A stretch of 64,000 nucleotides of DNA from Porphyridium purpureum. Lineage: Eukaryota. This document shows, piece by piece, positions 1 through 64,000 of the stretch. The notes beneath the pieces were generated by a model. That model was not told the origin of the DNA. It made no database searches and saw only the letters and a list, made by a program, of their open reading frames with translations. Each line of letters begins with the position of its first letter. Positions within the stretch are counted from its first letter, which is position 1. Location: assembly GCA_008690995.1 (NCBI GenBank), contig VRMN01000002.1, positions 2,170,001 through 2,234,000 on the forward strand. Reading direction: 5' to 3'. The position numbers and the translations under genes were made by a program.

Positions 1-3000
1 CCCCACCGGTCGACATAACGCGCCACATGCGCCGTGGCATAAGCGATGTCTGCTCGCGTGGTTCGGCTGAGCCACAGCAGTTGGCCAATCACTGTTCGCT
101 TGTTTGTCGGGCACGCGCGCCCGCCGGGTCCATTGTCGTCGACCCGCTCGCTGAGTGGCGTGCTGCGCACGCGCAAGTTGTCCGCGGTGTGGCCGTTCGC
201 CACATGGGTGGCGTACACCCCCGAATCCAGTATCCATCGGCCGCCGTCGCGATAGATGTGCATGCCGAGATACTTGATAGGGCGCGTACGCGCCGAGTCT
301 GCAATGTATTCGACCTTCTGGTCGATTCTGAAGACGGTCTTCAGTTGTTTGACCGCCACTCGTACCGCATCCGCATTGCCGAAGAGTGCGCCATCGTCGA
401 CGTACATGCTCAGCGTGAGCATGCTGCCGTTCGCGTCGCGGCGCCAGTACTGGTTCTTGTCCGCGTTGGATTCTTGCCATCCAAGCCGCCGGACACGCTC
501 GCGAGCGTCGTGGCTGAAGTCGCTGCCGCTCCTTTTCATTCCGTACAGAGCCTGCGGTAGCTCCACGACAGGCTCGCTGCATGCGGCCATCTTTCTGTAG
601 TCGGCTTCGCTGACTAGACCCTTCACGACCGGGACCAGGTCGCGCAGATATCCGAATGTCGGACGGCCGCCCAATGGTGCACTGGGGTAGGCACACGTTA
701 CGTCGAAGAAGGCGCCGTCGGCGGATGGTCCATGGAGCATGAGCGCCATGCTCATCGAGGCGCGGATCGCCAGCAAACCTGGTGGGCGATCAAAAGGATA
801 CGGTTCTTCGCGCGCGCGACGCCCATCGGCGTCCAGCACGACGCATCCTTGCGCGACGATGCGGCACTTCGTCTTGTGGAACGACGAAGGCATTTCTGAA
901 TTCTTCTTGTTGAAGAGGAGCTTCAACTTAACGAATTGCGCGTTCGGAACGCGCGCCGCCACTGCCTTGTCCATCGTGCGGCGGAAAGGCAGAGCGCCGG
1001 TGCTGGTGAGCGCACGAAGCTCGGATGCTAATGCATGGCGGCCGGCGGGCGTGGCCATCGCCACCGCTGTGGCCACAACTTCTGCCACCCCCAGACCTGC
1101 CGCTTCGTCCTCTGGTCCCCCTGTCGCCGCGCTTGTATACATTGCGTCGCTGCTACTCTCTGCTCGCGTCGCGTCGTTCCGCGTCGCGTCGCTCGCTGCT
1201 GCTGCGTGCACTGGAAGCACACCCAGTTCCGCTGCGCGCGCGCGTAAGCCGGCTGGTTTGCGGCCGCGCATGAAGAATGCTGGCCTACCCGCGATGGCAA
1301 GCCAGTCCTCACCAAAACGGGCAATGCCTTCGGATATGGCAATGTCCTCGGCCGGACTCCACGGCAGCTCAATGCGCCGATACTGTGCTCGTGACGCGAG
1401 CTTTCCGTGCTCGTCTCGGTAGCACTGGCAGTGCATTTGCCTGCATGCGCCGTCACCAGTGTGACGTCGGCTGGGCGCCGGACCCAAAATGCATTTCTCG
1501 CATTCGGTGCTCCCACCGACTATTTTCTTGCACTGTGTGCAGAATGCACGGTCCGGTGCATTGTCGCGTGCTCGCGACCATTGATCACCCGTCGCAATGG
1601 CCTCATCCGGAGGCCGCAGTGCCAAACGTCGCAATGGCCACTTGTCGGGAAGTGGCTTCCATTCGCCGACCTTCCTGATCGCAGATGGCCGCAAGTCGGC
1701 AATGGGCAGGGCGAGCAGGTTTATGGGCTGCCGCGGGTCATTCGGCCTCGGTGCCGTGAACCCAACGACGATTGCAGGCACGCCTTTCGGCTCAAATTTG
1801 CCGCGGCTCTCATCGTATATGAGAATGCCGCTCCCGAATGCAGGGATGGGCTTGTGCCATGTCAGACCGAGCCGTTGCTCGAAGCTGGTCTGCTCCTGCT
1901 TTGCGCCGCGCCAGGCGAGGTTTCTGGCCAGGCAAAAGTAGGCGGCGGCGAACGGATACCACGCGGTCGGCAAGCCAGACTGCATCAGCAGTGCTCGCAC
2001 TGCTCCGTTCAAGTCTGCATGCTTGCGTTCATGCGTCGCGTGCGTGTTCGCCCGGTAAGGTACACCAGTGACTTTCTTCACGCCCTTTTCCGCGATGAAT
2101 CCGTCGAATTCGCCCATGAACTCGCGGCCCTCGTCACACCGCAACACTCGTGGCCAATCACCACGTCCGCGCTGCAGCTCCGTCAACCCGCGAATGCACT
2201 CAGCGGCGGACTTGTCCGCCAGCCCAATTGCTGAGAACCACCCAGTGGCTTCGTCGAGGTGAGTGAGCAGCCACCTGCTGCCATCCACGGCTGCCAGTCC
2301 GGGATCCACAATGTCAATCGACACCACGTCGTTGAACTCGCGCGCTCGTCCGCGCTCTTTGCCAACCGAGTCGTCTCGCCTCACAGCACGCGCGCGCCGC
2401 AGCTTTGCCGCGCTGCATATTCCGCACGTGTCGCGCGACGGCATGTGCAGAACGCAATGGTCCTGCTCTACATGCTCAGCCTCGGCTGTGCCAAGACTGT
2501 GACCGCCGATGATCATTTCGAAGCGGTTGGTTCGAAGCCAATCGAGACCGATCACGAGGTCATTGTGGCCATTGTACACAATCACGTCCTGCTGCTTCTC
2601 TGCTGAATCCAGCACCGCCAGATTCACTGTCGCGCGCCCGCGAGACATGCACTGCGTGCCGTCTGCCAATCGAATGGTCAAGGCATTCGCGGTGCTATTT
2701 GTGCGCACTCGCACCATCGCGCATGCGCTCTCGCTCAGAAAGGTGTGCGTTGCGCCGGTATCGATGACTGCTTTCATCGCCCGGCCGTTCACCCAAGCAT
2801 TCACCTTGAGCAACCCTTTGCCCGCACTGGCGGTCATCAACTCGGCTCCGCCGAGATTGGCATCGCGATCATCGCGCCTGTCTGCACAGTTGTGCGTCGC
2901 TGGCCCCCACACGGAGCACCGATGGCAGTAATAGCGCCCACGCTGATTACTCTTCTTGCCATCTTGTTGCGACTTCGGCGTCTGTCGCGGTCGTGGTCTA

Positions 3001-4274
3001 CTGGCACCGCCTCGTTGCGGTGCGCCACGCTTCTGTCCGCGCCCACGCGCGTCGTTCTGGCCGCCACCACGGTTCCAACCATGCGTGCTCGGCTCTCGCC
3101 AGCCGCCGTCTCGTCCGTCCGCGCGGCTCTGCGCGTACCGCTCTGCATGATTCGCACGCAGGTTCCGCTGCGGTCCAGCTGGTGACCATTGGTCATGCTG
3201 TTGCTGTTGATACTCGTTCGAGCGATCCCGCTGGAAGTCGTTGTATCCTCGTCCGTGCACCCGTGCGCTGCTGCCGCTGGCGGTACCCAAGTCCATTGGC
3301 ACCGGACCATGCTGGTTATAGTTCATCTGGGGGTGGTATGCAGGCTGCATGGCTGACGGGTACGTTCGTGCTGTGATGGGCTGCTGGTCTCGACCACGCT
3401 TAAATATGACTTTGTCGGCAACTAAAGCCAAACGCAAAGCGTCGTCATAGGTGGGAGGGAAGTGAAGCGCTACGTGAGTGGCAATAGAAGTGTCAAGAGA
3501 TTCTGTAAAATAGTGAAGTTTATCTTTGTCTACCAAATTTGGTATACGCAGACAAACTTCACTAAATGCAGCTTCAAAATCTTGGACACTCATTGCACCC
3601 TGCTTCATCTTTTGCAGTTCATCCCGCACGTCATTTTCTGTTTCTTTTGGCTCGAAGCGCCGCTGAAGCGCGAGCAGAAACTCTTCTACCGAGGTGGGTC
3701 TCTGATCAGGTTGTAATGCCTGGTACCAGAGTTGCGCCAATCCGAAGAGGTGAGTCGAAAGCGTCGACACTGCTTCCTCTTCCTCGGTTTCCGTCCAAAG
3801 ACGGCCCTGCGACCGCCAATCCGAGCGCGCCGGGTTGTACACCCGCGAACGCGCTGCTGCCGTCCAGGTCATAATGGCCGCAGTGGATCGCTCGCCGCCA
3901 TAGTACAGCATGGCCGCAGGGCGCATGCAGCTCGGCAAAGCGCCACTTCCACCGGATCCATCGCGAAGCGCCCTCAGACGAACGTTCTCGCTCCGCAGCT
4001 CGGCGAGCTCACTCTGAACAATCGCCGTCCGGGTATTCAGTTCGGTCGCCATCTTGGCGCCGAATTCCTCCGAGAGTTGGCGATGCATTTGGGCGTATGC
4101 CGCATTCAGCATCGCCGCCATCTCTCGTTTCGTTTCCTCGCGCGCGGACTCGCGCCGCGCACTTGCTGCCGCGCCAAGGCGGGTTGCCGAGGCGTTTGCA
4201 CCACCGCGTGCCGGCGACGGTGTTGCTGGGGTACTAGCACCCGCAGCCCTATCCATGTCATATTCCATGACCAA
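1..4274 (-). CDS. Element A unit 1 Gag-Pol polyprotein, partial (3' end lies beyond the window start)
   Basis: Matches the unit 2 ORF shifted by -5636; ATG at 4274. One synonymous difference noticed, at 798. Confidence 0.9.
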   Translation of the reverse strand, partial: MVMEYDMDRAAGASTPATPSPARGGANASATRLGAAASARRESAREETKREMAAMLNAAYAQMHRQLSEEFGAKMATELNTRTAIVQSELAELRSENVRLRALRDGSGGSGALPSCMRPAAMLYYGGERSTAAIMTWTAAARSRVYNPARSDWRSQGRLWTETEEEEAVSTLSTHLFGLAQLWYQALQPDQRPTSVEEFLLALQRRFEPKETENDVRDELQKMKQGAMSVQDFEAAFSEVCLRIPNLVDKDKLHYFTESLDTSIATHVALHFPPTYDDALRLALVADKVIFKRGRDQQPITARTYPSAMQPAYHPQMNYNQHGPVPMDLGTASGSSARVHGRGYNDFQRDRSNEYQQQQHDQWSPAGPQRNLRANHAERYAQSRADGRDGGWREPSTHGWNRGGGQNDARGRGQKRGAPQRGGASRPRPRQTPKSQQDGKKSNQRGRYYCHRCSVWGPATHNCADRRDDRDANLGGAELMTASAGKGLLKVNAWVNGRAMKAVIDTGATHTFLSESACAMVRVRTNSTANALTIRLADGTQCMSRGRATVNLAVLDSAEKQQDVIVYNGHNDLVIGLDWLRTNRFEMIIGGHSLGTAEAEHVEQDHCVLHMPSRDTCGICSAAKLRRARAVRRDDSVGKERGRAREFNDVVSIDIVDPGLAAVDGSRWLLTHLDEATGWFSAIGLADKSAAECIRGLTELQRGRGDWPRVLRCDEGREFMGEFDGFIAEKGVKKVTGVPYRANTHATHERKHADLNGAVRALLMQSGLPTAWYPFAAAYFCLARNLAWRGAKQEQTSFEQRLGLTWHKPIPAFGSGILIYDESRGKFEPKGVPAIVVGFTAPRPNDPRQPINLLALPIADLRPSAIRKVGEWKPLPDKWPLRRLALRPPDEAIATGDQWSRARDNAPDRAFCTQCKKIVGGSTECEKCILGPAPSRRHTGDGACRQMHCQCYRDEHGKLASRAQYRRIELPWSPAEDIAISEGIARFGEDWLAIAGRPAFFMRGRKPAGLRARAAELGVLPVHAAAASDATRNDATRAESSSDAMYTSAATGGPEDEAAGLGVAEVVATAVAMATPAGRHALASELRALTSTGALPFRRTMDKAVAARVPNAQFVKLKLLFNKKNSEMPSSFHKTKCRIVAQGCVVLDADGRRAREEPYPFDRPPGLLAIRASMSMALMLHGPSADGAFFDVTCAYPSAPLGGRPTFGYLRDLVPVVKGLVSEADYRKMAACSEPVVELPQALYGMKRSGSDFSHDARERVRRLGWQESNADKNQYWRRDANGSMLTLSMYVDDGALFGNADAVRVAVKQLKTVFRIDQKVEYIADSARTRPIKYLGMHIYRDGGRWILDSGVYATHVANGHTADNLRVRSTPLSERVDDNGPGGRACPTNKRTVIGQLLWLSRTTRADIAYATAHVARYVDRW

Positions 4275-4502
4275 ACACTGGGCGCGTCGCGCTCACCAGT
4301 TGCGCTTCGAGCGCCTCTTTTTTCCTTCTCGATGTTCGCGGCGCCGATCAGCGTCTTGGCTGTCGCGCTGCCACAGTCGCTTTTCCAAAGCGTGATCGAG
4401 GGTAGAGTTGGGGAATGACCGAATGATAGAAACACTACCACAATAGGTGGTTAGTCAAGCAAGCAAGAAGAAGAAAGATGAGGGAAACACCGCAGCGCAA
4501 AG

Positions 4503-4518
4503 GCTGGGCTCATAACCC
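4503..4518 (-). promoter_or_regulatory. Primer-binding site GGGTTATGAGCCCAGC, complementary to the anticodon arm of initiator tRNA-Met (half-tRNA priming); also at 10139-10154 and 28565-28580
   Basis: The plus strand reads GCTGGGCTCATAACCC, the tRNA-iMet anticodon stem-loop with the CAT anticodon, 2 nt from the LTR end. Drosophila copia and yeast Ty5 use this type of PBS. Confidence 0.85.
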
Positions 4519-4520
4519 TT

Positions 4521-4817
4521 TGATGATAGCGTCTTCGTGAAGCACGCGTATACCAAACGTGTACCAATAGTAAACTACTGGTGGCTAGCTGAAGCAAGAG
4601 GTCCACAACAAGACGACTTTACTCCTTAACACAACCTAGCTCTTGCCTCAAAAGGAGACAGAGCGCCGACTCGTCGGCCGTCTCTCACACTCTAATGATA
4701 TACTACTGTGGTTAACCATTACGGTCACCAACCAACGGAGAGTTGTCATCATTAAGTATTTGATGACTCCTCATCACGTCATCAGGCAGGCAGAGAGGGA
4801 TGACTATATTCCACGCA
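4521..4817 (-). repeat. LTR of element A (297 bp, TG...CA), shared by units 1 and 2
   Basis: Bounded by the PBS (2-nt spacer) on one side and the PPT on the other; repeated at 10157-10453 and 28583-28877. Confidence 0.9.
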
Positions 4818-4833
4818 CCCCCTCATCACTTCT
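4818..4833 (-). promoter_or_regulatory. Polypurine tract of element A (AGAAGTGATGAGGGGG); also at 10454-10469
   Basis: Purine-rich run between the pol stop codon and the LTR start. Confidence 0.8.
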
Positions 4834-4855
4834 GCGCTGGCTGCAAAGGAACGAA

Positions 4856-7800
4856 TCACACTCGCTCGACAAGGTGCCAGCGGGTGTACGGATCACTGTC
4901 ACACGACATCTTCTCATCATCATGGCTGTACGCATAGCCGCGCATGCCAGCGTCATCGTCGCAGTCGTCGGGCTGCATGAGCATCGCGAAGGCGTTGCCA
5001 CGGTTTGCGGCGGAGCGAGCATGCGTCATACGCTGGGCGATGCCAAGGGATAAGCTTGCACCGTACAGGCCCCACGCGGCTGCATGGCCGCGAAACACGT
5101 CGGTGGCAATCGGCTTCGTCAAGCCGTCAGCGATGTTGTCGCGCGTAGCGACATAGACGAACCTGACGAGTCCGTCCGCTGCTATCTCGTGCAACCATCT
5201 CAGAGAGATGCGCTGCATCTTTGGCGCATGCAGTAGCCGGTCACTGTGGCCGCGCTCCACCGCGCGCAAAGTCGACTCGTTGTCGCACCGCACAACGGTC
5301 GGAGGCCAGCGCCTCAAAAGTTCTTCCGCCAGTGTCGCCACTGGGAACACGCTGCCTTGCGCTGCGTCGTGCAGCGCTACCAACTCAGCCTCGGTCGTCG
5401 AGGTGCTGACGCGCCGCTGGCGCCGACTGGTCCAGTCTACAAGGTGTCGGCATCTGCCATTCGATATGAAGAGCACGGCGCCGCTCGTGGATGACGGTGC
5501 CGAGAAGTCGGCATCAGCCCACGCGTGCAACCGAACGTCGCGACTGCCTGTCGCGGGTATGTCGTATTGCAGACAGACGTCCGCATGCTTCTTCAGATAC
5601 CCGACGATCTCGTCGAGCGCGCGATCCGCGCTTGGCCCCCACCGGTCGACATAACGCGCCACATGCGCCGTGGCATAAGCGATGTCTGCTCGCGTGGTTC
5701 GGCTGAGCCACAGCAGTTGGCCAATCACTGTTCGCTTGTTTGTCGGGCACGCGCGCCCGCCGGGTCCATTGTCGTCGACCCGCTCGCTGAGTGGCGTGCT
5801 GCGCACGCGCAAGTTGTCCGCGGTGTGGCCGTTCGCCACATGGGTGGCGTACACCCCCGAATCCAGTATCCATCGGCCGCCGTCGCGATAGATGTGCATG
5901 CCGAGATACTTGATAGGGCGCGTACGCGCCGAGTCTGCAATGTATTCGACCTTCTGGTCGATTCTGAAGACGGTCTTCAGTTGTTTGACCGCCACTCGTA
6001 CCGCATCCGCATTGCCGAAGAGTGCGCCATCGTCGACGTACATGCTCAGCGTGAGCATGCTGCCGTTCGCGTCGCGGCGCCAGTACTGGTTCTTGTCCGC
6101 GTTGGATTCTTGCCATCCAAGCCGCCGGACACGCTCGCGAGCGTCGTGGCTGAAGTCGCTGCCGCTCCTTTTCATTCCGTACAGAGCCTGCGGTAGCTCC
6201 ACGACAGGCTCGCTGCATGCGGCCATCTTTCTGTAGTCGGCTTCGCTGACTAGACCCTTCACGACCGGGACCAGGTCGCGCAGATATCCGAATGTCGGAC
6301 GGCCGCCCAATGGTGCACTGGGGTAGGCACACGTTACGTCGAAGAAGGCGCCGTCGGCGGATGGTCCATGGAGCATGAGCGCCATGCTCATCGAGGCGCG
6401 GATCGCCAGCAAACCTGGTGGGCGATCAAAAGGGTACGGTTCTTCGCGCGCGCGACGCCCATCGGCGTCCAGCACGACGCATCCTTGCGCGACGATGCGG
6501 CACTTCGTCTTGTGGAACGACGAAGGCATTTCTGAATTCTTCTTGTTGAAGAGGAGCTTCAACTTAACGAATTGCGCGTTCGGAACGCGCGCCGCCACTG
6601 CCTTGTCCATCGTGCGGCGGAAAGGCAGAGCGCCGGTGCTGGTGAGCGCACGAAGCTCGGATGCTAATGCATGGCGGCCGGCGGGCGTGGCCATCGCCAC
6701 CGCTGTGGCCACAACTTCTGCCACCCCCAGACCTGCCGCTTCGTCCTCTGGTCCCCCTGTCGCCGCGCTTGTATACATTGCGTCGCTGCTACTCTCTGCT
6801 CGCGTCGCGTCGTTCCGCGTCGCGTCGCTCGCTGCTGCTGCGTGCACTGGAAGCACACCCAGTTCCGCTGCGCGCGCGCGTAAGCCGGCTGGTTTGCGGC
6901 CGCGCATGAAGAATGCTGGCCTACCCGCGATGGCAAGCCAGTCCTCACCAAAACGGGCAATGCCTTCGGATATGGCAATGTCCTCGGCCGGACTCCACGG
7001 CAGCTCAATGCGCCGATACTGTGCTCGTGACGCGAGCTTTCCGTGCTCGTCTCGGTAGCACTGGCAGTGCATTTGCCTGCATGCGCCGTCACCAGTGTGA
7101 CGTCGGCTGGGCGCCGGACCCAAAATGCATTTCTCGCATTCGGTGCTCCCACCGACTATTTTCTTGCACTGTGTGCAGAATGCACGGTCCGGTGCATTGT
7201 CGCGTGCTCGCGACCATTGATCACCCGTCGCAATGGCCTCATCCGGAGGCCGCAGTGCCAAACGTCGCAATGGCCACTTGTCGGGAAGTGGCTTCCATTC
7301 GCCGACCTTCCTGATCGCAGATGGCCGCAAGTCGGCAATGGGCAGGGCGAGCAGGTTTATGGGCTGCCGCGGGTCATTCGGCCTCGGTGCCGTGAACCCA
7401 ACGACGATTGCAGGCACGCCTTTCGGCTCAAATTTGCCGCGGCTCTCATCGTATATGAGAATGCCGCTCCCGAATGCAGGGATGGGCTTGTGCCATGTCA
7501 GACCGAGCCGTTGCTCGAAGCTGGTCTGCTCCTGCTTTGCGCCGCGCCAGGCGAGGTTTCTGGCCAGGCAAAAGTAGGCGGCGGCGAACGGATACCACGC
7601 GGTCGGCAAGCCAGACTGCATCAGCAGTGCTCGCACTGCTCCGTTCAAGTCTGCATGCTTGCGTTCATGCGTCGCGTGCGTGTTCGCCCGGTAAGGTACA
7701 CCAGTGACTTTCTTCACGCCCTTTTCCGCGATGAATCCGTCGAATTCGCCCATGAACTCGCGGCCCTCGTCACACCGCAACACTCGTGGCCAATCACCAC

Positions 7801-9910
7801 GTCCGCGCTGCAGCTCCGTCAACCCGCGAATGCACTCAGCGGCGGACTTGTCCGCCAGCCCAATTGCTGAGAACCACCCAGTGGCTTCGTCGAGGTGAGT
7901 GAGCAGCCACCTGCTGCCATCCACGGCTGCCAGTCCGGGATCCACAATGTCAATCGACACCACGTCGTTGAACTCGCGCGCTCGTCCGCGCTCTTTGCCA
8001 ACCGAGTCGTCTCGCCTCACAGCACGCGCGCGCCGCAGCTTTGCCGCGCTGCATATTCCGCACGTGTCGCGCGACGGCATGTGCAGAACGCAATGGTCCT
8101 GCTCTACATGCTCAGCCTCGGCTGTGCCAAGACTGTGACCGCCGATGATCATTTCGAAGCGGTTGGTTCGAAGCCAATCGAGACCGATCACGAGGTCATT
8201 GTGGCCATTGTACACAATCACGTCCTGCTGCTTCTCTGCTGAATCCAGCACCGCCAGATTCACTGTCGCGCGCCCGCGAGACATGCACTGCGTGCCGTCT
8301 GCCAATCGAATGGTCAAGGCATTCGCGGTGCTATTTGTGCGCACTCGCACCATCGCGCATGCGCTCTCGCTCAGAAAGGTGTGCGTTGCGCCGGTATCGA
8401 TGACTGCTTTCATCGCCCGGCCGTTCACCCAAGCATTCACCTTGAGCAACCCTTTGCCCGCACTGGCGGTCATCAACTCGGCTCCGCCGAGATTGGCATC
8501 GCGATCATCGCGCCTGTCTGCACAGTTGTGCGTCGCTGGCCCCCACACGGAGCACCGATGGCAGTAATAGCGCCCACGCTGATTACTCTTCTTGCCATCT
8601 TGTTGCGACTTCGGCGTCTGTCGCGGTCGTGGTCTACTGGCACCGCCTCGTTGCGGTGCGCCACGCTTCTGTCCGCGCCCACGCGCGTCGTTCTGGCCGC
8701 CACCACGGTTCCAACCATGCGTGCTCGGCTCTCGCCAGCCGCCGTCTCGTCCGTCCGCGCGGCTCTGCGCGTACCGCTCTGCATGATTCGCACGCAGGTT
8801 CCGCTGCGGTCCAGCTGGTGACCATTGGTCATGCTGTTGCTGTTGATACTCGTTCGAGCGATCCCGCTGGAAGTCGTTGTATCCTCGTCCGTGCACCCGT
8901 GCGCTGCTGCCGCTGGCGGTACCCAAGTCCATTGGCACCGGACCATGCTGGTTATAGTTCATCTGGGGGTGGTATGCAGGCTGCATGGCTGACGGGTACG
9001 TTCGTGCTGTGATGGGCTGCTGGTCTCGACCACGCTTAAATATGACTTTGTCGGCAACTAAAGCCAAACGCAAAGCGTCGTCATAGGTGGGAGGGAAGTG
9101 AAGCGCTACGTGAGTGGCAATAGAAGTGTCAAGAGATTCTGTAAAATAGTGAAGTTTATCTTTGTCTACCAAATTTGGTATACGCAGACAAACTTCACTA
9201 AATGCAGCTTCAAAATCTTGGACACTCATTGCACCCTGCTTCATCTTTTGCAGTTCATCCCGCACGTCATTTTCTGTTTCTTTTGGCTCGAAGCGCCGCT
9301 GAAGCGCGAGCAGAAACTCTTCTACCGAGGTGGGTCTCTGATCAGGTTGTAATGCCTGGTACCAGAGTTGCGCCAATCCGAAGAGGTGAGTCGAAAGCGT
9401 CGACACTGCTTCCTCTTCCTCGGTTTCCGTCCAAAGACGGCCCTGCGACCGCCAATCCGAGCGCGCCGGGTTGTACACCCGCGAACGCGCTGCTGCCGTC
9501 CAGGTCATAATGGCCGCAGTGGATCGCTCGCCGCCATAGTACAGCATGGCCGCAGGGCGCATGCAGCTCGGCAAAGCGCCACTTCCACCGGATCCATCGC
9601 GAAGCGCCCTCAGACGAACGTTCTCGCTCCGCAGCTCGGCGAGCTCACTCTGAACAATCGCCGTCCGGGTATTCAGTTCGGTCGCCATCTTGGCGCCGAA
9701 TTCCTCCGAGAGTTGGCGATGCATTTGGGCGTATGCCGCATTCAGCATCGCCGCCATCTCTCGTTTCGTTTCCTCGCGCGCGGACTCGCGCCGCGCACTT
9801 GCTGCCGCGCCAAGGCGGGTTGCCGAGGCGTTTGCACCACCGCGTGCCGGCGACGGTGTTGCTGGGGTACTAGCACCCGCAGCCCTATCCATGTCATATT
9901 CCATGACCAA
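4856..9910 (-). CDS. Element A unit 2 intact single-ORF polyprotein, 1684 aa: Gag - aspartic protease - integrase - Cys-rich module - Myb/SANT-like domain - Copia-type RT - RNase H
   Basis: Gag with GPVPMDLG. PR VIDTGAT...DLVIGLDWL. INT HCVLH..CGIC, SIDIVD, RCDEGREF, HERK, KFEPKG..IVVGF. RT KCRIVAQG, FDVTCAY, QALYGMKRSG, MYVDD. RNase H WADADF, STTEAE, CDN, NIADGLTK. Confidence 0.95.
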   Translation of the reverse strand: MVMEYDMDRAAGASTPATPSPARGGANASATRLGAAASARRESAREETKREMAAMLNAAYAQMHRQLSEEFGAKMATELNTRTAIVQSELAELRSENVRLRALRDGSGGSGALPSCMRPAAMLYYGGERSTAAIMTWTAAARSRVYNPARSDWRSQGRLWTETEEEEAVSTLSTHLFGLAQLWYQALQPDQRPTSVEEFLLALQRRFEPKETENDVRDELQKMKQGAMSVQDFEAAFSEVCLRIPNLVDKDKLHYFTESLDTSIATHVALHFPPTYDDALRLALVADKVIFKRGRDQQPITARTYPSAMQPAYHPQMNYNQHGPVPMDLGTASGSSARVHGRGYNDFQRDRSNEYQQQQHDQWSPAGPQRNLRANHAERYAQSRADGRDGGWREPSTHGWNRGGGQNDARGRGQKRGAPQRGGASRPRPRQTPKSQQDGKKSNQRGRYYCHRCSVWGPATHNCADRRDDRDANLGGAELMTASAGKGLLKVNAWVNGRAMKAVIDTGATHTFLSESACAMVRVRTNSTANALTIRLADGTQCMSRGRATVNLAVLDSAEKQQDVIVYNGHNDLVIGLDWLRTNRFEMIIGGHSLGTAEAEHVEQDHCVLHMPSRDTCGICSAAKLRRARAVRRDDSVGKERGRAREFNDVVSIDIVDPGLAAVDGSRWLLTHLDEATGWFSAIGLADKSAAECIRGLTELQRGRGDWPRVLRCDEGREFMGEFDGFIAEKGVKKVTGVPYRANTHATHERKHADLNGAVRALLMQSGLPTAWYPFAAAYFCLARNLAWRGAKQEQTSFEQRLGLTWHKPIPAFGSGILIYDESRGKFEPKGVPAIVVGFTAPRPNDPRQPINLLALPIADLRPSAIRKVGEWKPLPDKWPLRRLALRPPDEAIATGDQWSRARDNAPDRAFCTQCKKIVGGSTECEKCILGPAPSRRHTGDGACRQMHCQCYRDEHGKLASRAQYRRIELPWSPAEDIAISEGIARFGEDWLAIAGRPAFFMRGRKPAGLRARAAELGVLPVHAAAASDATRNDATRAESSSDAMYTSAATGGPEDEAAGLGVAEVVATAVAMATPAGRHALASELRALTSTGALPFRRTMDKAVAARVPNAQFVKLKLLFNKKNSEMPSSFHKTKCRIVAQGCVVLDADGRRAREEPYPFDRPPGLLAIRASMSMALMLHGPSADGAFFDVTCAYPSAPLGGRPTFGYLRDLVPVVKGLVSEADYRKMAACSEPVVELPQALYGMKRSGSDFSHDARERVRRLGWQESNADKNQYWRRDANGSMLTLSMYVDDGALFGNADAVRVAVKQLKTVFRIDQKVEYIADSARTRPIKYLGMHIYRDGGRWILDSGVYATHVANGHTADNLRVRSTPLSERVDDNGPGGRACPTNKRTVIGQLLWLSRTTRADIAYATAHVARYVDRWGPSADRALDEIVGYLKKHADVCLQYDIPATGSRDVRLHAWADADFSAPSSTSGAVLFISNGRCRHLVDWTSRRQRRVSTSTTEAELVALHDAAQGSVFPVATLAEELLRRWPPTVVRCDNESTLRAVERGHSDRLLHAPKMQRISLRWLHEIAADGLVRFVYVATRDNIADGLTKPIATDVFRGHAAAWGLYGASLSLGIAQRMTHARSAANRGNAFAMLMQPDDCDDDAGMRGYAYSHDDEKMSCDSDPYTRWHLVERV

Positions 9911-10156
9911 ACACTGGGCGCGTCGCGCTCACCAGTTGCGCTTCGAGCGCCTCTTTTTTCCTTCTCGATGTTCGCGGCGCCGATCAGCGTCTTGGCTGTC
10001 GCGCTGCCACAGTCGCTTTTCCAAAGCGTGATCGAGGGTAGAGTTGGGGAATGACCGAATGATAGAAACACTACCACAATAGGTGGTTAGTCAAGCAAGC
10101 AAGAAGAAGAAAGATGAGGGAAACACCGCAGCGCAAAGGCTGGGCTCATAACCCTT

Positions 10157-10453
10157 TGATGATAGCGTCTTCGTGAAGCACGCGTATACCAAACGTGTAC
10201 CAATAGTAAACTACTGGTGGCTAGCTGAAGCAAGAGGTCCACAACAAGACGACTTTACTCCTTAACACAACCTAGCTCTTGCCTCAAAAGGAGACAGAGC
10301 GCCGACTCGTCGGCCGTCTCTCACACTCTAATGATATACTACTGTGGTTAACCATTACGGTCACCAACCAACGGAGAGTTGTCATCATTAAGTATTTGAT
10401 GACTCCTCATCACGTCATCAGGCAGGCAGAGAGGGATGACTATATTCCACGCA
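10157..10453 (-). repeat. LTR of element A shared by units 2 and 3
   Basis: Identical by eye to 4521-4817. Confidence 0.9.
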
Positions 10454-10491
10454 CCCCCTCATCACTTCTGCGCTGGCTGCAAAGGAACGAA

Positions 10492-13400
10492 TCACACTCG
10501 CTCGACAAGGTGCCAGCGGGTGTACGGATCACTGTCACACGACATCTTCTCATCATCATGGCTGTACGCATAGCCGCGCATGCCAGCGTCATCGTCGCAG
10601 TCGTCGGGCTGCATGAGCATCGCGAAGGCGTTGCCACGGTTTGCGGCGGAGCGAGCATGCGTCATACGCTGGGCGATGCCAAGGGATAAGCTTGCACCGT
10701 ACAGGCCCCACGCGGCTGCATGGCCGCGAAACACGTCGGTGGCAATCGGCTTCGTCAAGCCGTCAGCGATGTTGTCGCGCGTAGCGACATAGACGAACCT
10801 GACGAGTCCGTCCGCTGCTATCTCGTGCAACCATCTCAGAGAGATGCGCTGCATCTTTGGCGCATGCAGTAGCCGGTCACTGTGGCCGCGCTCCACCGCG
10901 CGCAAAGTCGACTCGTTGTCGCACCGCACAACGGTCGGAGGCCAGCGCCTCAAAAGTTCTTCCGCCAGTGTCGCCACTGGGAACACGCTGCCTTGCGCTG
11001 CGTCGTGCAGCGCTACCAACTCAGCCTCGGTCGTCGAGGTGCTGACGCGCCGCTGGCGCCGACTGGTCCAGTCTACAAGGTGTCGGCATCTGCCATTCGA
11101 TATGAAGAGCACGGCGCCGCTCGTGGATGACGGTGCCGAGAAGTCGGCATCAGCCCACGCGTGCAACCGAACGTCGCGACTGCCTGTCGCGGGTATGTCG
11201 TATTGCAGACAGACGTCCGCATGCTTCTTCAGATACCCGACGATCTCGTCGAGCGCGCGATCCGCGCTTGGCCCCCACCGGTCGACATAACGCGCCACAT
11301 GCGCCGTGGCATAAGCGATGTCTGCTCGCGTGGTTCGGCTGAGCCACAGCAGTTGGCCAATCACTGTTCGCTTGTTTGTCGGGCACGCGCGCCCGCCGGG
11401 TCCATTGTCGTCGACCCGCTCGCTGAGTGGCGTGCTGCGCACGCGCAAGTTGTCCGCGGTGTGGCCGTTCGCCACATGGGTGGCGTACACCCCCGAATCC
11501 AGTATCCATCGGCCGCCGTCGCGATAGATGTGCATGCCGAGATACTTGATAGGGCGCGTACGCGCCGAGTCTGCAATGTATTCGACCTTCTGGTCGATTC
11601 TGAAGACGGTCTTCAGTTGTTTGACCGCCACTCGTACCGCATCCGCATTGCCGAAGAGTGCGCCATCGTCGACGTACATGCTCAGCGTGAGCATGCTGCC
11701 GTTCGCGTCGCGGCGCCAGTACTGGTTCTTGTCCGCGTTGGATTCTTGCCATCCAAGCCGCCGGACACGCTCGCGAGCGTCGTGGCTGAAGTCGCTGCCG
11801 CTCCTTTTCATTCCGTACAGAGCCTGCGGTAGCTCCACGACAGGCTCGCTGCATGCGGCCATCTTTCTGTAGTCGGCTTCGCTGACTAGACCCTTCACGA
11901 CCGGGACCAGGTCGCGCAGATATCCGAATGTCGGACGGCCGCCCAATGGTGCACTGGGGTAGGCACACGTTACGTCGAAGAAGGCGCCGTCGGCGGATGG
12001 TCCATGGAGCATGAGCGCCATGCTCATCGAGGCGCGGATCGCCAGCAAACCTGGTGGGCGATCAAAAGGGTACGGTTCTTCGCGCGCGCGACGCCCATCG
12101 GCGTCCAGCACGACGCATCCTTGCGCGACGATGCGGCACTTCGTCTTGTGGAACGACGAAGGCATTTCTGAATTCTTCTTGTTGAAGAGGAGCTTCAACT
12201 TAACGAATTGCGCGTTCGGAACGCGCGCCGCCACTGCCTTGTCCATCGTGCGGCGGAAAGGCAGAGCGCCGGTGCTGGTGAGCGCACGAAGCTCGGATGC
12301 TAATGCATGGCGGCCGGCGGGCGTGGCCATCGCCACCGCTGTGGCCACAACTTCTGCCACCCCCAGACCTGCCGCTTCGTCCTCTGGTCCCCCTGTCGCC
12401 GCGCTTGTATACATTGCGTCGCTGCTACTCTCTGCTCGCGTCGCGTCGTTCCGCGTCGCGTCGCTCGCTGCTGCTGCGTGCACTGGAAGCACACCCAGTT
12501 CCGCTGCGCGCGCGCGTAAGCCGGCTGGTTTGCGGCCGCGCATGAAGAATGCTGGCCTACCCGCGATGGCAAGCCAGTCCTCACCAAAACGGGCAATGCC
12601 TTCGGATATGGCAATGTCCTCGGCCGGACTCCACGGCAGCTCAATGCGCCGATACTGTGCTCGTGACGCGAGCTTTCCGTGCTCGTCTCGGTAGCACTGG
12701 CAGTGCATTTGCCTGCATGCGCCGTCACCAGTGTGACGTCGGCTGGGCGCCGGACCCAAAATGCATTTCTCGCATTCGGTGCTCCCACCGACTATTTTCT
12801 TGCACTGTGTGCAGAATGCACGGTCCGGTGCATTGTCGCGTGCTCGCGACCATTGATCACCCGTCGCAATGGCCTCATCCGGAGGCCGCAGTGCCAAACG
12901 TCGCAATGGCCACTTGTCGGGAAGTGGCTTCCATTCGCCGACCTTCCTGATCGCAGATGGCCGCAAGTCGGCAATGGGCAGGGCGAGCAGGTTTATGGGC
13001 TGCCGCGGGTCATTCGGCCTCGGTGCCGTGAACCCAACGACGATTGCAGGCACGCCTTTCGGCTCAAATTTGCCGCGGCTCTCATCGTATATGAGAATGC
13101 CGCTCCCGAATGCAGGGATGGGCTTGTGCCATGTCAGACCGAGCCGTTGCTCGAAGCTGGTCTGCTCCTGCTTTGCGCCGCGCCAGGCGAGGTTTCTGGC
13201 CAGGCAAAAGTAGGCGGCGGCGAACGGATACCACGCGGTCGGCAAGCCAGACTGCATCAGCAGTGCTCGCACTGCTCCGTTCAAGTCTGCATGCTTGCGT
13301 TCATGCGTCGCGTGCGTGTTCGCCCGGTAAGGTACACCAGTGACTTTCTTCACGCCCTTTTCCGCGATGAATCCGTCGAATTCGCCCATGAACTCGCGGC

Positions 13401-14527
13401 CCTCGTCACACCGCAACACTCGTGGCCAATCACCACGTCCGCGCTGCAGCTCCGTCAACCCGCGAATGCACTCAGCGGCGGACTTGTCCGCCAGCCCAAT
13501 TGCTGAGAACCACCCAGTGGCTTCGTCGAGGTGAGTGAGCAGCCACCTGCTGCCATCCACGGCTGCCAGTCCGGGATCCACAATGTCAATCGACACCACG
13601 TCGTTGAACTCGCGCGCTCGTCCGCGCTCTTTGCCAACCGAGTCGTCTCGCCTCACAGCACGCGCGCGCCGCAGCTTTGCCGCGCTGCATATTCCGCACG
13701 TGTCGCGCGACGGCATGTGCAGAACGCAATGGTCCTGCTCTACATGCTCAGCCTCGGCTGTGCCAAGACTGTGACCGCCGATGATCATTTCGAAGCGGTT
13801 GGTTCGAAGCCAATCGAGACCGATCACGAGGTCATTGTGGCCATTGTACACAATCACGTCCTGCTGCTTCTCTGCTGAATCCAGCACCGCCAGATTCACT
13901 GTCGCGCGCCCGCGAGACATGCACTGCGTGCCGTCTGCCAATCGAATGGTCAAGGCATTCGCGGTGCTATTTGTGCGCACTCGCACCATCGCGCATGCGC
14001 TCTCGCTCAGAAAGGTGTGCGTTGCGCCGGTATCGATGACTGCTTTCATCGCCCGGCCGTTCACCCAAGCATTCACCTTGAGCAACCCTTTGCCCGCACT
14101 GGCGGTCATCAACTCGGCTCCGCCGAGATTGGCATCGCGATCATCGCGCCTGTCTGCACAGTTGTGCGTCGCTGGCCCCCACACGGAGCACCGATGGCAG
14201 TAATAGCGCCCACGCTGATTACTCTTCTTGCCATCTTGTTGCGACTTCGGCGTCTGTCGCGGTCGTGGTCTACTGGCACCGCCTCGTTGCGGTGCGCCAC
14301 GCTTCTGTCCGCGCCCACGCGCGTCGTTCTGGCCGCCACCACGGTTCCAACCATGCGTGCTCGGCTCTCGCCAGCCGCCGTCTCGTCCGTCCGCGCGGCT
14401 CTGCGCGTACCGCTCTGCATGATTCGCACGCAGGTTCCGCTGCGGTCCAGCTGGTGACCATTGGTCATGCTGTTGCTGTTGATACTCGTTCGAGCGATCC
14501 CGCTGGAAGTCGTTGTATCCTCGTCCG
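10492..14527 (-). pseudogene. Element A unit 3, 3' half (NC-PR-INT-Myb-RT-RH, frame open), separated from gag by insertion of B
   Basis: Matches unit 2 up to the TCCG target duplication at 14524-14527. Confidence 0.9.
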
Positions 14528-14815
14528 TGCCGTGATATGGTCCTGAATGGCCCACTCACTCCCCTCCTCCGCTAGCCCGGCCGCACGGAGAACCTATACC
14601 CCAATCCTGCTGGCCCCATCGGCCCTCTCTTTTACTCTTGCTAGATCGCCGCGACGGCGGTCTTAAATACCCTTCTCTACCCTACGCTAACCGTTAGACT
14701 GTTTAAGAACCTAAGAATAACCGCTGCCCGGTACGGACAAGGATTGTTATGGTACAGTGCGGGGCAGTGCTGTACAGTGCGTGGAGGGGTACGGCGGAGA
14801 GAGCGAGTCATGACA
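14528..14815 (-). repeat. 3' LTR of element B
   Basis: Identical by eye to 27026-27313; preceded on the minus strand by the G-rich tract TTAGGGGTTAGTGGGGATG (about 14816-14834). Confidence 0.93.
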
Positions 14816-15730
14816 CATCCCCACTAACCCCTAAGCCGCTTGCGCTAGTGCGCGGCAGAGGAACTTGGACAGTCTGTCGGAGAAAACCGTAAAACCGGAA
14901 CCGTGCAAAGTTACACGCGAAAATGTGCAACGACTGTCTGAAAAAACGAGATCGAAAGACGAGGAAAAGGACGAGTAATGCTTCGGATCGAGCGCGAAAC
15001 GGACGCAGTAGGTACAATACTGTACCTCAAGTACTGAACACCAGGTGAACACCCGAGCCAGAGCATCACGAAGATGTCGAAGGCCTCGAACACTGCGAAC
15101 ACTTATTGCGCGGGCGAACAAACGCCAGACGACTCGTGAAGCTCTCCGGGACATCATCCAAGGAAATGACAAACACTGGCCCTAGGAACTCGAAGAGCGG
15201 TTCGCGCATTCGCTCGCGCGCGGAGTGCGACTTTTGCGGATTTCCCGGCCGGAAATTGTGAATGCGATTACCTTCGCAAAGATGAAAGCAACGAGAAAAC
15301 GCTTTCACATCGTTCACTTTCTAGGCTGACACAACGCACATGCCAATGTTTAGCCGGGTCTGCCGGTGAACTCAAGGAGAACTCGAAATGCACCTTCTTT
15401 TGTAGTCGAAAGTTTCATCGTCGAGGCAAACTCGATGCGCGCACTCTTTCTCTGCGTTTGAGTTGACGTAGGTGACACAAATCGGTGCAGCCTCCATCTC
15501 GACATCGAGGGCAATGCGCGAACGCTCGTTTCGGCTCCACGACGCCTCCCTGCGCGATGCGAGAACTGTCGTTCTCTGCTGTTCGACTTGTTTTCGACTG
15601 CGCATCGGCGCTTCGACGAAATGAATGTGGGATTCGCTGTCGCACACTGTGTACATTCAAGGCGCAACCGCGCTGGATTTGAGAGACTCGAAGTCCGCGT
15701 TCAAACTCACGAGGAAAGACTCGCGTGCGC

Positions 15731-18700
15731 TTATTGGAACCGACGACCAGACCGTGATCGAAGGACATCAGCGGGATTTTGCGCAGACTCGAGAAACTCG
15801 GCAACCAATGTTTCCGGCAAGTCCTCGGACTTCTCCCAAGTCCATTCAGAGCGCTTGGCCCCGTACCACGCGACGAGAAACTCGGTGGAGCCATCGATGA
15901 GGCGCTGTTTCTGCAAACTTGCTATCTCAGAGAGGACACTGTCGCGACGCTCTCCATCCGCGTTGAAGTCATCCCTGAGTTCTACAGATTGATCAACACG
16001 CTTCAGCCTGTCAAGATGCACGAAGAATGTCTCGAAGGCATTGCGGATCGTAGCGCGGGCGCCATCGATGACTTCGAGTATATACGGACCGACCCACGGG
16101 CTCTCGAGTTTACGACCTTGAAGTGTACTCACCCCACGCCAGAGCATTACCGCGTCGCCCTCCGAGAGGCGCTGGCCTTGCTTTGTGACCTTTTCGGCAC
16201 TGCGCCTCGCATCCTTGTCGTGGCTTTTATCCGATGCGCGCAACGCTACTTGATGCATCATCCGAATCCTACCGCGTAGCTGATAGCCAAATTCCTCGAG
16301 GCTGTCCGTTTCCAGCTCGGCGTCGATCGCTGGCTGAGAATAGTCATTCGCAGTACGTCCAAACATAGCTTCGTATGGACTCACGCCAGTCGATGAATGT
16401 CGCGACGAATTATAAGCGTGCACGGATAACGGAAGCCACAGATCCCACCCGATAGACGCGTCGTGATCTGCCATCATGCCGGATAACAAGCCGCACAGCG
16501 TTCGGTTATAGCGTTCCACGACTCCGTTTGCTTTTGGATTATGTGCCATAGTAAAGACCTTCTTGATGCCGAGAAGCTGGCTGACTCGTGACAAAAACTC
16601 GGATCGAAATGCAGGTCCGTTGTCACTAAGAAGGTTCTCGGGGGGCCCAAACGGTGCGACCCATACGTGCAGAAAAGCTTCCACCGCAGATCGAGCTGAC
16701 TCGTCGACCACCGGTGCTGCGACGGTAAAACGAGTGAACAGATCAGCGACCACCAAGACCTTGGTATATCCGCGAGGTGTCTTCGGGGAAATCGTGAGGA
16801 GATCGACTGCAACAAGCTCGAAGCGTCGCGTTGGCCGACGTCTGCCGATGACTACCTGCTGCCTTCGCAGACCCTTTCGCCTTGAGCAAAACCGACATGA
16901 TTGGATGAATTCGCTGACATCCGAGGTCCAACCCGGCCAGTACCATGACGCATCCGCGATCCTTGAGATCGTCTTAGCCGCGCCCATATGCCCGCCTGCA
17001 CCCGTTGAATGATAGTATCCCAGAACACGACTCACGAACGCATCCGGAACCACACGCCGAGGCTTTTTTGTTGCCGCCATCAGAATGCCCGCCTCGTTCC
17101 AGAAGTATTCCGGGTCGCTGTACTGTGGTGTGCTTCGAGCGAGGTTCTCCATTTCTTTGGCGATGAGCTCATCTCTCGGGTACGCTGCCTTCAGCTCTTC
17201 GTCAGTTGGTAGTTCGTGTGCCGTGTTGCTGTCTTCACTCACAGCTGTGACGAGGTACGCCACGCGGTCGCCACGAGAACTCCTGCTTTCTTGTTCGTCG
17301 AGATTCATACGCGAGAGTGCGTCAGGTACCTTATTCGACGCACCCTTCACGTACTCAATAACGAACGAATAATCTGCCAAAGCCAATGCCCACCTTGCTA
17401 GACGGCCCCTCGGCTCCCGCAGATTCAACAACCATCGGAGCGGCTCGTGATCAGAGCGGACTATAATCGACTCACCGTATAGATAATGCCGACACTTACG
17501 TACCGCCCACACAACCGCAAGGCACTCTAGTTCTGTCACGGCGTAGTTCTTCTCCGCGGCAGTCAATGACCGCGATAGAAAGCACACCGGTCGATACTCG
17601 CTCGAAACGCGCTGATACAGCGCTGCTCCGAGTCCCGTCAACGAGGCATCTGTATCAAGGACCCACTCTGCTCCCGCAGATGGCTGATACAAAACCACCG
17701 TTGGGTCCGTCAGCGCCGACTTAAGGGCCTCGAATGCTAGCTTCTGCCCAGCGCCAAACCGATTGGCCCAATCGCTGCATTCAACGACCTGCTTCTTCGA
17801 ATGTTTTTTTGCGGACATGGCGAGACCTTCGAGAGACGCACGCAACGGAGCTGCGACGCGCTCGAAGTTCGGAACGAAGTCACGAAACCAGCCCACAACG
17901 CCTAGAAACCGCTGAACTTCTGTCGGATTTCTCGGTTCGGTCCATTGTCGGATGACCTCGATGTTTCGCTCTTTCGGGCGAATCTTACCATTTTGCACTT
18001 GGTGACCAAGAAATTCGATTTTGGTGCACATGAAGGAGCACTTCTTCAAAGAAAATGTGAGACCTTCTTTTTCGAAGCGTTCCAGAATTTGATCCAGTAT
18101 TTGAATGTGATCCTCTCCAGACGATGAACCTACGATGAGGTCATCGATGTAAATGAGTGCGTGTTTCCAGCGCAGGTCACCGAGGACCGTGTTCATCAAT
18201 CGTTGGAATGTTGCTGGGCTATTCGACATGCCTTGACCAATGACGCAGTATCGGAAAAGCCCCAGTGGGGTAATCATCGCGGTCAAGTCTCGGGAATCAG
18301 CGTGCAGCGGGATCTGAAAGAACCCGTCAGTCAAATCGAGAGTACTGAACAACGAATATCGACCAGCCCAATCGAGGCATTCATGCACGAGTGGGATCGG
18401 GTACTTGTCCTTCACCGTAATGGCGTTCAGGTTCCTGAAATCCGTAGTTAATCGCCACGCACCCGTCGGTTTCCGGATCAAGACGTTTGCCGAGGCAAAC
18501 GGGCCATTGCACGGTTCCAAGACATGATGATCAAGGAGCTTGCGTACCATTGTTTCTTCGGCTTCGCGCTCTGCCTCCGACCGTCGTCGCAATTTCGCCG
18601 CGGGAAAGGTCGCGCCCGGCTCCACCCGGATAACGTGCTCGACAGAGCGGGCCCTTCCGGCTTCTGCTCGGAACACTCGCCACCGCTTTTTGAGAACCCC

Positions 18701-19552
18701 ACGAATCTTCTCCCGAGTGCCGGAGTCGAGGATATGACCGAGGTCAAGCGCATTGATGAGATCGAGAGTCTCTCGTCCCATTTGCGATTCGGTCACTCGA
18801 ATACTCGCCAGCTTTTGCCCAGCGCGGATGCAGACTGGCTCCTTCGACTTGTTCTGTATAGTCCACGTTCTCTGATGTGTGTCCACAACACCTTCTGGAA
18901 GCTCGATGAGAATTTCACATTGTCCGAGTCCCGGAATCTTTGTATCCGTAACGCTTCGGATGAACGACCTTTCCTTCGTCTTATTTGTGAAGCACGGAAT
19001 ATGTTCGCCGTTCCGCATCTCGACGATTCGGTTCTTGAAGTTGAGCGAATGCGAGTGACGGTGCCAGAATTCCATGCCAATGATCAGGTCTTCCGCCAAT
19101 TCTTCGACGACGATGCATCGAAGCTTCGTTCGAAGTTGTCCCAGCCTTACCTCGACGAGTGTCTCCCATGCCGGGCCCATGTTTCCTCCCTGCGCGTGGT
19201 CCACGCGCGTACCAGTAGGCTCCATCGTGGCACCCCATCTTTCGGCGACCGTCCGCGACGTGTACGAGTACCCCGTGGCTCCCGTGTCCACTAGCGCTAT
19301 TATCGGAAGCCACAGTCCGGAAGAATCGAGGACGCGGATTGCAACAAAGGGTCGGCGGTCGATACTCCCACGCACTGAACAAAGGACTGCCTTGTCGAAT
19401 ATCTTCACAGTCCCGTACTCCCATGACACCGGTAGTAAATCGGATGGATCAGCCGGTGTGTCGCACTTTGACAAGCTCGGAACGGCCTCGATGCTCATCG
19501 CCTGTGCCGGATGCGCCCCTGCATCCGCTGATCCTTTTTGCTTTCCAGCGAG
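15731..19552 (-). CDS. Element B Pol: protease, RT, RNase H, integrase, GPY motif, C-terminal chromodomain; in frame with gag after one UGA (first ATG at 19498)
   Basis: LVDTGAT; LDLTDGFFQI, YIDD; TDAS, ELECLA, SDH, DALSR; H-H-C-C zinc finger, VDL, SDNG, NGVVER; WVGPY; EFLVAWYG...WTWE. Confidence 0.95.
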   Translation of the reverse strand, partial: LAGKQKGSADAGAHPAQAMSIEAVPSLSKCDTPADPSDLLPVSWEYGTVKIFDKAVLCSVRGSIDRRPFVAIRVLDSSGLWLPIIALVDTGATGYSYTSRTVAERWGATMEPTGTRVDHAQGGNMGPAWETLVEVRLGQLRTKLRCIVVEELAEDLIIGMEFWHRHSHSLNFKNRIVEMRNGEHIPCFTNKTKERSFIRSVTDTKIPGLGQCEILIELPEGVVDTHQRTWTIQNKSKEPVCIRAGQKLASIRVTESQMGRETLDLINALDLGHILDSGTREKIRGVLKKRWRVFRAEAGRARSVEHVIRVEPGATFPAAKLRRRSEAEREAEETMVRKLLDHHVLEPCNGPFASANVLIRKPTGAWRLTTDFRNLNAITVKDKYPIPLVHECLDWAGRYSLFSTLDLTDGFFQIPLHADSRDLTAMITPLGLFRYCVIGQGMSNSPATFQRLMNTVLGDLRWKHALIYIDDLIVGSSSGEDHIQILDQILERFEKEGLTFSLKKCSFMCTKIEFLGHQVQNGKIRPKERNIEVIRQWTEPRNPTEVQRFLGVVGWFRDFVPNFERVAAPLRASLEGLAMSAKKHSKKQVVECSDWANRFGAGQKLAFEALKSALTDPTVVLYQPSAGAEWVLDTDASLTGLGAALYQRVSSEYRPVCFLSRSLTAAEKNYAVTELECLAVVWAVRKCRHYLYGESIIVRSDHEPLRWLLNLREPRGRLARWALALADYSFVIEYVKGASNKVPDALSRMNLDEQESRSSRGDRVAYLVTAVSEDSNTAHELPTDEELKAAYPRDELIAKEMENLARSTPQYSDPEYFWNEAGILMAATKKPRRVVPDAFVSRVLGYYHSTGAGGHMGAAKTISRIADASWYWPGWTSDVSEFIQSCRFCSRRKGLRRQQVVIGRRRPTRRFELVAVDLLTISPKTPRGYTKVLVVADLFTRFTVAAPVVDESARSAVEAFLHVWVAPFGPPENLLSDNGPAFRSEFLSRVSQLLGIKKVFTMAHNPKANGVVERYNRTLCGLLSGMMADHDASIGWDLWLPLSVHAYNSSRHSSTGVSPYEAMFGRTANDYSQPAIDAELETDSLEEFGYQLRGRIRMMHQVALRASDKSHDKDARRSAEKVTKQGQRLSEGDAVMLWRGVSTLQGRKLESPWVGPYILEVIDGARATIRNAFETFFVHLDRLKRVDQSVELRDDFNADGERRDSVLSEIASLQKQRLIDGSTEFLVAWYGAKRSEWTWEKSEDLPETLVAEFLESAQNPADVLRSRSGRRFQ

Positions 19553-20668
19553 TCACTCAGATCCTAGAGGACCACTCCTTCCAACCCGATGGTGTCCACT
19601 CGCCTGAACCGGAGCTGTCTCCTGACACTCGCGTGCCCAATGCCCTGGTTGCTTGCATCGATAACACACGCTGGAATCCTGGCGCTTCTCCAGGATTTGC
19701 GCGACATGCTCCGCAATGACTGTCCAGTCCGACGCGGGGGAAATGGCTTCATTATGTCGCGGTAGCAGGCCTTCCTGGTAATCTCCACCGTGTTCTGGAA
19801 GCGATGGGCTCTCGTTGTTCTGGCGAATCGATGCAACACTCGGCGACCGGAAGCGGAAGTCACTGAACGTCAAGCGCTCGCCGTGCTCCTTCAGCATCTC
19901 GTGGAGAAGACCTTCATACTGCTCTTGCTTGGAGTGGAGCCTAGCCATCGGTTGATACCTTTTCGGTAAACCTTCGACGAAGTCCACCTTCAGGTCAGCT
20001 TCTGTCATCCCCAGCGCTGCCCCGATCTCTCGCAAGTCACGATGGAAAGCCGACAGATTCTCGTTGCGCTGCAGTCTCCGACTGCGATACTCGCTGCGGA
20101 TCGAAGAAACGATGGACTCCGACCAGAAACGCTCCTGTGCCCAGCACCACATATCCTCGGACGTCGCGCTTCGCTTCAGCTCACCATTCATAAATGCATC
20201 GTTGATCATATGCTCTGCTGGCCCGGAAAACGCGAAGACAACGCAATCGCGCGCCCATTCCTCTGGGAATCGGTGCGTGCAGTTCATCCATTTTCGATAT
20301 GTATTCATGAATCGGAGATCTCTCGGTCCACGAATCTCATTGCCTCGCATCGCATCGCGCACAACGCGCTCAAATCGAGTCTGCTCGAACAGATCCTTGA
20401 CTGGGACGACGTTGGACATTAATGCATGATCGACTATAGGCTGGTTCGGGACTGACACATTGTCCTTCGACTGCGACCACGCACTCAGCGCATCCTGCAT
20501 TGCCTCACGCATCGTGGTAGGCATGTCCGTCTTTAACTCCTCCAATTGCTCTTTCATCGAGGCCATCTGATCCCGCAGATCCTCGGCTTCCTTCGAAACT
20601 GATGCTGCAGTTGGTCGCGCCGCTCTGGAGGAAGCCGATGCGTGCACCGTTTCTTCACTGTCGTTCAT
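19553..20668 (-). CDS. Element B Gag with CCHC zinc knuckle
   Basis: CYRCKQPGHWAREC knuckle, retrotransposon-gag-like helical region (LQRNENLSAF...FVEGLP), position upstream of pol. Confidence 0.9.
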   Translation of the reverse strand: MNDSEETVHASASSRAARPTAASVSKEAEDLRDQMASMKEQLEELKTDMPTTMREAMQDALSAWSQSKDNVSVPNQPIVDHALMSNVVPVKDLFEQTRFERVVRDAMRGNEIRGPRDLRFMNTYRKWMNCTHRFPEEWARDCVVFAFSGPAEHMINDAFMNGELKRSATSEDMWCWAQERFWSESIVSSIRSEYRSRRLQRNENLSAFHRDLREIGAALGMTEADLKVDFVEGLPKRYQPMARLHSKQEQYEGLLHEMLKEHGERLTFSDFRFRSPSVASIRQNNESPSLPEHGGDYQEGLLPRHNEAISPASDWTVIAEHVAQILEKRQDSSVCYRCKQPGHWARECQETAPVQASGHHRVGRSGPLGSE

Positions 20669-20874
20669 CGTATAAAAGGGCGGTTTCAACGCTGACTAGA
20701 CCCGACGATTGACCTTTTTGTGGTTTTTAAATCCACCTAGTGCCCCAGGCACTGATGGTAATCCGCTCACGGCCAGGCCGATCTTGCAGAAAGATTAGTG
20801 AAAGATGCTCGGGTCAAAGTCCCAGACTTCACCCGAGCCAAAAAGAAAACCCGCTCACGGCCAGGCCGTCTCAC

Positions 20875-21165
20875 TGTTACCAATGCTGTGCCTTTTTACT
20901 CTGCTTCTTACCTCTTCTTTCTCCGAGCAAGACCTGACCGGCTAGTCCGGGCAGGCGCGTCGCCTTTTTATACCCTTACTTCCGCCAGGGACAGCAAGGC
21001 GCCAAGAGAAATGACAATGCAAATCATTGGCATTTCTGCGCGCGTCTAGAAGGTTCTGGAACCTCTAGAAGCTTCTAGAAACGGTTAAACGGTCTACCGG
21101 TTTAGCGGCTTACCGGTTTCGGACTAACCGAACCGTTCTAGGTGACTGGGGTCGAACGGATAACA
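20875..21165 (-). repeat. 3' LTR of element C
   Basis: Identical by eye to 26425-26715. Confidence 0.94.
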
Positions 21166-21284
21166 TCTCCCCCCCTCTTGGCTCGACGTCTCGGCGAGAC
21201 TCCAAACTAAGTTGCATTCTTGGCTCGAGGAACCCGCGCTCCGGGAGAAAACCTCTGCCTAGCAAACTTCTCACGATTCCCAAG

Positions 21285-24200
21285 TCATTCAGAGTCAGAC
21301 TCTTCGATAATTTTCAACAAGTCTGGCTCAGAATCGGACGCTGGCAGGTCGTCGGGTACTTCTTCATCATTTTCCCCTGCCATGTAGTCTTCGCGTCCAT
21401 AGTATGGCTTCAGATGTTGGATCGGAAAAACATCATGACAAGCCACACCCTCAGGCAAAATCACTCGGTAAGCATGCGAGCTTACCTTCTCAATGACAGG
21501 CACCGGACCAAGAAACTTTGGTGCCGCCAAATCACTCTTGTTCGGCCGCAATTGCGGCGCCGTGATCAACACTTGATCACCAACTTGAAACTCCCGGGCA
21601 TCCTTGCTTCGATCGAAGAACTTCTGCATTCTCCCCTGGGCTTCGATCAAATTGTCGCGGACTTCTTCATGGACTTTGCACAGGCGAAACCAGTGCTCCG
21701 CCATGTCCTTTGTCTGTCCGTCGCGCGCAGGCGTCCACCCTTCACTCGGTGGAAACCAAGGATCCCTTCCATACACCACTTTGAACGGCGCGAATCCAGT
21801 GGCACTGCTTGGTGCAGAGTTGTACGCAAACTCATACAACGGCAAGTCTCGCACCCAGCCACTATTCGTCGCCATCAACTTGAGCATTTCCCGAATCACC
21901 CGGTTCACTCGCTCAGTTTGGCCATCAGTCTGCGGGTGGTTGGCGGTAGACATAGCCAACTTCATGCCCACCCGCTTGCTCAACTGCTGCCAAAACGTGG
22001 ACGTAAACAGCGGATCTCGGTCCGATACAATTGACTTGGGGTATCCGAAACGGCTCACGACGTGCTTCACGAACAAGTCAGCACAACGTTTTGCTGTCAA
22101 GTCCTTGCGCGTTGGGATGAACAGCGCCATCTTCGAATAGCGATCCACCACAGTCATGATTGCATCACAGCTGCCTTCGCTCCGAGGCAGCTCCGTCACA
22201 AAGTCCATCGAAATGTCGACCCAAGGTCCTTCTGGGATCGACAAGGGCTTCAGCTTTCCAAACGACCGATTCTCAGACTTTGTCACTTGGCATGCGTGAC
22301 AAGTCTTCACAAAACGGCTCACGTCTCGCTTCATCTTTGGCCAGTAGAAGCGAGTTATCAAAGACGCATACGTCGTGTCCGCTCCACGGTGCCCTGCTGT
22401 CGGGATATCGTGGTGGAGCTGCATGACACGCTCTCTGAACTTCCTCGGCACGCAAACGCGATTCCTCAAGTACAAGAGCCCAGCTTCGGTTCGAAAGCCT
22501 TGGTGGGTCGGTAAATCCCCCATCAAAGCACCAAAGTCTGGGTCACTCGAGTACGAACCCACGAATGCCTGGAAACCCGCACCAAATTCATCACACCGAA
22601 CTTGGTACTCTAGCGCGTGTAACTCTGGCTTCCTCGACAAAGCATCGGCTACCACGTTCGACTTGCCCTTCACGTAGTCGATCGTGATGTCAAACTCGGC
22701 CAAAAAGTCCAACCACCGTGCTTGCCGGTCATTCAGCTCCTTCTGCGTCATCAAATGTTTCAACGCCTCATGATCCGTATGAAGCACAAACTTTGCCCCG
22801 TACAGATAAGGTCGAAACTCTCGCAGACAGTGAATGACGGCCATGAGCTCACCTTCATAGCTGCTGTACCTGGTCTCTCGGTCCAGCAGCTTCCTTGACG
22901 TAAACGCGACCGGTCTGCCTTCCTGTGCCAGCCATCCCCCCACCGCGACTTCGGAGCGGTCTGTGTACACCTCGAATGGCTTTTCAGGGTCTGGCAAGGC
23001 CAACACCGGCGCTTCCGTCAACATCCCGACAATCTTCTTGAAGGCGTTCTTGCCTTCATCTCCCAGTTCGATCAGCTGCTTCTTCGACTTTGCGTTCTGC
23101 AACAGCGAAGTCAGCGGCGCCACGACGGTAGAGTATCCTTTGACAAACCTGCGAAACCAGTTTGTCATTCCCAAAAAGGATCTCAACTCCGTCACCGTCT
23201 TTGGCACTGGCCAATCTTTCAAAGCTTCCACCTTCCGTGGATCCATCTTCACGCAACCGTTGCCGACAATGTTCCCCAGGTATTCGACTTCAGAAACGAA
23301 GAAGCTGCACTTCTTGCGCTTCAACCGATACCCCGCCTTTTGCAAGCGCGACAACACTTCCTTCAGGACCTCGCCGTGCGACTGCCTATCCTTGGTAAAG
23401 ACCAAAATATCGTCCAAGTAGACAATGACGGTCTTGTCCAGCAGATCTGCAAACAGCTCGTTCATGGCCCTCTGAAATGTTGCCGGCGCGTTGCAAAGAC
23501 CAAACGGCATCACGCGGAACTCGAACTGTCCGTACCTGGTCTGGAACGCGGTCTTCGGCACGTCCTCTCTCCGAACACGCAACTGGTGGTATCCCGATGC
23601 CAAATCCAACTTTGAGAAACAGTGAGCTGCGCCCAGTCGATCCAGCAACTCATCCATGTTCGGCAACGGATACCGGTCCTTCACAGTTGCGTCGTTCAAC
23701 GCCCGATAATCAACGCACATCCTCATGCTGCCGTCTTTCTTCTTCACGAACAGCACGGGTGCTCCAAACGGGCTCTGACTTGGCTGGACGAATCCTTTGT
23801 CCAGCAAGTCATCCAAAGTCTCTCGGAGGACTTTCAACTCCGCAGGGCTCAGTCGGTAGACCCTGCCCACTCTCACAGGCTTCTCATCTTTCAGCCTGAT
23901 CACATGCTCCACTGTTCGGCTCTCAGGCAGCCCTCGCGGCTCCTCGAACAGATTTTCGAAATCATTGAGCATCTTTCTCACAGAGTCAGCGTCTTTTCGC
24001 TCCACTGAACAGGGCTCCTCCCTTCCTTTCAGCACGCCGAGGTAGCACTCTTCTACCTCCCAACTCTTCAACAGCCGACGGAGCTCTTTCCGTGGCACCA
24101 GCATCTGCGTCATGCTCCAGGCCTTTTTTTCTCCGTAGGCCAACATGCCAGACTGCCAATCAATCACTGGGTTCTCCCGCTTCAGCCACTCCATGCCCAA

Positions 24201-24683
24201 GATTGCGTCTTGTCCCGCAATCCGGCAAATGGCAAAGTTAGCGGCCCCCGAGTACCCATCACTCAGTGTAAACTTGACATTGGAAACTTCTCCGGCTGTT
24301 TCCAATACGGACCCATCCGCTAGGGTCACATGATCTCTCTTCCACGACGCCTTATGCTTCAGGCCGTCGGATTTCAGCACAAAGTCCACGCTCATGAAGT
24401 TGTCCGTCGCGCCACTGTCAATCAAAAACGTGGCCTCTCCGTCGGACTTGTGCACTTTTCCTCGAACTCGAAGAAGCATGGCAGCTCCCATTCCTCCAAG
24501 TTCCTTGATCACGGGCTGATTTGCGCTCGAGTTTCGCCCACAAGGCGTCGGACAGCCAGACCTTGGCTTACCAAGGCCACCACAGCGGTCTCCATTGCCG
24601 CCCCTAGAGGTCTCGTAACGCCTGCGAGCCTCCTTTCCCTCTGACTGTCCGAGGAACCTTTCTACTCGAGCTCCTCGTTTTTT
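21285..24683 (-). CDS. Element C Pol (PR-RT-RH-INT, no chromodomain), probably reached by a -1 frameshift from gag
   Basis: FLIDSGAT...ILGMEWL; RMCVDYRALN, MPFGL, YLDD; TDH, ADALSR; ISMDFV, SDRD, QTDGQTER. The frame overlaps the end of gag in -1. Confidence 0.93.
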   Translation of the reverse strand, partial: KKRGARVERFLGQSEGKEARRRYETSRGGNGDRCGGLGKPRSGCPTPCGRNSSANQPVIKELGGMGAAMLLRVRGKVHKSDGEATFLIDSGATDNFMSVDFVLKSDGLKHKASWKRDHVTLADGSVLETAGEVSNVKFTLSDGYSGAANFAICRIAGQDAILGMEWLKRENPVIDWQSGMLAYGEKKAWSMTQMLVPRKELRRLLKSWEVEECYLGVLKGREEPCSVERKDADSVRKMLNDFENLFEEPRGLPESRTVEHVIRLKDEKPVRVGRVYRLSPAELKVLRETLDDLLDKGFVQPSQSPFGAPVLFVKKKDGSMRMCVDYRALNDATVKDRYPLPNMDELLDRLGAAHCFSKLDLASGYHQLRVRREDVPKTAFQTRYGQFEFRVMPFGLCNAPATFQRAMNELFADLLDKTVIVYLDDILVFTKDRQSHGEVLKEVLSRLQKAGYRLKRKKCSFFVSEVEYLGNIVGNGCVKMDPRKVEALKDWPVPKTVTELRSFLGMTNWFRRFVKGYSTVVAPLTSLLQNAKSKKQLIELGDEGKNAFKKIVGMLTEAPVLALPDPEKPFEVYTDRSEVAVGGWLAQEGRPVAFTSRKLLDRETRYSSYEGELMAVIHCLREFRPYLYGAKFVLHTDHEALKHLMTQKELNDRQARWLDFLAEFDITIDYVKGKSNVVADALSRKPELHALEYQVRCDEFGAGFQAFVGSYSSDPDFGALMGDLPTHQGFRTEAGLLYLRNRVCVPRKFRERVMQLHHDIPTAGHRGADTTYASLITRFYWPKMKRDVSRFVKTCHACQVTKSENRSFGKLKPLSIPEGPWVDISMDFVTELPRSEGSCDAIMTVVDRYSKMALFIPTRKDLTAKRCADLFVKHVVSRFGYPKSIVSDRDPLFTSTFWQQLSKRVGMKLAMSTANHPQTDGQTERVNRVIREMLKLMATNSGWVRDLPLYEFAYNSAPSSATGFAPFKVVYGRDPWFPPSEGWTPARDGQTKDMAEHWFRLCKVHEEVRDNLIEAQGRMQKFFDRSKDAREFQVGDQVLITAPQLRPNKSDLAAPKFLGPVPVIEKVSSHAYRVILPEGVACHDVFPIQHLKPYYGREDYMAGENDEEVPDDLPASDSEPDLLKIIEESDSE

Positions 24684-25468
24684 GACTCCAGCGAGTCTCC
24701 CTCCAGCTGCTGGATAGTCTTCCTTGCCTCGGGACACGTCCTGGCGATGTGCCCCGGCTCTCCACAATTCCAGCATTTGAGCTCGCTTCGAACACGCCTC
24801 TGACCCTGCACGTTCCCGAGCTCCATCGGGACAGGTCCTTCCTGCGCTGCACGACCGAAAAATGGCGTCCTCACACTTGAATCACGCACGCCGCGGGTCG
24901 CATGAATGGCGTCATCCACGACCACCGCCACCTGCGCAGCCTCCGCAAACGTACTCACTCCTCGCTTGTAAACTTCCAGGCGGACCTCGGGCTTCAGACC
25001 CCTCACAAAGCGGTCCATCATTTCTGCGTCCGACAAGTCCGGAATCACAAGTGCCGCGTCCTGAAAAGCCGCCACATACGCATGGGCCGGGCCTTTCTGC
25101 GAAAGACGCGTCAACTTGTCCCTTGCACGCCTGATCGAATCCTGCGGCGTGAACCGAGCACTCACGAGGGCAGCAAAATCATTCCACGTCGTGGGGATCT
25201 CCTGCGGGTAGCGTTCGCAGTTTAGAACCCACCAATGAAGCGCCTCTCCCTCGAAATAGTCTGATGCCAGGTCCACAGCACGCCTCTCCGCAAGCAGACG
25301 TTTCTCCAAATCGTCCGGGTGGATGCTCTCCAACAGCCGGCCCAAGATCTTCTTTCTCGCCTGGAACAACCACGTCTTCACAACCAGAAGGTCCCTCTTC
25401 CCGTCGAACCTCATCAGACGGGCCTCCTTCGGGCCACGTGGTCCCAGCGTCTCCGAATCAATCTCCAT
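24662..25468 (-). CDS. Element C Gag
   Basis: Retrotrans_gag-like core (TWNDF...RF...LSQKG...Y...F...FVRGL), GPVPMELG, CWNCGEPGHIARTC knuckle. Confidence 0.92.
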   Translation of the reverse strand: MEIDSETLGPRGPKEARLMRFDGKRDLLVVKTWLFQARKKILGRLLESIHPDDLEKRLLAERRAVDLASDYFEGEALHWWVLNCERYPQEIPTTWNDFAALVSARFTPQDSIRRARDKLTRLSQKGPAHAYVAAFQDAALVIPDLSDAEMMDRFVRGLKPEVRLEVYKRGVSTFAEAAQVAVVVDDAIHATRGVRDSSVRTPFFGRAAQEGPVPMELGNVQGQRRVRSELKCWNCGEPGHIARTCPEARKTIQQLEGDSLESKNEELE

Positions 25469-25722
25469 GCTTTCTGGAAACAAGCACACTCAACGACGAC
25501 AACGACACAAACCGCGAGTCTCCGCTGCTCACACTCTCGAACAGCTGCGCGCAACACGAACGGGCTTCGATTGCCCTCACGAACACAAACCGACACACGA
25601 AGCAGTCCTCTCACTCACACACACGTACAGCAATCCGCTCACGCACACACAAGAAAGCACACAGCAATCCTCCTCTGTTGCGCTGGATGGGGAGCGGCCC
25701 GGGCCTTTGCACTGGGGCGGGG

Positions 25723-26454
25723 ATTATAGATGCGATCTTATATGGAAGTGTTCGGCGCCTACCTTCGCAAAGGTGGTCGTGCGACACTAGGATGAATCCT
25801 AGTGAAGGCTGACCGTTACGGCTCTTGCCTACTAATACGTGCTAAGGCAGAGAGCGAGTCCGCCGTCAAGGCCTAGGCCTATCGTACAGCCAAGACTGAG
25901 ACCCGCTTCCGCCCGTCGCACCCTCCGGATCGACTTACTCGAACCCCCTTACCCGCAGACTCTCCCACCCAGGCAACCCCAGAGAAACTCTAAGAGAACC
26001 TTAGAGCAACCCCAGGTAACCAGCGATGATACCAAATGTTACCAATGCTGTGCCTTTTACTCTGCCGAGATAGCTTGGCAACTCGGCTCTCGGATCCGTA
26101 GGGATTGACAATTATAGATGCGATCTTGTATGGAGGTGTTCGGCGCCTACCTTCGCAAAGGTGGTCGTGCGACACTAGGATGAATCCTAGTGAAGGCTGA
26201 CCGTTACGGCTCTTGCCTACTAATACGTGGTAAAGCAGAGAGCGAGTCCGCCGTCAAGGCCTAGGCCTATCGTACAGCCAAGACTGAGACCCGCTTCCAC
26301 CCGTCGCACCCTCCGGATCGACTTACTCGAACCCCCTTACCCGCAGACTCTCCCACCCAGGCAACCCCAGAGAAACTCTAAGAGAACCTTAGAGCAACCC
26401 CAGGTAACCAGCGATGATACCAAATGTTACCAATGCTGTGCCTTTTTACTCTGC
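25723..26454 (-). repeat. Tandem duplication (period 388 bp) of the C leader, including a second PBS and the last about 29 bp of U5
   Basis: 25723-26065 matches 26111-26454 with a few mismatches; both contain GCGATGATACCAAATGTTACCAATGCTGTGCC. Confidence 0.9.
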
Positions 26455-26715
26455 TTCTTACCTCTTCTTTCTCCGAGCAAGACCTGACCGGCTAGTCCGG
26501 GCAGGCGCGTCGCCTTTTTATACCCTTACTTCCGCCAGGGACAGCAAGGCGCCAAGAGAAATGACAATGCAAATCATTGGCATTTCTGCGCGCGTCTAGA
26601 AGGTTCTGGAACCTCTAGAAGCTTCTAGAAACGGTTAAACGGTCTACCGGTTTAGCGGCTTACCGGTTTCGGACTAACCGAACCGTTCTAGGTGACTGGG
26701 GTCGAACGGATAACA
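26425..26715 (-). repeat. 5' LTR of element C
   Basis: Adjacent to a tRNA-iMet-like PBS; TATAAAAA on the minus strand at about 26515-26522. Confidence 0.94.
26598..26631. promoter_or_regulatory. Putative heat-shock elements in U3 of the C LTR (also at 21048-21081)
   Basis: AGAAG-GTTCT-GGAAC and AGAAG-CTTCT-AGAAA are two perfect nGAAn-nTTCn-nGAAn triplets, about 75 bp upstream of the TATA box. Confidence 0.6.
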
Positions 26716-27025
26716 CTCACGGTCGCTCACGGCCCTGCCGGTCTTGCTCTGCTAGTTTTTTTCTTTGTCGATTTGAAAGCTGCTCACGTCCCGGACGGTT
26801 TCGCAGCCGCTCACGGCCCGGCCGGTCTTGCTTATATCGATTAAGAGCCACGATTCACACCCGATGATACTCGGATGGAAAACGACACCGAAGACGAAGA
26901 CGACAAAAACGCCTGATCAGGGCAAGATTGTCACGACTACGTCCCCACCCAAAACCCCGCGCCCTGGTCCCAGACCAGCTGCACGCCGCTCGCCAAGCCC
27001 CAGGCCTACGGCAAAACTAGTTTTG

Positions 27026-27313
27026 TGCCGTGATATGGTCCTGAATGGCCCACTCACTCCCCTCCTCCGCTAGCCCGGCCGCACGGAGAACCTATACCCC
27101 AATCCTGCTGGCCCCATCGGCCCTCTCTTTTACTCTTGCTAGATCGCCGCGACGGCGGTCTTAAATACCCTTCTCTACCCTACGCTAACCGTTAGACTGT
27201 TTAAGAACCTAAGAATAACCGCTGCCCGGTACGGACAAGGATTGTTATGGTACAGTGCGGGGCAGTGCTGTACAGTGCGTGGAGGGGTACGGCGGAGAGA
27301 GCGAGTCATGACA
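27026..27313 (-). repeat. 5' LTR of element B
   Basis: Direct repeat of 14528-14815, followed by the TSD TCCG. Confidence 0.93.
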
Positions 27314-28336
27314 TCCGTGCACCCGTGCGCTGCTGCCGCTGGCGGTACCCAAGTCCATTGGCACCGGACCATGCTGGTTATAGTTCATCTGGGGGTGGTA
27401 TGCAGGCTGCATGGCTGACGGGTACGTGCGTGCTGTGATGGGCTGCTGGTCTCGACCACGCTTAAATATGACTTTGTCGGCAACTAAAGCCAAACGCAAA
27501 GCGTCGTCATAGGTGGGAGGGAAGTGAAGCGCTACGTGAGTGGCAATAGAAGTGTCAAGAGATTCTGTAAAATAGTGAAGTTTATCTTTGTCTACCAAAT
27601 TTGGTATACGCAGACAAACTTCACTAAATGCAGCTTCAAAATCTTGGACACTCATTGCACCCTGCTTCATCTTTTGCAGTTCATCCCGCACGTCATTTTC
27701 TGTTTCTTTTGGCTCGAAGCGCCGCTGAAGCGCGAGCAGAAACTCTTCTACCGAGGTGGGTCTCTGATCAGGTTGTAATGCCTGGTACCAGAGTTGCGCC
27801 AATCCGAAGAGGTGAGTCGAAAGCGTCGACACTGCTTCCTCTTCCTCGGTTTCCGTCCAAAGACGGCCCTGCGACCGCCAATCCGAGCGCGCCGGGTTGT
27901 ACACCCGCGAACGCGCTGCTGCCGTCCAGGTCATAATGGCCGCAGTGGATCGCTCGCCGCCATAGTACAGCATGGCCGCAGGGCGCATGCAGCTCGGCAA
28001 AGCGCCACTTCCACCGGATCCATCGCGAAGCGCCCTCAGACGAACGTTCTCGCTCCGCAGCTCGGCGAGCTCACTCTGAACAATCGCCGTCCGGGTATTC
28101 AGTTCGGTCGCCATCTTGGCGCCGAATTCCTCCGAGAGTTGGCGATGCATTTGGGCGTATGCCGCATTCAGCATCGCCGCCATCTCTCGTTTCGTTTCCT
28201 CGCGCGCGGACTCGCGCCGCGCACTTGCTGCCGCGCCAAGGCGGGTTGCCGAGGCGTTTGCACCACCGCGTGCCGGCGACGGTGTTGCTGGGGTACTAGC
28301 ACCCGCAGCCCTATCCATGTCATATTCCATGACCAA
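27245..28336 (-). CDS. Element A unit 3 truncated Gag (capsid region intact, no NC), ending in about 22 codons derived from the B LTR
   Basis: Identical to the unit 2 N-terminus through GPVPMDLG...ARVHG, then reads into the B LTR to a stop. Confidence 0.8.
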   Translation of the reverse strand: MVMEYDMDRAAGASTPATPSPARGGANASATRLGAAASARRESAREETKREMAAMLNAAYAQMHRQLSEEFGAKMATELNTRTAIVQSELAELRSENVRLRALRDGSGGSGALPSCMRPAAMLYYGGERSTAAIMTWTAAARSRVYNPARSDWRSQGRLWTETEEEEAVSTLSTHLFGLAQLWYQALQPDQRPTSVEEFLLALQRRFEPKETENDVRDELQKMKQGAMSVQDFEAAFSEVCLRIPNLVDKDKLHYFTESLDTSIATHVALHFPPTYDDALRLALVADKVIFKRGRDQQPITARTYPSAMQPAYHPQMNYNQHGPVPMDLGTASGSSARVHGCHDSLSPPYPSTHCTALPRTVP

Positions 28337-28582
28337 ACACTGGGCGCGTCGCGCTCACCAGTTGCGCTTCGAGCGCCTCTTTTTTCCTTCTCGATGTTCG
28401 CGGCGCCGATCAGCGTCTTGGCTGTCGCGCTGCCACAGTCGCTTTTCCAAAGCGTGATCGAGGGTAGAGTTGGGGAATGACCGAATGATAGAAACACTAC
28501 CACAATAGGTGGTTAGTCAAGCAAGCAAGAAGAAGAAAGATGAGGGAAACACCGCAGCGCAAAGGCTGGGCTCATAACCCTT

Positions 28583-28877
28583 TGATGATAGCGTCTTCGT
28601 GAAGCACGCGTATACCAAACGTGTACCAATAGTAAACTACTGGTGGCTAGCTGAAGCAAGAGGTCCACAACAAGACGACTTTACTCCTTAACACAACCTA
28701 GCTCTTGCCTCAAAAGGAGACAGAGCGCCGACTCGTCGGCCGTCTCTCACACTCTAATGATATACTACTGTGGTTAACCATTACGGTCACCAACCAACGG
28801 AGAGTTGTCATCATTAAGTATTTGATGACTCCTCATCACGTCATCAGGCAGGCAGAGAGGGATGACTATATTCCACG
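28583..28877 (-). repeat. Outermost 5' LTR of the A array (2 nt shorter than the internal LTRs as defined here)
   Basis: Matches 4521-4815; identity ends at ...TTCCACG and unique sequence ATAGTG follows. Confidence 0.9.
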
Positions 28878-28891
28878 ATAGTGTACACGCA

Positions 28892-28924
28892 TGAGGTTCA
28901 GTTGAGGTTCAGTTGAGGTTCAGT
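28892..28924. repeat. 11-bp tandem repeat (TGAGGTTCAGT)x3 next to the array boundary
   Basis: Direct reading of the sequence. Confidence 0.9.
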
Positions 28925-29009
28925 TTGGGTCTTGCGTGTTTGTAGCTCGAGGCGCAAATGGCTCGGGAACGAGAAGGTTGGTGGAAAGAGGAGCAGCAGG
29001 TCAGTGAGG

Positions 29010-30896
29010 ATGGCGTTGTTCGTGGCGAGTTGTGCGTTGGATGCGAGGCATTCTGCAAGCAGCAGATCGTGCGGCGCGCGCAACTATGTGGACGACCGTT
29101 TGTGTGCGCGGCAGGCTGTGAGAAAGTGCGCGCGGCCACGAGGGATGGTGAGGTCGCGCGGGTTCCGCGTGACGTGCATGGGTCTCAGCGCAGCTGAGCC
29201 AGAAGATAGGCCAGGAGGGGGCGTGCAGCCTGAGTCAAAGGTACGCAGACAGGTCGTGGTCGTTGGAGCGGGGTGGGCAGGATGGGGCGCAGCCAAGGCG
29301 CTCGTCGAGACGCGCCCGGACTGCTTTGTGACTTTGGTTGACGGGCTCAGTGACCCCGCCGGCCAGTACGATATGCAAACGCCCGACGGCCTTCCGTTTG
29401 AGGCAGGCACGCGCGGGTTCTGGAAGGATTACCCAAACATCAATGCGCTGGTTGATGAGCTGGGCCTGGATCAGGAACAGGTGTTCACAGAGTGCACGCC
29501 GTCGTGCTTTTACGGGCCCGAGGGGCTCGAGGCTACTGCGCCAGTGTTTGGAAATTCGCAATTTCCCAAATTACCGTCGCCGCTGGGACAAGTTGCCGCC
29601 ACGCTCACGAATTTTGAGCGGCTACCCGTGGCAGATCGCGTGAGCATGCTGGGACTCCTGTACGCTATGCTCGACTTTACGCGCGATGAGCAAACTTTCG
29701 AAAAGTACGATCGCATGACTGCGCACGAGCTGTTTTTGCGCTTTGGTGTGTCCAAGCGGCTCGTGTCCGACTTTCTCGCGCCAACTCTGCTTGTAGGCCT
29801 GTTCAAGCCACCTGAGGAGCTTTCCGCCGCCGTTTGTATGGAGCTCTTGTACTTTTACGCGCTCGCGCACCAAGAGAGTTTTGATGTGCGCTGGATACGC
29901 TCCACGCGAACGATTGCTCAAAACCTGTTTGCGCCTCTGTATGATAAGCTGCGCGCCACCGGTCGCTTCGAGCTCATGCCGGCCACATTCGTGACTGGCA
30001 TCGACGTGGATGTGGACGAGCGTGGGCGTCGACGTGTCACAGAAATTCGGTACGCACCAAACCGCAGCGCTTCCAGCGTCGATAATGGAAACGTTATTCG
30101 TGGCGCCAACAGCATAGCGGCTGACGGTGTTGTGCTTGCCGTGGGGGCGAAGGGGCTCAACGCCATCATGCGCGGCAGCCCAAATCTAGCTCAAAGCGCC
30201 AAGTCGCTAAACCGCGCGGCAAGCCTTGGTGCGATTGATTGCTGCGCCGTTCGGCTGTGGCTCGATCGGACGGTGGCTACAAGGGCGCCGGCAAACGTGC
30301 TTTCGCGTATGGACGCTCTGAACGGCGCTGGAGGAACTTTTTTTATGCTAGACCAGTTTCAAAACGTCACTGAGCTGTGGGCACCGCACAATGTGCAGGG
30401 CTCAGTGCTGGCATGCGATTTTTACAATGCCGGCGGAATCTTGCCGCTGAGCGATTCTGAAATTGTGCGCATTTTGATGGAGGAGCTGCTGCCACCCGCA
30501 GTGCCTGAATTTGCGCAGGCTCGCGTCGTTTTTTCTCACGTGCAGCGATTCCCAGGCGCCGTGAGCCATTTCTCACCGGGCTCGTACCCATCAAGGCCAA
30601 CCATCCGGGTGCCTGGCATTGCAAACCTCGTATGTGCTGGAGATTGGGTGCGGATGCAGGAGCTGGAGCACGGCGCAAAGGGGCTGTGCCAGGAACGTGC
30701 TTATGTGAGCGGTCTACACGCGGCTAATGTACTGGGTTCCGAGGCGCTGGAAAAGGCATCGAGTGGACCATTAGCTGCGCACACCGTTCTACCTGTCCGC
30801 GCTGACGAGCCGCAAGTCCAGCTTGGGCGTCTCGCAAACAGTGCGCTGATGCGATTGCTGCGCCCGATCGGCCTTGACAGCCCATGGGTCCGGTAG
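29010..30896 (+). CDS. Flavin-containing amine oxidase / carotene-desaturase-like oxidoreductase, probably plastid-targeted
   Basis: Rossmann motif VVVVGAGWAGWGAA; EAGTRGFWKDYPNI; C-terminal NLVCAGDWV...QERAYVSGLHAAN; Ser/Arg-rich presequence starting MALFV. Start moved to the first ATG. Confidence 0.82.
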   Translation: MALFVASCALDARHSASSRSCGARNYVDDRLCARQAVRKCARPRGMVRSRGFRVTCMGLSAAEPEDRPGGGVQPESKVRRQVVVVGAGWAGWGAAKALVETRPDCFVTLVDGLSDPAGQYDMQTPDGLPFEAGTRGFWKDYPNINALVDELGLDQEQVFTECTPSCFYGPEGLEATAPVFGNSQFPKLPSPLGQVAATLTNFERLPVADRVSMLGLLYAMLDFTRDEQTFEKYDRMTAHELFLRFGVSKRLVSDFLAPTLLVGLFKPPEELSAAVCMELLYFYALAHQESFDVRWIRSTRTIAQNLFAPLYDKLRATGRFELMPATFVTGIDVDVDERGRRRVTEIRYAPNRSASSVDNGNVIRGANSIAADGVVLAVGAKGLNAIMRGSPNLAQSAKSLNRAASLGAIDCCAVRLWLDRTVATRAPANVLSRMDALNGAGGTFFMLDQFQNVTELWAPHNVQGSVLACDFYNAGGILPLSDSEIVRILMEELLPPAVPEFAQARVVFSHVQRFPGAVSHFSPGSYPSRPTIRVPGIANLVCAGDWVRMQELEHGAKGLCQERAYVSGLHAANVLGSEALEKASSGPLAAHTVLPVRADEPQVQLGRLANSALMRLLRPIGLDSPWVR

Positions 30897-31158
30897 ACCT
30901 GAGGATAGACTCGCGGGCACCTCTGACAAAAGAAAAACAAGGGCCGCGGGTTAAAAAAAAAAAGAAAAAAAGAAAAAAAAGGAAAGGGGAAACCATAGCA
31001 AGGGAGCTGGATAGTGTAGAAAAGCTCAATATTCACACATGAACTCGTTTTATCCACAGCATATTTACGGCGTCCTCAAGGCAATACTTCAATCTTACAT
31101 TCACTCCCCCCTCATCACAGACTGATCGTGACATTGCCAAGTCTTTCATCTGCCTACG

Positions 31159-33747
31159 TCACACCGGAGCGCTCTGGATAATTTGCTCCTCTGAGTGGTC
31201 TGGGGATAAGGACTGCGTTTCCGCCTCGCCCACCGAGAAGGTGAGGCCCGGCACGTCCGACGGCTGGATGCGGCGGTATTCGTACCCGCCCTGGCCGTCA
31301 AACTTGAGCAGCATCTCGTGGAAGCGCCAAAGGCTGGGCCGGTGCGACACGGTAATGAGAGAAATTCCCAGATCTTTGGCGCGGGTATACAAAAACCCTT
31401 CGACGTCTAGACTGACGGCGGATGTGCACTCGTCGAGCACGGCGAATGCCGGGCGGTGGAAGAAGAGACGCGCCATCGCGAGACGCTGCTTCTCGCCTCC
31501 GGACAGAACCTCGGACCAGTCCAGCTCCACGTCAAGACCTCCCTTGCGGCGGGCGACCTCCAGCAAATGCACCTCTTCGAGAAGACGCCACATTGTAGCG
31601 TCTGTGGCGAGGTGCTTTGTCTGTGCCTGCTCCCATTGCAATGGATAGATGATTTGGTCGCGCAGCGTGCCGAGTGCGAGGTATGGGCGTTGCGGCACGT
31701 AGAACAGGCGATCACTGCGGGGGCGAATCAATGTACCATAGTAGAGCGGCCAGATTCCCGCGAGCACGCGGAACGTGCTGCTCTTGCCACAGCCGTTTGG
31801 TCCAGTGATGAGCACATTGGTGCCGCGGTGGATTTCCATGTTCAGACTGCGGCACAGCAGGATACGATCGGGAGACACAATGTGCACGTCCACAAACTTG
31901 ACCAGATGATCACCGCCAATAACCAGGCTGCCGGGCACCATGGCACGCTCCACCTTGCGCTGCATAATGAGCTCGTTGGTGCTTGCACTATTAGCGCTGC
32001 TCAGCCCTTCGCTCCATGACAGATCACGGTTGACGTTCTTGGTCTTGCTCTTGATCGCAAGTTTGAGCCTGAGCTCGTGACGCTTTGCGCGCGCCTTTGC
32101 CGCCTCTGCGCTTGCGGCGCGCGACGGCGTACGGTCATCGTCTGAACTGCTGCGGTAAGTGTCGTCAATGCTCTCTGCGCGACGGCCCATCTGCTGGTGC
32201 TCGTCCTCCTTGTCGCTTGGGTGTTCGGCATCCGACGGCTGCAACGACGACGACGACGACGAACCATCAATAGGCTCAATGAGCCGCCGGCTTGCGCGCC
32301 TGGCACCAAGGCCGGCCGGCGTGCGTGGCGACGTGCTACTGTTGTTCGCGAGCCGCTCGGCTTCGACGACTTCGTCCAGCACCATCTGCAGGTCCGCGAC
32401 CCGGCTGCAGTACCCTGTCAGTTTTGTGACTTCCTTGGCTGCAAGCACCAGGCGTCCGATGGCACCAGCGAGCGAGATGAGCAGCCGCGAATTGCGCGTG
32501 TACACACCTGCGATATCAGAGGCGCTCTCCTCCTTCTTCACCTTGGGAGCAGCGTGTGCGATGCCTGCCCCCGGACCCCAGCTCCATGATGCTGGCCACA
32601 GCGACGAGAGCGAAATGGAGTCCGCGAAGAAGACTGGGATGGATACAATGCAGTACCCGACGACAGTGGCGACATACTTGATGAGAATCGAGTCCGCGAT
32701 ACCGATGAACAGGCGATGAGCAAAGATTTTGTGCAAGTGTCTCACGACGCGGGAGAATGCTTCGTTGATGAACATCTTCTCGCGGCCGCCACCTCGGTAG
32801 AACGCGATTTCCTCGCTGTGCACAATGAGGCGCGAATGGTGCAGGCGGTACTCACCTTCGAGGCGCTGCTCATCTGCAGCAAGGCGACCGAATGGCGGCT
32901 GGATGCTACGGAGCACGCCGGACATTGCCATAAAGTATCCAATCATCAGAATCGGGCCGCCCATGCCCAGCGTCTTGCTCAACCGGTACGAGAAGAGCAG
33001 GATGTCCAAAATGGGTTTGGACAAGTTGGAGTACAGGTCGGCCATGGAGCTGGTGAAGCGGTCAATATCTGTGGTCAGCAGCTGGTCGACGTTTCTCATG
33101 CGCTTGTCAAGGTTGGAGATGCGATAAAACGTGTTCGAGCTCAGGTACATTTCGTGGAAGTGCAGACTGAGTCGCTTTCGCATCATCGTCTTGAGTCGCG
33201 AGATGGAGTACTTGAGCAAGTTGTTCACCAGGGCAATGGGAAACATCATGCACAGCAGGTCGCGCACGGCGTGTCTCAAGAACCCCTGTCTGTTTTTGCC
33301 CACAATGGCCTTGACCACCTCTCCGCCATTGTCGCTGGTCCAAACGTCCAAGTAGCTTCGGCAGACAAGCAGCGCCGCGACGGCGACTGCCATGCGGAAC
33401 TCCTTGCTGAGGACGCCTGGAATACAAATCTTGACGAAGCGGAAGAGGGTGCGTGCGAATTCTGCGTCGACGGCGAGATTCTTGCTCCCGCCCGCCTGCT
33501 CCTCCGCCTTCTTCTGCGCGGCGGCGGCGCCGCCGCTGCGTGGCGCGCCAAGCGCGAGCATGTCCGGCGCCTCATTCGCGACGGCGCCCACTGGCACGCT
33601 GCTCGCGCGCGCCGGGAGCATCTGCTTTGCTGCAATGCCCGCGGCCAGCACGCCTGCGGCGAGCGCGACGTACGTGCCCCCGCGCTGCTTGCCAAAGTGG
33701 CCATACTTCTGCCACTTGAGCAGCGCATCTCCCATCACCAGCGGCAT
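31159..33747 (-). CDS. Peroxisomal ABC half-transporter, subfamily D (PMP70/PXA-like)
   Basis: NVDQLLTTDI, SNLSKPILD, EAA-type motif HSEEIAFYRG, Walker A GPNGCGKS, signature LSGGEKQR, Walker B AVLDECTSAV, SHR. Confidence 0.95.
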   Translation of the reverse strand: MPLVMGDALLKWQKYGHFGKQRGGTYVALAAGVLAAGIAAKQMLPARASSVPVGAVANEAPDMLALGAPRSGGAAAAQKKAEEQAGGSKNLAVDAEFARTLFRFVKICIPGVLSKEFRMAVAVAALLVCRSYLDVWTSDNGGEVVKAIVGKNRQGFLRHAVRDLLCMMFPIALVNNLLKYSISRLKTMMRKRLSLHFHEMYLSSNTFYRISNLDKRMRNVDQLLTTDIDRFTSSMADLYSNLSKPILDILLFSYRLSKTLGMGGPILMIGYFMAMSGVLRSIQPPFGRLAADEQRLEGEYRLHHSRLIVHSEEIAFYRGGGREKMFINEAFSRVVRHLHKIFAHRLFIGIADSILIKYVATVVGYCIVSIPVFFADSISLSSLWPASWSWGPGAGIAHAAPKVKKEESASDIAGVYTRNSRLLISLAGAIGRLVLAAKEVTKLTGYCSRVADLQMVLDEVVEAERLANNSSTSPRTPAGLGARRASRRLIEPIDGSSSSSSLQPSDAEHPSDKEDEHQQMGRRAESIDDTYRSSSDDDRTPSRAASAEAAKARAKRHELRLKLAIKSKTKNVNRDLSWSEGLSSANSASTNELIMQRKVERAMVPGSLVIGGDHLVKFVDVHIVSPDRILLCRSLNMEIHRGTNVLITGPNGCGKSSTFRVLAGIWPLYYGTLIRPRSDRLFYVPQRPYLALGTLRDQIIYPLQWEQAQTKHLATDATMWRLLEEVHLLEVARRKGGLDVELDWSEVLSGGEKQRLAMARLFFHRPAFAVLDECTSAVSLDVEGFLYTRAKDLGISLITVSHRPSLWRFHEMLLKFDGQGGYEYRRIQPSDVPGLTFSVGEAETQSLSPDHSEEQIIQSAPV

Positions 33748-33781
33748 CCTACCTGCCCGCCGTCACCACGCGCGTCAATGC

Positions 33782-33824
33782 GTGTGCGTGTGTGTGTGTG
33801 TGTGTGGCTCTCTCTCTCTCTCTC
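33782..33824. repeat. Compound (GT)n-(CT)n microsatellite upstream of the ABCD gene
   Basis: Direct reading. Confidence 0.85.
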
Positions 33825-35023
33825 TTTCCCTTGCCAACCAGTCGCCACCACTCCGTATGCAACGCCACACCGTCACCATCATCTTCTTCTCGTCGTCACA
33901 CGCACGCGACTCACACGCCATCGTCCGTGTCCACTCCAAACCCAGCCAGATATATCACGCACACTTTCATAGGCAAACGCGCGCGTTTTGATAGCGCGCC
34001 GCGCGTGTGCGCACACCGAAACCGCCTTCCAGCCACCGCCCGCTGCTCGCCTCCGTCAGTGAACACGCAATACTGCGCGGCCACGCGTGTACCGCAGCAC
34101 TGTACCGTGAACACACTGGCGAGGCGCGCGCTGACGGTCGGGAGAACCAATCACGGCGCGCGAGAGCGAAAGCAAGAGCGCGTGTGGTGCGCACGATGTG
34201 CGGCATGCAGCATCGACGCGTTGCTGGCCTGCGCTTGCTGGTGGACTCTTGCTCTCGCGCTGTCTCTCTCTCGCTCTGTCTTTCTCACTGTGTCTCGCGT
34301 GCAGGGAGGGGGAAGAGGGAGCTCGCGGCATCGGGATGCAGGGATGTCTGTGTCTGCTGCGTAGGACAACCAAGTGGTGCAGTCACGCGCGAGCGACTCG
34401 TCGTAATTCTACCGCTTTGCTGCACTTCTACGCCTCCTTCTGAATTTGTCGATCGGTGAGTCCCTCCTTCGCTCTTTCCTTCTCTCCTTCTCTCCTTCTC
34501 GCTTCTGCACGCTCCAGCTCACGCGATCGGGATTTCTCGCAGAATTTCCGAATTCGAATCTGCTCGCGCGCGTGAACGGACAAAGCGCGTTCCAGCACGC
34601 ACCGGAACCTGACAAGTGGAGCGCGGAACGTGCGTAGGGCTGCATCTCGCTTCGTTTGGTTCCACAAGGCGTTGACAGAGAGTACCCGGACAGTGTTGTT
34701 GGCATCCTCCGCTGGTCGCGGGCAGCGCACAGTTTTCGCCGAGAAAAAAGTTGTGCAGCGCGCTCCAGGCGTGTCGCCATGCAGAATGGCGGCTATAAGA
34801 CCGCGCGTCGCGCGCGGCGATAACCAAGCTCAGAAGATGCTTACTTGAAGCAGAAAATGTAATCAAGGAGTCTAGAGCTTGTGCTATCAGGTCACAGGCA
34901 AGAACTAGGGGTTGTGAGCAGGTCACAGCAAAAGCATACGGAGGCCGCACGGACCAGACAAGACCAGGACAAGGGTCGAGGGCAGACCGAAACTACTGCG
35001 ACAAAGAATTCCCGAGCATCGCG

Positions 35024-36445
35024 ATGGGCAACATTGTGCTGCGCGCACCGGACACTGCTTTGATCATTTCGGGTGGTGGGCCTAGTGCCAAGCGTGAGTC
35101 GCGCATCCAAATCGGTGGTCGCGTGTTTGTGCCATGGATTTTTTCGCGCTTTGACGAGCTTTCGTTGGAGCTGCGCACAATCAAGGTGGACTCGCGCAAC
35201 GCAAGCACAGTGAATGGCGTGATTGTGACCGTGCAGGGCGTTTGTCAAGTCAAAATCAGTGGATATGTGGAGAACGAGCATGGCCAGCTCATGCAGGACG
35301 CCAACTCGATTCGCCTCGCGGCGCAGCACTTTATCGGCGCCAGCGACGCAGACATTGAGTATGCGGTAGGGTCTACGCTGGAGGGACACCAGCGTGCGAT
35401 TCTGGGTAATCTCTCGGTTGAGGAGATCTATCGTGACCGTCAGGCCTTTGCGGAGCAGGTGCGCAAGCAGGCACAGCCAGACTTTCGTAACATGGGGTTA
35501 GATCTCGTGAGCTACACGCTGGCGAGCATTTCTGACGAGGAGCATTACATTCAGAGCCTTGGTGTCACACAGACCGAGCTGGTCAAGCGCCGCGCGACAG
35601 AGGGCAAGGCGTTGCATGAGTCTGAGGCGCTTTCGCGTGCAGAGGACGAAAGGCTCAAGGCAAAACTCCAGGTCAATATCGCGCACACTCAGGCTGCCGA
35701 GTCGGATGCCGGGCTGTTCATGACGAGGAACAAGCTAAATGAGGAAGTGAAGCGCGGAGAGGCGCGCGTGAGGCTTGCGGAGAAGACCGAGGAGGCTCGT
35801 CAGCGTCAGCAAGTGATCATTGCCGAGGCCGAGCAACGCCGCCTGGATGCCGAGGCACAGGTCAACGTAGAGCAGCTCAAGGCCATGGCATTCAGGCAGA
35901 AGATGGAAATCGAAGCTAAAGCCGAGGCCGACAAGATTACGACGATTGGTGAGGCCGAGGCTCAAGCGCTGCGCGCCAAGATGCTTGTGGACATGGAGAG
36001 GCTCGTGAAGGAGGCTGAGGTGTACAGCATGTACGGCGACGCAGCGATGCGTATCAAGCAGATCGAGGTGATGCCTTTGGTCGCCGAGAAATTGGCAGAG
36101 CCGCTGAATAACACGGGGAAGATTGTGTTCATGGCATCCGGTGGTGGCGGAAGCGGTGGATCGACGAATGGTGGGCCGAGCATGTTTATGCAAGAGATGG
36201 CCAGCTCGATGAGTGTGCTGAACGAGACGTGCGACTCGTTTGCTGGTATTGAAGTGGGCGATTTACTCAAGCGCGCGAGCGACGATCCAAGAAACGCAGT
36301 CGCATTGGCCGCACTCGCCAATTCTTTGTCTGCCATGTCCGCAGCGCGGCGTGCTGGCTCGAGTGATGGAGCTGCTCCGTCAGCGGATCTCGCTAGTGCA
36401 CTAGTATTGGCAAACACGTCAAATGCAGCGCCCGCGGCCGGATAG
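35024..36445 (+). CDS. Flotillin-like SPFH/Band-7 protein
   Basis: PDTALIISG, GGRVFV, TLEGHQRAILG..SVEEIYRDRQAF, AEA-rich coiled coil, IGEAEA. Confidence 0.93.
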   Translation: MGNIVLRAPDTALIISGGGPSAKRESRIQIGGRVFVPWIFSRFDELSLELRTIKVDSRNASTVNGVIVTVQGVCQVKISGYVENEHGQLMQDANSIRLAAQHFIGASDADIEYAVGSTLEGHQRAILGNLSVEEIYRDRQAFAEQVRKQAQPDFRNMGLDLVSYTLASISDEEHYIQSLGVTQTELVKRRATEGKALHESEALSRAEDERLKAKLQVNIAHTQAAESDAGLFMTRNKLNEEVKRGEARVRLAEKTEEARQRQQVIIAEAEQRRLDAEAQVNVEQLKAMAFRQKMEIEAKAEADKITTIGEAEAQALRAKMLVDMERLVKEAEVYSMYGDAAMRIKQIEVMPLVAEKLAEPLNNTGKIVFMASGGGGSGGSTNGGPSMFMQEMASSMSVLNETCDSFAGIEVGDLLKRASDDPRNAVALAALANSLSAMSAARRAGSSDGAAPSADLASALVLANTSNAAPAAG

Positions 36446-38090
36446 AACGCATTCTAATTTTTTTTTATTTTTTACTGTTTGAATGAGTGCATTAATCTTC
36501 GTGATACTTGCATGCTTCGGGGCTCACAACGTTCCGCGTTTGGACTCGTCTTGCTCGAGATTGAGCGCATAATTCGTGTCCGCAAATAAGATTAAAAGAT
36601 CACGAAGTTCCCTGCTCATTGATTCAACCGGTGCAGATAGTTCCTAAAGGCAGGAGAAGACTGGCTAGGAGGGCAGGAAGTGTCTCTTGTCCGCCGCGAG
36701 CAACTGCGACACGCACGCGGCCTTCTGCTAATGGCAGCGTGGACTACTGTAGCACATGTGATGCTGTTCACCGAGCGTGACCGCCTGCAGCACTGGATGA
36801 AGTGCCAGGCGACATTTTGAGTTTGTGTACATGCAAGCAGCACGATACTCCTTTGCCATGGCGGCCTCCTGCGTCTGCTTTGGCAAACCAGCGGGCTTCA
36901 TCAATACTCTATGCAGATCATGTTTAGGTCCGTTTTTGCGTGTAGAGGCGGGTGCTTGCATACATTTGCGCGCATGGTCACGCTTTGCATGGTTTCTCGT
37001 GCCCGTGCAGACATCGCACTGCGCCGGCACATCGGCAAAGCGCAAAGTGGGGCGACGACCGGTGCGAACGAGGTTTGGCGAGCGCAGGACTACCGGTGTG
37101 AAGGTGTCGCGCGTCGAAACGCGTCGCTCACATTGAGGCGCGGAGATTGCAGCGTGTGCCGGGTTCTCGTGTGCCGCGCCACACCTGCATCGCTCCTCTT
37201 GGCGCCCACGTCGCGGGACCTTGCCTCGAAGTGGTTTACACCTCGGTACTCAGATGAGTGCGCTGTACCCTACCCGGTGCACATGCTCCCTGAGGTACAG
37301 ACAGTGACCTCAGGCAACGCGTTTCTACGGCCAGGGGACGTGGCGGTGCGGATTTGCAACTCGCATCCGTGCGTGAAAATGTGGGCGAGATCTTCACGTG
37401 CCTGCGCATGACGCGGCTGCTTTTCGTGCTGCATTGGAGCCCGCGTAATTAGATGCCCGGTGAGGCTGCCCATGTCCATGGTCGCTGGGTCGCGGTGGAG
37501 AGGTATATGATCAGGCGTGGTGGAGAAGTAGGGCTGCGACTCGCACGCAGGTTGGCACGACAGAAGAAGGAACACAGCAAACGTGCGCCGTGGGTTGGAA
37601 GTGGGAAAGGAAAAGGATATAGTTTGGATGGAGGTCAGTGAGAGTTCTGTACCAGATTCTGAGGGAAGCATGGAGATCTGCACCACAGGCGCCGTGCTGC
37701 CTCCGAGCAGGGGTCGCCCGCGCGTGCGCGCAGAGTGGAGCCTGTCGTCGAGCAAGCGCGAGCAGTTGATTAGACAAAGTATTATGCGGAAGCGGTCCAG
37801 AAGTGAGGCGCGTCACGAGCACACGCTGCTGAAAGAGCGCGCCGCGAGGAATCTTTATGGAGCGCACTGCAGAGACGATTCTATTATAGCGCGCGCAGGC
37901 TGTCTCCCCCGATGTGTCGGTGACGAGAACCAGAACGGAGCCCGCAATCAGCGTGTGCTCGAGACCACCGAGCTGGTGCGTCTGCTGGAATCCTGTTCCA
38001 GTCTTCGTCCGACAGAGCGGCCTTCCTCGCCAAGTGCAAAGAACGAATAGAAGGGTCGTTTATGTAAATTAGCCTGTCACCGTCCCGACG

Positions 38091-38750
38091 ATGGCCCCTA
38101 TCTGTGTGTCTTGTATCGCAGACTCGAATTTGGCTGCCGCCAAGGTCGGCTGTGTCGCGTCCGGTTCCTCAAGGCGTCTGGAGTTCCGACGACCGATAGC
38201 CTTGCCACAGACCGAAAAGCTAGATGCGCCGTCCGCACCCGCCCGAGACAGACCTGAATTTCCGCGCGGCCGCACTACCACGGTCACGTCGTCATCGGTC
38301 GAAGGCTCCCCTATGCAGTCTGCACGCAGCGTCAATTCTACCTCTCGTGCAACAAGCCGCATTGTCCACAAACGCACTTCGCTCGAGAAATTCGTCACTT
38401 TCTACGGGCAGCGTTTGCAACAGCGCCGTGGCGTTGCTCGAATCGCAGCAGGCACGGGTGGTCGTGGGTGAGTGGGTGCGACCGTCGCGCCAAACTTGAT
38501 ATCAGAGATTCTACTCGGCAGCAATGAGAATGGAAAAGAAATTCGGCTTCCGTCGTGGGGCATTGGGCGCGCGGGCCGGTCGCGGAGGAATCGACGGCAA
38601 TGGAAAGAGTTGCCAGCAGCGGCACTCTGGTGCGCAAATGTGGACGCCGAGCTGAGACATCTGGTGACATATTTCCCAGACTTGGAGGCGGTCACGGAGA
38701 TAAGCACCCAGGTCGCACGCGCGAGCGCGCAGACTGCAGCAAGGCATTGA
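38091..38750 (+). CDS. Possible hypothetical protein; two in-frame ORFs joined across a TGA that lies in a GTGAGT donor-like site
   Basis: ORFs 38091-38471 and 38472-38750 abut in frame. A possible 54-nt GT..AG intron (38468-38521) would remove the stop. No family recognised. Confidence 0.25.
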
Positions 38751-39122
38751 CCATACGCAATAATGTTTAGTCGAAAATGACAGTGTTCCTTAGCGCGCTG
38801 GCAGCGAGGCGTGTCACGGGCGCGGTTGTTGCATAGAGTGCACCACCGCGCAACGACTCGGAGCTGAGAGCGCACGTGGTCCAAATGTCCCACAACACAG
38901 GTAGCTTGCGTAGAGACGGAGGCTGTCACATTTCCTTAGCATAGGTCCCGTTCTGTTTGAAAATTGACGAGTTCGCGAGATTGCTACAATGTGGGACTCC
39001 TCTCAGTCACACCCAATCGAGCTCTTGCTTCTTTCCGCGACGAACCAATCAAGGACCCTCCGCTGGTAAACAGCACCCTCCGCAGGAAGGCTGCGACCTC
39101 GCGTGCTTGCCGCGCGCATGGC

Positions 39123-39607
39123 TTACTTGGCTGTCTCCAGGATCCTTTCTGTGTCAGCGATTTGCTTCTGCACCTCGCTGCTGCTTGACGTTCGTGCCAG
39201 TGCCAGCGTATCCTCAAGTTTTGAAACCGCCTCCGAGAGCCGCGCCTCTGTGCACGGGATCATATTGCGTGTCTCCTCGATCACATTACTCTATAAATTA
39301 AAACGACGGCGAGAGAATATCCGAAAATCTCGAGAATGAAGCACAACAAAAGCCAACGACGTTAATATCCATGCTCAAGCACATATTCAGTTCCGCCCTT
39401 GACGCAAAACCCCACACGAGCGAGAAAAGAAAGCCCAAGGAAACTTACCCACTGTCGCAAGCGCGCCTCGTCCTCGCCCTCGGCACTTAGCTGCTTGACT
39501 TTTTCCTCGTGTGCGTGAAGCTCACTTTTGTACGAGTCGAGCTCTTTGCACAGCCGACGCACGACGTCGGTCTGGATTTTCAAGTCGCGCGCGGTGATTG
39601 CCGCCAT
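39123..39607 (-). CDS. TBCA: Tubulin-specific chaperone A, 108 aa, two exons (39607-39449 and 39290-39123)
   Basis: Exon 1 RDLKIQTDVVRRLCKELDSYKSE. 158-nt intron GTAAGT...TTTATAG. Exon 2 SNVIEETRNMIPCTEARLSEAVSKL matches the TBCA E..MIP...RL motif. Confidence 0.9.
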
Positions 39608-40924
39608 GGTGCCGCACCGGAAACTCACTCGCTCGTTCCAAAATACAGACGTGTGTATCGTCCTGTAGATCAGCCTGTCCCTTTTTGATGTTTCGCACCA
39701 AAACGTGATTGTCAACGCCAGATTCCCACCAAGCTTTCGGCAGTAAATATGGCGCGCCGGGCAAGCACGATTGTACGACAGTAGAATAAGTCGGTGTCGA
39801 AGGGCACCTAAGTAGAGCGACTCAATGCCGAAAGACGGTTGTCCTCAGGAGCGACGTTTTGTTTGAGTCTTTGCGTGTCGGACCGAAGAGGTATTTGTCT
39901 GTCTGGATGGAGATCAACTTCGTCCGTGGCACGAGCGAGAATGACGACAGCGAGTTGGATTTTTCGATTCCTACTCGTGGAGCAGTTGGTGACGGTGCAA
40001 TCATTAGAGCCGTCTGGATCACTAGCTGTCAGGACGAGGAAAAGCATTTGGCGGCCTATGGCGCAATGAAGGCCGGAGACATGCCGGAACGGAGAGTGTG
40101 AGCTTTCTACGTGTCTTCCAAGTTCATCAACATGAGCCATACGACGGTTGAGGTCACGGGATTCCGTGGTTTAAGATGCTCAAGCATGTCCTTGTGCCAT
40201 TTTGCAATAATCCTGACGGCTGGTGCGCGAGTGCATTTGGCATGTGCTCCGTTCCACGAACCGTGACGAGTTGATGGCGGATGCCTGACCGAACTGCTCA
40301 GAGTCTGCCACAAGCGCGACCCTGGTTTGCGTTGCGCACGGCAGCACTCGCCGCTGCTATCATTCCAGCTTGCGAGACAGGTGCCGAACATTCCTCATTC
40401 ACTGTGCCCCTTTCTCCAGGCATTACACCTGAGCCATATCTGAACGAGATGCCGGCACAGCGCGTAGACGGCGAGCGAACAACTGGCAAGTCCAGCCTCC
40501 CGCCATGCGTTCTTCCGTGTCCCATCGATGTCCCAGCAACCTTCCCTCGTTTTGTCATGCCGTTTTCGTACCCTAATGCACAGTACTTTCGCTGTACTCG
40601 CTGTGCCGCTCGATGGTAAAAAATGAGGCGGGGTACAGCTTGAGGATAGGCACTGGGTTTACTGTACATTCGATAAGCCCTCTAAGCAGAACCTTGAAAC
40701 CTTGATCTAACCACGCGCACCGGTTACATCAAGGGTTTCCAGTTCCGGTTTGGTCGCCGCCGGTGGAGAAGAAGAAGCGGAAGAAACTGAGGTTTGGGTG
40801 TAGGTAGCCAAGTTTGGTGAGAAGGTTAGCGCGGCGAAGGAGAGCAAGAGGGGATTGTGAGGGGTGAAACGGGGAGGGAGCGGAGGCGGAAGCTGGTGGA
40901 AGGAGCGTGCGGGGGTAAGGGGCA

Positions 40925-41362
40925 ATGGGTTCCGGGAAGCCGCGCGGGATTCGCTCGGCGCGAAAGCTGAGGAACCATCGACGAGAGCAAAAGTGGGCCA
41001 ACAAGCGATATGCACGCGCGCATTCGCTGACGGGGCTCAAGGCGAACCCGTTCGGAGGGGCGTCCCACGCCAAGGGGATCGTTCTCGAGCGTATCGGTAT
41101 TGAGGCCAAGCAGCCGAACTCTGCCATCCGCAAGAGTGTGCGGGTGCAGCTGATCAAGAACGGAAAGAAGATTGCGGCGTTCGTACCCAGAGATGGTTGC
41201 CTCAACTTTATCGAGGAGAACGACGAGGTTTTAATCTCAGGATTTGGGCGAAAAGGACATTCAGTCGGTGATATTCCCGGCGTGAGATTCAAGGCTGTCA
41301 AAGTGAGCGGGGTCGCTCTGATTGCTCTTTGGAAGATGAAGAAGGAAAAGCCCAGAACGTGA
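40925..41362 (+). CDS. RPS23: 40S ribosomal protein S23 (uS12)
   Basis: [47 protein letters not shown]. Confidence 0.98.
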
Positions 41363-43434
41363 TTTAGGCCGCGCGCGCGCGCTGGTTGCGGTGCTTTGTT
41401 CTGTGTTGGCGTGTGTTTGTTTGTGCCCGGGCGCTTTGTCCGCGGCCGAGCACCGTCTGCCTGGATTTTTGCAGCGTTGCTAAGCGTCATCTAGAACTAC
41501 TCTGGTCCGCGAGATGCGACCACGAACGCGCCCGCCAGTTCCCACGGCAGCCACATCGTGGTAAAATGCACAGAAATGAGTGCTGTCGTGGAGAATGACC
41601 GGACGTAATTTAGACGTCCCACAGGTTATCCGTGCACGGTGGGTAAGTTGTGGCGGACGCGCATGAATTGGGTTCGATTGCGTTCGGTCGGTTGTGGAAA
41701 AGGTGATTGAGCTCTGGGCGAGTAGTAAAGGATGAAGTGTTCGTTCCATCACCCCTTTCACAAAGTCTGAAAACGTAGCCATGTTATTGACATCACGTGG
41801 CGGACAAGTTGATGTCCTCAAGATCACTTCCCGCACAGAGATCAGCACAAGGAGCAGAATGAATGTTCCGCGCCACGTAAAGCCGTTCGAGACTCAGGGA
41901 TGTGCAGGATATGAATATTTGCGCTACTGCTTGACCACGAGGACGGGCGCATACTCAACATTTACGACGCGAGCTATGCACGCGGGGACCATATCACTGA
42001 ATGTACGCATCGCAAATCCGTTGATTTTCTCGGTGCAGCTGGCGCGACGTGGGTCTTCCGAACTCGAATCGTGTCGCTTGCCGGCTGGTTCTGTGTGGCT
42101 TTCTTTCTGCTGCTTATTTTGGCAGACTCGACTCACGCTCACGGATGAGTCGCTTGTTGGCTGTAGAAGTCGCTCAACTTTGACGACAGGGAAACTACTC
42201 GATGAAAGCCTTCATATTTTGGATTACAAGAGACGCGCCCTGTCGCATTTTAAATGCGGTCATGGTCATTCCCACCGGAGCTTGGAAAAGAGCACCGAAT
42301 CACAGGCTTCAACCTCTCCTTGAAGTTTCTGCTCGGCAGGCACCGTGAGACCAAGACAAAAAATTTTGCTTGGTCAACCTAGCAAAGAATGGACCATGTT
42401 GAGCTTCAGCACTTCTCGCTCCATGGCGCAAAGCGTTTGAGAGTCCAGTTCTGTGCACACGCGACCTCGCTCGATGAGCATTGGGAAACCTGCTCCGAAG
42501 CGAGCGACGTATACAGAGATTGGGAAGGGAGGCGTGCGGCTGTAGGTTTCTGTGGTGGTTACGCGTCGGCATTCGTTTGCGGCCGGACAGGGCCCGATGC
42601 ACGAAGAAGAACGTGGAGTCGACCTTGGCACTTCCTGCACCAAGAAGGGTGAAGCTAGCGGTAGGAGACGCGCTCGGTGTCGAGCAAGGGCTGCGGTGCC
42701 TTTGCGGAATCATGAACAACTCATACGCGTGATGGCGCTTTCAAACACATTCGAAAGCCAAAGAGGGTTCGTACGAGCGCCATGACGCCTCGTGCGGACC
42801 GGCATATAGAGCTCGTCTGTGGTCAAGAGGAGAAAACCGGAACGAAGGCGAGCTCGTGTACCATGACGCCTTCCAATTCCTCGTTCGCTCGTCCGGCAAT
42901 GTTCGCGACGGTAAGGATGTTTGATGCAAGCGAGCAAATCTACGGCGTCTGAAGGTCGGGAGAACGCATTGCGTAGGTTGCTCGGAATATAGTCCTCGCA
43001 CCAGCAGTTTGTGGTCTACGTGCTGGAGTCTGAGGGCGGGGCTGTCCGAGGGGCGGGATTTTTGCCGACAAAAAGAGCTTAGGTCAGGCGCTTCAGGCTA
43101 TTGCGCCGGTCATGTCGAACGACGGAGATTCGTCGCATACAGCTCAAAGCGTTGTGCTCAAGGGCGTAGATGAAAGTGATTGTAGCCGTGCTGGCTTTGC
43201 ACTTGTCAAAGCCATATTTTTGGTGTGTGCGGCTGTTGCGATGATTTAGTTGCGAGACAAATTCTCTCCAACTGTGAAGAAGGGAGCCGTGCAGTCGGCA
43301 TGGAACGTCGCACGACACGTGTCATGGACTATTGCGAGCTGGAACAAAGTTGGGCTATACCATAAACGTTGAGCACCCCATTTAATCTCGAAAAGAAAAA
43401 AAGGTGAGAGCCAGAGGTCTCTGAATTCTCCTCC

Positions 43435-44469
43435 TCATTCGGCTCCGGCAACGCCCGGATCGCCAGGCAGACCCTTGCTGCCGACGCAAAACATGAGCAC
43501 CTTTTCAGCGATTGTGAGCGGCAAGCATAGCACATTGAACGGGAATGGAATGGAAAAGTTTCTGGCAATCTGCACGTACGCTCCGAACAGACCCAGCGCG
43601 GTAAAACCCGCCGTGATCAGCGGGTTACCCTTGGTCGCAAACTCCTTCTCCAGGTAGTTGTGGCGCACGAGGAAAGTACTGAGACCAAAGAAGAAAATCT
43701 CAGAGCCCTTGAGACCTACAAACACCGCCGACACGTACCGCATAAGCTTAAACGCGAGCGCGACGCCCATGTAGCGGAACGTGTATTTGAGACTCACGGG
43801 CACCCATTTGGCATACTCGCGCGGTACGTGCGGATTCACAACGCGCATGATGAATGGAGATACAAACTGGTCAAGATTGTTTCCAATCGAGGTACCCAGC
43901 GTGATGGCTTGCGCAAACTTGACGCGCAACGTGGCAATCACCGCGATCCAGGCCTGCGTTAGCCCTTCCAACGCCTCTGCGAGCTGATTTGGGTCCACCG
44001 CCTTGAGAATGACCATGGCTTTACGCGCCGCGAGCTGTGACTTATCCATTAGCGACACGTCTGCTACGCCGTCCTTGTTTTCATCCACCAAATTATCCTT
44101 TTCGTACGCCACCTTGGCCACCTTGATCTGCTTCCACAGACCCTGGAGTGATGCGACCACCCTGTGCATGCCAAATATATTCGCCGCCTCGATTGCCGAG
44201 ATCAGCACCATGTACACCCCGCCAAAGAACGTCATGGCCAGGCCCCACAAGGCCGGCCCGAGCTCGTCCACGTGGTACTTTTCCACAAAGTGCATCACGT
44301 CGTCGCCATACTCGTCGACCACCCACGAAATCAAGTCCACGCCTTTCATCAAAATCTCGCCAATCATGACCGCAATGGGACCGACCTTCTTCTGGATCTG
44401 CTTAAAATCAATGGAGCGGTCGCCCACCTGGCTAGCCGTCTCTGACGGCTTGACCTCATCGCTCCCCAT
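43435..44469 (-). CDS. Multi-pass membrane protein of unknown function with an EF-hand-like loop
   Basis: 344-aa ORF with coding-like composition, several hydrophobic helices and DENKDGVAD. Confidence 0.75.
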   Translation of the reverse strand: MGSDEVKPSETASQVGDRSIDFKQIQKKVGPIAVMIGEILMKGVDLISWVVDEYGDDVMHFVEKYHVDELGPALWGLAMTFFGGVYMVLISAIEAANIFGMHRVVASLQGLWKQIKVAKVAYEKDNLVDENKDGVADVSLMDKSQLAARKAMVILKAVDPNQLAEALEGLTQAWIAVIATLRVKFAQAITLGTSIGNNLDQFVSPFIMRVVNPHVPREYAKWVPVSLKYTFRYMGVALAFKLMRYVSAVFVGLKGSEIFFFGLSTFLVRHNYLEKEFATKGNPLITAGFTALGLFGAYVQIARNFSIPFPFNVLCLPLTIAEKVLMFCVGSKGLPGDPGVAGAE

Positions 44470-45101
44470 GGCGCGCGTTGTGTCTCTGCGTGCGTCTTAT
44501 TTTCAGCCCAGATCGGATTTCAGTGCGCGAGCTGTTCGACGCGTGTCTGTTTTTTACTTTGTTCCCGCACCACGTCTCCTTCGTGCGGCGCGCAAAAAAG
44601 AGGAGCGCGCTACTGCTCGAGCAGCACAGTGGGCAGTTTAACCTTCTCGGGTGGCCACACGTCCCGTTGCCCTGCGCCACGCAAGCACGCTTTCCACCGA
44701 CGTTCGCGCTCTCGGCTCGCCCCGCCCGCCCCACTCAGCTGGGCACACAGACCAACCGGGGAAAAGATCACGACACAGGCCGTTGGAGGTACAGTGCGTA
44801 CTGTCGAGGATTCACTGTACTTGTAGTACAGTGCTGACAAGTGCTTGGGTGCGAGTTGGGACGAAAAGCGTGCGTGGCGTGGCGCCGGCTCGGACATCGC
44901 ACCCACCTGTGCTGCGCCGCGCGGACCTGGCTTTCGTGCGGTGCATTGACATGGTCCTGCTCAGAGCTTTACTTAAAATCCCTCGTGAGAACAGAACACA
45001 TCAAATCAAACGGAAGCAAGGCGCACGTTGAACCTCCTTTCGTGGCCCCAGCGCGCGTTTGTAAAAGAGAAAAGGCAACAACGCAGACCAGCTCGTCATA
45101 C

Positions 45102-46613
45102 TTACGCACCAAGCGCACCTGGCTTCGATTCCTCCTTCTCGGCGCCGCGGCGGTGGTAGAATTCCTTGATGATCTTCTCCGGAATTCGTTTTAGCAGCGT
45201 CGGCGGGAACACGCGCAGCAGCGACCACGCCAGGTCCAGCGAGTAGAAAATGTCGCGGTTATCTGACGGACCCTGCTGCACAAACTTCTTCTCAAACTTG
45301 TCGTGAAACTCAAGGAATAGCATATCCTCGGACGAGAGCGCCTCCTCGCCCACCACGGCCTTCATGGCAAGCACGTCCTTGCCAATGGCGTACCCGGCAT
45401 ACAGCTGGTTCGATACGTCACCGTGGTCCTTACGCGTCATGCCTTCGCCGATGGCCGACTTCATCAAACGCGACAGGGACGGAAGCACGTTGATTGGCGG
45501 GTAGATTTGTCGGTTATGCAGCTGTCGGTCCAAGTAGATCTGGCCTTCGGTGATGTACCCGGTCAGATCCGGAACCGGATGCGTAATGTCATCGTTGGGC
45601 ATCGACAGGATCGGAAGCTGAGTGATAGAGCCCGGCCGGCCTTCGATGCGGCCAGCGCGCTCGTAAATCGTACTCAAATCCGTGTACATGTATCCGGGGT
45701 AACCGCGGCGGCCGGGCACCTCCTCTCTTGCGGCTGAAACTTCGCGAAGCGCGTCGGCGTACGACGTCATATCGGTGAGAATCACAAGCACGTGCATACC
45801 GCACTCGTATGCCAAGTACTCCGCCGTCGTGAGGGCCAGGCGCGGCGTGATAATACGCTCGATTGTCGGGTCGTTGGCCAGGTTCAGGAAAAGCGTGACC
45901 TTTTCCATGGCGCCATTTTCCTCAAAGTCCTGTCGAAAGAAGCGCGCATTCTCCATGTTGACACCCATGGCGGCAAACACAATCGCAAATTCATCAGAGC
46001 GCTCGGGCTGACCTGGGATCTGCACCAGGCCGGCCTGACGGCAGATCTGTGCCGCAACTTCGTTATGCGGCAGACCAGCCCCTGAAAACAGTGGGATCTT
46101 CTGCCCGCGCGCGATCGAGTTCATCACATCGATCGTCGAAATGCCCGTCTGCACCATTTCCTCGGGGTACGTGCGCTTCTGCGGGTTGATTGGCATGCCC
46201 TGGATGTCCAGGTACGCCTCGGGCACCACTGGCGGGCCACCGTCAATGGGCTTTCCAGAGCCGTTGAAGATCCTCCCAAGCATGTCCCTGGACACTGGCA
46301 TCTTGAGAATCTCGCCCGTGAATTCGCAGTGCGTGCGCTTGTTGTCGATCCCCGTGGTGCCTTCAAACACCTGCACGATCGCCTTGTCGCCGTTGACCTC
46401 GAGCACCTGGCCCTTGCGGACGGAGCCATCGCCCAGCGTGATGTTGACAATCTCCGCGTACATGGGGTTCTTCACCTTATCCAGAATCACCAACGGGCCG
46501 TTCACGGCGGCGACGGTGCGGTAATCGACGCGCGGCTTGAGCACAAAGTCGCGCTGCACGGCCTCGGCATTCAGCTTGAACGCGTCCATTTTGGACGCGA
46601 TCTCGTCCGCCAT
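45102..46613 (-). CDS. VMA2: V-type H+-ATPase subunit B
   Basis: [61 protein letters not shown]. Start set at ATG 46613. Confidence 0.97.
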
Positions 46614-46712
46614 GTCAACAAGAAACCCCGCACACAACCACACCTCTGCACTCCCCTGTTCGCCCCACGCGCCACGTACCGTCCGCTCCTCTCCCGTCAC
46701 CACCCCTCAATA

Positions 46713-46746
<34 letters not shown>

Positions 46747-47103
46747 GTCCTTCCCCTCTTACAAACTCACTCGCTCACACTCGCCAATAAACCGGTTGGC
46801 ACGTCCGTTTTTTGTCTTTGTTTTTCGTCTTGTTCTAGTCACGCGTGGTTGATAAGTAAACCGACTCGTTTTAGAGGACACAACGGCACAAGCGTTTTTT
46901 TGGGGCGCGGTACAGTGTAAGAGACGGCCACTGTACTTAGGTGGTCATCTGGTGGATGGTGATGATACGGACGAGAACTGAACACGCGACGCCCATGTGT
47001 GAGCGGTGCTTGTGTGAACACCGCAACCAGGTAAACAGATGGTCCGAGGTAAATCAACAAGACCTTCGACTGGAAATCACAAACTGTGAATTCATCCTAT
47101 CAT

Positions 47104-47105
<2 letters not shown>

Positions 47106-47156
<51 letters not shown>

Positions 47157-47176
47157 TCATTCATTCATTCATTCAT
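47106..47176. repeat. (CAT)17 followed by (TCAT)5 microsatellite
   Basis: Direct reading. Confidence 0.92.
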
Positions 47177-47368
47177 TTCTTGCGGACATCTAAAGGTAAA
47201 CCCACTCACGATGGTTGCTGCTCACGCTTCATCACGTCATTGCGTTTGTTTCGCACATTCATTCGCGGTTTCGTGGCGATTCGTGGGCTTCAAGCGCAAG
47301 GTAATAGCAGGGTTTGCGACGAAACACGTGGCTACTGACGAAAGGGACAGGAGAAAAGGAGCACCACT

Positions 47369-48685
47369 CTAGCTTGATGCGGAAGACGAAGGTTCGTCCC
47401 GAATTTCAACAGGCAGCTCATCCAACGCTTCCGCATGCTTGTGCGTTCGAATCGTTTTGAGCAGCACAAAAATGCAAGAGATGAGCCCAACAGCCACAAT
47501 TATCAGGTTTAGCGTCAGCGCCCAGACTTCAAAAGTCGCGACAGTTCCAATCAGTTCTGAACCTTCGAGGATCTCATCCGTATCCAAGCGAATCGAATCG
47601 TTTCCCCATGTGTTGTAAAGAGCGATCGCCCTCTGGAAATCTTCGGCTCCGCAAATATGCATCTTAATTTGGTCCGGGGTGAGCCTGCCCGAGTACTTTC
47701 CAGAGTAGGCAGCCAGAGATAGCAGCGTTGTCCAATTTCCTTGAAAGTCATGCTTCGTGTACAAGGCTCTGTGCTGCACAAGGTAATCGCCGTCCGTCAT
47801 GGCGTTGATTGCAAACTGGCTGCAGTATACATCTTCGGTCCTATTGCCACTGGCACTAAGCTTAAAAGCCGGGACCACCCTGTAAATCACATTGCTGTTC
47901 ATACAGATAATATTCACTACACACGTGTCCAGTTGGCGATTGGCAATTAGGCACCGGACATCCTCAGATTCGCCCTCTGTTGTGAGCACGCTTGTGGCGT
48001 CAAATTGGATGGCCTGCAGCTCGTCTCTACGAATGCCCGATACGCTCATGATCGCGGCAAGATTCAGGTTACGGCATCTTGCATCATCCTTGCAAGTCTC
48101 AGAGTTTGAATCGTCAAATCGCAACGTAGGACCCAGAGTTACTCGTCGATCCTTGTCCGCGGTGAGTGTCTCGTTCACAACTCGAACATTCGAAATGTAT
48201 TGCACAGACTCGCCCGCATTCTCACACTCGTACCAGACAGATACATTAGCCGCAAGTCTATTCATGTTCGGTTCAATGAAAGGCGGAGTAACCAGCAGAT
48301 ACTTCAAATAGGCCGTCTGGTCCAAATCCGTCGCCAGATTTGCAAACCTTGTATAATTGTAAGTCACTGGCTCAAACGCCGGAACGGAATTGTATCCATC
48401 TTGAATCACAACTTGAATTGCAATCAAACCTCCTGCCACCACCAGAATCAATAAGTTGTGCCAAACTAGCTTGCCATTGACGGTAAACAGTCCGAGTCCC
48501 ACAAAAATACTAACCCAATGGTCGGTCAAAGTGGGTTTCTTTTGTCCATTTCGTCGAATCATCCATTCCGTAACATCCGTAACAATCCTGGCAAACGAGA
48601 CCAGCATGATCGCCGGAATGATTTCCAAGAAGATCCTCTTGATGATATTGAATGTATTAACGTTCAAGCCAGTGCTCACAGTCAT
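47369..48685 (-). CDS. Unknown membrane glycoprotein-like protein (N-terminal TM helices, Cys- and N-glycosylation-site-rich middle, C-terminal TM)
   Basis: 438-aa ORF; sequons NYT, NVS, NET, NRT, NWT, NDS; hydrophobic WALTLNLIIVAVGLISCIFVLL. Confidence 0.7.
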   Translation of the reverse strand: MTVSTGLNVNTFNIIKRIFLEIIPAIMLVSFARIVTDVTEWMIRRNGQKKPTLTDHWVSIFVGLGLFTVNGKLVWHNLLILVVAGGLIAIQVVIQDGYNSVPAFEPVTYNYTRFANLATDLDQTAYLKYLLVTPPFIEPNMNRLAANVSVWYECENAGESVQYISNVRVVNETLTADKDRRVTLGPTLRFDDSNSETCKDDARCRNLNLAAIMSVSGIRRDELQAIQFDATSVLTTEGESEDVRCLIANRQLDTCVVNIICMNSNVIYRVVPAFKLSASGNRTEDVYCSQFAINAMTDGDYLVQHRALYTKHDFQGNWTTLLSLAAYSGKYSGRLTPDQIKMHICGAEDFQRAIALYNTWGNDSIRLDTDEILEGSELIGTVATFEVWALTLNLIIVAVGLISCIFVLLKTIRTHKHAEALDELPVEIRDEPSSSASS

Positions 48686-51600
48686 GATTCCTGTTTCTTC
48701 TTCGCTCGACTCTCTTTAAATCCACACAGCGAAAGTCTCTTCCCGGTTTCTGCGTTTCCACAGAAAGTGCCGCGTCGCCCAGAAAATCATGCCGGTGTGT
48801 TTGCCCCCACGTCGGCTTTTATACGCGCTTTACGAGCTCAAGAGATCAAGTATGGCGCGCCACAGTTTGCTAGATCGAAACCTTTTGAATAGATATTTTG
48901 TTTCTGTTGAGAACTGTTTTTCAATTGTGGCCAGAAGGCGGATTTGATCCAGGAAAGACTCTTTACTTCTGCGGCATCCCGGAAAATACCGTAGCTTTTA
49001 CACCACAGTAATGAATACCGCGAGGCTAACGTAGTGCTTCCCTCCTCTAGATTACAGAGCAAAGTAGTAGAAAATGTGGTGAGATGATGATTTAGTGTGT
49101 GTTCCCTAAAGATGGCCATGCTCGAGCAATTGCGCGTGACGGAGCAAGCCGCTCGCTTGATCGCCCACTCTGCCCCACGAATGCCGTTAATTGATTGATG
49201 GTGAATACAGCCGATCATTCTATCAAAAAATCATGAATTACGCACAGCAAAGAGGAATGCGCTCATCGGTTGCTCCCATTTTCATCACGCTTTGTATTTG
49301 TTTCCTGCAGCATGAGCGGTTTCGAAACGATTCGTATGTATTTTCGTCTAAAATTGAAATAAAATAATATCCGAAGTCACATCGCGTCACGCAAGCATCA
49401 ATCCACGCTGGTCGCCCGAAACGTGCTTTGAATCGAGCGATTTCTATTCGTCAACTTGCGGGAGGAGTGAGCAAAAACGCGGCGCTTTCTTGATAATGGG
49501 CGGAAGACCAAGACAGTTTGTCGTGCAGAGCCGGCGTGAGCCTTCATTGTGAGGTGGAAGCTTCAACGGCTGGGTTGGATGGTGAAGAGAAGCGGAAAAT
49601 ATAACCCTGCCATGATGGTCAGCGGAAAACAACATAACTTGAGGTGGTGAGCTGTTTGGCCAGACATGGCACCAATGATGATGTACGCGTTTGGCCCTCC
49701 AGCGCAAGCGGTGTGTATATGCAGAGGCGTAAGATGTGTTCGTACGCTTTGAATGTGAAGTTGGGGTACGAGAAAAGCAGTGGGTAGGAAGTGGGTTTCC
49801 GGAGCACAATCGGTTGGATCATGGGGAGCCGGTCGCATGGAGCACAAGATGATAACGGCTCGAAGGGCTCTTGGAGCAGGAAGAAGGGTCGACTGTAAAA
49901 AAGATAAAAAAAATAACGGAATCGGGCACCGGAAGAAACGTGCGGTAACTAGATTTACAATGCAAGAATACGGCTGGTCCGTATGGCGTACTCTCGCTCA
50001 TTTGCATTATTTGTCTCATGATGTTTTCGTCAAGTGTGATCGTCGCCCATGCCACAGCGAAGGCTTCCCGTGAAGACAGCAAGTCACACAGCGTGGGATC
50101 TCATGAGGCGTCTGGAGAGCACGAGGTCACCAGCGTACGTGATCCGTTAGCAAAGTACGTCCAGTTTTACATGGAAATGAACGAGTCGCTTGCGCGACTT
50201 CGCAACTTTCCGGAGCGAGAGGAACAAACTGGTAGGACATACGAGGCAGCACGGCTCGAAGAGCAGCGCCAAGCATGGCATCTGGTGACGCACGTGCCGG
50301 GCAATTGAACTCTGCACAGCACGCGGCGCAGGAGAGCCATCTTCAAGCTCCTCGTGCGAGGGCAGTGCAGCATCAGAATCAGAAAGAAAAAAACTTTATG
50401 TCGCTACCGGCAGGAACTCGGCACGGCTTCTCCGCCAAGTGCCCGTCTCCAGTAAAGCTGTGACAAGCCGCCCCGAAGATCGAGTTTCAGTATTTTCTTC
50501 GGAGCTGGAAAGGGACAGGAGGGAATGGATTCGGCACTCAAATGTCTCGGATCCCGCTGGGACAGATCGCTCCCGCCGCATCTGAATGCCGCGTCCGAGG
50601 CGACTCGCAAACATGGAACTAATGTGGTTGCTGTCGCGGAAGATGATCATTACCTTGCTTGGAAATCACTGGATCCGTCAACACCTGCACGCGTGCAGGG
50701 ATTGTCTCGCGCACTCGGCACGTGCTACTGGCATGAAGCAGAACGCTGGATTTGCCGGTGATACCTGGTTCTTTTCGCCAATGTCCATCGAATCCCGTCA
50801 ACGGAGGCTATTGGTAATCATGGCCATGACTACATTTTCCAGCAAAAGGTCAGATGCCGGCGATCCGAGCGCAAGCTGAACGCCTGTGCCGGGCGATAGT
50901 GGTCCAACGACAGCAGGAGTTGGCGTCAATCCAGGCACTGAGGTGCTTAACAAATAGTTGCAACCGGCGCTGGGCAGCAATGCTCGCGATAGCGTCTTGG
51001 ATCCCACTCACGTTCATAATCAGATGGCAGAGATACTGAATTTCACCAAAACGCCTTTCGACAACAAGACATTGGACTTGTCGCTGACGCTGGTCAGCCG
51101 TGTACATTGGTCGCCGCACGCTAGGCTCGCATTCGGGGTGCGCATGCTCCAGCGCGCACGCGAACGAAACATGCCGATTCAGTGGCGAAATATGTGAAGA
51201 GCATCGTGAGGCTGCCCAAGCCGTGTCGCAAGGTGAATGTCATCATAGCAGTGAACCGCATCATAGAGCAGCAGCAGCTCTCGCTTTTGATGCAGCCCGA
51301 CCGCACGGCGAGCTCAGAGGGCGAGAACACGAAATTCGTGGTCGAACACGATGCCTCTGTGGATGCATTTGTATTCTACAAGCAAGTGGGCTTTTTCCTC
51401 CGTCAACAGCGTCTTGCAGCAGCGGTCGACCCTTGGAAAAACGTTCGTTCGCAAGCTTTGGCCACATGTAAAAGTGTGGCTCTCAAGGCGAGCCTGCTTA
51501 GCCGCGGCGCGTGGATTTGATCTGAGCGCCTGAGCCGTCTAAAAGTGCGGACAAAGGTCGCTGCCGCTTGCGAAGCGACCTCGGGCCTTTCGCATTCGTG

Positions 51601-51997
51601 CAGTCCATGGCTAAAAAGAGCTTCATAAGATCGCGGAGAAGGTCCATTTTGACACTACGCTTGCGACAGGACCGTCCCCTATCCAATTTGATCGCACGTG
51701 CGTTAGACTGCGCAAGCTTGGTGGGACATCTGCCGGGGTACCAGAACGGCAGCTCGCGGCAGAAGCTGAATTGGTTGGGCTTGCTCGTGATCGTGGTGGG
51801 GTCTGGTTCCATCATCCGCGGCAGACTCGGTGCGCGTGAAGGTTTGCGGCGCCGAGTCGGCGCTGTGGCTGGCGGATGGTCTTACACGCACACGTGAAAC
51901 AGCGCATACTAAATGCGTTGATGTACAAATACAATACACTTTAACAAAGATTTTGTAGCCATGCGCACGCCCGCACGTCTGGTGGCGACTCGGCCGA

Positions 51998-54900
51998 CTA
52001 GTGCATGATGGATGACAAGCTGCTTGAAGTAATGTCCAAGCAGAGATTCGATGTTCCAATCAGCTCGCCACTGCTCGCTCGAAGAGGCCGCAGAAGCTGC
52101 AGGTACTGCTTGTTGTTGTGGTTGTAGATGTGGTCCACATTCCGCCCAGCGCGCGCGTCCATGTACATATTCAGCATGTTCTGTACCGCGGCACTATTGT
52201 TCTCACTGTTTTGATCCGAGTGCCGCGTACTACGCGACTCATCCGACGCATGATTCAGCCCAAGCGCACCTGTGTCCTTGGCTGTGGCATTCGTCGCAGA
52301 GTTCGCCCCTGTCGTGTTGCCATCGGGACCTATCGTGGACGGAGACACTTGCAGCACGTCTAACAATGACTCTCCGACACGTGGGGGCATTCCGTGAAGC
52401 GCCGGAATCGTGTCAGGGCCAGCACAACTGATGACGCGGAAAAAAAAGTCAGTGCTGAAAATGACTGCTCCAACTGAACTGCATATGAGATTGAAATGCG
52501 TATCATCCGGCGAATGTGGCGGCGAGGCCGTTGCCGACTGCGTGCGCGCTCGCTTGCGAACGCGCCGGTTGTTGGGATGCTGCTCTTGTGCTGCGTTGAA
52601 GCCCATGCCCTGGCGCTGCTGCTGAGTCGTTTCATTGTCACGCTTCTTGCCGGTCTTGCCAAACTCATCCGAGCCATCCGAGGTTATGGGCCCTGAGCTG
52701 CCGTCTCCCGCACTGCCACCCCCAGCACTGCCATCGCGGGTGCTTCCGTTTCCACTTCCATTTGCACTGAACGCACCAAAGGGGTCATTCGGCGCGGCTT
52801 CGGCGTTGCTTCCGGCACTTCCATTGCCGCTGCCACCGCTACCACCGCAGGCCTCACCCGAGCCCGCACGCGAGTTCTTCGATTCGGGATCGGAAGACGG
52901 CTGCTCTTGCGGCGATGACGGCTTCGAATCCTGCTGCTGCTGCTGGTGCTGCTGGGAATGCCCATGCTGGTGTTGCTTCTTGAGCTTGACCTTTTCTTCT
53001 TCTTTGGGACGGTGCGCCTGCTTGTCATGCACACTGTGCGACACTTGCTGCTTAGTGGCTGCCTCAACCTGAGTCGTCTTTGTCGCCACAGCAGACGATG
53101 GCTGGGATTCTTTGTGTTGCTGAGCTTGCGGTTGCTGCTGCGCGACCCGCTGCTCCTCACTATGCTCTTCCAGCCGCCCCAGCCCCTGCTGATGCTGCTG
53201 ACCAATCCGAGTGGGTCCAGACGACTCTGCTTTTTGCTTCATCGATTCGTTGGTTGGTTTTGAAGATGAAGTCGGTTTGTCCTCCTTCACTTCGCCAATC
53301 TTCGTGGCGCGCGACTCACCAACAGGGACCGCCGGGGCCTCAGCATTTGCTGTATGCCCAACAGCACTGACGCCTGCCTTTTGCTTTTCCGAAATGTCCA
53401 TGTCCATAACTTGTTGGTGACTGGGCACGGCAAAGGCATGAGCGTGGTCACGGACGCTAACATCCCGAAACATGGGTGACACGCCCGACGACTGTCGCGT
53501 CCATGCCGACGGACTGGTCTGAGGATTGTTAATAGATGGCGACCCAAACTCTGTGCAGGGTGAATAGTCGGCATACCTTGATGCCAGCATGGCCGAGTGC
53601 ATCCTTGACGTCTCTGGCTTTCCATTATGCCTTGCATAACCCTGCTGATGAGAATCGACTGGTGGCAGTCCGCCCGTCGAAGACGAACCCGGCATGTTGA
53701 GCATACTGTTTGCCGACGGATTAGGAGCCCAAGACATGCTAGGCGGCGAGAGGATACCCAGTCCCATCATGGGCATCTCGCTATATAACCAGCCCGCGTT
53801 CATCCCTGCCATGCCGCTCGGGCTCTCCATGTACCCGGCACCACTCGATGGCTGCAGCGGCATGCCCGTCAGGCTGTACGCTTGCTGATGGTGGTGAAGT
53901 TGTGGCGACGGTGACGCGGACTGCTTGTACGCGTGTGGAGGATGCTGCTGAGGTCGATGTTGATGATGTGAGCGAATCCGCGGTCCCGCGCTCCGAACTG
54001 GCGCGTCAAACACATCCCCTGGATTCCCACTCACAAATTGCGCCGCCGCGCGACCGTATGCATCCCGATGTACATACTTGGACGTGCCCGACGGCGCTCC
54101 ACTACCCAATCCCGCATACTCAAGCTCAGAGTCTCCAAAGACCGGGAACGAAGGAGAGACACTGCGCGGGTGCGTGTACGCATTAGCGATCGGCACATCT
54201 GCTGATGTCGTTCCGCGCGCGGAGTGGCGCGGCTGCGTGGTGTCGCCCTTTTCCGTGGATGATAGCATCGCCGACGGCCCCTCCATACCTTGACCCTGTT
54301 GAAGCGACTGACCGGGCGAACTATGGTGCATCTGTTGCTGAATTTCCTGCTGAAGTTGCTGCATTTGCTGCACCATGCTGAGCTGTTGCTGGTGGTGTTG
54401 CACCATCAGATTCAAATGGTGGTTGTTGTGGTTGTGCTGCTGTTGGTATTGGCGCTGCTGCTGCTGCTGTTCCTGTTGCTCCTGCAAATGCATGGTGCCC
54501 AAATGAGGATGCGGCTGCTGCTGCTGCTGTGGATAAGGCTGCTGAAAAGGACTTGCCTCGGCCTGATGCACCGGAGCGGATGATGACGCTACTCGCCCCT
54601 CTTGCGCGGCAACCGCATCTTCCACGCTCTGCCGGAATTCAGGGCTGGCAAGAAGTCGCGGCGCGACGGGTTTGACGCTCGAGCCGCGCGCAGCCGTGGC
54701 GGCGTCGGCGCGCAGAATCGTCTGCAAAAGCTTGTCGGTGAGCTCCTGCTTGCGGTTCTCAATGAGCTGCGCCTGCAGCTGAATCTCCGCTTGAGACAAT
54801 TCGTTCGTCTTGCTGTGCAGCCTGGCCATGAGGTGGTCCAGGCTCTTGTACCGGCGGAACGGCCACCGCGAGATGTTCCACTCGCGACACCAGCGCTTCA

Positions 54901-55036
54901 AAATGGTGACACAAACGCCCAGCTCCTCCGCGGCTTGCGGGATGGGCAACGAGAACGTGCGCGCAACCTTCTGCACCTCAATGCCGTCCCCGCTGCCTCC
55001 CCCCACCATCCCACGCGGCACCGACACGTCCGCCAT
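51998..55036 (-). CDS. RWP-RK transcription factor with Q-rich linker and a C-terminal PAS-like domain
   Basis: FSLPIPQAAEELGVCVTILKRWCREWNISRWPFRR; C-terminus AVIFSTD...LRPLRASSGELIGTSNLCLDIT. Confidence 0.9.
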   Translation of the reverse strand: MADVSVPRGMVGGGSGDGIEVQKVARTFSLPIPQAAEELGVCVTILKRWCREWNISRWPFRRYKSLDHLMARLHSKTNELSQAEIQLQAQLIENRKQELTDKLLQTILRADAATAARGSSVKPVAPRLLASPEFRQSVEDAVAAQEGRVASSSAPVHQAEASPFQQPYPQQQQQPHPHLGTMHLQEQQEQQQQQRQYQQQHNHNNHHLNLMVQHHQQQLSMVQQMQQLQQEIQQQMHHSSPGQSLQQGQGMEGPSAMLSSTEKGDTTQPRHSARGTTSADVPIANAYTHPRSVSPSFPVFGDSELEYAGLGSGAPSGTSKYVHRDAYGRAAAQFVSGNPGDVFDAPVRSAGPRIRSHHQHRPQQHPPHAYKQSASPSPQLHHHQQAYSLTGMPLQPSSGAGYMESPSGMAGMNAGWLYSEMPMMGLGILSPPSMSWAPNPSANSMLNMPGSSSTGGLPPVDSHQQGYARHNGKPETSRMHSAMLASRYADYSPCTEFGSPSINNPQTSPSAWTRQSSGVSPMFRDVSVRDHAHAFAVPSHQQVMDMDISEKQKAGVSAVGHTANAEAPAVPVGESRATKIGEVKEDKPTSSSKPTNESMKQKAESSGPTRIGQQHQQGLGRLEEHSEEQRVAQQQPQAQQHKESQPSSAVATKTTQVEAATKQQVSHSVHDKQAHRPKEEEKVKLKKQHQHGHSQQHQQQQQDSKPSSPQEQPSSDPESKNSRAGSGEACGGSGGSGNGSAGSNAEAAPNDPFGAFSANGSGNGSTRDGSAGGGSAGDGSSGPITSDGSDEFGKTGKKRDNETTQQQRQGMGFNAAQEQHPNNRRVRKRARTQSATASPPHSPDDTHFNLICSSVGAVIFSTDFFFRVISCAGPDTIPALHGMPPRVGESLLDVLQVSPSTIGPDGNTTGANSATNATAKDTGALGLNHASDESRSTRHSDQNSENNSAAVQNMLNMYMDARAGRNVDHIYNHNNKQYLQLLRPLRASSGELIGTSNLCLDITSSSLSSIMH

Positions 55037-56154
55037 GACTCACAAATACCCCCAAAAGGCACGTCCAATCGCTCTACGCTGCGAGTCGCCTTTCCCCTCC
55101 CCCGCCTTTCCCTTCCCCCGCGGTTGCGGCGCGTCCCCCCCGCGTGGGCTTCCACGCTCACACGCGCTTCCCGTTAGCAGCACGGCACGCTTGCGAGCTC
55201 GTCCTCGACCTCCCTGTCTGCTTGCGTCGCGCTCCACCCTTTCCTCTCTTCCGCTCTGTCGCTCTTTCGCTATGCTCTCCTTTCTCACTCACCTCTTTGG
55301 TCGCGAATCGTGACGTCCGAGGCGGATGTTTTTCGATCGTTTGGCAGTTTCTCCCTTGCAGACGCGTGTGCATAGCAAAACGCGTGCTGCTCGTCGGGTC
55401 GGGCGCGTCACACCGCGCGCTGTTAAATCTTCCGCACCGCCAAGCCGCCGCCCTGTAAAACAGACGTCTTTTACTATGCACACGTGCGTGCGTGGAAGGG
55501 TGATTCGGCGAATAAGACGGAGGAGGGACGGGGAGGGCGGGGAAGTCAGGGCATGATCCCTTTTTTGCGGCATTCAATCTTCGCGTGTTTTGCATCTTTC
55601 CGGCTCGTAATGCCACATACGCACGCGCGATTATTGTCATTGCCATATACAGGTGTACACCCATTTTCCAAACGTGGCGCGTTCCGCATTGCAAAGGAAT
55701 GCGCGGAGTGGACGACGCCGCTCGGTACCGTGCGACACGCGCAACTTGGATTTTCCAGCGCTGTTCCACATGGAACAAGCGGCACGTACAGCCGACAGGT
55801 GCAGGACACCCGCACATGGAGGTACTGCTGAAATGCGCGTGCAAGCGCGCGTGCAAGCAAGCACGTGTAAACACGGGAACAGAAGGGAGCGCGCTGTACC
55901 TTGTTGGCGACCCGCACTGTACCGCGTAACGTGCGTCACTTGCAAGTTTCAGAACGCGTGCTGACAAGCAAGAGAAGGGGCAAGAAACCTTGCGCGTGAG
56001 AGAATGAGGTGGTGCGCGCTCACATTGTCAGCCGCTGTGCGAAGAGATGTGGGCAGACAGAGACACAGAGACACAGAGAGCAAGGGAGTGAGGCTTGGAT
56101 GAGCGGAGATTCGCAGGTGGGTACGCAGAGATTTCACCGCGCGCGGCAGTGGGT

Positions 56155-56964
56155 ATGGTGCTAGGAGCCAAGCGCAAGGCGTTTGGCGGCGCCGCGCCGG
56201 CGCTGGATTCGCGCGCGATGACACTGGCGATGTGCGATGACGACGTGGCGGTGACCGTGACGGGATGCGCGTTTCCGTCGGAGCACGCGAGGGCAAAGCG
56301 CGCGCGCAGCGGCGCAGCGGGAGCGCAGGAGGTGCTGTTCGAAGGCCCAGGCGTGCGGGGCGGGGCAAGCGGCGCGGCCAGCTGGTACTCGTCCGCGCTG
56401 GTCGACGGCGAGCTGGGCAACGCGTGGCTGGGCGTCATGCAAGAGCTGCGCTGTGAGTTGCACTTGGGAATCGTCTCTGACCCGTGCGACAATTTTGACC
56501 GCGCGGAGGATGGCGTTCATGTAGATCCAAATATCTATTCCAGAGGCGGTGCTCCCGTGCAGCTCAGCGTGTTTCGGTATCCGTCCGAGATGCTCGCGAG
56601 CTTCATGTGCTCGGCGAGCCACCGCCTTGGGCGCGTGAATGCAGTGTTTGTCCCAGCTTCCCAGCTGCGTCCCGGTGCATGGATGGATGCGCTTCTCTTT
56701 ATTATGCAACAAAGTAGAGAAGGCGGCGCGTCGCTGCTTGTGGTCGTCACGTGTGTGGGAAAGCAAACCGAACAGCCAGTGCTGGTGGCACTGCAGCAGC
56801 ACGCCGCGCTTTCTGCATACGTGCGGTCCGGGCATGAGGTTGCCCATATGGCGCGTGCGGCCGCGAGCCGCGTAGGTCCAGTCTTGATGGAGGTTCCCAG
56901 GTCGTTTACCGCCCCGGTGCCCTGGCGCACGGGCAGCGTCTTGCATCCGAGGCATCAATTATGA
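56155..56964 (+). CDS. Hypothetical protein
   Basis: Long ORF with an ATG at 56155, followed by an AATAAA-containing 3' region; no family recognised. Confidence 0.5.
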   Translation: MVLGAKRKAFGGAAPALDSRAMTLAMCDDDVAVTVTGCAFPSEHARAKRARSGAAGAQEVLFEGPGVRGGASGAASWYSSALVDGELGNAWLGVMQELRCELHLGIVSDPCDNFDRAEDGVHVDPNIYSRGGAPVQLSVFRYPSEMLASFMCSASHRLGRVNAVFVPASQLRPGAWMDALLFIMQQSREGGASLLVVVTCVGKQTEQPVLVALQQHAALSAYVRSGHEVAHMARAAASRVGPVLMEVPRSFTAPVPWRTGSVLHPRHQL

Positions 56965-57321
56965 GCCCGCCATACGTGGCGGCGTACGAAAGCACCAACG
57001 ATTCCAAATAAAAACCGTGCAGTGCACGCTCGCGGGGAAGGGGGGGAGTTCCCGCTCTTTTTTTTATTCCTTGAAGCATGCACATGCGCAACTCGTGTCA
57101 ATACATGGAGACAGCGCCGGTTTTTTGGCACTCTCAGCAGGCGCCATGATGTCGCGCTCTCGACGGCCACGAGCCAACCCGACTCCTCCAAATCGGGCCT
57201 GTCAATCCTGGTGTTTGGTTAGCAATCAGATGCCCTCCAAACAAGACACGGACTGGCGCACATGGACCTCTCCGTCTACGTCAATGCAGAATACAGTTTA
57301 TGTGGAGACCGGCAGACCGGC

Positions 57322-58950
57322 TCACCCGGAGCCCTTTTGGCCCATCAGCTTGGCGACGCGAAAGATGGGCACAAGCTCCTTTCGGGGGCTGGCCGTCGCA
57401 ATAAATGGGTGCGCCATGAGCTCGGCAGTGGTGGCACGCTTAAGCGGTACGAGAACAAGACAGCGCGCCAGAAAGTCGCGGAACTCGGGCGACCATTTTT
57501 CCGGTCGGCGCAGCTTGGGAGGCGGGCTGGTCTGGATCAGTGTCAGAGCCTCAGCTGGCGAGCAGCTCAGGTTCGGAGGCTCCCACTCGGCGCACTCAAT
57601 GCCGAGAATGCCCAGCGCCCAAATATCGACCTTGTGGTCGTACGCGCATCGACGCACAAGTTCGGGCGCCATCCAGTACGGAGTGCCTACAAAACTGACG
57701 CGCTTGTTCTCTTGCTCGGTGAGCTGCGCGGCAAAGCCAAAGTCCGCAATCTTGATCTGTGCCGAGTCAGTGTCTACCAGCACATTGTCTGACTTGATGT
57801 CACGGTGAATGCGCCGCTGCAGGTGCATGTACTGCAGGCCCTGGATCACCTCCTTTAAAATGTACGCAATGTGGCATTCCTTGAGCCGCAGCCGCCGCAC
57901 GCGCGCAAAGTCGAGCACGTCCGTCAGACACCCACCTGACATGTACTCCATGGTGATCCACCAGGAGCCATCAAAGCGGAAGGTCTCATGGCACCGGACC
58001 AGGTTGCGATGCCTGAGCGTATGCATCACCTCTACCTCGGCCTCGAGCATGATGCGTTCTTGGTCTGTGGTCGGGCGCACTTTCTTGAGTGCGTAGATTT
58101 TGCGCTTCGTGCCAGATGGGTCTGTCTTGTCTGCGCCCTCCACCAAGTACACTGCACCAGAAGCACCTTCTCCAATCTTTTCGACGATGTCGTACTTGCT
58201 CTGCGGGTCGTCGTCTACGTACACCGGGGTGTCCGGCTCAACCTCTTGCTCTACCGAAACATCAGCCGAGCCGCGCATCAAGAGTTCCACCAGCGCGTCC
58301 TGTTCTGACTGCTTGGAACCGTCGGCCTTGGTGTTCTTCTGCCGATTGCTCAGCTGGCTCTCCATCGCGGGCGGAAGACCTTCAAAGCCAGTTTCAGACT
58401 CTGTGTCGTGTCGCACGTGCACTGCATGCTCGAGCATCTGCGGCGCACCGATCACATGACGATCCGGCTTGCCGCGCCGCGCGCTGCGCGACCCCTGCGA
58501 CTTGCTCTTTTTCAGCGAGTCCGATGGAGTGCCCGCGCCGGGCGTTCCAATGCCTGGCATGGTTAGTTTCTTGGGGGTCTTGCTCTTTACCGGAGTTGCG
58601 GGGCCTGGTCCAATATTGGAAAGAAAGTCAACCATGCTGTCACGTGGTACGTTCTGAAATGCGCCCGCTTTGTGCTGCTGCTGCTGCTGCTCAGTGGTGC
58701 TCTGCACATTCTCCTTGTCGTCCAGAGAGTTGGAGGATGCACCAGATACACCGGACGGCCCGTCCCACCGGTACGACTGCACCTTGGCATCAACAGTGAA
58801 TGCAGACTCTGCAGAGCTTCCGTTGCTGCTGTTCATATTTTTACCGGGGCCCTGACTACCGGGCGGAAACGCCCCGCTTCCGGCATTCGAACCGTACAGC
58901 GGGGCTGCTGGCTCCTCATCTTTTCTCCACCACTGGCGAAACAGTTCCAT
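57322..58950 (-). CDS. PAK/STE20-family Ser/Thr kinase with CRIB (p21-binding) motif
   Basis: CRIB IGAPQMLEHAVHV...GFEGLP; GEGASG, HRDIKSDN, DFG, GTPYWMAPE. Confidence 0.93.
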   Translation of the reverse strand: MELFRQWWRKDEEPAAPLYGSNAGSGAFPPGSQGPGKNMNSSNGSSAESAFTVDAKVQSYRWDGPSGVSGASSNSLDDKENVQSTTEQQQQQHKAGAFQNVPRDSMVDFLSNIGPGPATPVKSKTPKKLTMPGIGTPGAGTPSDSLKKSKSQGSRSARRGKPDRHVIGAPQMLEHAVHVRHDTESETGFEGLPPAMESQLSNRQKNTKADGSKQSEQDALVELLMRGSADVSVEQEVEPDTPVYVDDDPQSKYDIVEKIGEGASGAVYLVEGADKTDPSGTKRKIYALKKVRPTTDQERIMLEAEVEVMHTLRHRNLVRCHETFRFDGSWWITMEYMSGGCLTDVLDFARVRRLRLKECHIAYILKEVIQGLQYMHLQRRIHRDIKSDNVLVDTDSAQIKIADFGFAAQLTEQENKRVSFVGTPYWMAPELVRRCAYDHKVDIWALGILGIECAEWEPPNLSCSPAEALTLIQTSPPPKLRRPEKWSPEFRDFLARCLVLVPLKRATTAELMAHPFIATASPRKELVPIFRVAKLMGQKGSG

Positions 58951-59540
58951 CTCACCCAACCTCACAGTTCACGGCGCCGCGTCCTTCTTCACGCCGCGGA
59001 TACCTCTTGTTCCTCTCGCAATCACAACGATGCAGCAGCTCTTCGCCAGCTTGAGCGGTCCGGCCGAGAAGCGCCTCACGTTCGTTCCGTGGGAACCTCT
59101 TGTCACGCGAGTCTTCTGCGTCCGACCGTGATTGAAGCAGGACACTGCTTGTCTGGCTGACTTGCTTCTGTGGCCCCAAACAAGCAAGCCGACTGCGTGC
59201 CTGGTTCCCTGGTCCCAGACACTCAGCTCGCGAGCGTCAAGGCGTGTTGAAGGTCTGCTGCCTTTATCCGTCCACTGGCAAACGCAAGACATGCGTGCGG
59301 AGCCAGAATCCGTGCGATCCAGCCGTGAGCACAGCGCGTCACGCGCAAATGTTCAAATTTTCAAACGCCGCATTTGAAACGGCCATCGTTGGGAGTACTG
59401 TTGTGGTGAGTAGGGTACAGCACATGGTCTGTGCCGGAACGTGCAGGTGGCGTGCGCGGGAAGAAGCGAATAACACGTGGGCAGGTTGGTGGTGGATGGT
59501 GTGCGTGAGAGAGAGGACAGTGTGGTTTACCGTGGGTGCC

Positions 59541-61007
59541 ATGGAGCGCGCAGTGCTTCTGGATGATCGTGCGGAGCAGCTGGTGTGCGATGTGCAGCTG
59601 AGCGCGTATCGTCAGGACGGCGCCGCGGTGGCGCCTGTGGTGTCGGTGTCCGAGGTGTCAGGAATGACAATGGCCGAGCTGCGCTGTGTGCTGCTCCGCG
59701 ACACGGCGCGCGACGTATTGTGCATGTACGTGCTCTCTGCAGAAGACGCCACTGTGGGACAGGCGTATCCTGCAAAGTATTCTGCCCAGGCCGCGCTGCT
59801 CTTTTGGGAATGTACGGCCGCCCTGTACCATGACTTCAAGGCAAAACAGGCGCTGCGAGTGCGGTACAATGCGCTTCACTTGCACGTGGCCCGGCTACTA
59901 CACCTCGCGGCAGATCCAGACTCGTCGTATCGTGCCATCCTTCTCTCGGCTGATCAACATGAGCGACAAGGAAACGACGACGTTGACGCGCATGCGCAGC
60001 TCTTAATTATCGAACTCGGCGAGTTCAAGGCTATCAATCACATCACCATCCCACTGGTTCGCGCAGACGACCACTATATGCGCCGGTACCTCGGCCGAAA
60101 GTTGGAGCTGGCGTTTCAGAAAATCGAGCAGTTCCAGGAGCAGAATGCGCAGCTCGGTGACGAACTGCGTTGCGCAAAGCAAGAGCTACGAAGTGTGGAG
60201 GAACAGTCCCGCATTCATCGTCAACACATGGCACAAGCAGAGTCAGAACACACTGCGTTGAGCAAGGAGAGAGACGAACTGATGGCGATGGTCGCGACCC
60301 TCAAGGAATCACAGCAGGTGCTCGAGTCGACGCTGGCGTTGAGCCGAGCGGCCACCGTGGATCTCGAGGCGGAGAAGCAACGGACAGCTTCATTAGAAGG
60401 GGCTGTGCAGGAGCGCACAAACCTGGTGGAAGCCTTGCGTGCGCGAGTTGATCAGGCCGAGCGGGAACGCGACGAGATGCGAGCTGAGAATGTGCAATTG
60501 GCGTCGCGATTGGCCGATGCGATGGCCCAGGTGCAGGATCGCAAGCACGACCACGACGAGCTGAGCGCACTGAACAATGAGCTGCAAATACGCGTGACAG
60601 AGCTTGAGGCCTCGCACGCCTCGCAAGAATCGATTCTTGCAAGCGCTGACCAGGAGGCCCGGGCGCGCGACGCCGAGCTTGCCGAGCTAAGAAAACGCGC
60701 CGATGCAGCCATTGCCGGACATGATTTGCACGCGGCCGAGCTCGCGTCTCTACGCGAACAGCTCGCGCAGGCGCAATCCGAGATCAGGCACCTTCAAAGG
60801 AACAGCGCGAACGACCAACGCGTGATTTCGTGGCTCAATCGGGAGCTGAACATCAGCGCTCGCGCATCCACGGCATCCCGCGGCGCGACAAACGAGCTCC
60901 GTGTGCCTATCCCCAGTTCCAGTGCCCCGCAAAGCGCGGCTCCTCGTGGTGCGCCGATCGCCGCTGCCACGCACGCACCAGGAGGCGCAGTCACGGCTCA
61001 CCCGTGA
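59541..61007 (+). CDS. SAS6: SAS-6-like centriole cartwheel protein (head domain plus long coiled coil), 488 aa
   Basis: PISA-like YHDFKAKQALRVRYNAL...LL; LLIIELGEFKAINHITIPL...DD...RYL (compare LNVVETNPFKHLTHLSLKL); about 250-aa coiled coil ending VISWLNRELN. Confidence 0.8.
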   Translation: MERAVLLDDRAEQLVCDVQLSAYRQDGAAVAPVVSVSEVSGMTMAELRCVLLRDTARDVLCMYVLSAEDATVGQAYPAKYSAQAALLFWECTAALYHDFKAKQALRVRYNALHLHVARLLHLAADPDSSYRAILLSADQHERQGNDDVDAHAQLLIIELGEFKAINHITIPLVRADDHYMRRYLGRKLELAFQKIEQFQEQNAQLGDELRCAKQELRSVEEQSRIHRQHMAQAESEHTALSKERDELMAMVATLKESQQVLESTLALSRAATVDLEAEKQRTASLEGAVQERTNLVEALRARVDQAERERDEMRAENVQLASRLADAMAQVQDRKHDHDELSALNNELQIRVTELEASHASQESILASADQEARARDAELAELRKRADAAIAGHDLHAAELASLREQLAQAQSEIRHLQRNSANDQRVISWLNRELNISARASTASRGATNELRVPIPSSSAPQSAAPRGAPIAAATHAPGGAVTAHP

Positions 61008-61347
61008 ATGGGGGTTATGCCGCGCGGCTCACGACAACGCTCCCGAAGCACAGTGTCGGTCTATATAAAAACTGGCATGTTTCAGTATGAACGCGCGTAA
61101 CGGCTCGCGCATGTTTTGCGCAACGATAAAATATCCGGTGCGCAGGCGTTTGCTCTGGCGCTGCAAGTCAGACCGTGAACTGTGTCTTGCTTGCAAAGCG
61201 TGAGCCAAACTATCAGTTGAGCAGATGAAGGCTCGTTGCAGTGCATCGATGCCTCTGAGGTAGACCCTTTTATCGCCGGCCGAGAGACGAAGAGAAAGGG
61301 AAGACCGAGGAAAAGGGTGGAGGTATTGAGTCAAGCGTACGCGCAAG

Positions 61348-61620
61348 ATGGTGGCAGGACGCGGCGCAGCTGGCCATCCGGCCGTGGAAAAAGCGCACTC
61401 CGAATTTGCGGAGAAGGAGCTCGAAGTGGTGGGCTCGGCCGTGAAGACGGCCGGGGAGACCGTGTATGGAGGAGTCAAGGCGGCCGGCGAGGCCGTCATC
61501 CATGGCGGTGAAGCGGTGGTTCATGGCTTGGAAGGGATGCCCGCGCACATGGGTCTGCCTGGCACAGAGACACCGCCCGCGGCCGCCGCAGAGAAGACGG
61601 TCGGCACGGAGGACAAGTGA
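61348..61620 (+). CDS. Small Gly/Ala/Val-rich repeat protein, LEA-like
   Basis: 11-mer-like repeats VKTAGETVYGG / VKAAGEAVIHG. Confidence 0.5.
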   Translation: MVAGRGAAGHPAVEKAHSEFAEKELEVVGSAVKTAGETVYGGVKAAGEAVIHGGEAVVHGLEGMPAHMGLPGTETPPAAAAEKTVGTEDK

Positions 61621-61970
61621 TGCTAGTGGTCGTGAATGTCATTAAATACGTTATTCCATGTTTATTCGTTTTTGCAGGGCGATTTTCTTCTTTTCTCCGG
61701 ACCAGCTCCGAAGGACAACGGGGGGAGCCCTGCAGTGATGCAGAGCTTCATATCATCATTTGGACTTCAATTTTTCACACAAATCGGTGGCACATGCGTT
61801 CGCAAAGAGTGTTCACATTTCCACAAGACTTTCACAGGGCCAAGTGCTCTCCAGCGGCCACACACTGGCAAAGCAAAAAAAGAGGAAACAAAAGAACAAT
61901 GGAATCCAAAAAAGGAGGCACGCATGCATACGGCGCAGCCACTCACGAAATAACCAAGCGCGCGTCAATG

Positions 61971-62312
61971 TCACAGCAAGGTATTCTCCTTCACAATCAT
62001 CGCCTTTTCAATGATGAACTTGTTTTCCTTGTACTTTTGGGAATCTTCGAATGCTTCGAGGTACTTCCAGCCAAGCACGCTCTCGCACACGTTGCAATAG
62101 ATGTCTGCGACCGTGTGCAGTCCCGTGATAAGCGTGCGGTTCTCTTTAGGACCCATGGACACATTCACAACGCTGGTGAAAAGGTACGCCTTGCCCTTTC
62201 TGCCCTGGAAGGACTTACTCATGATGTCCTCATGGCACGCCAAATGCGAGTGGCACGTGACACACATGTAAACCTTGTTTCCGCTCAAATACGCCTTGTA
62301 CAGTCGACCCAT
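61971..62312 (-). CDS. Yippee-like (YPEL) zinc-binding protein
   Basis: MGRL...[22 protein letters not shown]...[24 protein letters not shown]. Confidence 0.95.
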
Positions 62313-63621
62313 TTGTGGACCCTCCTTCTCGCCAGTCGCGCACACCCTTCTCTGTCGAAAGTTCAGACAAAGACGTGAAAGCCGGTGGGCGGCCCAGAAG
62401 AAAGCGAATCACGCCAAGGTCAAGAGCAAAAACAGAAAGAAAGCGCGGCACTGTGGAATCTCCAATGAAGGCAATGTACGCGAATCTCCACGCACGCGCG
62501 GCGCATCAGCCGCTGAATTCCGTTCGTCTTGTGTTCAAGTTGCTCTGCCACTGCACAGAATTGGTACGGCGCCTGCGTTTTCTGTGCGTATGGAGGACCG
62601 TCCGCTGACACTGCTCCTTGATGAACTCCCAGGTAGAGAGCCCGCACGCCGTGTCACTGCGCGCGGGTTCTGGGAAATGAGCGTGGCTGTGAAGCAGCGT
62701 GAGAAAAGAGACAGGACAGCAATGACGACAGCCCCGCCTTGCTACAAGTCCCACAGCAGAAGCGAATCAGATGAGCGCCTCGACGCTTAAGAAAACACCT
62801 CCCCAGCGTGTTCGGCAACCGCACCAGCAGACGCGCAGAGCCAAGCCAAGCCTCTGCAGCAGAACGAACCCACCCGCAACTCGAGACACAGGGCGTTGAA
62901 CTGTGCACGTACCACGTCACGCAATGCGCCTGGAGCACCTTTCCCCCCGCGTTCTCCCTCAGCGACTCCAGCACACTTCTGCAGCCCCAACACACTGTCG
63001 CGATGAGAACACCCCCACGTGCGCGCTGGCCTCCCGACTGCCACCCCAGAATTGAACTTGCAACGTCTGCGCGCGGCCTCCTGCTGTCTCCGTCCCTCTC
63101 TCCCTCTCCCCTCTCTTCCAACCGCTCCGAAGATCTCGCGGCAACTCAAAGAATAAACCGCCCCAGTGCGAACTTGCTAGTAAAGTAGCCGAATTTGCCA
63201 CAAATACTCGCAAGCCACGTTCCATTCCGCGATCCTGTGCGCTGTACCTGGAGGTACAGTGCCGGATCGGTAGCTGCATGGCACGCGTGGCAGTGAGGCT
63301 CTCGAACACAGCTCGCCTTGCATCGACGTGCGCAGCTGTGCGTGCCCGCTGCGTTCGGACAGCGATGCCAGGAGATGCCCGTTGGTCTTTTACATCAGCT
63401 CGATCTACTCATGTTCAGAATGCTCCATTTCTTTTCGGCTCCTGCGTCGCCTGGTCGAGTTCTACACTTAGATGCCTTTTAGTTATTGTTGAGCACGGCC
63501 CCGGAAGACCCGAACGGGTCCAGTTGGGACGCGAGTTTGCTGTTTCTAATATGAGGGGTGTCTCGTACGGGCCTCGCACCTGGGCCACGTGGATGAAAAC
63601 GGTCAAGGAATTCAAGCCGTG

Positions 63622-64000
63622 CTACTGTGCGCATTGCACTAACATCGCTCCGAGATCTGCTTGCTCGCCTTCAATGCAGGTGTGGAGCCGGTTGCGCAAG
63701 CGCACGAGCTCCACAACATCTACGCCTGCTTCAAGGAGCGCACGCCGTCCGTCTGCCGCATCTGGCGCGTCGCTGCACAAAATCGTCGCCATAATCTCGG
63801 CCTGCTGAAACTCGAACTGCTGCTCCGAAATCAGCAAGTTGTACTTGAGGAGCTCCAACATCTCGCGCTCCAAAAAGTTCAGCTCCTCAAGCAGGAGACC
63901 GCCCATCTTGGCGAAGAACTTGTTGTTGTAAAAGCGGTCCTCATAAAACTTGTTTGAGATAAGGACGGCCGAGATGAGAAGGCGGTGCACCGTGTAGACA
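63622..64000 (-). CDS. P/U-type (PHO80-like) cyclin, C-terminal part (starts beyond the window)
   Basis: VHRLLISAVLISNKFYEDRFYNNKFFAKMGG...ELNFLE. Confidence 0.9.
   Translation of the reverse strand, partial: VYTVHRLLISAVLISNKFYEDRFYNNKFFAKMGGLLLEELNFLEREMLELLKYNLLISEQQFEFQQAEIMATILCSDAPDAADGRRALLEAGVDVVELVRLRNRLHTCIEGEQADLGAMLVQCAQ

Follow-up and report, generated by a model that had tools for sequence, protein, structure and literature searches.

The first 28,877 positions of the window, a 64,000-nucleotide stretch of the Porphyridium purpureum genome (contig VRMN01000002.1, positions 2,170,001 to 2,234,000, forward strand), hold three head-to-tail units of an LTR retrotransposon that share their LTRs. 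They probably form a short array generated by local LTR recombination, and the element itself is a hybrid that combines a gypsy-type capsid and protease with a copia-type integrase, reverse transcriptase (RT) and RNase H. Tandem arrays with shared LTRs are already well known and common; the array is ordinary and the element is interesting.

Self-comparison of the window revealed a repeat period of exactly 5,636 bp across positions 1–14530, broken by a single mismatch (A at 798, G at 6434 and 12070), and the third unit continues at 27314–28877, where again a single base differs (T at 9002, G at 27428). Both differences are synonymous (codons TAT/TAC and CGA/CGC, respectively), and identity among the units is 99.98%. 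All units have the same orientation, LTR alternating with internal region; the three LTRs are identical, 298 bp long and single at each junction, and no host DNA was found at the unit junctions in the window. The preliminary description had reported the same period, one LTR per junction without host DNA, and the same two synonymous differences, all of which we confirmed. Its wording of full-length elements holds for unit B (4518–10451), the sole whole and uninterrupted unit in the window, but not for unit A, which is cut by the window edge, or unit C, which is split by a gypsy insertion. The array continues past the left end of the window, where its far end and TSD fall; LTR limits were set from other insertions, whose loose ends appear in public runs. 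The parts of the array are as follows:

1–4517, minus strand: internal region of unit A, truncated at the window edge (its 3′ end lacks 821 bases)
4518–4815, minus strand: 298-bp LTR common to units A and B, reading 5′-CG...AG-3′ at its ends on the element strand
4816–4832, minus strand: polypurine tract immediately ahead of the unit B 3′ LTR
4856–9904, minus strand: unit B gag-pol, one intact ORF of 1,682 aa (P0005)
10140–10153, minus strand: primer binding site (PBS) immediately past the LTR
10154–10451, minus strand: LTR common to units B and C
10452–14527, minus strand: 3′ part of unit C, identical to unit B
27318–28579, minus strand: 5′ part of unit C, leader and gag start
28580–28877, minus strand: outermost 5′ LTR of the array, adjoining host DNA

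A 12.8-kb insertion splits unit C at codon 338; it consists of two nested gypsy elements and is missing from units A and B. The array ends at 28877, beyond which lies the host flank; no tRNA gene was found in the window.

14528–27313, minus strand: outer Ty3/gypsy element in unit C, with a pair of identical TG..CA LTRs (288 bp) and TSD TCCG
20875–26715, minus strand: inner Ty3/gypsy element inside the outer one, with a pair of identical LTRs (291 bp) and TSD CTCAC
28878–28925, plus strand: host flank, with GTTCAG at bases 19–24 and the beginning of an 11-bp repeat (three copies)

In the proposed history of the array, one copy would first have inserted upstream of the host gene, unequal exchange between the 5′ and 3′ LTRs of sister chromatids would have produced a two-unit tandem, and another unequal exchange would have added the third unit; a gypsy element would then have entered the outermost unit, and a second gypsy the first. 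The inter-unit SNPs form a ladder, in which unit C carries the family-type G, unit B gains a T and unit A gains a second change, and this fits stepwise duplication. Furthermore, in an alignment of 15 family proteins the amino-acid variants 563I, 830V, 1536T and 1670S occur in P0005 and P0016 alone, and the remaining proteins are 96.1–99.7% identical. These four private variants are common to the units, which indicates that the units derive from this locus or a single source copy rather than from stray family members and, as far as the nucleotides alone can tell, upholds the earlier proposal of an origin by LTR-mediated recombination.

A somewhat unlikely alternative is that the tandem is real but stems from a cDNA multimer or read-through copy of one source, inserted or recombined once, with the one-base steps being RT errors. 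Units one substitution apart that have private variants in common are expected of a single-source multimer, the element's intact ORF is read in RNA run X22, Ty1 cDNA multimers are described in the part of PMC5371812 covered, and both routes are left open for plant tandems in PMC11899658. However, no identical source copy is present among the 15 family proteins listed. The confinement of the gypsy nest to unit C is compatible with both chromosomal exchange and the cDNA route.

Repeated placement of a single element during assembly, which would make the tandem an artefact, is in our judgement decidedly unlikely. Such an error would suit the 99.98% unit identity, and the junction evidence covered short-read contigs and 150-base reads, none of which spans internal region, LTR and internal region as a single read. 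In addition, the G common to all units at 4492/28554 is missing in five runs, with an A in the X1, X3, X4 and X8 contigs and in 4 of 4 X22 reads; this G stems either from a private allele or from an error in the consensus. On the other hand, the 12.8-kb nest is present in unit C and in neither A nor B, the joining of different loci would give differences of about 1%, and read depth allows three to four copies of the window's alleles. Contig breaks also coincide with an inter-unit SNP: the X1 contig begins exactly one base past the 3366/27428 SNP, as expected of a real polymorphism. X3 and X4 contigs connect the last 28–29 LTR bases to the flank without a single difference, an overlap just below the tool's 31-base rule. 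An X2 contig crossing the LTR was rejected as proof of a tandem, since a de Bruijn graph yields the same for any multicopy element.

The array had also been proposed to be an expanding retrotransposon satellite, possibly centromeric or subtelomeric. In some compact genomes, centromeres are marked by nests of transposons; at least 28.9 kb here is pure LTR-element DNA of three families, and the array extends beyond the window. Nevertheless, we regard a long satellite of this kind as very improbable. The internal-to-unique depth of the whole family is 7.8–10.9 in run X4 and 4.8 in X3, and this is already spread across 12 contigs. For X4, which we assumed to be DNA (a guess), this corresponds to roughly 8–11 internal copies in total and 3–4 with the window's alleles, contig depth not being equal to true copy number. 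Such low estimates argue against a satellite, suggesting at most about four units as opposed to the tens to hundreds expected. Nor does anything point to a centromeric or subtelomeric position: the surrounding DNA is gene-dense, with a host start codon 132 bp beyond the last LTR, and the window yielded no telomere-like array. A short array made by local LTR recombination is our preferred reading.

Turning to the element, Pfam matches along its single ORF run in the order Retrotrans_gag, Ty3_capsid, gag-asp_proteas, rve and RVT_2, the last at E 4.7e-6 and below the cut-off. The domain order is PR-INT-RT-RH, as in Ty1/copia:

8915–9571, minus strand: Ty3/gypsy-type capsid (Retrotrans_gag, Ty3_capsid, PMDLG motif)
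8150–8455, minus strand: Ty3/gypsy-type (DDI1-like) aspartic protease, DTG
7295–8107, minus strand: copia-type integrase (HHCC, DDE core, SH3-like region)
7055–7177, minus strand: Cys/His-rich segment past the integrase core, shared by 4 of the 9 relatives aligned
6845–7009, minus strand: predicted Myb/SANT-like three-helix domain of the integrase tail, shared by 7 of the 9 relatives aligned
5855–6682, minus strand: divergent copia-type RT (YVDD)
5069–5542, minus strand: copia-type RNase H

Neither domain scans nor region profiles assigned a copia-type Gag (PF14223) or protease (PF22936) to the element, RVT_1 and the RT-RH-INT order (or a Gmr1-type order with a gypsy RT) are absent from it, and domain scans gave no match to Chromo, the Myb-like domain sitting at the integrase C-terminus instead. 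SH3_retrovirus was found in the relative P0263. The hybrid nature of the element had been missed in the preliminary description.

Region profiles were scored against a copia set (n = 70) and a gypsy set (n = 19), with best bits of 15 (copia) versus 144 (gypsy) for the capsid, 6 versus 58 for the protease, 91 versus 36 for the integrase, 48 versus 10 for RT and 71 versus 5 for RNase H; the sets were picked by RT and Gag similarity, and it is the cross-scores and the integrase that provide a non-circular test. Each of the 79 RT-RH relatives is either copia-type or a member of this hybrid lineage, and gypsy gag/protease families were found in none of the 70 that lie outside the lineage. The Gag-protease search gave 150 matches, 41 of which were scanned; RT was present in 20, and the RT after gag was RVT_1 in 20 of 20. 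Integrase matches outside the lineage were copia in three of three cases, and ESM Atlas yielded only leads below 0.9 for the integrase region. Profile matches in the PDB were to Ty3 Gag (E 1.2e-6), dArc and DDI1, with the copia capsid matched solely at the zinc knuckle. Structure prediction (pLDDT 87) confirmed a retroelement capsid, a fold that does not separate gypsy from copia (PEG10 Z 13.0, copia capsid Z 12.2).

The array Gag and protease are nearest to gypsy families of P. purpureum (species assigned via named cluster members), the top gypsy Gag scores being 144 for P0109, 141 for the inner gypsy of the window (20875–26715) and 84 for the next. These families have a homologous capsid with PMELG/PMDLG and a DDI1-like protease, but differ from the array element in RVT_1, PR-RT-RH-INT order and TG..CA LTRs. 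A gypsy lineage living in the same genome would have supplied gag and protease to an ancestral Porphyridium copia, the join falling between protease and integrase; the hybrid would then have diversified into the at least six families that have this build. For the hybrid origin alone, a less probable possibility is that the gypsy-type gag-protease is older, with comparable hybrids in other eukaryotes sharing it, or that two separate captures took place. This would accord with the modest support in the Gag tree, where hybrid Gags and Porphyridium gypsy Gags fall together at 80/85 and 88/77 with the bootstrap unsettled, P0032 stands apart on a long branch, and four hybrid-labelled rows (P0103–P0106) are included with no RT shown. 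However, two P. purpureum families score far above the other gypsy Gags, and the build is present in 0 of 70 non-Porphyridium RT relatives.

Copia and gypsy count as distinct superfamilies, and the hybrid lineage is a successful and diversified one. With its likely donor family still in the same genome, it suggests that packaging and replication modules are exchangeable and offers a system for testing this. In the literature searched, with most subscription journals and repeat databases outside its coverage, no description was found of such a lineage, of a copia with gypsy-like gag or of a Myb-bearing integrase, and the portions of PMC2836005, PMC2806351 and PMC5445492 covered do not describe the hybrid build.

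The LTR ends are CG...AG rather than TG...CA, as seen at loose ends in X1, X3, X8 and X22 and in the window's own flank, and a polypurine tract lies directly before the 3′ LTR. The PBS resembles what we take to be the complement of the initiator-tRNA anticodon arm, presumably a likeness to half-tRNA-primed copia elements. It differs from the tRNA-Met 3′-end-complementary GalEa PBS as quoted in PMC3587641. Among the loose-end flanks listed, which are few, unpaired and partly RNA-derived, 4 of the 5 distinct left-flank rows (one being a two-contig mix) have CTGTAC at bases 6–11 of their 30 bases, 19 bases from the LTR, and GTACAG occupies bases 19–24 in 1 of 4 unmixed right flanks, with one mismatch in two more. 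The window's GTTCAG has one mismatch to GTACAG at an equal offset in another flank. Metagenome contigs scanned for the LTR end gave 0 matches, hence no paired flanks or TSD. The sequence CACTGTAC occurs 12 times against 0.9 expected, with none in nine known genes and 8 outside, and judged by this distribution CTGTAC is part of a putative intergenic motif.

The predicted Myb-like tail matches PF00249 at E 1.6e-4 (score 22.2, below the Pfam cut-off of 24.4) and TBF1 at E 0.0013 and 0.0005; fold searches ranked TRF1, TRF2 and c-Myb at the top, with VIA Z 5.9, and Foldseek with the tail model (mean pLDDT 61) found no match at E≤0.001. The domain is missing from P0028, P0030, P0263 and P0264. The Cys-rich segment is poorly modelled and has no credible family (zf-piccolo, E 0.036), and ESM Atlas returned nothing for the Cys/Myb region. 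Telomeric targeting, prompted by the TRF-like matches, was dropped, as the flanks contain no telomere repeats. The predicted DNA-reading domain may steer the element to a short motif between genes; insertion would be anchored 18–19 bases from CTGTAC/GTACAG via the Myb-like tail or a motif-bound host factor, the least tested step of the scheme. It is unlikely that the fuller version applies, in which copia enzymes travel in a same-genome gypsy capsid and protease and a TRF/Tbf1-like Myb itself reads the host promoter motif CACTGTAC, inserts 18–19 bases away and joins non-CA ends. If true, sequence-specific targeting would be built into an LTR-retrotransposon integrase, and a small culturable alga would provide a case of target choice by direct DNA reading.

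Peddigari et al. reportedly described PyRE10G in 2008 as a copia element with a gypsy-like part. That part is the integrase, according to the source text covered, whereas in the array element the integrase is copia-like and gag-protease gypsy-like. PyRE10G of Porphyra and CoPorcru1/2 of Porphyridium are placed in the red-algal copia GalEa clade (PMC3587641). The array element shares with Ty1/copia elements such as the half-tRNA-primed Drosophila copia and Ty5 (PMC5371799) the one-ORF PR-INT-RT-RH order and copia-type integrase, RT and RNase H, but differs in its non-copia Gag and protease, its LTR ends and its Myb-like integrase tail. In CoDi-A diatom copia elements (Llorens et al. 2009, PMC2774666) the integrase likewise ends in an additional domain that probably serves targeting, in their case a chromodomain rather than a Myb-like domain, and the passages covered do not mention gypsy-type gag/protease for them. 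Tandem LTR retrotransposons with shared internal LTRs are reported from rice, Arabidopsis, almond and cotton (Morales-Diaz et al. 2025, PMC11899658), and Cassandra and BARE1 tandems are described in PMC7215508. From the parts of these sources covered, plant tandems are similar in alternating LTR and internal region, single junction LTRs, near-identical units and the same two candidate routes, but the present array is in a red alga and has an intact coding unit. Finally, fission yeast Tf1 with Sap1 (PMC5371812) likewise inserts near promoters at motif-set sites, as the array element is predicted to do; as far as that source goes, Tf1 depends on a host protein, whereas the integrase of the array element itself bears the predicted Myb-like domain.

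Using a k-mer and self-BLAST scan of the window, we found that a 5,636-base period dominates across 1..14530, with a single mismatch, and self-comparison of the window showed that 27314..28877 also matches the array unit, again with a single mismatch. Both inter-unit mismatches are synonymous. These results bear out the preliminary description, which had claimed an exact 5,636-base period and only two differences among units, both synonymous. Read on the minus strand, each unit comprises a 298-bp LTR and an internal region of 5,338 bases with one ORF of 1,682 residues, and the three array LTRs are identical to each other. Unit A is cut by the window edge and unit B is whole, and unit C is interrupted at codon 338 by a gypsy insertion (identical 288-bp LTRs, TSD TCCG), which itself harbours a second gypsy (identical 291-bp LTRs, TSD CTCAC). 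The last array LTR lies 132 bases from host genes, and the array is hosted by the upstream region of the following gene:

29010-30896, plus strand, flavin amine-oxidoreductase gene

The outer gypsy contains a 14-base palindrome at the expected tRNA primer site (27012-27025), possibly reflecting self-priming. In the leader of the inner gypsy, a 388-bp tandem duplication (25723-26454) repeats the PBS and about 30 LTR bases; another 46 bases, the last two being CA, come next.

The Pfam order in the array ORF is Retrotrans_gag, Ty3_capsid and gag-asp_proteas, then rve and RVT_2. An RT-RNase H search returned 79 proteins, nine of the hybrid lineage (seven named or clustered as P. purpureum) and 70 others; gypsy gag/protease families were found in none of these 70 RT-RNase H relatives outside the lineage. 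The full hybrid build is present in six clusters, and a seventh, P0264, combines a gypsy protease with copia enzymes. In the protein P0003, RVT_2 is weak or missing and the RT aligns at 50%. A Gag-protease profile built from six regions and searched against 1.84 billion representatives gave at least 150 matches, 41 of which were scanned (all 37 non-query matches of at least 600 residues and four shorter ones). RT was present in 20 and absent from 21; behind gag it was gypsy RVT_1 in all 20 cases, one of them also with an upstream RVT_2. We then scored region profiles on two protein sets, 70 copia and 19 gypsy. The best bits (copia/gypsy) were 15/144 for capsid, 6/58 for protease, 91/36 for integrase, 48/10 for RT and 71/5 for RNase H, placing the switch in affinity between protease and integrase; as the copia set was chosen by RT and the gypsy set by Gag, only the integrase scores and the cross-matches that failed count as independent in this comparison. 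In a separate integrase search, the outside matches were copia-type in three of three cases. Judged from its sequence, the element is a gypsy-copia hybrid. In P0263, a related family member, a single ORF of 1,558 aa contains two copies each of the integrase tail, RT and RNase H; this is an internal tandem duplication at another site in the same species.

The best two gypsy Gag matches were P0109, a P. purpureum Ty3/gypsy family, and the inner gypsy of the window. In a capsid tree of 56 rows (two were left out because their matches were too short), the hybrid Gags group with these two at 80/85 and 88/77, unstarred; the hybrid Gag of P0032 sits on a long branch, apart from the others. The gag donor was thus likely local, i.e. 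from the same genome. PDB sequence profiles matched Ty3 Gag, dArc and DDI1; copia capsid was matched at the zinc knuckle only. The predicted capsid fold scores similarly against PEG10 (Z 13.0) and copia capsid (Z 12.2), so the modelled structure neither helps nor hurts the hybrid reading.

Standard copia elements differ from the hybrid element in Gag, protease and LTR ends, gypsy elements in RT and domain order, and GalEa in its PBS. A Porphyra copia element reportedly has a gypsy-like integrase. CoDi-A carries a chromodomain (PMC2774666), unlike the hybrid element. Our literature search found no description of the Porphyridium hybrid lineage. We consider the element unusual; the array itself is ordinary.

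The LTR limits (4518-4815) were set by the loose ends of other insertions in the sequencing runs X1, X3, X8 and X22. The LTR ends are CG...AG, and a TG separates the polypurine tract from the LTR. The PBS presumably resembles the complement of the initiator-tRNA anticodon arm. Copia and Ty5 are described as primed by half-tRNAs (PMC5371799). In the right-hand flanks after 4815/10451/28877, the first base is A in all those seen (X1, X3, X22 and the window), and the internal junction has C. Depth in X1 and X8 over 27300-32900 changes in RNA-like 4- to 14-fold jumps at gene borders; if these are RNA runs, the gag region of the element is transcribed. The raw RNA run X22 has low coverage of the internal region.

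The 90% protein cluster of the element ORF has 16 members on 12 contigs, the named ones being from Porphyridium purpureum. Among the 15 members listed, the other family copies are 96.1-99.7% identical to the array protein, and four residues are common only to the whole and the split unit of the window. Because these residues are private to them, the array units are either local duplicates or derived from one source. Runs X3 and X4 each contain a contig that joins the last 28-29 LTR bases to the unique flank with 0 differences, an overlap just under the 31-base rule applied; since it reads from the LTR end into the flank, the locus appears to be occupied by the element in both runs. X1 contigs start directly after the inter-unit SNP, which favours a real polymorphism. 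Counted against the reality of the array is the G at 4492, 10128 and 28554, present in all three units, with A in all five runs covering the site; this is either a private allele or a consensus error. An X2 contig across the LTR was rejected as proof of a tandem, because a graph loop of this kind arises for any LTR element present in several copies.

Contig depth, which gives no true copy number, was flat over unique DNA in X4, where it reached 7.8-10.9 (internal region), 31-39 (LTR) and 3.4-4.4 (alleles of the window at 28496/28498); in X3 it was 4.8 and 19 for internal region and LTR. These depths leave little room for the expanding retrotransposon satellite proposed earlier. No telomere-like array was found in the window sequence. 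In plants, shared-LTR tandems are frequent, and either unequal exchange or multimer insertion may produce them (PMC11899658; PMC7215508); Ty1 multimers are also described (PMC5371812). Unequal exchange is favoured here because local copies are its necessary product, and the array is best seen as a short tandem of a known, ordinary type.

In the element, the integrase is followed by a Cys/His-rich segment, present in four of nine aligned relatives, and by a Myb-like domain, present in seven of the nine. The Myb Pfam match of the element is under the cut-off (E 1.6e-4), and two relatives reach E 8.7e-5 and 3.3e-5; a TBF1 profile matches the region at E 0.0013. TRF and c-Myb domains top the lists for the predicted fold (best VIA Z 5.9), and Foldseek returned no significant match for it. 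These signals are weak and agree on a Myb-like identity.

Insertion sites were examined in part of the flank list (7 and 40 more rows exist). Among the rows listed, four of five distinct left flanks carry CTGTAC at bases 6-11 of 30, which puts it 19 bases from the LTR; three of the four are unmixed or majority loci and one is a two-contig mix. The fifth carries TGT at the corresponding position. At bases 19-24 of the right flanks listed, GTACAG occurs in one, GTACAC and GTTCAG (the latter in the window) in two, and one is dissimilar. For any 6-mer shared at one offset in three of four flanks, the post-hoc bound is 2e-5. For the longer motif CACTGTAC we counted 12 occurrences in the window versus 0.9 expected. 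Relative to nine known genes, none of its occurrences lies inside and eight lie outside, six of these 297-357 bases before a start codon; four are in the outer gypsy LTRs, two per LTR (14752-14779 and 27250-27277). The intergenic sites of CACTGTAC/GTACAGTG are:

34098
44789-44833
46910-46936
55915
63254

The motif is strongly enriched between genes, often arranged as inverted pairs some 300-360 bp ahead of start codons, making it a candidate promoter element of P. purpureum. Insertion of the element is likely to be anchored on this motif, and we would guess that the Myb-like domain is the cause.

Other genes in the window include:

51998-55036, minus strand, RWP-RK transcription factor gene
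59349-61007, plus strand, ORF encoding a SAS-6 N-terminal domain (E 1.5e-6, exceeding the cut-off) and then a coiled coil

To our knowledge, the lineage hosting the SAS-6-domain ORF is one without centrioles and flagella.

Follow-up and report, generated by a model that had tools for sequence, protein, structure and literature searches.

We describe an LTR retrotransposon of Porphyridium purpureum that very probably arose by joining a Gypsy Gag and protease to a Copia integrase, reverse transcriptase (RT) and RNase H (INT-RT-RH): in the ancestor of a Porphyridium Copia lineage, the gag-protease block of a resident Gypsy element would, long ago, have taken the place of the original one. The analysis started from one window, a 64,000-nt stretch of genomic DNA, in which tandem units follow one another head to tail with a period of 5636 and one difference in 8894 bases, the intact element being the middle one. 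A single stop-free ORF of 1682 aa lies between identical 298-bp LTRs, as the first-pass annotation had held in calling the element intact; its span of 4856-9910 was correct to within two codons, the ATG lying at 9904. The ORF protein is 100% identical to the database protein P0099. The features of the array, in window positions, are the following.

1..4815, minus strand: next tandem unit, truncated by the edge of the window (period 5636, a single difference in 8894 bases)
4518..4815, minus strand: 3′ LTR of the intact unit, doubling as 5′ LTR of the unit that follows (sequence)
4816..4833, minus strand: polypurine tract (PPT), flush with the 3′ LTR (sequence)
4856..9904, minus strand: gag-pol ORF, 1682 aa (ATG at 9904, single stop at 4856)
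5063..5701, minus strand: RNase H region, Copia type, with NIADGLTK (motif, profile)
5702..6718, minus strand: reverse transcriptase, Copia type (Pfam, trees)
6845..7000, minus strand: Myb-like three-helix domain between integrase and RT (Pfam E 0.018 here; helices in model)
7058..7177, minus strand: Cys/His-rich motif 3′ of the integrase, which outgroup members of the lineage have as well (sequence)
7262..8104, minus strand: integrase with a short zinc finger (H-x3-H-x6-C-x2-C), DDE core and SH3-like part (trees, profiles, model)
8132..8470, minus strand: aspartic protease, Gypsy type, DTG ... IGLDW (Pfam, protease tree, profiles)
8522..8563, minus strand: degenerate nucleocapsid zinc knuckle, C-x2-C-x7-H-x-C (motif)
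8912..9538, minus strand: Gag capsid domain, Ty3/Gypsy type, with PVPMDLG at its end (Pfam, PDB profile search, model, Gag tree)
10142..10153, minus strand: primer binding site (PBS), flush with the LTR (sequence)
10154..10451, minus strand: LTR of 298 bp at the 5′ side of the intact unit, also serving the upstream unit (three identical copies; flank breaks in independent runs)
10154..14527, minus strand: first tandem unit, 3′ part (repeat comparison)
14528..27313, minus strand: Gypsy nest of 12.8 kb, two elements, inside gag of the first unit (sequence and Pfam)
within 14528..27313: chromodomain Gypsy with 288-bp LTRs and a 4-bp duplication, the outer element of the nest and host of Gypsy C
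20875-26715: Gypsy C, nested inside the chromodomain Gypsy
27314..28877, minus strand: first tandem unit, 5′ part with its 5′ LTR at 28580-28877 (sequence)

The LTRs end in 5′-CG...AG-3′, with TG and CA sitting 2 and 3 nt inside, instead of in the TG...CA that is a Ty1/Copia feature. Reads and contigs of other runs exit the element at position 10154 or 28580 at one end and at position 4815 or 28877 at the opposite end; in two flanks the match continues for one or two more letters. The LTR ends are thus CG...AG, flush with the PPT and the PBS. The latter, GGTTATGAGCCC, is likely of the half-tRNA-iMet type and presumably matches the PBS of Ty5 and copia; the window itself contains no tRNA gene. 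Priming by a half-tRNA is described for Hemivirus elements in an excerpt of PMC1181622. Both Gypsy neighbours have LTRs with ordinary TG...CA ends. Among ten insertion flanks, four contained CTGTAC, a motif chosen after the fact, against a background of 2.3%.

By sequence, the capsid and the protease are of Ty3/Gypsy type. In the front half of the ORF, Pfam returned Retrotrans_gag (E 3.6e-12), Ty3_capsid (1.3e-10), gag-asp_proteas (2.3e-10) and RVP_2 (4.3e-7), and the protease region matched four Gypsy/retroviral-type models. The Copia gag, Pol_BBD and RVT_1 models had no match in the ORF at E values up to 1, the Copia Gag families PF14223 and PF14244 included. As a control, none of 34 canonical Copia polyproteins matched any of five Gypsy-type Gag/protease models (E 0.001), while 32 of them matched PF14223 and 33 matched PF22936. 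Our own Copia Gag profile gave held-out Copias 85-213 bits and the chimeric elements at most 22 bits, on the zinc knuckle only; this knuckle is a canonical CCHC in the sister families P0003, P0008 and P0107. A profile of Gag and protease from six family members found Ty3 Gag-Pol as its best PDB match, at E 2e-9 and spanning capsid to protease, followed by DDI1, Ty3 capsid, dArc, ASPRV1 and PEG10, with no Ty1 or copia Gag among the 44 matches to E 1. In a protein search the profile gave five matches, of which three lay outside the family, all three being RVT_1 Gypsy polyproteins. Used as a single sequence in a word-index protein search, the same region matched only itself, and in the ESM Atlas its leads were mostly with Gypsy-type families, at scores of just 0.85-0.91, and carry no weight here.

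The first-pass annotation had proposed, by eye, that the Gag resembles that of the nested Gypsy C, and this likeness proved real: the two are 24% identical over 225 aa (BLASTP E 3.6e-10), the family Gag profile gives Gypsy C 133 bits and, among 293 proteins, this profile scores only family members and four Gypsy proteins. For the protease, the proposed likeness to Gypsy C was recovered with the family protease profile (45 bits) but not as a single-sequence match at E 0.1. The motifs that it had quoted are all present in the stated order (PVPMDLG, IDTGAT, IRLADG, IGLDWL, KCRIVAQG, ALYGMK, YVDD, NIADGLTK), and its suggested per-domain search came out as expected, with Gag and protease on Gypsy-type Pfam models followed by rve and RVT_2. 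The family RT and RNase H profiles give no score on Gypsies C and D.

Protease comparisons across the chimeric families agreed with this assignment. A Gypsy protease profile built from five sequences outscored both Copia profiles (built from 21 and 15 sequences) in 11 of 11 chimeric proteases, with 20-44.5 bits against at most 18.4. All 11 carry an ILG-like motif instead of the Copia-type LLS; LLS is the Copia state and ILG that of other families, with very few exceptions, according to an excerpt of PMC2774666. The protease tree, built from 52 rows and 117 columns, had the 11 chimeric and five Gypsy rows on one branch (96/91). Joining the chimeric proteases to those of the RT sister group was rejected (p-AU 0.004), and joining them to those of the short-zinc-finger lineage was borderline in the AU test (p 0.049). 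The capsid fold was less discriminating. An AlphaFold capsid model (pLDDT 77, 7 sequences) showed a two-lobed capsid fold, for which a fold search returned the Copia capsid 8vvw with Z 12.4 (165 aligned, rmsd 5.1) and PEG10 with Z 13.3 (84 aligned, rmsd 2.0), and Foldseek gave its best query TM-score to 8vvw. Since the model scores alike on Arc/PEG10/Ty3 and on the Copia capsid, the fold does not separate the two superfamilies.

The back half of the ORF belongs to the other superfamily. Pfam found there, in order, rve (E 3.7e-8), the weak Myb match and RVT_2 (E 4.6e-6); the RVT_2 match of this copy, at 26.8 bits, is under the Pfam cut-off of 31.6, which is exceeded in P0009, P0272 and P0005-7. 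The integrase precedes RT and RNase H, which is the Ty1/Copia gene order, and we found no RVT_1-type RT, Gypsy RNase H or H2C2/GPY-F integrase after the RNase H. The best PDB match of an INT-RT-RH profile was the integrase 7z0h_W (E 2.7e-8), which we take to be that of Ty1. In a fold search, the integrase model returned retroviral integrases only, which masked the Myb part, and the ESM Atlas gave nothing at 0.9 for the integrase part. The Myb-like domain matched MYB21/MYB24 in the PDB at E of about 0.001; the match is weak but recurs in the family, where Pfam gives E 8.7e-5 in P0009 and 3.3e-5 in P0007.

Trees were inferred under LG+G4 from rows picked among the matches for domain completeness, with five Gypsy references taken from outside GyDB and REXdb. 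Among separate trees for each domain, which had been put forward as the check on a recombinant, the protease tree grouped the chimeras with Gypsy, and the INT and RT-RH trees grouped them with Copia-type elements. In the RT-RH tree (55 rows, quick search), canonical Copia and a lineage with a short integrase zinc finger were split at 100, with the chimeras nested in the latter; when four Gypsies were added, they stood apart at 100/100. The integrase tree likewise placed the chimeras with the short-finger lineage (92/96) and Gypsy apart (100/98). As judged from these trees, the Copia half stems from this divergent lineage and from no canonical Copia clade.

The same build was found in seven P. 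purpureum families (this one, P0002, P0003, P0004/P0107, P0008, P0009 and P0272), so that the element is part of a lineage, as had been supposed. An RT-RH search gave 87 matches: the element's own cluster, eight relatives at 35-55% identity and, further away, 78 Copia proteins that all lack a Gypsy-type Gag or protease family. The short integrase zinc finger is common to the chimeras and to a wider set of Copia proteins, in which the protease end was LLS-like in all 15 extracted, by a loose pattern. Searched against 1.84 billion proteins, the INT-RT-RH profile added 146 further proteins in the best 150, and in two metagenome clusters a Gypsy-type protease stands ahead of the same integrase type. 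A metagenome scan yielded at least 31 loci, at most 29% identical, with the family Gag/protease or the short zinc finger in none of the 31 listed; viral contigs scanned with the INT-RT-RH alignment and with the pol of Gypsy C contained no relative. One protein of the same species, P0287, which has the Myb-like motif too, adjoins the chimeras in the tree of RT-RH (97); its Gag is of PF14223, its protease of PF22936, and its integrase groups with canonical Copia (99/98), alongside P0174, P0138 and P0139. This group, in which RTs of the same clade are combined with a canonical Copia Gag-PR-INT, likely represents a second swap.

In P. purpureum, the 90%-identity cluster of the element has 16 members, and the 15 listed are 96-100% identical to the window protein and lie on at least 12 distinct contigs. 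Amplification was therefore recent, and the dispersed, near-identical copies bear out what the annotation had said on this point. RNA reads of three runs under one species label (164, 962 and 187 reads) covered 28, 30 and 27 of 30 bins. The library is stranded, as judged by a neighbouring host gene, and in the deepest run sense reads dominate the protease and the junction. These reads, which are of low depth, contain no splice joint that would yield an RNA with gag alone. The reads show that the family, rather than this locus, is transcribed; they match several copies and come probably from another strain.

That the two halves were brought together by recombination between superfamilies, as first proposed from the letters, was supported by the Pfam split, by the trees and by an inversion of distances. 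Gypsy C and the family P0272 are 39.7% identical in Gag and 18.6% in RT-RH, whereas between Gypsy C and another Gypsy, P0281, the relation is turned round, with 27.6% in Gag and 45.9% in RT-RH. Measured from Gypsy C, the Gag/RT distance ratio is 0.29-0.52 for six chimeras against 2.1 and 2.6 for two Gypsies, and within the chimeric family it is 1.15-2.5; Gag distances are possibly compressed by saturation, which weakens this inversion of about five-fold without removing it. The inversion argues for transfer and not for ancestral retention. It thus bears on a different reading, which we consider improbable, that the family is the earliest Copia branch and kept the Gag and protease of a Copia-Gypsy ancestor. 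Some room is left for it by the RT tree, in which a constraint joining the chimeras with Gypsy was not rejected (p-AU 0.174), so that the Copia root could fall on the chimeric branch, and by the great distance of the chimeric RT from canonical Copia (22% identity). In the Gag tree, moreover, Gypsy C lies inside the chimeras with weak support (63/86), and a chimera-only clade, and with it a single origin of the captured block, was not rejected (p 0.288). Against a relic speaks also the RT-RH tree, where the chimeras are nested among relatives with LLS-like proteases. Gag, protease and RT have diverged together across the families, which, under the preferred reading of a replaced gag-protease block, makes the swap old and places it before their radiation. 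Hence Gypsy C is a relative of the donor and not a shown donor. The block may have been captured once or several times: the protease of P0009 is sister to that of Gypsy C (93/67), and among the chimeric Gags that of P0272 comes nearest to the Gag of Gypsy C.

Gene order by itself would also fit a Gypsy whose integrase had moved upstream, or one that had captured just a Copia RT-RH, given that Gmr1 Gypsy elements show the Copia order (in the portion of PMC2774666 that describes them) and that Gag and protease look Gypsy, as does the split of gag and pol into separate frames in two families. We regard this as highly improbable: the family RT matches RVT_2 and never RVT_1, the integrase falls on the Copia side, lacks Integrase_H2C2 and has a Copia-type SH3 model matched in P0125, P0134, P0135 and P0280, and the PBS is unlike the TGG-type PBS of Gypsy C. 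The same hybrid could equally well be worded as a Gypsy into which the INT-RT-RH block of a Copia had come, together with the cis-sites. Finally, near-identical tandem units such as a mis-duplicated long-read assembly could give, and nested Gypsy insertions, which are common here, might together make an assembly artefact or a dead nested insertion pose as one element. The array, as distinct from the element, could be such an artefact. For the element this is scarcely credible, because in seven families, with RT-RH 34-55% identical to that of this element in the others, one open frame runs through the protease-integrase junction with all catalytic motifs kept, many copies are dispersed, and the RNA reads of the three runs show neither joints nor loose ends at the junction. 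Taken together, and going by its predicted domains, the gag-protease recombinant is Copia by its enzymes and gene order and Gypsy by its capsid and protease, and is neither by all defining features.

The breakpoint would lie between the protease and the integrase zinc finger, so that capsid and maturation protease may have moved as a co-adapted module while the enzymes kept their cis-sites. A likely route would be a Gypsy nested in a Copia copy, with co-transcription and then a template switch or a deletion; recombination in a co-packaged pair is an alternative setting. Gypsy C was found nested in copies of the chimeric family in four cases, and RNA reads join its LTR end to family copies at three internal positions, which is the kind of nesting that could yield a hybrid transcript. 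In the resulting cycle, the LTR would drive a genomic RNA, which the sense reads match, and the polyprotein would be cut by the Gypsy-type protease. The Gypsy-type Gag is expected to assemble the particle and pack the RNA. The Copia-type RT would prime, with a presumed primer, at a PBS and a PPT that belong to the RT's own lineage and are both present, and the Copia-type integrase would insert the cDNA, apparently with no trimming to CA because the inserted LTRs end flush with the PBS and the PPT. Copies appear to be still multiplying. The Myb-like domain might, speculatively, steer target choice. A broader picture, which we put forward tentatively and think doubtful as a whole, is that capsid and protease form an exchangeable module, Gypsy-derived more than once in Porphyridium-type algae, that the sister group took a Copia Gag-PR-INT, that insertion is untrimmed at CG...AG, and that the Myb-like domain aims at CTGTAC promoter DNA.

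LTR retrotransposons are sorted into classes by their RT and gene order, and it is assumed that Gag and protease go along with these. The hybrid likely crosses, through an old gene swap, the main dividing line used in this classification. A diversified hybrid of this kind implies that, despite the great age of the split between the two, Copia enzymes may be packaged and matured by a capsid and protease of Gypsy origin, with the protease/integrase boundary as a natural seam between modules. The family proteins are labelled plain 'Copia protein', so annotation by RT only hides hybrids. Near-identical copies in a small culturable alga also offer a test bed for RNA packaging, polyprotein cleavage and cDNA end processing.

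In the literature that we searched, neither these Porphyridium families nor any Copia element with Gag and protease of Gypsy type had been described; one paper entered this search by title only. It is that of Peddigari et al. (2008), which reportedly deals with PyRE10G, a copia-like element of the red alga Porphyra yezoensis whose integrase is gypsy-like; it may bear on priority. Going by that title, the gypsy-like part of PyRE10G is the integrase, whereas in our element the Gypsy-like parts are Gag and protease, and the integrase groups with Copia. With Ty1/Copia elements of the Hemivirus type (Ty5, copia, Osser), our element has in common the PR-INT-RT-RH order, an RVT_2-type RT, the RNase H end motif, the single ORF and, probably, the half-tRNA-iMet type of PBS. 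It differs from them by a Gypsy-type Gag, a Gypsy-type protease with an ILG-like motif in place of LLS, the lack of a GAG-pre-integrase match, the short zinc finger, the CG...AG LTRs and the Myb-like domain. Compared with Ty3/Gypsy elements (Ty3 and the two Gypsies of the window), the capsid, the MDLG motif and the protease are alike, and two related chimeric families appear to keep gag in a separate frame in Gypsy-like manner; here, however, the integrase is upstream of RT, and INT, RT, RNase H and cis-sites are not of Gypsy type. GalEa-like elements are reported from Porphyridium cruentum in an excerpt of PMC3587641, and GalEa is described, in an excerpt of PMC5445492, as having the PBS TGGTAGCAGAGC (or a fungal hairpin) and TGT...CA LTRs; by this description our element, with neither, is set apart. 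Gmr1-like Gypsy elements share with it a Gypsy Gag and protease and an integrase ahead of RT, but their RT and integrase are Gypsy (same excerpt of PMC2774666), whereas here both are Copia. The diatom Copia CoDi-A, which carries a chromodomain at the integrase C-terminus according to that source, is similar in being a Copia with a chromatin- or DNA-binding-type module added at this very place; in the Porphyridium element the module is Myb-like, and Gag and protease have been replaced.

Module swaps have probably occurred more than once among the chimeric elements, that is, the LTR retrotransposons that combine a Gypsy-type Gag and protease with a Copia-type integrase, reverse transcriptase (RT) and RNase H (RH), and their relatives. 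Four related retrotransposon proteins, P0287, P0174, P0138 and P0139, fall in the RT-RH clade of the chimeras and carry a canonical Copia integrase, and their Gag and protease, wherever present, are of Copia type. They are thus likely to be the product of a second module swap with its seam between integrase and RT. The features of the chimeric elements that are referred to here lie in the window as follows.

4518-4815, 10154-10451 and 28580-28877: LTRs, with ends CG...AG, abutting the polypurine tract (PPT) and the primer-binding site (PBS)
6845-7177: Cys/His-rich motif plus a Myb-like domain, both lying after the integrase and before RT

The Myb-like motif is also retained in P0287 and P0174, and a zf-CW domain occupies the corresponding region in the outgroup member P0171.

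Relatives were also found in metagenome or run assemblies from ENA (P0187/P0279), JGI (P0259/P0280) and Logan (P0005 and P0006). Since a Gypsy-type protease precedes the short-zinc-finger integrase in P0187/P0279 and P0259/P0280, the Gypsy/Copia hybrid build may reach past Porphyridium purpureum.

In the window LTRs, TG and CA are inset 2 and 3 nt from the ends. The CG...AG ends, flush with PPT and PBS, suggest that untrimmed cDNA ends are joined at insertion. Of 10 distinct LTR flanks (from reads and contigs of other runs, plus window 28878-28907), 4 carried CTGTAC on one strand or the other no more than 30 nt from the LTR, compared with 2.3% of 30-nt windows taken outside long ORFs in host DNA of the window; this motif was chosen post hoc from the same data, and the flank sample is small and RNA-biased. 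As assembled, at least three units lie head to tail in window 1-14527 with LTRs in common (period 5636, one difference); this may be either a genuine array or an assembly duplication.

In RNA run X22 (window 4521-10451), antisense reads reached about the depth of sense reads in some stretches of integrase and RT; in the leader of the chimeric element they exceeded them. RNA-run reads also fused the LTR end of Gypsy C to chimeric-family copies at three internal sites (window 7536, 9325 and 9577), additional to the Gypsy C nest seen in the window (20875-26715). The leader of Gypsy C itself contains a 344-bp direct duplication, 98% identical (window 25723-26454), that takes in the PBS region together with the edge of the LTR.

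The capsid-coding stretch of the chimeric ORF (window 9002-9541) has a GC content of 52% (GC3 0.51), versus 58-64% across the remaining ORF. In two related families, represented by P0115 and P0271, gag apparently closes past the zinc knuckle in a frame of its own, as judged from the source gene models only; Gypsy C likewise has a separate gag frame.

Follow-up and report, generated by a model that had tools for sequence, protein, structure and literature searches.

A Myb-type repeat at the integrase tail of Porphyridium purpureum LTR retrotransposons as a candidate reader of a host DNA word

The integrase of an LTR retrotransposon of Porphyridium purpureum is followed by a stretch that, on the evidence of its relatives' profiles and of a predicted fold, is a real single-repeat Myb domain, closest to the single repeats of TRF/Tbf1 type. 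The insertions of this family, P0002, are non-random (3/3 resolved 3' flanks, a small sample). A probability of roughly 0.5 is given to the reading that the Myb domain binds the word GTACAG and thereby sets the insertion, in one orientation and with a 5-base duplication 14 bases off. The DNA analysed (the window) was a stretch of 64,000 nt of P. purpureum contig VRMN01000002.1.

Organization of the element

The element is encoded in one open frame on the minus strand (4856-9928, 1690 codons, ATG at 9904), in which Gag, protease, integrase, reverse transcriptase (RT) and RNase H stand in copia order. The Gag capsid (9044-9904, minus strand, from the ATG at 9904; Pfam Retrotrans_gag and Ty3_capsid) and the aspartic protease (8168-8449, minus strand; Pfam gag-asp_proteas and RVP_2) are of Ty3/gypsy type. 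They are followed, all on the minus strand, by the HHCC finger and catalytic core of a copia-type integrase (7502-8095; Pfam rve, copia integrases outscoring gypsy ones), an SH3-like barrel as the integrase C-terminal domain (7250-7501; AF2 model and fold search, with Pfam SH3_retrovirus matches in relatives), a Cys/His-rich probable zinc-binding motif, CxxC-x8-CxxC-x9-H-x5-C-x4-CxC, to which no Pfam entry was matched (7058-7180), the Myb-type (TRF/Tbf1-like) single repeat of the integrase tail (6857-7018; identical copies at 1221-1382 and 12493-12654), a copia-type RT (5891-6670; Pfam RVT_2) and RNase H (5111-5524; assigned from sequence motifs and alignment to relatives).

The LTR of 298 bp (4518-4815, minus strand) is common to two tandem units and is found in identical form at 10154-10451 and 28580-28877; its boundaries were fixed by the contig and by loose ends in public runs. 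It is abutted on the same strand by a primer-binding site (4504-4517), which we take to be of the half-tRNA-iMet type, and by a polypurine tract (4816-4830). On the element strand the LTR ends read CG...AG, with TG two bases and CA three bases inside, and it is these outer ends that the primer-binding site and polypurine tract abut. The order PR-INT-RT-RH and the copia-type RT and integrase are those of a Ty1/copia LTR retrotransposon, and a primer-binding site, a polypurine tract, LTRs and a 5-bp duplication (the last from one flank pairing across different runs) are present; a copia-type Gag and protease and TG...CA ends are lacking. As judged from these matches, the element is a chimera in which a Gag and protease of Ty3/gypsy type are joined to an integrase, RT and RNase H of copia type. 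The same layout was seen in P0003, P0022, P0058, P0179 and P0187, and the Gag-protease regions of P0072 and of farther relatives look copia-like. A copia element of a red alga whose integrase is gypsy-like has reportedly been described, to go by a title; the P0002 element differs from it in being the reverse kind of chimera.

RNA reads, which were placed on gag, the LTR and the host gene, covered gag to a depth of about 1-4. An exact search with the LTR end found no match in collections of metagenome, viral and prokaryote sequences. Elsewhere in the window, a weak match to the N-terminal part of the centriole protein SAS-6 (E 2e-6) was seen at 59136-61007 on the plus strand; red algae are not known to have centrioles.

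Identity of the integrase-tail domain

A Myb/SANT-like domain between integrase and RT had been proposed in a first-pass annotation. The peptide was confirmed at 6860-7009 on the minus strand (50 residues, 974-1023 of the open frame; identical copies at 1224-1373 and 12496-12645), and the profile of its relatives makes it a real Myb repeat. When a 60-residue piece was compared with Pfam Myb_DNA-binding, it was matched with E 1.5e-4 and 22.2 bits over profile positions 3-28 of 46 only, and the whole P0002 protein with E 0.018. The curated Pfam cut-off of 24.4 bits was reached neither by the P0002 domain nor by the whole P0023 protein (24.3 bits). Since the lone domain scores below this cut-off, it is the relatives' profiles that lift the Myb identity beyond chance: a profile built without P0002 and its sister family scores the P0002 domain at 32.9 bits (E 3e-11, 12 proteins), and eight of the 11 aligned family domains have a Pfam Myb match at E<=1, the best at 5.5e-7. 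Of the profile searches that the annotation had asked for, the one against Pfam fell short of the cut-off on the single domain, and the one of the family profile against solved structures reached Myb and telomere proteins at 1e-6. Among these structures, a profile of the 11 domains matched c-Myb (E 7.9e-7), Schizosaccharomyces pombe Tbf1 (E 9.9e-7, positions 10-58 of 65, the whole repeat), TRF1 and TRF2 (E 1e-3 to 1e-2) and RSC8 (E 5e-5, first half only); the best match of the P0187 domain alone was TRF1 (E 5e-4).

The predicted structure agrees. In an AF2 model of barrel, finger and Myb domain (pLDDT by block 92, 89, 65, 85 and 86) the three-helix helix-turn-helix that had been anticipated was obtained, with three confident helices at 181-194, 197-202 and 214-223. 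The predicted fold was matched to the Myb domain of SNAPc (Z 6.0, rmsd 2.5, 50 residues), to TRF1 (Z 5.8, rmsd 2.6, 51 of 52 residues) and to Timeless (Z 5.8), with rmsd values of 2.5-2.9 over the three; a Z near 6 is modest, though in agreement with the sequence result. The isolated domain gave a weak AlphaFold model, with a pLDDT of 64 and all its fold matches at Z 2.6 or below; with the larger model, c-Myb came only at rank 41 in Foldseek (E 0.3). A further structure-database look-up listed the SH3-like barrel only. The ESM Atlas held no match for the window region; for P0187 it gave one lead at 0.78 with Myb families, which was not counted as evidence.

The first two Trp residues of the aromatic core are conserved and the third, rightly reported as lacking, is Ala, Leu or Thr across the family domains. 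This is no defect, since S. pombe Tbf1 also has Ala there. The P0002 domain has a basic arm, and its last 18 residues include five basic and one acidic; both traits are seen in 8/10 domains counted. The two domains of clade C are acidic. SANT domains, which bind histone tails, have an acidic surface and no basic recognition helix. That description does not fit P0002 and fits only the clade-C domains.

In the telobox, the K-D-x-W/A-R residues are the readers of telomeric bases. The helix-3 Asp is found in 0/11 family domains and the last Arg in 2/11, and P0002 has neither. As stated in the available text of PMC3598436, it is through conserved helix-3 residues that a telobox reads telomeric DNA. 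From its residues, then, the P0002 Myb domain is judged not to be a telobox; of the suggested TRF/telobox resemblance, the likeness to Tbf1 and TRF1 in profile and fold stands and the telobox itself falls.

Insertion sites

Insertion ends were taken from eight placements of seven public runs (X7 twice), with the loose ends of contigs and reads as host flanks. On the 3' side three unrelated host sequences were resolved, those of X5/X7, X11 and X22; the flanks of X5, X7 and X11 are single contigs, and that of X22 is the majority sequence implied by 26 RNA reads (agreement 0.74). CTGTAC occupies letters 6-11 of 30 in 3/3 of these flanks; read on the element strand, GTACAG lies 20-25 bases downstream of the LTR end, each time in the same orientation. 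The chance of a shared run of at least six in three host 30-mers of the window is 1e-6 to 5e-6, for a pattern that was noticed after both sides had been viewed and with n=3. The X22 flank ends in TGGAG, and the same five letters open an X7 flank on the other side, which gives a 5-base duplication separated from GTACAG by 14 bases. The presumed target duplications differ among insertion sites. Two further candidates were dropped: a fourth 3' flank (X6) with the motif in its consensus proved to be a letter-wise mix of two contigs, one of them a known flank, and a second apparent duplication (X7, place 28878) was compatible only.

The mirror motif at the mirror place was found in 0/4 resolved 5' flanks, one of which has the motif a base closer; no simple repeat array was seen in the seven resolved flanks, and the motif was not seen at the equivalent place in the flanks of the nested gypsy elements. 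The host gene next to the insertion in the window belongs to the flavin amine-oxidase family; its first in-frame ATG is at 29010, with the insertion some 130 bp upstream, and the junction between insertion and host DNA is bridged in X7. Three copies of an 11-base unit were observed between the outer LTR and this gene (28893-28925). Of the earlier suggestion that the domain steers integration, the non-random insertion is borne out and the telomeric, centromeric or self targets are not.

It seems unlikely to us that the domain is simply carried along and that the motif in the flanks is a coincidence of a small sample or a trace of survival in motif-rich intergenic DNA. The sample is indeed n=3, and some lineages have lost the domain. 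Survival, however, would give neither base-exact spacing nor one orientation (the chance of a shared run of at least six is 1.7e-5 for 30-mers from near such motifs), and the domain is conserved amid unconserved linkers in families that are 30-50% identical.

Within the host and gypsy sequence of the window, GTACAG is most often extended to GTACAGTG. Of the 12 matches to GTACAGTG in the window, 10 fall outside long reading frames of the host, four of these in gypsy LTRs, and the bare hexamer is mildly enriched outside long frames (0.87 vs 0.66 per kb). Clusters of GTACAGTG were observed in intergenic DNA and gypsy LTRs at 34098, 44789-44826, 46910-46929, 14752-14772 and 27250-27270. It is a candidate for a general promoter element of Porphyridium; a literature search by titles and starts of abstracts gave nothing obviously on the motif.

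Since GTACAGTG has the look of a motif general to the non-coding DNA of this genome, present also in gypsy LTRs, a host protein that binds it probably exists. Such a factor, sitting on GTACAG(TG) in promoters, might tether the integration complex, with the Myb-like domain as a docking surface or a SANT-like chromatin contact. The targeting of LTR elements is known to run mostly through host proteins (10.1101/2021.07.27.453949, PMC5371812, in the parts available), a fixed spacing from a motif can stem from a host protein, as with Tf1 and Sap1 (PMC5371812), and the acidic domains of clade C would suit a docking role. On the other hand, a host protein bound to the motif, just 14 bases from the cut, would be expected to compete for the site, and the P0002 domain, with its basic arm and helix 3, is nearer to the DNA-binding TRF/Tbf1 domains than to SANT domains such as that of RSC8. 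We regard this host tether as the strongest of the alternatives, at somewhat less than half the weight of direct reading by the Myb domain.

Tandem array

The element belongs to a head-to-tail array on the minus strand (1-14530) of at least three units of 5636 bp, with a single mismatch over 8894 bp. An interruption in gag splits the third unit, whose 5' part with the outermost LTR lies at 27310-28877 (minus strand); the 5 bp at 28878-28882 (plus strand) are presumed to be the target duplication of the array as a whole, the partner flank being expected outside the window. Two nested Ty3/gypsy elements were observed in the gag of the third unit (14527-27313, with a 4-base duplication), the first with a weak chromodomain match at its integrase end (E 0.0013).

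The junctions of the array read PPT-LTR-PBS, with a single shared LTR, no duplication and no motif, so that the Myb domain is not needed for the array, of which it had been proposed as the cause. Tandems with a single LTR are the form made by integrase-independent recombination and are common in LTR elements (PMC11042837, in the part available); those of Tf1/Tf2, Ty1 and Ty5 have units separated by a single LTR, as here (PMC11042837), and no difference from the P0002 array was seen. The near-identity of the units makes an assembly loop possible as well. A contig joint going back 5636 bp was present in all four runs examined; it is no proof of a tandem, as contigs of any two-LTR element give such a joint. 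The array likely arose separately from targeting, by LTR recombination or as an assembly loop.

These junctions also bear on the idea that a telobox directs the element to telomeric or centromeric sequence or to copies of itself and in this way produces the array. The best sequence matches do include Tbf1 and TRF1, and the element does form an array; but the Asp is missing in 11/11 domains and the following Arg in 9/11, the flanks are unrelated, do not look telomeric or like repeat units and in one case lie 130 bp upstream of a host gene, and the junctions have the recombination form (PMC11042837). Of all the explanations weighed, this is the least credible, with hardly any weight left to it.

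Distribution and history of the domain

The Myb domain stands at the same place in at least 11 families, among the best 150 of 18937 integrase-RNase H matches and later profile searches: P0002, P0003, P0022, P0023, P0024, P0026, P0032, P0048, P0036, P0072 and P0187, of which P0034 and P0177 are near copies. All of them (11/11) are named P. purpureum, and the expected conservation in relatives is borne out to that extent; organism names cover 22 of the matched proteins. The protein cluster of P0002 has 16 members, and those with a name are again P. purpureum. The domain is lacking in P0025, P0033, P0037 and P0179, also named P. purpureum, and likewise in P0021, P0030, P0186 and more distant relatives, which are unnamed and come from other sources, and the Myb profile is absent from eight metagenome loci (22-27% identity) found with the family alignment. 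A profile search of short proteins returned the domain in 0/852 candidates and one of longer proteins in 11/7994, of which ten belong to P. purpureum elements and one is a Myb protein with several repeats; a donor gene was not found among these 852 and 7994 proteins.

Between P0002 and its sister family (47% overall), 27/53 residues of the Myb domain are identical, against 3/23, 2/10 and 8/60 in the linkers that flank it. The turn and the start of helix 3 form a run of 11 residues, the longest identical run in the 1682-residue alignment, longer than the runs around the active sites of integrase and RT. Helix 3 differs between Myb-bearing families; this and the acidic domains of clade C mean that one function may not hold for all families. 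Within family P0002, 37 variants of the open frame were listed (19 synonymous, 18 non-synonymous) and 2/53 Myb residues vary, a variation too low for selection on the domain to be demonstrable.

In a careful RT-RNase H tree of 22 rows, from which the fragments P0035, P0048 and P0186 were left out, Myb carriers fall into three clades with non-carriers nested among them. A single origin without loss or swap was rejected (AU p 6e-53). The tree would fit either an early gain with repeated losses or swapping between families. As the close relatives P0021 and P0025 are without the domain, it is dispensable. The integrase that precedes it in P0072 is a canonical copia one. P0025 and P0187, sisters with close RTs, were seen to have a coiled-coil-like stretch and a Myb domain, respectively, at the same place.

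The Cys-rich finger is, from its distribution, older and wider spread than the Myb domain. The motif at 7058-7180 (minus strand) is kept in about 20 clusters of diverged relatives, which come from several sources, and is likely a zinc-binding module not yet described for these integrases. It is conceivable, though improbable and somewhat less likely than the host tether, that the finger or the SH3 barrel reads the motif and that the Myb domain lends non-specific DNA affinity or binds cDNA ends. The finger adjoins the Myb domain in P0002 and is far more widely conserved, and finger and Myb are used together by R2 (PMC11204384, in the part available). Yet only its Cys/His positions are kept (13/44 identical to the sister family), it is lost in the Myb-bearing P0022, P0023, P0026 and P0187, and CTGTAC/GTACAG is absent from the P0002 LTR.

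Proposed mechanism

Direct reading by the Myb domain would proceed as follows. The conserved repeat follows the integrase core, SH3 barrel and Cys-rich finger. From the Ty1/copia layout, the protease would cut downstream of the domain and leave it on the integrase, so that the domain, which lies between SH3 barrel and RT, would belong to the C-terminal region of the integrase. GTACAG then stands at a fixed distance and orientation from unrelated duplications, as seen on three flanks. A one-sided motif at a fixed distance, beyond the catalytic footprint and beside a free duplication sequence, would call for a tether rather than a symmetric preference of the catalytic core, and the basic arm and helix 3 of the domain would suit a DNA reader. 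Since GTACAG(TG) lies mostly outside long reading frames, insertions would be steered away from the coding DNA of a gene-dense genome. It counts against the proposal that the flanks with the motif come from the P0002 family alone. The fuller version, that a re-specified Myb of TRF/Tbf1 type reads a host promoter word directly and that the module was passed among lineages and lost from others, perhaps with words of their own, is put forward tentatively, a shade below even odds.

It is an open question how LTR elements find safe places to insert where genes are dense, and the answers known so far have host proteins or chromatin marks as landmarks. A further targeting route would be added by a DDE integrase that brings its own Myb-type DNA reader and leaves a base-exact signature; if true, this would be a case in nature of an integrase directed autonomously by sequence, convergent with the finger-Myb arrangement of R2, and a natural model for the retargeting of integrases by a fused DNA-binding domain. 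The system would be tractable, with one 55-residue domain, one six-base word and one spacing. Within one alga, 11 families that differ in their third helices and four that lack the domain form a natural panel, and P. purpureum can be transformed (PMC10866757, in the part available).

Comparison with known systems

No Myb domain on an LTR integrase was described in the literature searched (titles and starts of abstracts, with subscription journals, Repbase-type databases and supplements outside the search), and the word 'Myb' is absent from the main text of PMC2774666, its additional files lying outside that check. A Myb-bearing LTR integrase with a base-exact insertion signature is, within that search, a targeting device not found described, for which the present flanks are a first small sample.

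The P0002 domain shares with TRF1/TRF2 and Tbf1 a single Myb repeat, a basic N-terminal arm and a long loop between helices 2 and 3, and with Tbf1 also the Ala for the third Trp; unlike them it has no helix-3 Asp/Arg and no telomeric flanks, and it is part of a polyprotein. The R2 non-LTR retrotransposons, in which a zinc finger and a Myb domain bind target DNA (PMC11204384), have in common with P0002 a finger followed by a Myb domain. In R2, however, these are N-terminal domains that serve one 28S target and target-primed reverse transcription, whereas P0002 has a DDE integrase, a C-terminal Myb domain and many targets, and no homology is claimed.

Other modules are known from integrase tails. 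Chromodomains occur there, including those of the CoDi-A Ty1/copia elements of diatoms (PMC2774666, in the part available); in the Ty3/gypsy chromoviruses and in CoDi-A a host chromatin or DNA module has been captured at the integrase C-terminus, as would be the case in P0002, and CoDi-A demonstrates that elements of copia order can capture such a module (PMC2774666). The P0002 module differs from these in being a Myb, and its insertion signature is a DNA word at a fixed distance. Short host-binding motifs are another kind of tail module (10.1101/2021.07.27.453949, PMC5371812), and the target choice of Tal1/EVD is set by the C-terminal region of the integrase (PMC11735389, in the part available). 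Tf1 (with Sap1), Ty3 (with TFIIIB), Ty1, Ty5 and Tal1/EVD resemble P0002 in having targets set by the integrase and position-specific insertion near a bound DNA site; their landmark, however, is host proteins or chromatin, whereas the P0002 integrase itself carries a fold of DNA-binding type.

What the first reader, a model, noticed from the sequence alone, without database searches (positions are those of the whole stretch)
59541..61007. SAS-6 homologue in what appears to be a red alga, a lineage without centrioles or flagella
Seen: a PISA-like segment, the E-x-x-x-F-K-x-x-x-H hairpin with Phe at 60024-60026, a long coiled coil, and the distal I-x-WLN-x-ELN motif. Established: SAS-6 builds the nine-fold cartwheel through head-to-head contacts using this Phe (human F131); red algae lack centrioles and have ring-shaped polar rings or nucleus-associated organelles at the spindle poles. 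Inference: a retained SAS-6 could scaffold that organelle, giving a centriole-independent SAS-6 ring system. The host identity is itself inferred.
Basis: partly seen in the sequence, partly recalled or inferred. Interest (0 to 1): 0.8.

Follow-up and report, generated by a model that had tools for sequence, protein, structure and literature searches.

The report
Centriole scaffold gene in red alga
A red alga, from a group that has no flagella or centrioles, carries an intact and transcribed gene for SAS-6, the protein that elsewhere builds the centriole's ring scaffold; here its stalk is shorter, and it likely helps build the small body at the alga's spindle poles, which is untested.

Summary
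Window 59541-61007 is an intact 488-aa ORF, transcribed at low level, that encodes a divergent SAS-6. It passes the Pfam SAS-6_N cut-off, and its predicted head fold ranks SAS-6 above CCDC61 and XRCC4. Phe162 aligns with the ring-closing Phe of Leishmania SAS-6, and the distal VISWLNRELN motif is SAS-6's own. The protein is identical to a Porphyridium purpureum record, so the host is a red alga. UniRef already labels it SAS-6-domain-containing, and SAS-6 is published from centriole-less Ostreococcus and microsporidia. Ten paper searches listed no study of a red algal SAS-6. New here: the hairpin-to-motif distance is 269 residues against 342-353 in 22 references, and the 3' splice in the NCBI model has no RNA support. 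The polar-ring role is plausible but untested. The scan had not noted this protein before; it noted a parallel case (SAS-4 in Ostreococcus).

The parts
59541..61007 (+). SAS-6 coding sequence, 488 aa, read as one exon. In-frame ATGs also lie upstream (NCBI starts 15 codons earlier); 59541 fits the homologues' starts best.
   Evidence: stranded RNA reads cover it without joints; contigs of runs X16 and X14 span it with 8 and 7 other letters and 0 gaps
59577..60068 (+). Globular head, residues about 13-176: predicted strands 47-54, 59-66, 87-92, 130-136, 151-158, 165-174 and helices 93-103, 109-124; low-confidence stretches at 22-44 and 70-83; first strand poorly modelled
   Evidence: AF2 model, mean pLDDT 75.7; Foldseek and VIA matches
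59799..60056 (+). Pfam SAS-6_N match (residues 87-172), including the PISA-like helix-turn-helix segment
60024..60026 (+). Phe162, tip of the hairpin, equivalent of Leishmania F257 that mediates head-to-head contact
60069..60851 (+). Coiled-coil stalk, residues 177-437, about 77 residues shorter than in most references
60813..60851 (+). Conserved SAS-6 motif at the distal end of the stalk (residues 425-437)
60852..61004 (+). Short Ala/Pro/Ser-rich tail, likely disordered
   Evidence: sequence; disorder is inferred from composition
60922..61357 (+). Intron implied by the NCBI 562-aa model, which fuses SAS-6 to the next small gene; not supported by RNA
   Evidence: reconstructed from P0002; no joint in 4674 laid reads of X24, depth 2.5 at 60927-61113 then 266 in the next gene

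Best explanation
This is an intact, transcribed, strongly diverged SAS-6 gene of the red alga Porphyridium purpureum, whose product is predicted to dimerise through its coiled coil and likely joins head to head through Phe162 into a small ring that likely scaffolds the centriole-free body at the spindle pole. Shown: identity, head-stalk-tail architecture, retention of the hairpin Phe and the distal motif, transcription, shortened stalk. Inferred from the family: coiled-coil dimer (about 0.9) and head-to-head polymerisation (about 0.7). Inferred from cell biology only: location at the polar ring or nucleus-associated organelle (about 0.5). If the ring were nine-fold with a 23-nm hub (both assumed), spokes would be about 38 nm and the disc about 98 nm across, against about 49 and 121 nm for the references.
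For: Family identity from Pfam, PDB sequence search, ESM Atlas, where the ten best hits with a family all share one family or clan, led by SAS-6_N, an independent profile and fold order SAS-6 Z 15.5 (rmsd 3.3, 163 aligned) over CCDC61 10.6, PAXX 9.7, XRCC4 9.2. Both ends that matter for a cartwheel persist despite a median core identity of only 21% to 27 references: the hub Phe and the distal motif. The gene is read on the right strand at depth 4-15 in about a fifth of run X24, its frame is intact in two other runs, 2 of 3 variants in it are synonymous, and its codon use lies within the range of 8 neighbouring genes. Red algae have polar rings in place of centrioles (PMC6492006). SAS-6 alone crystallises as nine-fold rings (PMC3939493).
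Against: Only 17 of 45 columns that are at least 85% conserved in the references are kept; the DPFF stretch is replaced by an insertion and the hairpin reads ELGEFK where references mostly read ETNxFK. The branch is very long, about 10 changes per column against a median of 0.35. No second red algal SAS-6 was found: 2 hits in 1.84 billion representatives, itself and Monosiga, and 32 profile hits of which none other is named from a red alga and 9 have no organism; these searches are insensitive. The same head interface makes linear arrays in Toxoplasma SAS6L (PMC12819142), so a kept Phe does not imply a ring. SAS-6 clusters of 425-478 aa occur in arthropods and nematodes, which have centrioles (general knowledge), so shortness alone does not show a new role. 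From recall, not checked: the Porphyridium pole organelle was described as granules rather than the hollow ring of florideophytes.
Confidence: 0.45

Rival explanations
1. The protein still polymerises head to head but as an open filament or spiral, or in another symmetry, on microtubules or elsewhere in the cell, as SAS6L does in the Toxoplasma conoid.
For: SAS6L forms linear arrays with SAS-6-like interfaces (PMC12819142); residues around the hairpin and head loops have changed.
Against: SAS6L lacks the tail (PMC3697468), while this protein keeps a 260-residue stalk ending in the SAS-6 distal motif, which fits a radial spoke.
Confidence: 0.22
2. A relic under relaxed selection, or a coiled-coil dimer kept for a role that needs no polymer.
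For: Very long branch and loss of 28 of 45 conserved columns; low expression; no close relative found.
Against: Frame intact, transcribed, hub Phe and distal motif both kept although cilia were lost before red algae diversified (PMC9010356); many substitutions at conserved columns are conservative. The variant count (2 of 3 synonymous) is too small to weigh much.
Confidence: 0.18
3. Porphyridium has an unseen centriole-bearing or flagellate stage.
For: SAS-6 mostly tracks centrioles (PMC3697468).
Against: Red algae are described as without ciliated stages, centrioles or basal bodies (PMC6492006; PMC9010356); the protein is far more diverged than those of centriole-bearing references. Partner genes could not be searched.
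Confidence: 0.04
4. The gene came by horizontal transfer, or is contamination in the assembly.
For: The tree cannot place it and holds no archaeplastid reference.
Against: It sits between a PAK-type kinase and a Yippee gene, and the record and two neighbours share one 2,407,698-base longest contig; 18 of 24 listed runs hold half or more of the words of the 5.1-kb stretch, 20 holders in 9 studies, 5 rows marked as a possible source; GC3 0.67 lies within the neighbours' 0.55-0.77. Contamination is very unlikely; old transfer is untested.
Confidence: 0.06
5. It is another protein of the same fold (CCDC61, SAS6L, PAXX, XRCC4), not SAS-6.
For: CCDC61 clusters score 0.86-0.88 in the Atlas; SAS6L chain 9y9z scores Z 14.0, close to the SAS-6 rows; the model was built on a SAS-6 alignment and leans that way.
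Against: Pfam, PDB sequence search and the distal motif point to SAS-6 without any model; SAS6L has no tail.
Confidence: 0.03

Closest known systems
Canonical SAS-6 (Leishmania 4CKP, zebrafish 2Y3W, Chlamydomonas Bld12p 3Q0X, Monosiga record P0005)
   Same: Head fold, hairpin Phe, long coiled coil, distal motif, low-complexity tail.
   Different: Stalk about 77 residues shorter than in 17 of 22 measurable references, head with insertions and median 21% core identity, host group without centrioles.
SAS-6 of Encephalitozoon cuniculi, Ostreococcus tauri and Nosema bombycis
   Same: SAS-6 kept where no centriole is known (PMC3697468, section read; the Nosema paper seen only as a title in a reference list).
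   Different: Red algae have a described ring-like pole organelle as a candidate site. Sequences of these proteins were not compared here.
SAS6L of apicomplexans and trypanosomes
   Same: Same head and interface used outside the centriole.
   Different: SAS6L lacks the coiled-coil tail and forms linear arrays; this protein keeps tail and distal motif.
CCDC61/VFL3, PAXX, XRCC4
   Same: Shared head fold followed by a coiled coil.
   Different: Lower structural scores (Z 10.6, 9.7, 9.2 against 15.5) and no sequence support.

Membership tests
SAS-6 | N-terminal SAS-6_N domain with PISA segment | tested here: met
   Pfam above cut-off; profile 33.0 bits against best shuffle 8.2; only the second half of the Pfam model (59-135 of 135) aligns
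SAS-6 | Beta-barrel head capped by helix-turn-helix | tested here: met
   AF2 model pLDDT 75.7, Foldseek E 1.1e-6 to 4CKP, VIA Z 15.5 to 2Y3W; model guided by a SAS-6 alignment, first strand low confidence
SAS-6 | Hydrophobic residue at the hairpin tip (Leishmania F257, zebrafish F131) | tested here: met
   F162
SAS-6 | About 300 residues of coiled coil after the head | tested here: met
   residues 177-437, about 260 residues, shorter than the references
SAS-6 | Conserved motif at the distal end of the stalk | tested here: met
   found in 23 of 29 references and here; 0 of 2000 shuffles reach the score
SAS-6 | Head-to-head oligomerisation into nine-fold rings | not tested
SAS-6 | Location in a centriolar cartwheel, with SAS-4, CEP135 and STIL partners | not testable with these tools
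   no genome held; host group described as without centrioles
SAS6L | Head without coiled-coil tail | tested here: not met
   long stalk present
CCDC61 / PAXX / XRCC4 | Closer sequence or fold match than to SAS-6 | tested here: not met
   listed and ranked below SAS-6 by fold and by Atlas features

The most novel reading that the evidence does not exclude
The red algal polar ring is a naked centriole cartwheel: a SAS-6 ring with shortened spokes and no microtubule triplets, kept after cilia were lost, so a defining organelle of red algae is a direct relic of the centriole and the first cellular SAS-6 ring outside one.
Probability: 0.3. Interest if true: 0.85.

Novelty: new variant of a known kind. 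Interest (0 to 1): 0.55.

Why it matters
Red algae are defined partly by having polar rings instead of centrioles, and none of the papers I could see names a protein of that organelle. A SAS-6 that keeps both its hub residue and its spoke-end motif is a specific first candidate. P. purpureum can be transformed (PMC6110788, abstract start in a search listing), so tagging and F162E tests are feasible. If SAS-6 is at the poles, it links the organelle to the centriole and shows what a cartwheel does without triplets. If not, it is one more case of SAS-6 outliving the centriole.

Tried and rejected
Genome census of SAS-4, CEP135, POC1, delta/epsilon tubulin and IFT genes: not possible, no genome held. 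Head-dimer prediction: tool not available, no verdict. Search for other red algal SAS-6: 1 of 435 candidates passed, itself; 2 hits among 1.84 billion representatives; 2 of 737 with the Monosiga head; 32 of 7995 with a 3-sequence profile. The phmmer search found only one canonical SAS-6, so these blanks do not show absence. JGI metagenomes: 1 of 281 pattern matches passed, a 47-residue match at 34% (L001), not followed. First AF2 model: its alignment put strand 59-66 on the wrong reference strand and left residues 42-83 unfolded; it still ranked SAS-6 first but was replaced. The better alignment was picked by trying query boundaries until it matched the Pfam register, which is a choice of mine. 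Tree: long branch, composition flagged, mostly animal references; it says nothing on origin. The 77-residue shortfall equals 11 heptads, but one value in seven would do so and the references vary (342, 343, 346, 353), so I give it little weight. Pfam Sas6_CC (PF18594) was not listed for this protein; 11 of the 31 other hits lack it too. Run X21 covered next to nothing. Variants inside SAS-6 for X14 and X16 were not among the rows shown, so no dN/dS. Literature: searches listed no paper on a red algal SAS-6 or on polar-ring proteins, judged from titles, abstract starts and term counts, with only the top 20-30 rows seen in the broad searches; most subscription papers are not held. Hodges 2010 and the P. 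purpureum genome paper were not held under the ids tried; one supplementary file of PMC3697468 could not be searched and its presence/absence figure is not held, so whether red algae were in that panel is open.

Full report
Observation. The stretch 59541-61007 on the + strand is one open frame of 488 residues. Pfam gives SAS-6_N at 29.3 bits, cut-off 25, residues 87-172; the other 4 listed families are weak matches below their cut-offs. Among solved structures the two best of 4 sequence hits are Leishmania SAS-6, E 0.0033 and 0.061, and Phe162 (60024-60026) aligns with F in 4CKP and with E in 4CKN. 4CKN is the F257E mutant, which abolishes head-to-head dimerisation (PMC3939493, passages). In the ESM Atlas the best hit scores 0.96 and the ten best hits with a family share one family or clan, led by SAS-6_N, with CCDC61 lower; the recognition value, 2293, is just under the tool's 2300 mark. 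The head alone scores 0.89, a lead only.

Independent profile. A search with three heads returned 32 proteins, all carrying PF16531. I used 29 of the 31 non-Porphyridium hits, dropping two near-duplicates. Their profile scores the head at 33.0 bits against a best of 8.2 in 1000 shuffles, and the full-length profile also aligns its stalk-end consensus on VISWLNRELN. That motif occurs in 23 of 29 references and scores 29.1 bits here, with 0 of 2000 shuffles reaching it.

Fold. With an alignment of 27 references, AF2 gives mean pLDDT 75.7 with confident strands and helices from residue 47 on, apart from a loop at 70-83; residues 22-44 are poor. Foldseek puts Leishmania SAS-6 first, E 1.1e-6. VIA ranks SAS-6 chains at Z 15.5 down to 11.7, SAS6L at 14.0, CCDC61 10.6, PAXX 9.7 and XRCC4 9.2. 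The model leans towards SAS-6 because of its alignment, so the sequence evidence carries the assignment.

Host and gene. The protein matches a record named Porphyridium purpureum, KAA8497398.1, which UniRef calls a SAS-6 N-terminal domain-containing protein. The V-ATPase B and PAK-type kinase of the window are exact records with the same sources and the same longest contig. Stranded reads of run X24 cover the ORF at depth 4-15 on the expected strand, about a third of the kinase's depth, with no joints. Contigs of X16 and X14 span it without gaps. Codon use is within the range of 8 neighbours. The NCBI model splices residue 460 to the next small gene through an implied intron at 60922-61357. 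No read joint supports this; depth falls to 2.5 after the stop and rises to 266 in the next gene. At this low depth a minor splice form is not excluded.

What differs from canonical SAS-6. The distance from hairpin Phe to distal Trp is 346 in 17 of 22 measurable references and 342-353 in all 22; here it is 269. The references are mostly animals and choanoflagellates, and SAS-6 clusters of 425-478 aa exist in arthropods and nematodes, so the canonical length is not universal. Core identity to references has a median of 21%, against 56% among them, and 17 of 45 conserved columns are kept. The head has insertions, one in place of the DPFF stretch. The tree gives a very long branch and cannot settle the origin.

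Mechanism. Shown: a diverged SAS-6 that keeps the hub residue and the spoke-end motif and is expressed. Established for the family: stalks dimerise, nine dimers join by their heads into a ring, and spokes reach the pinheads at the periphery (PMC9592557, passages; PMC3939493). Red algae have no centrioles and have polar rings instead (PMC6492006, passage). Inferred: the dimer polymerises through Phe162 into a small ring, about 98 nm across if nine-fold with an assumed 23-nm hub, that scaffolds the spindle-pole body. I put this whole chain at 0.45. The main rival is an open polymer like SAS6L in the Toxoplasma conoid (PMC12819142, passages), then a relic.

Against and limits. No other red algal SAS-6 was found. 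If polar rings are general and SAS-6 is confined to Porphyridium, the model fails; the searches are too weak to say, since the single-sequence search found only one canonical SAS-6. From recall and unchecked, the Porphyridium pole organelle looks less like a hollow ring than those of florideophytes.

Prior knowledge. SAS-6 in organisms without known centrioles is in print for E. cuniculi and O. tauri (PMC3697468, section 18 read), and a paper on SAS-6 in Nosema bombycis exists (title only). Passages of PMC4979663, PMC9010356, PMC2837639 and PMC11190437 state that red algae lack cilia and centrioles or add nothing on SAS-6 in them. Ten searches listed no study of a red algal SAS-6, within the library's limits. 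The scan's own notes hold no look-alike of this protein and one parallel case in Ostreococcus.

Verdict. A real, divergent, short-spoked SAS-6 in a centriole-less red alga: a new variant of a known family, already labelled by automatic annotation, with an untested but directly testable link to the polar ring. Interest 0.55.

Noticed in passing
window 1-14530: Near-perfect tandem repeat with a period of 5636 bases (99.99% identical over 8894 bases); the 1682-aa ORF at 4856-9904 joins Ty3-type gag, protease, a partial integrase and an RVT_2 (copia-type) piece; part of the unit recurs at 27314-28877. A recent duplication of nested LTR retrotransposons or an assembly artefact.
   Followed up: partly
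window 15731-25468 (-): Two further Ty3/gypsy-type elements with separate gag and pol ORFs, one with a weak chromodomain match.
   Followed up: no
window 61348-61620 (+): Highly expressed 90-aa Gly/Ala/Glu-rich ORF with no Pfam match, which the NCBI model fuses to SAS-6; its 3' end meets that of the convergent Yippee gene near 61640-61660.
   Followed up: partly
window 57322-58950 (-): PAK/STE20-type kinase with a weak CRIB (PBD) match, divergently transcribed about 590 bases from the SAS-6 start.
   Followed up: no
window 51998-55036 (-): 1012-aa RWP-RK transcription factor with in-frame length variants between isolates.
   Followed up: no
   Followed up: partly
window 59979: A D147N variant in 12 of 16 reads of run X24, in the loop before the hairpin of the SAS-6 head.
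   Followed up: no
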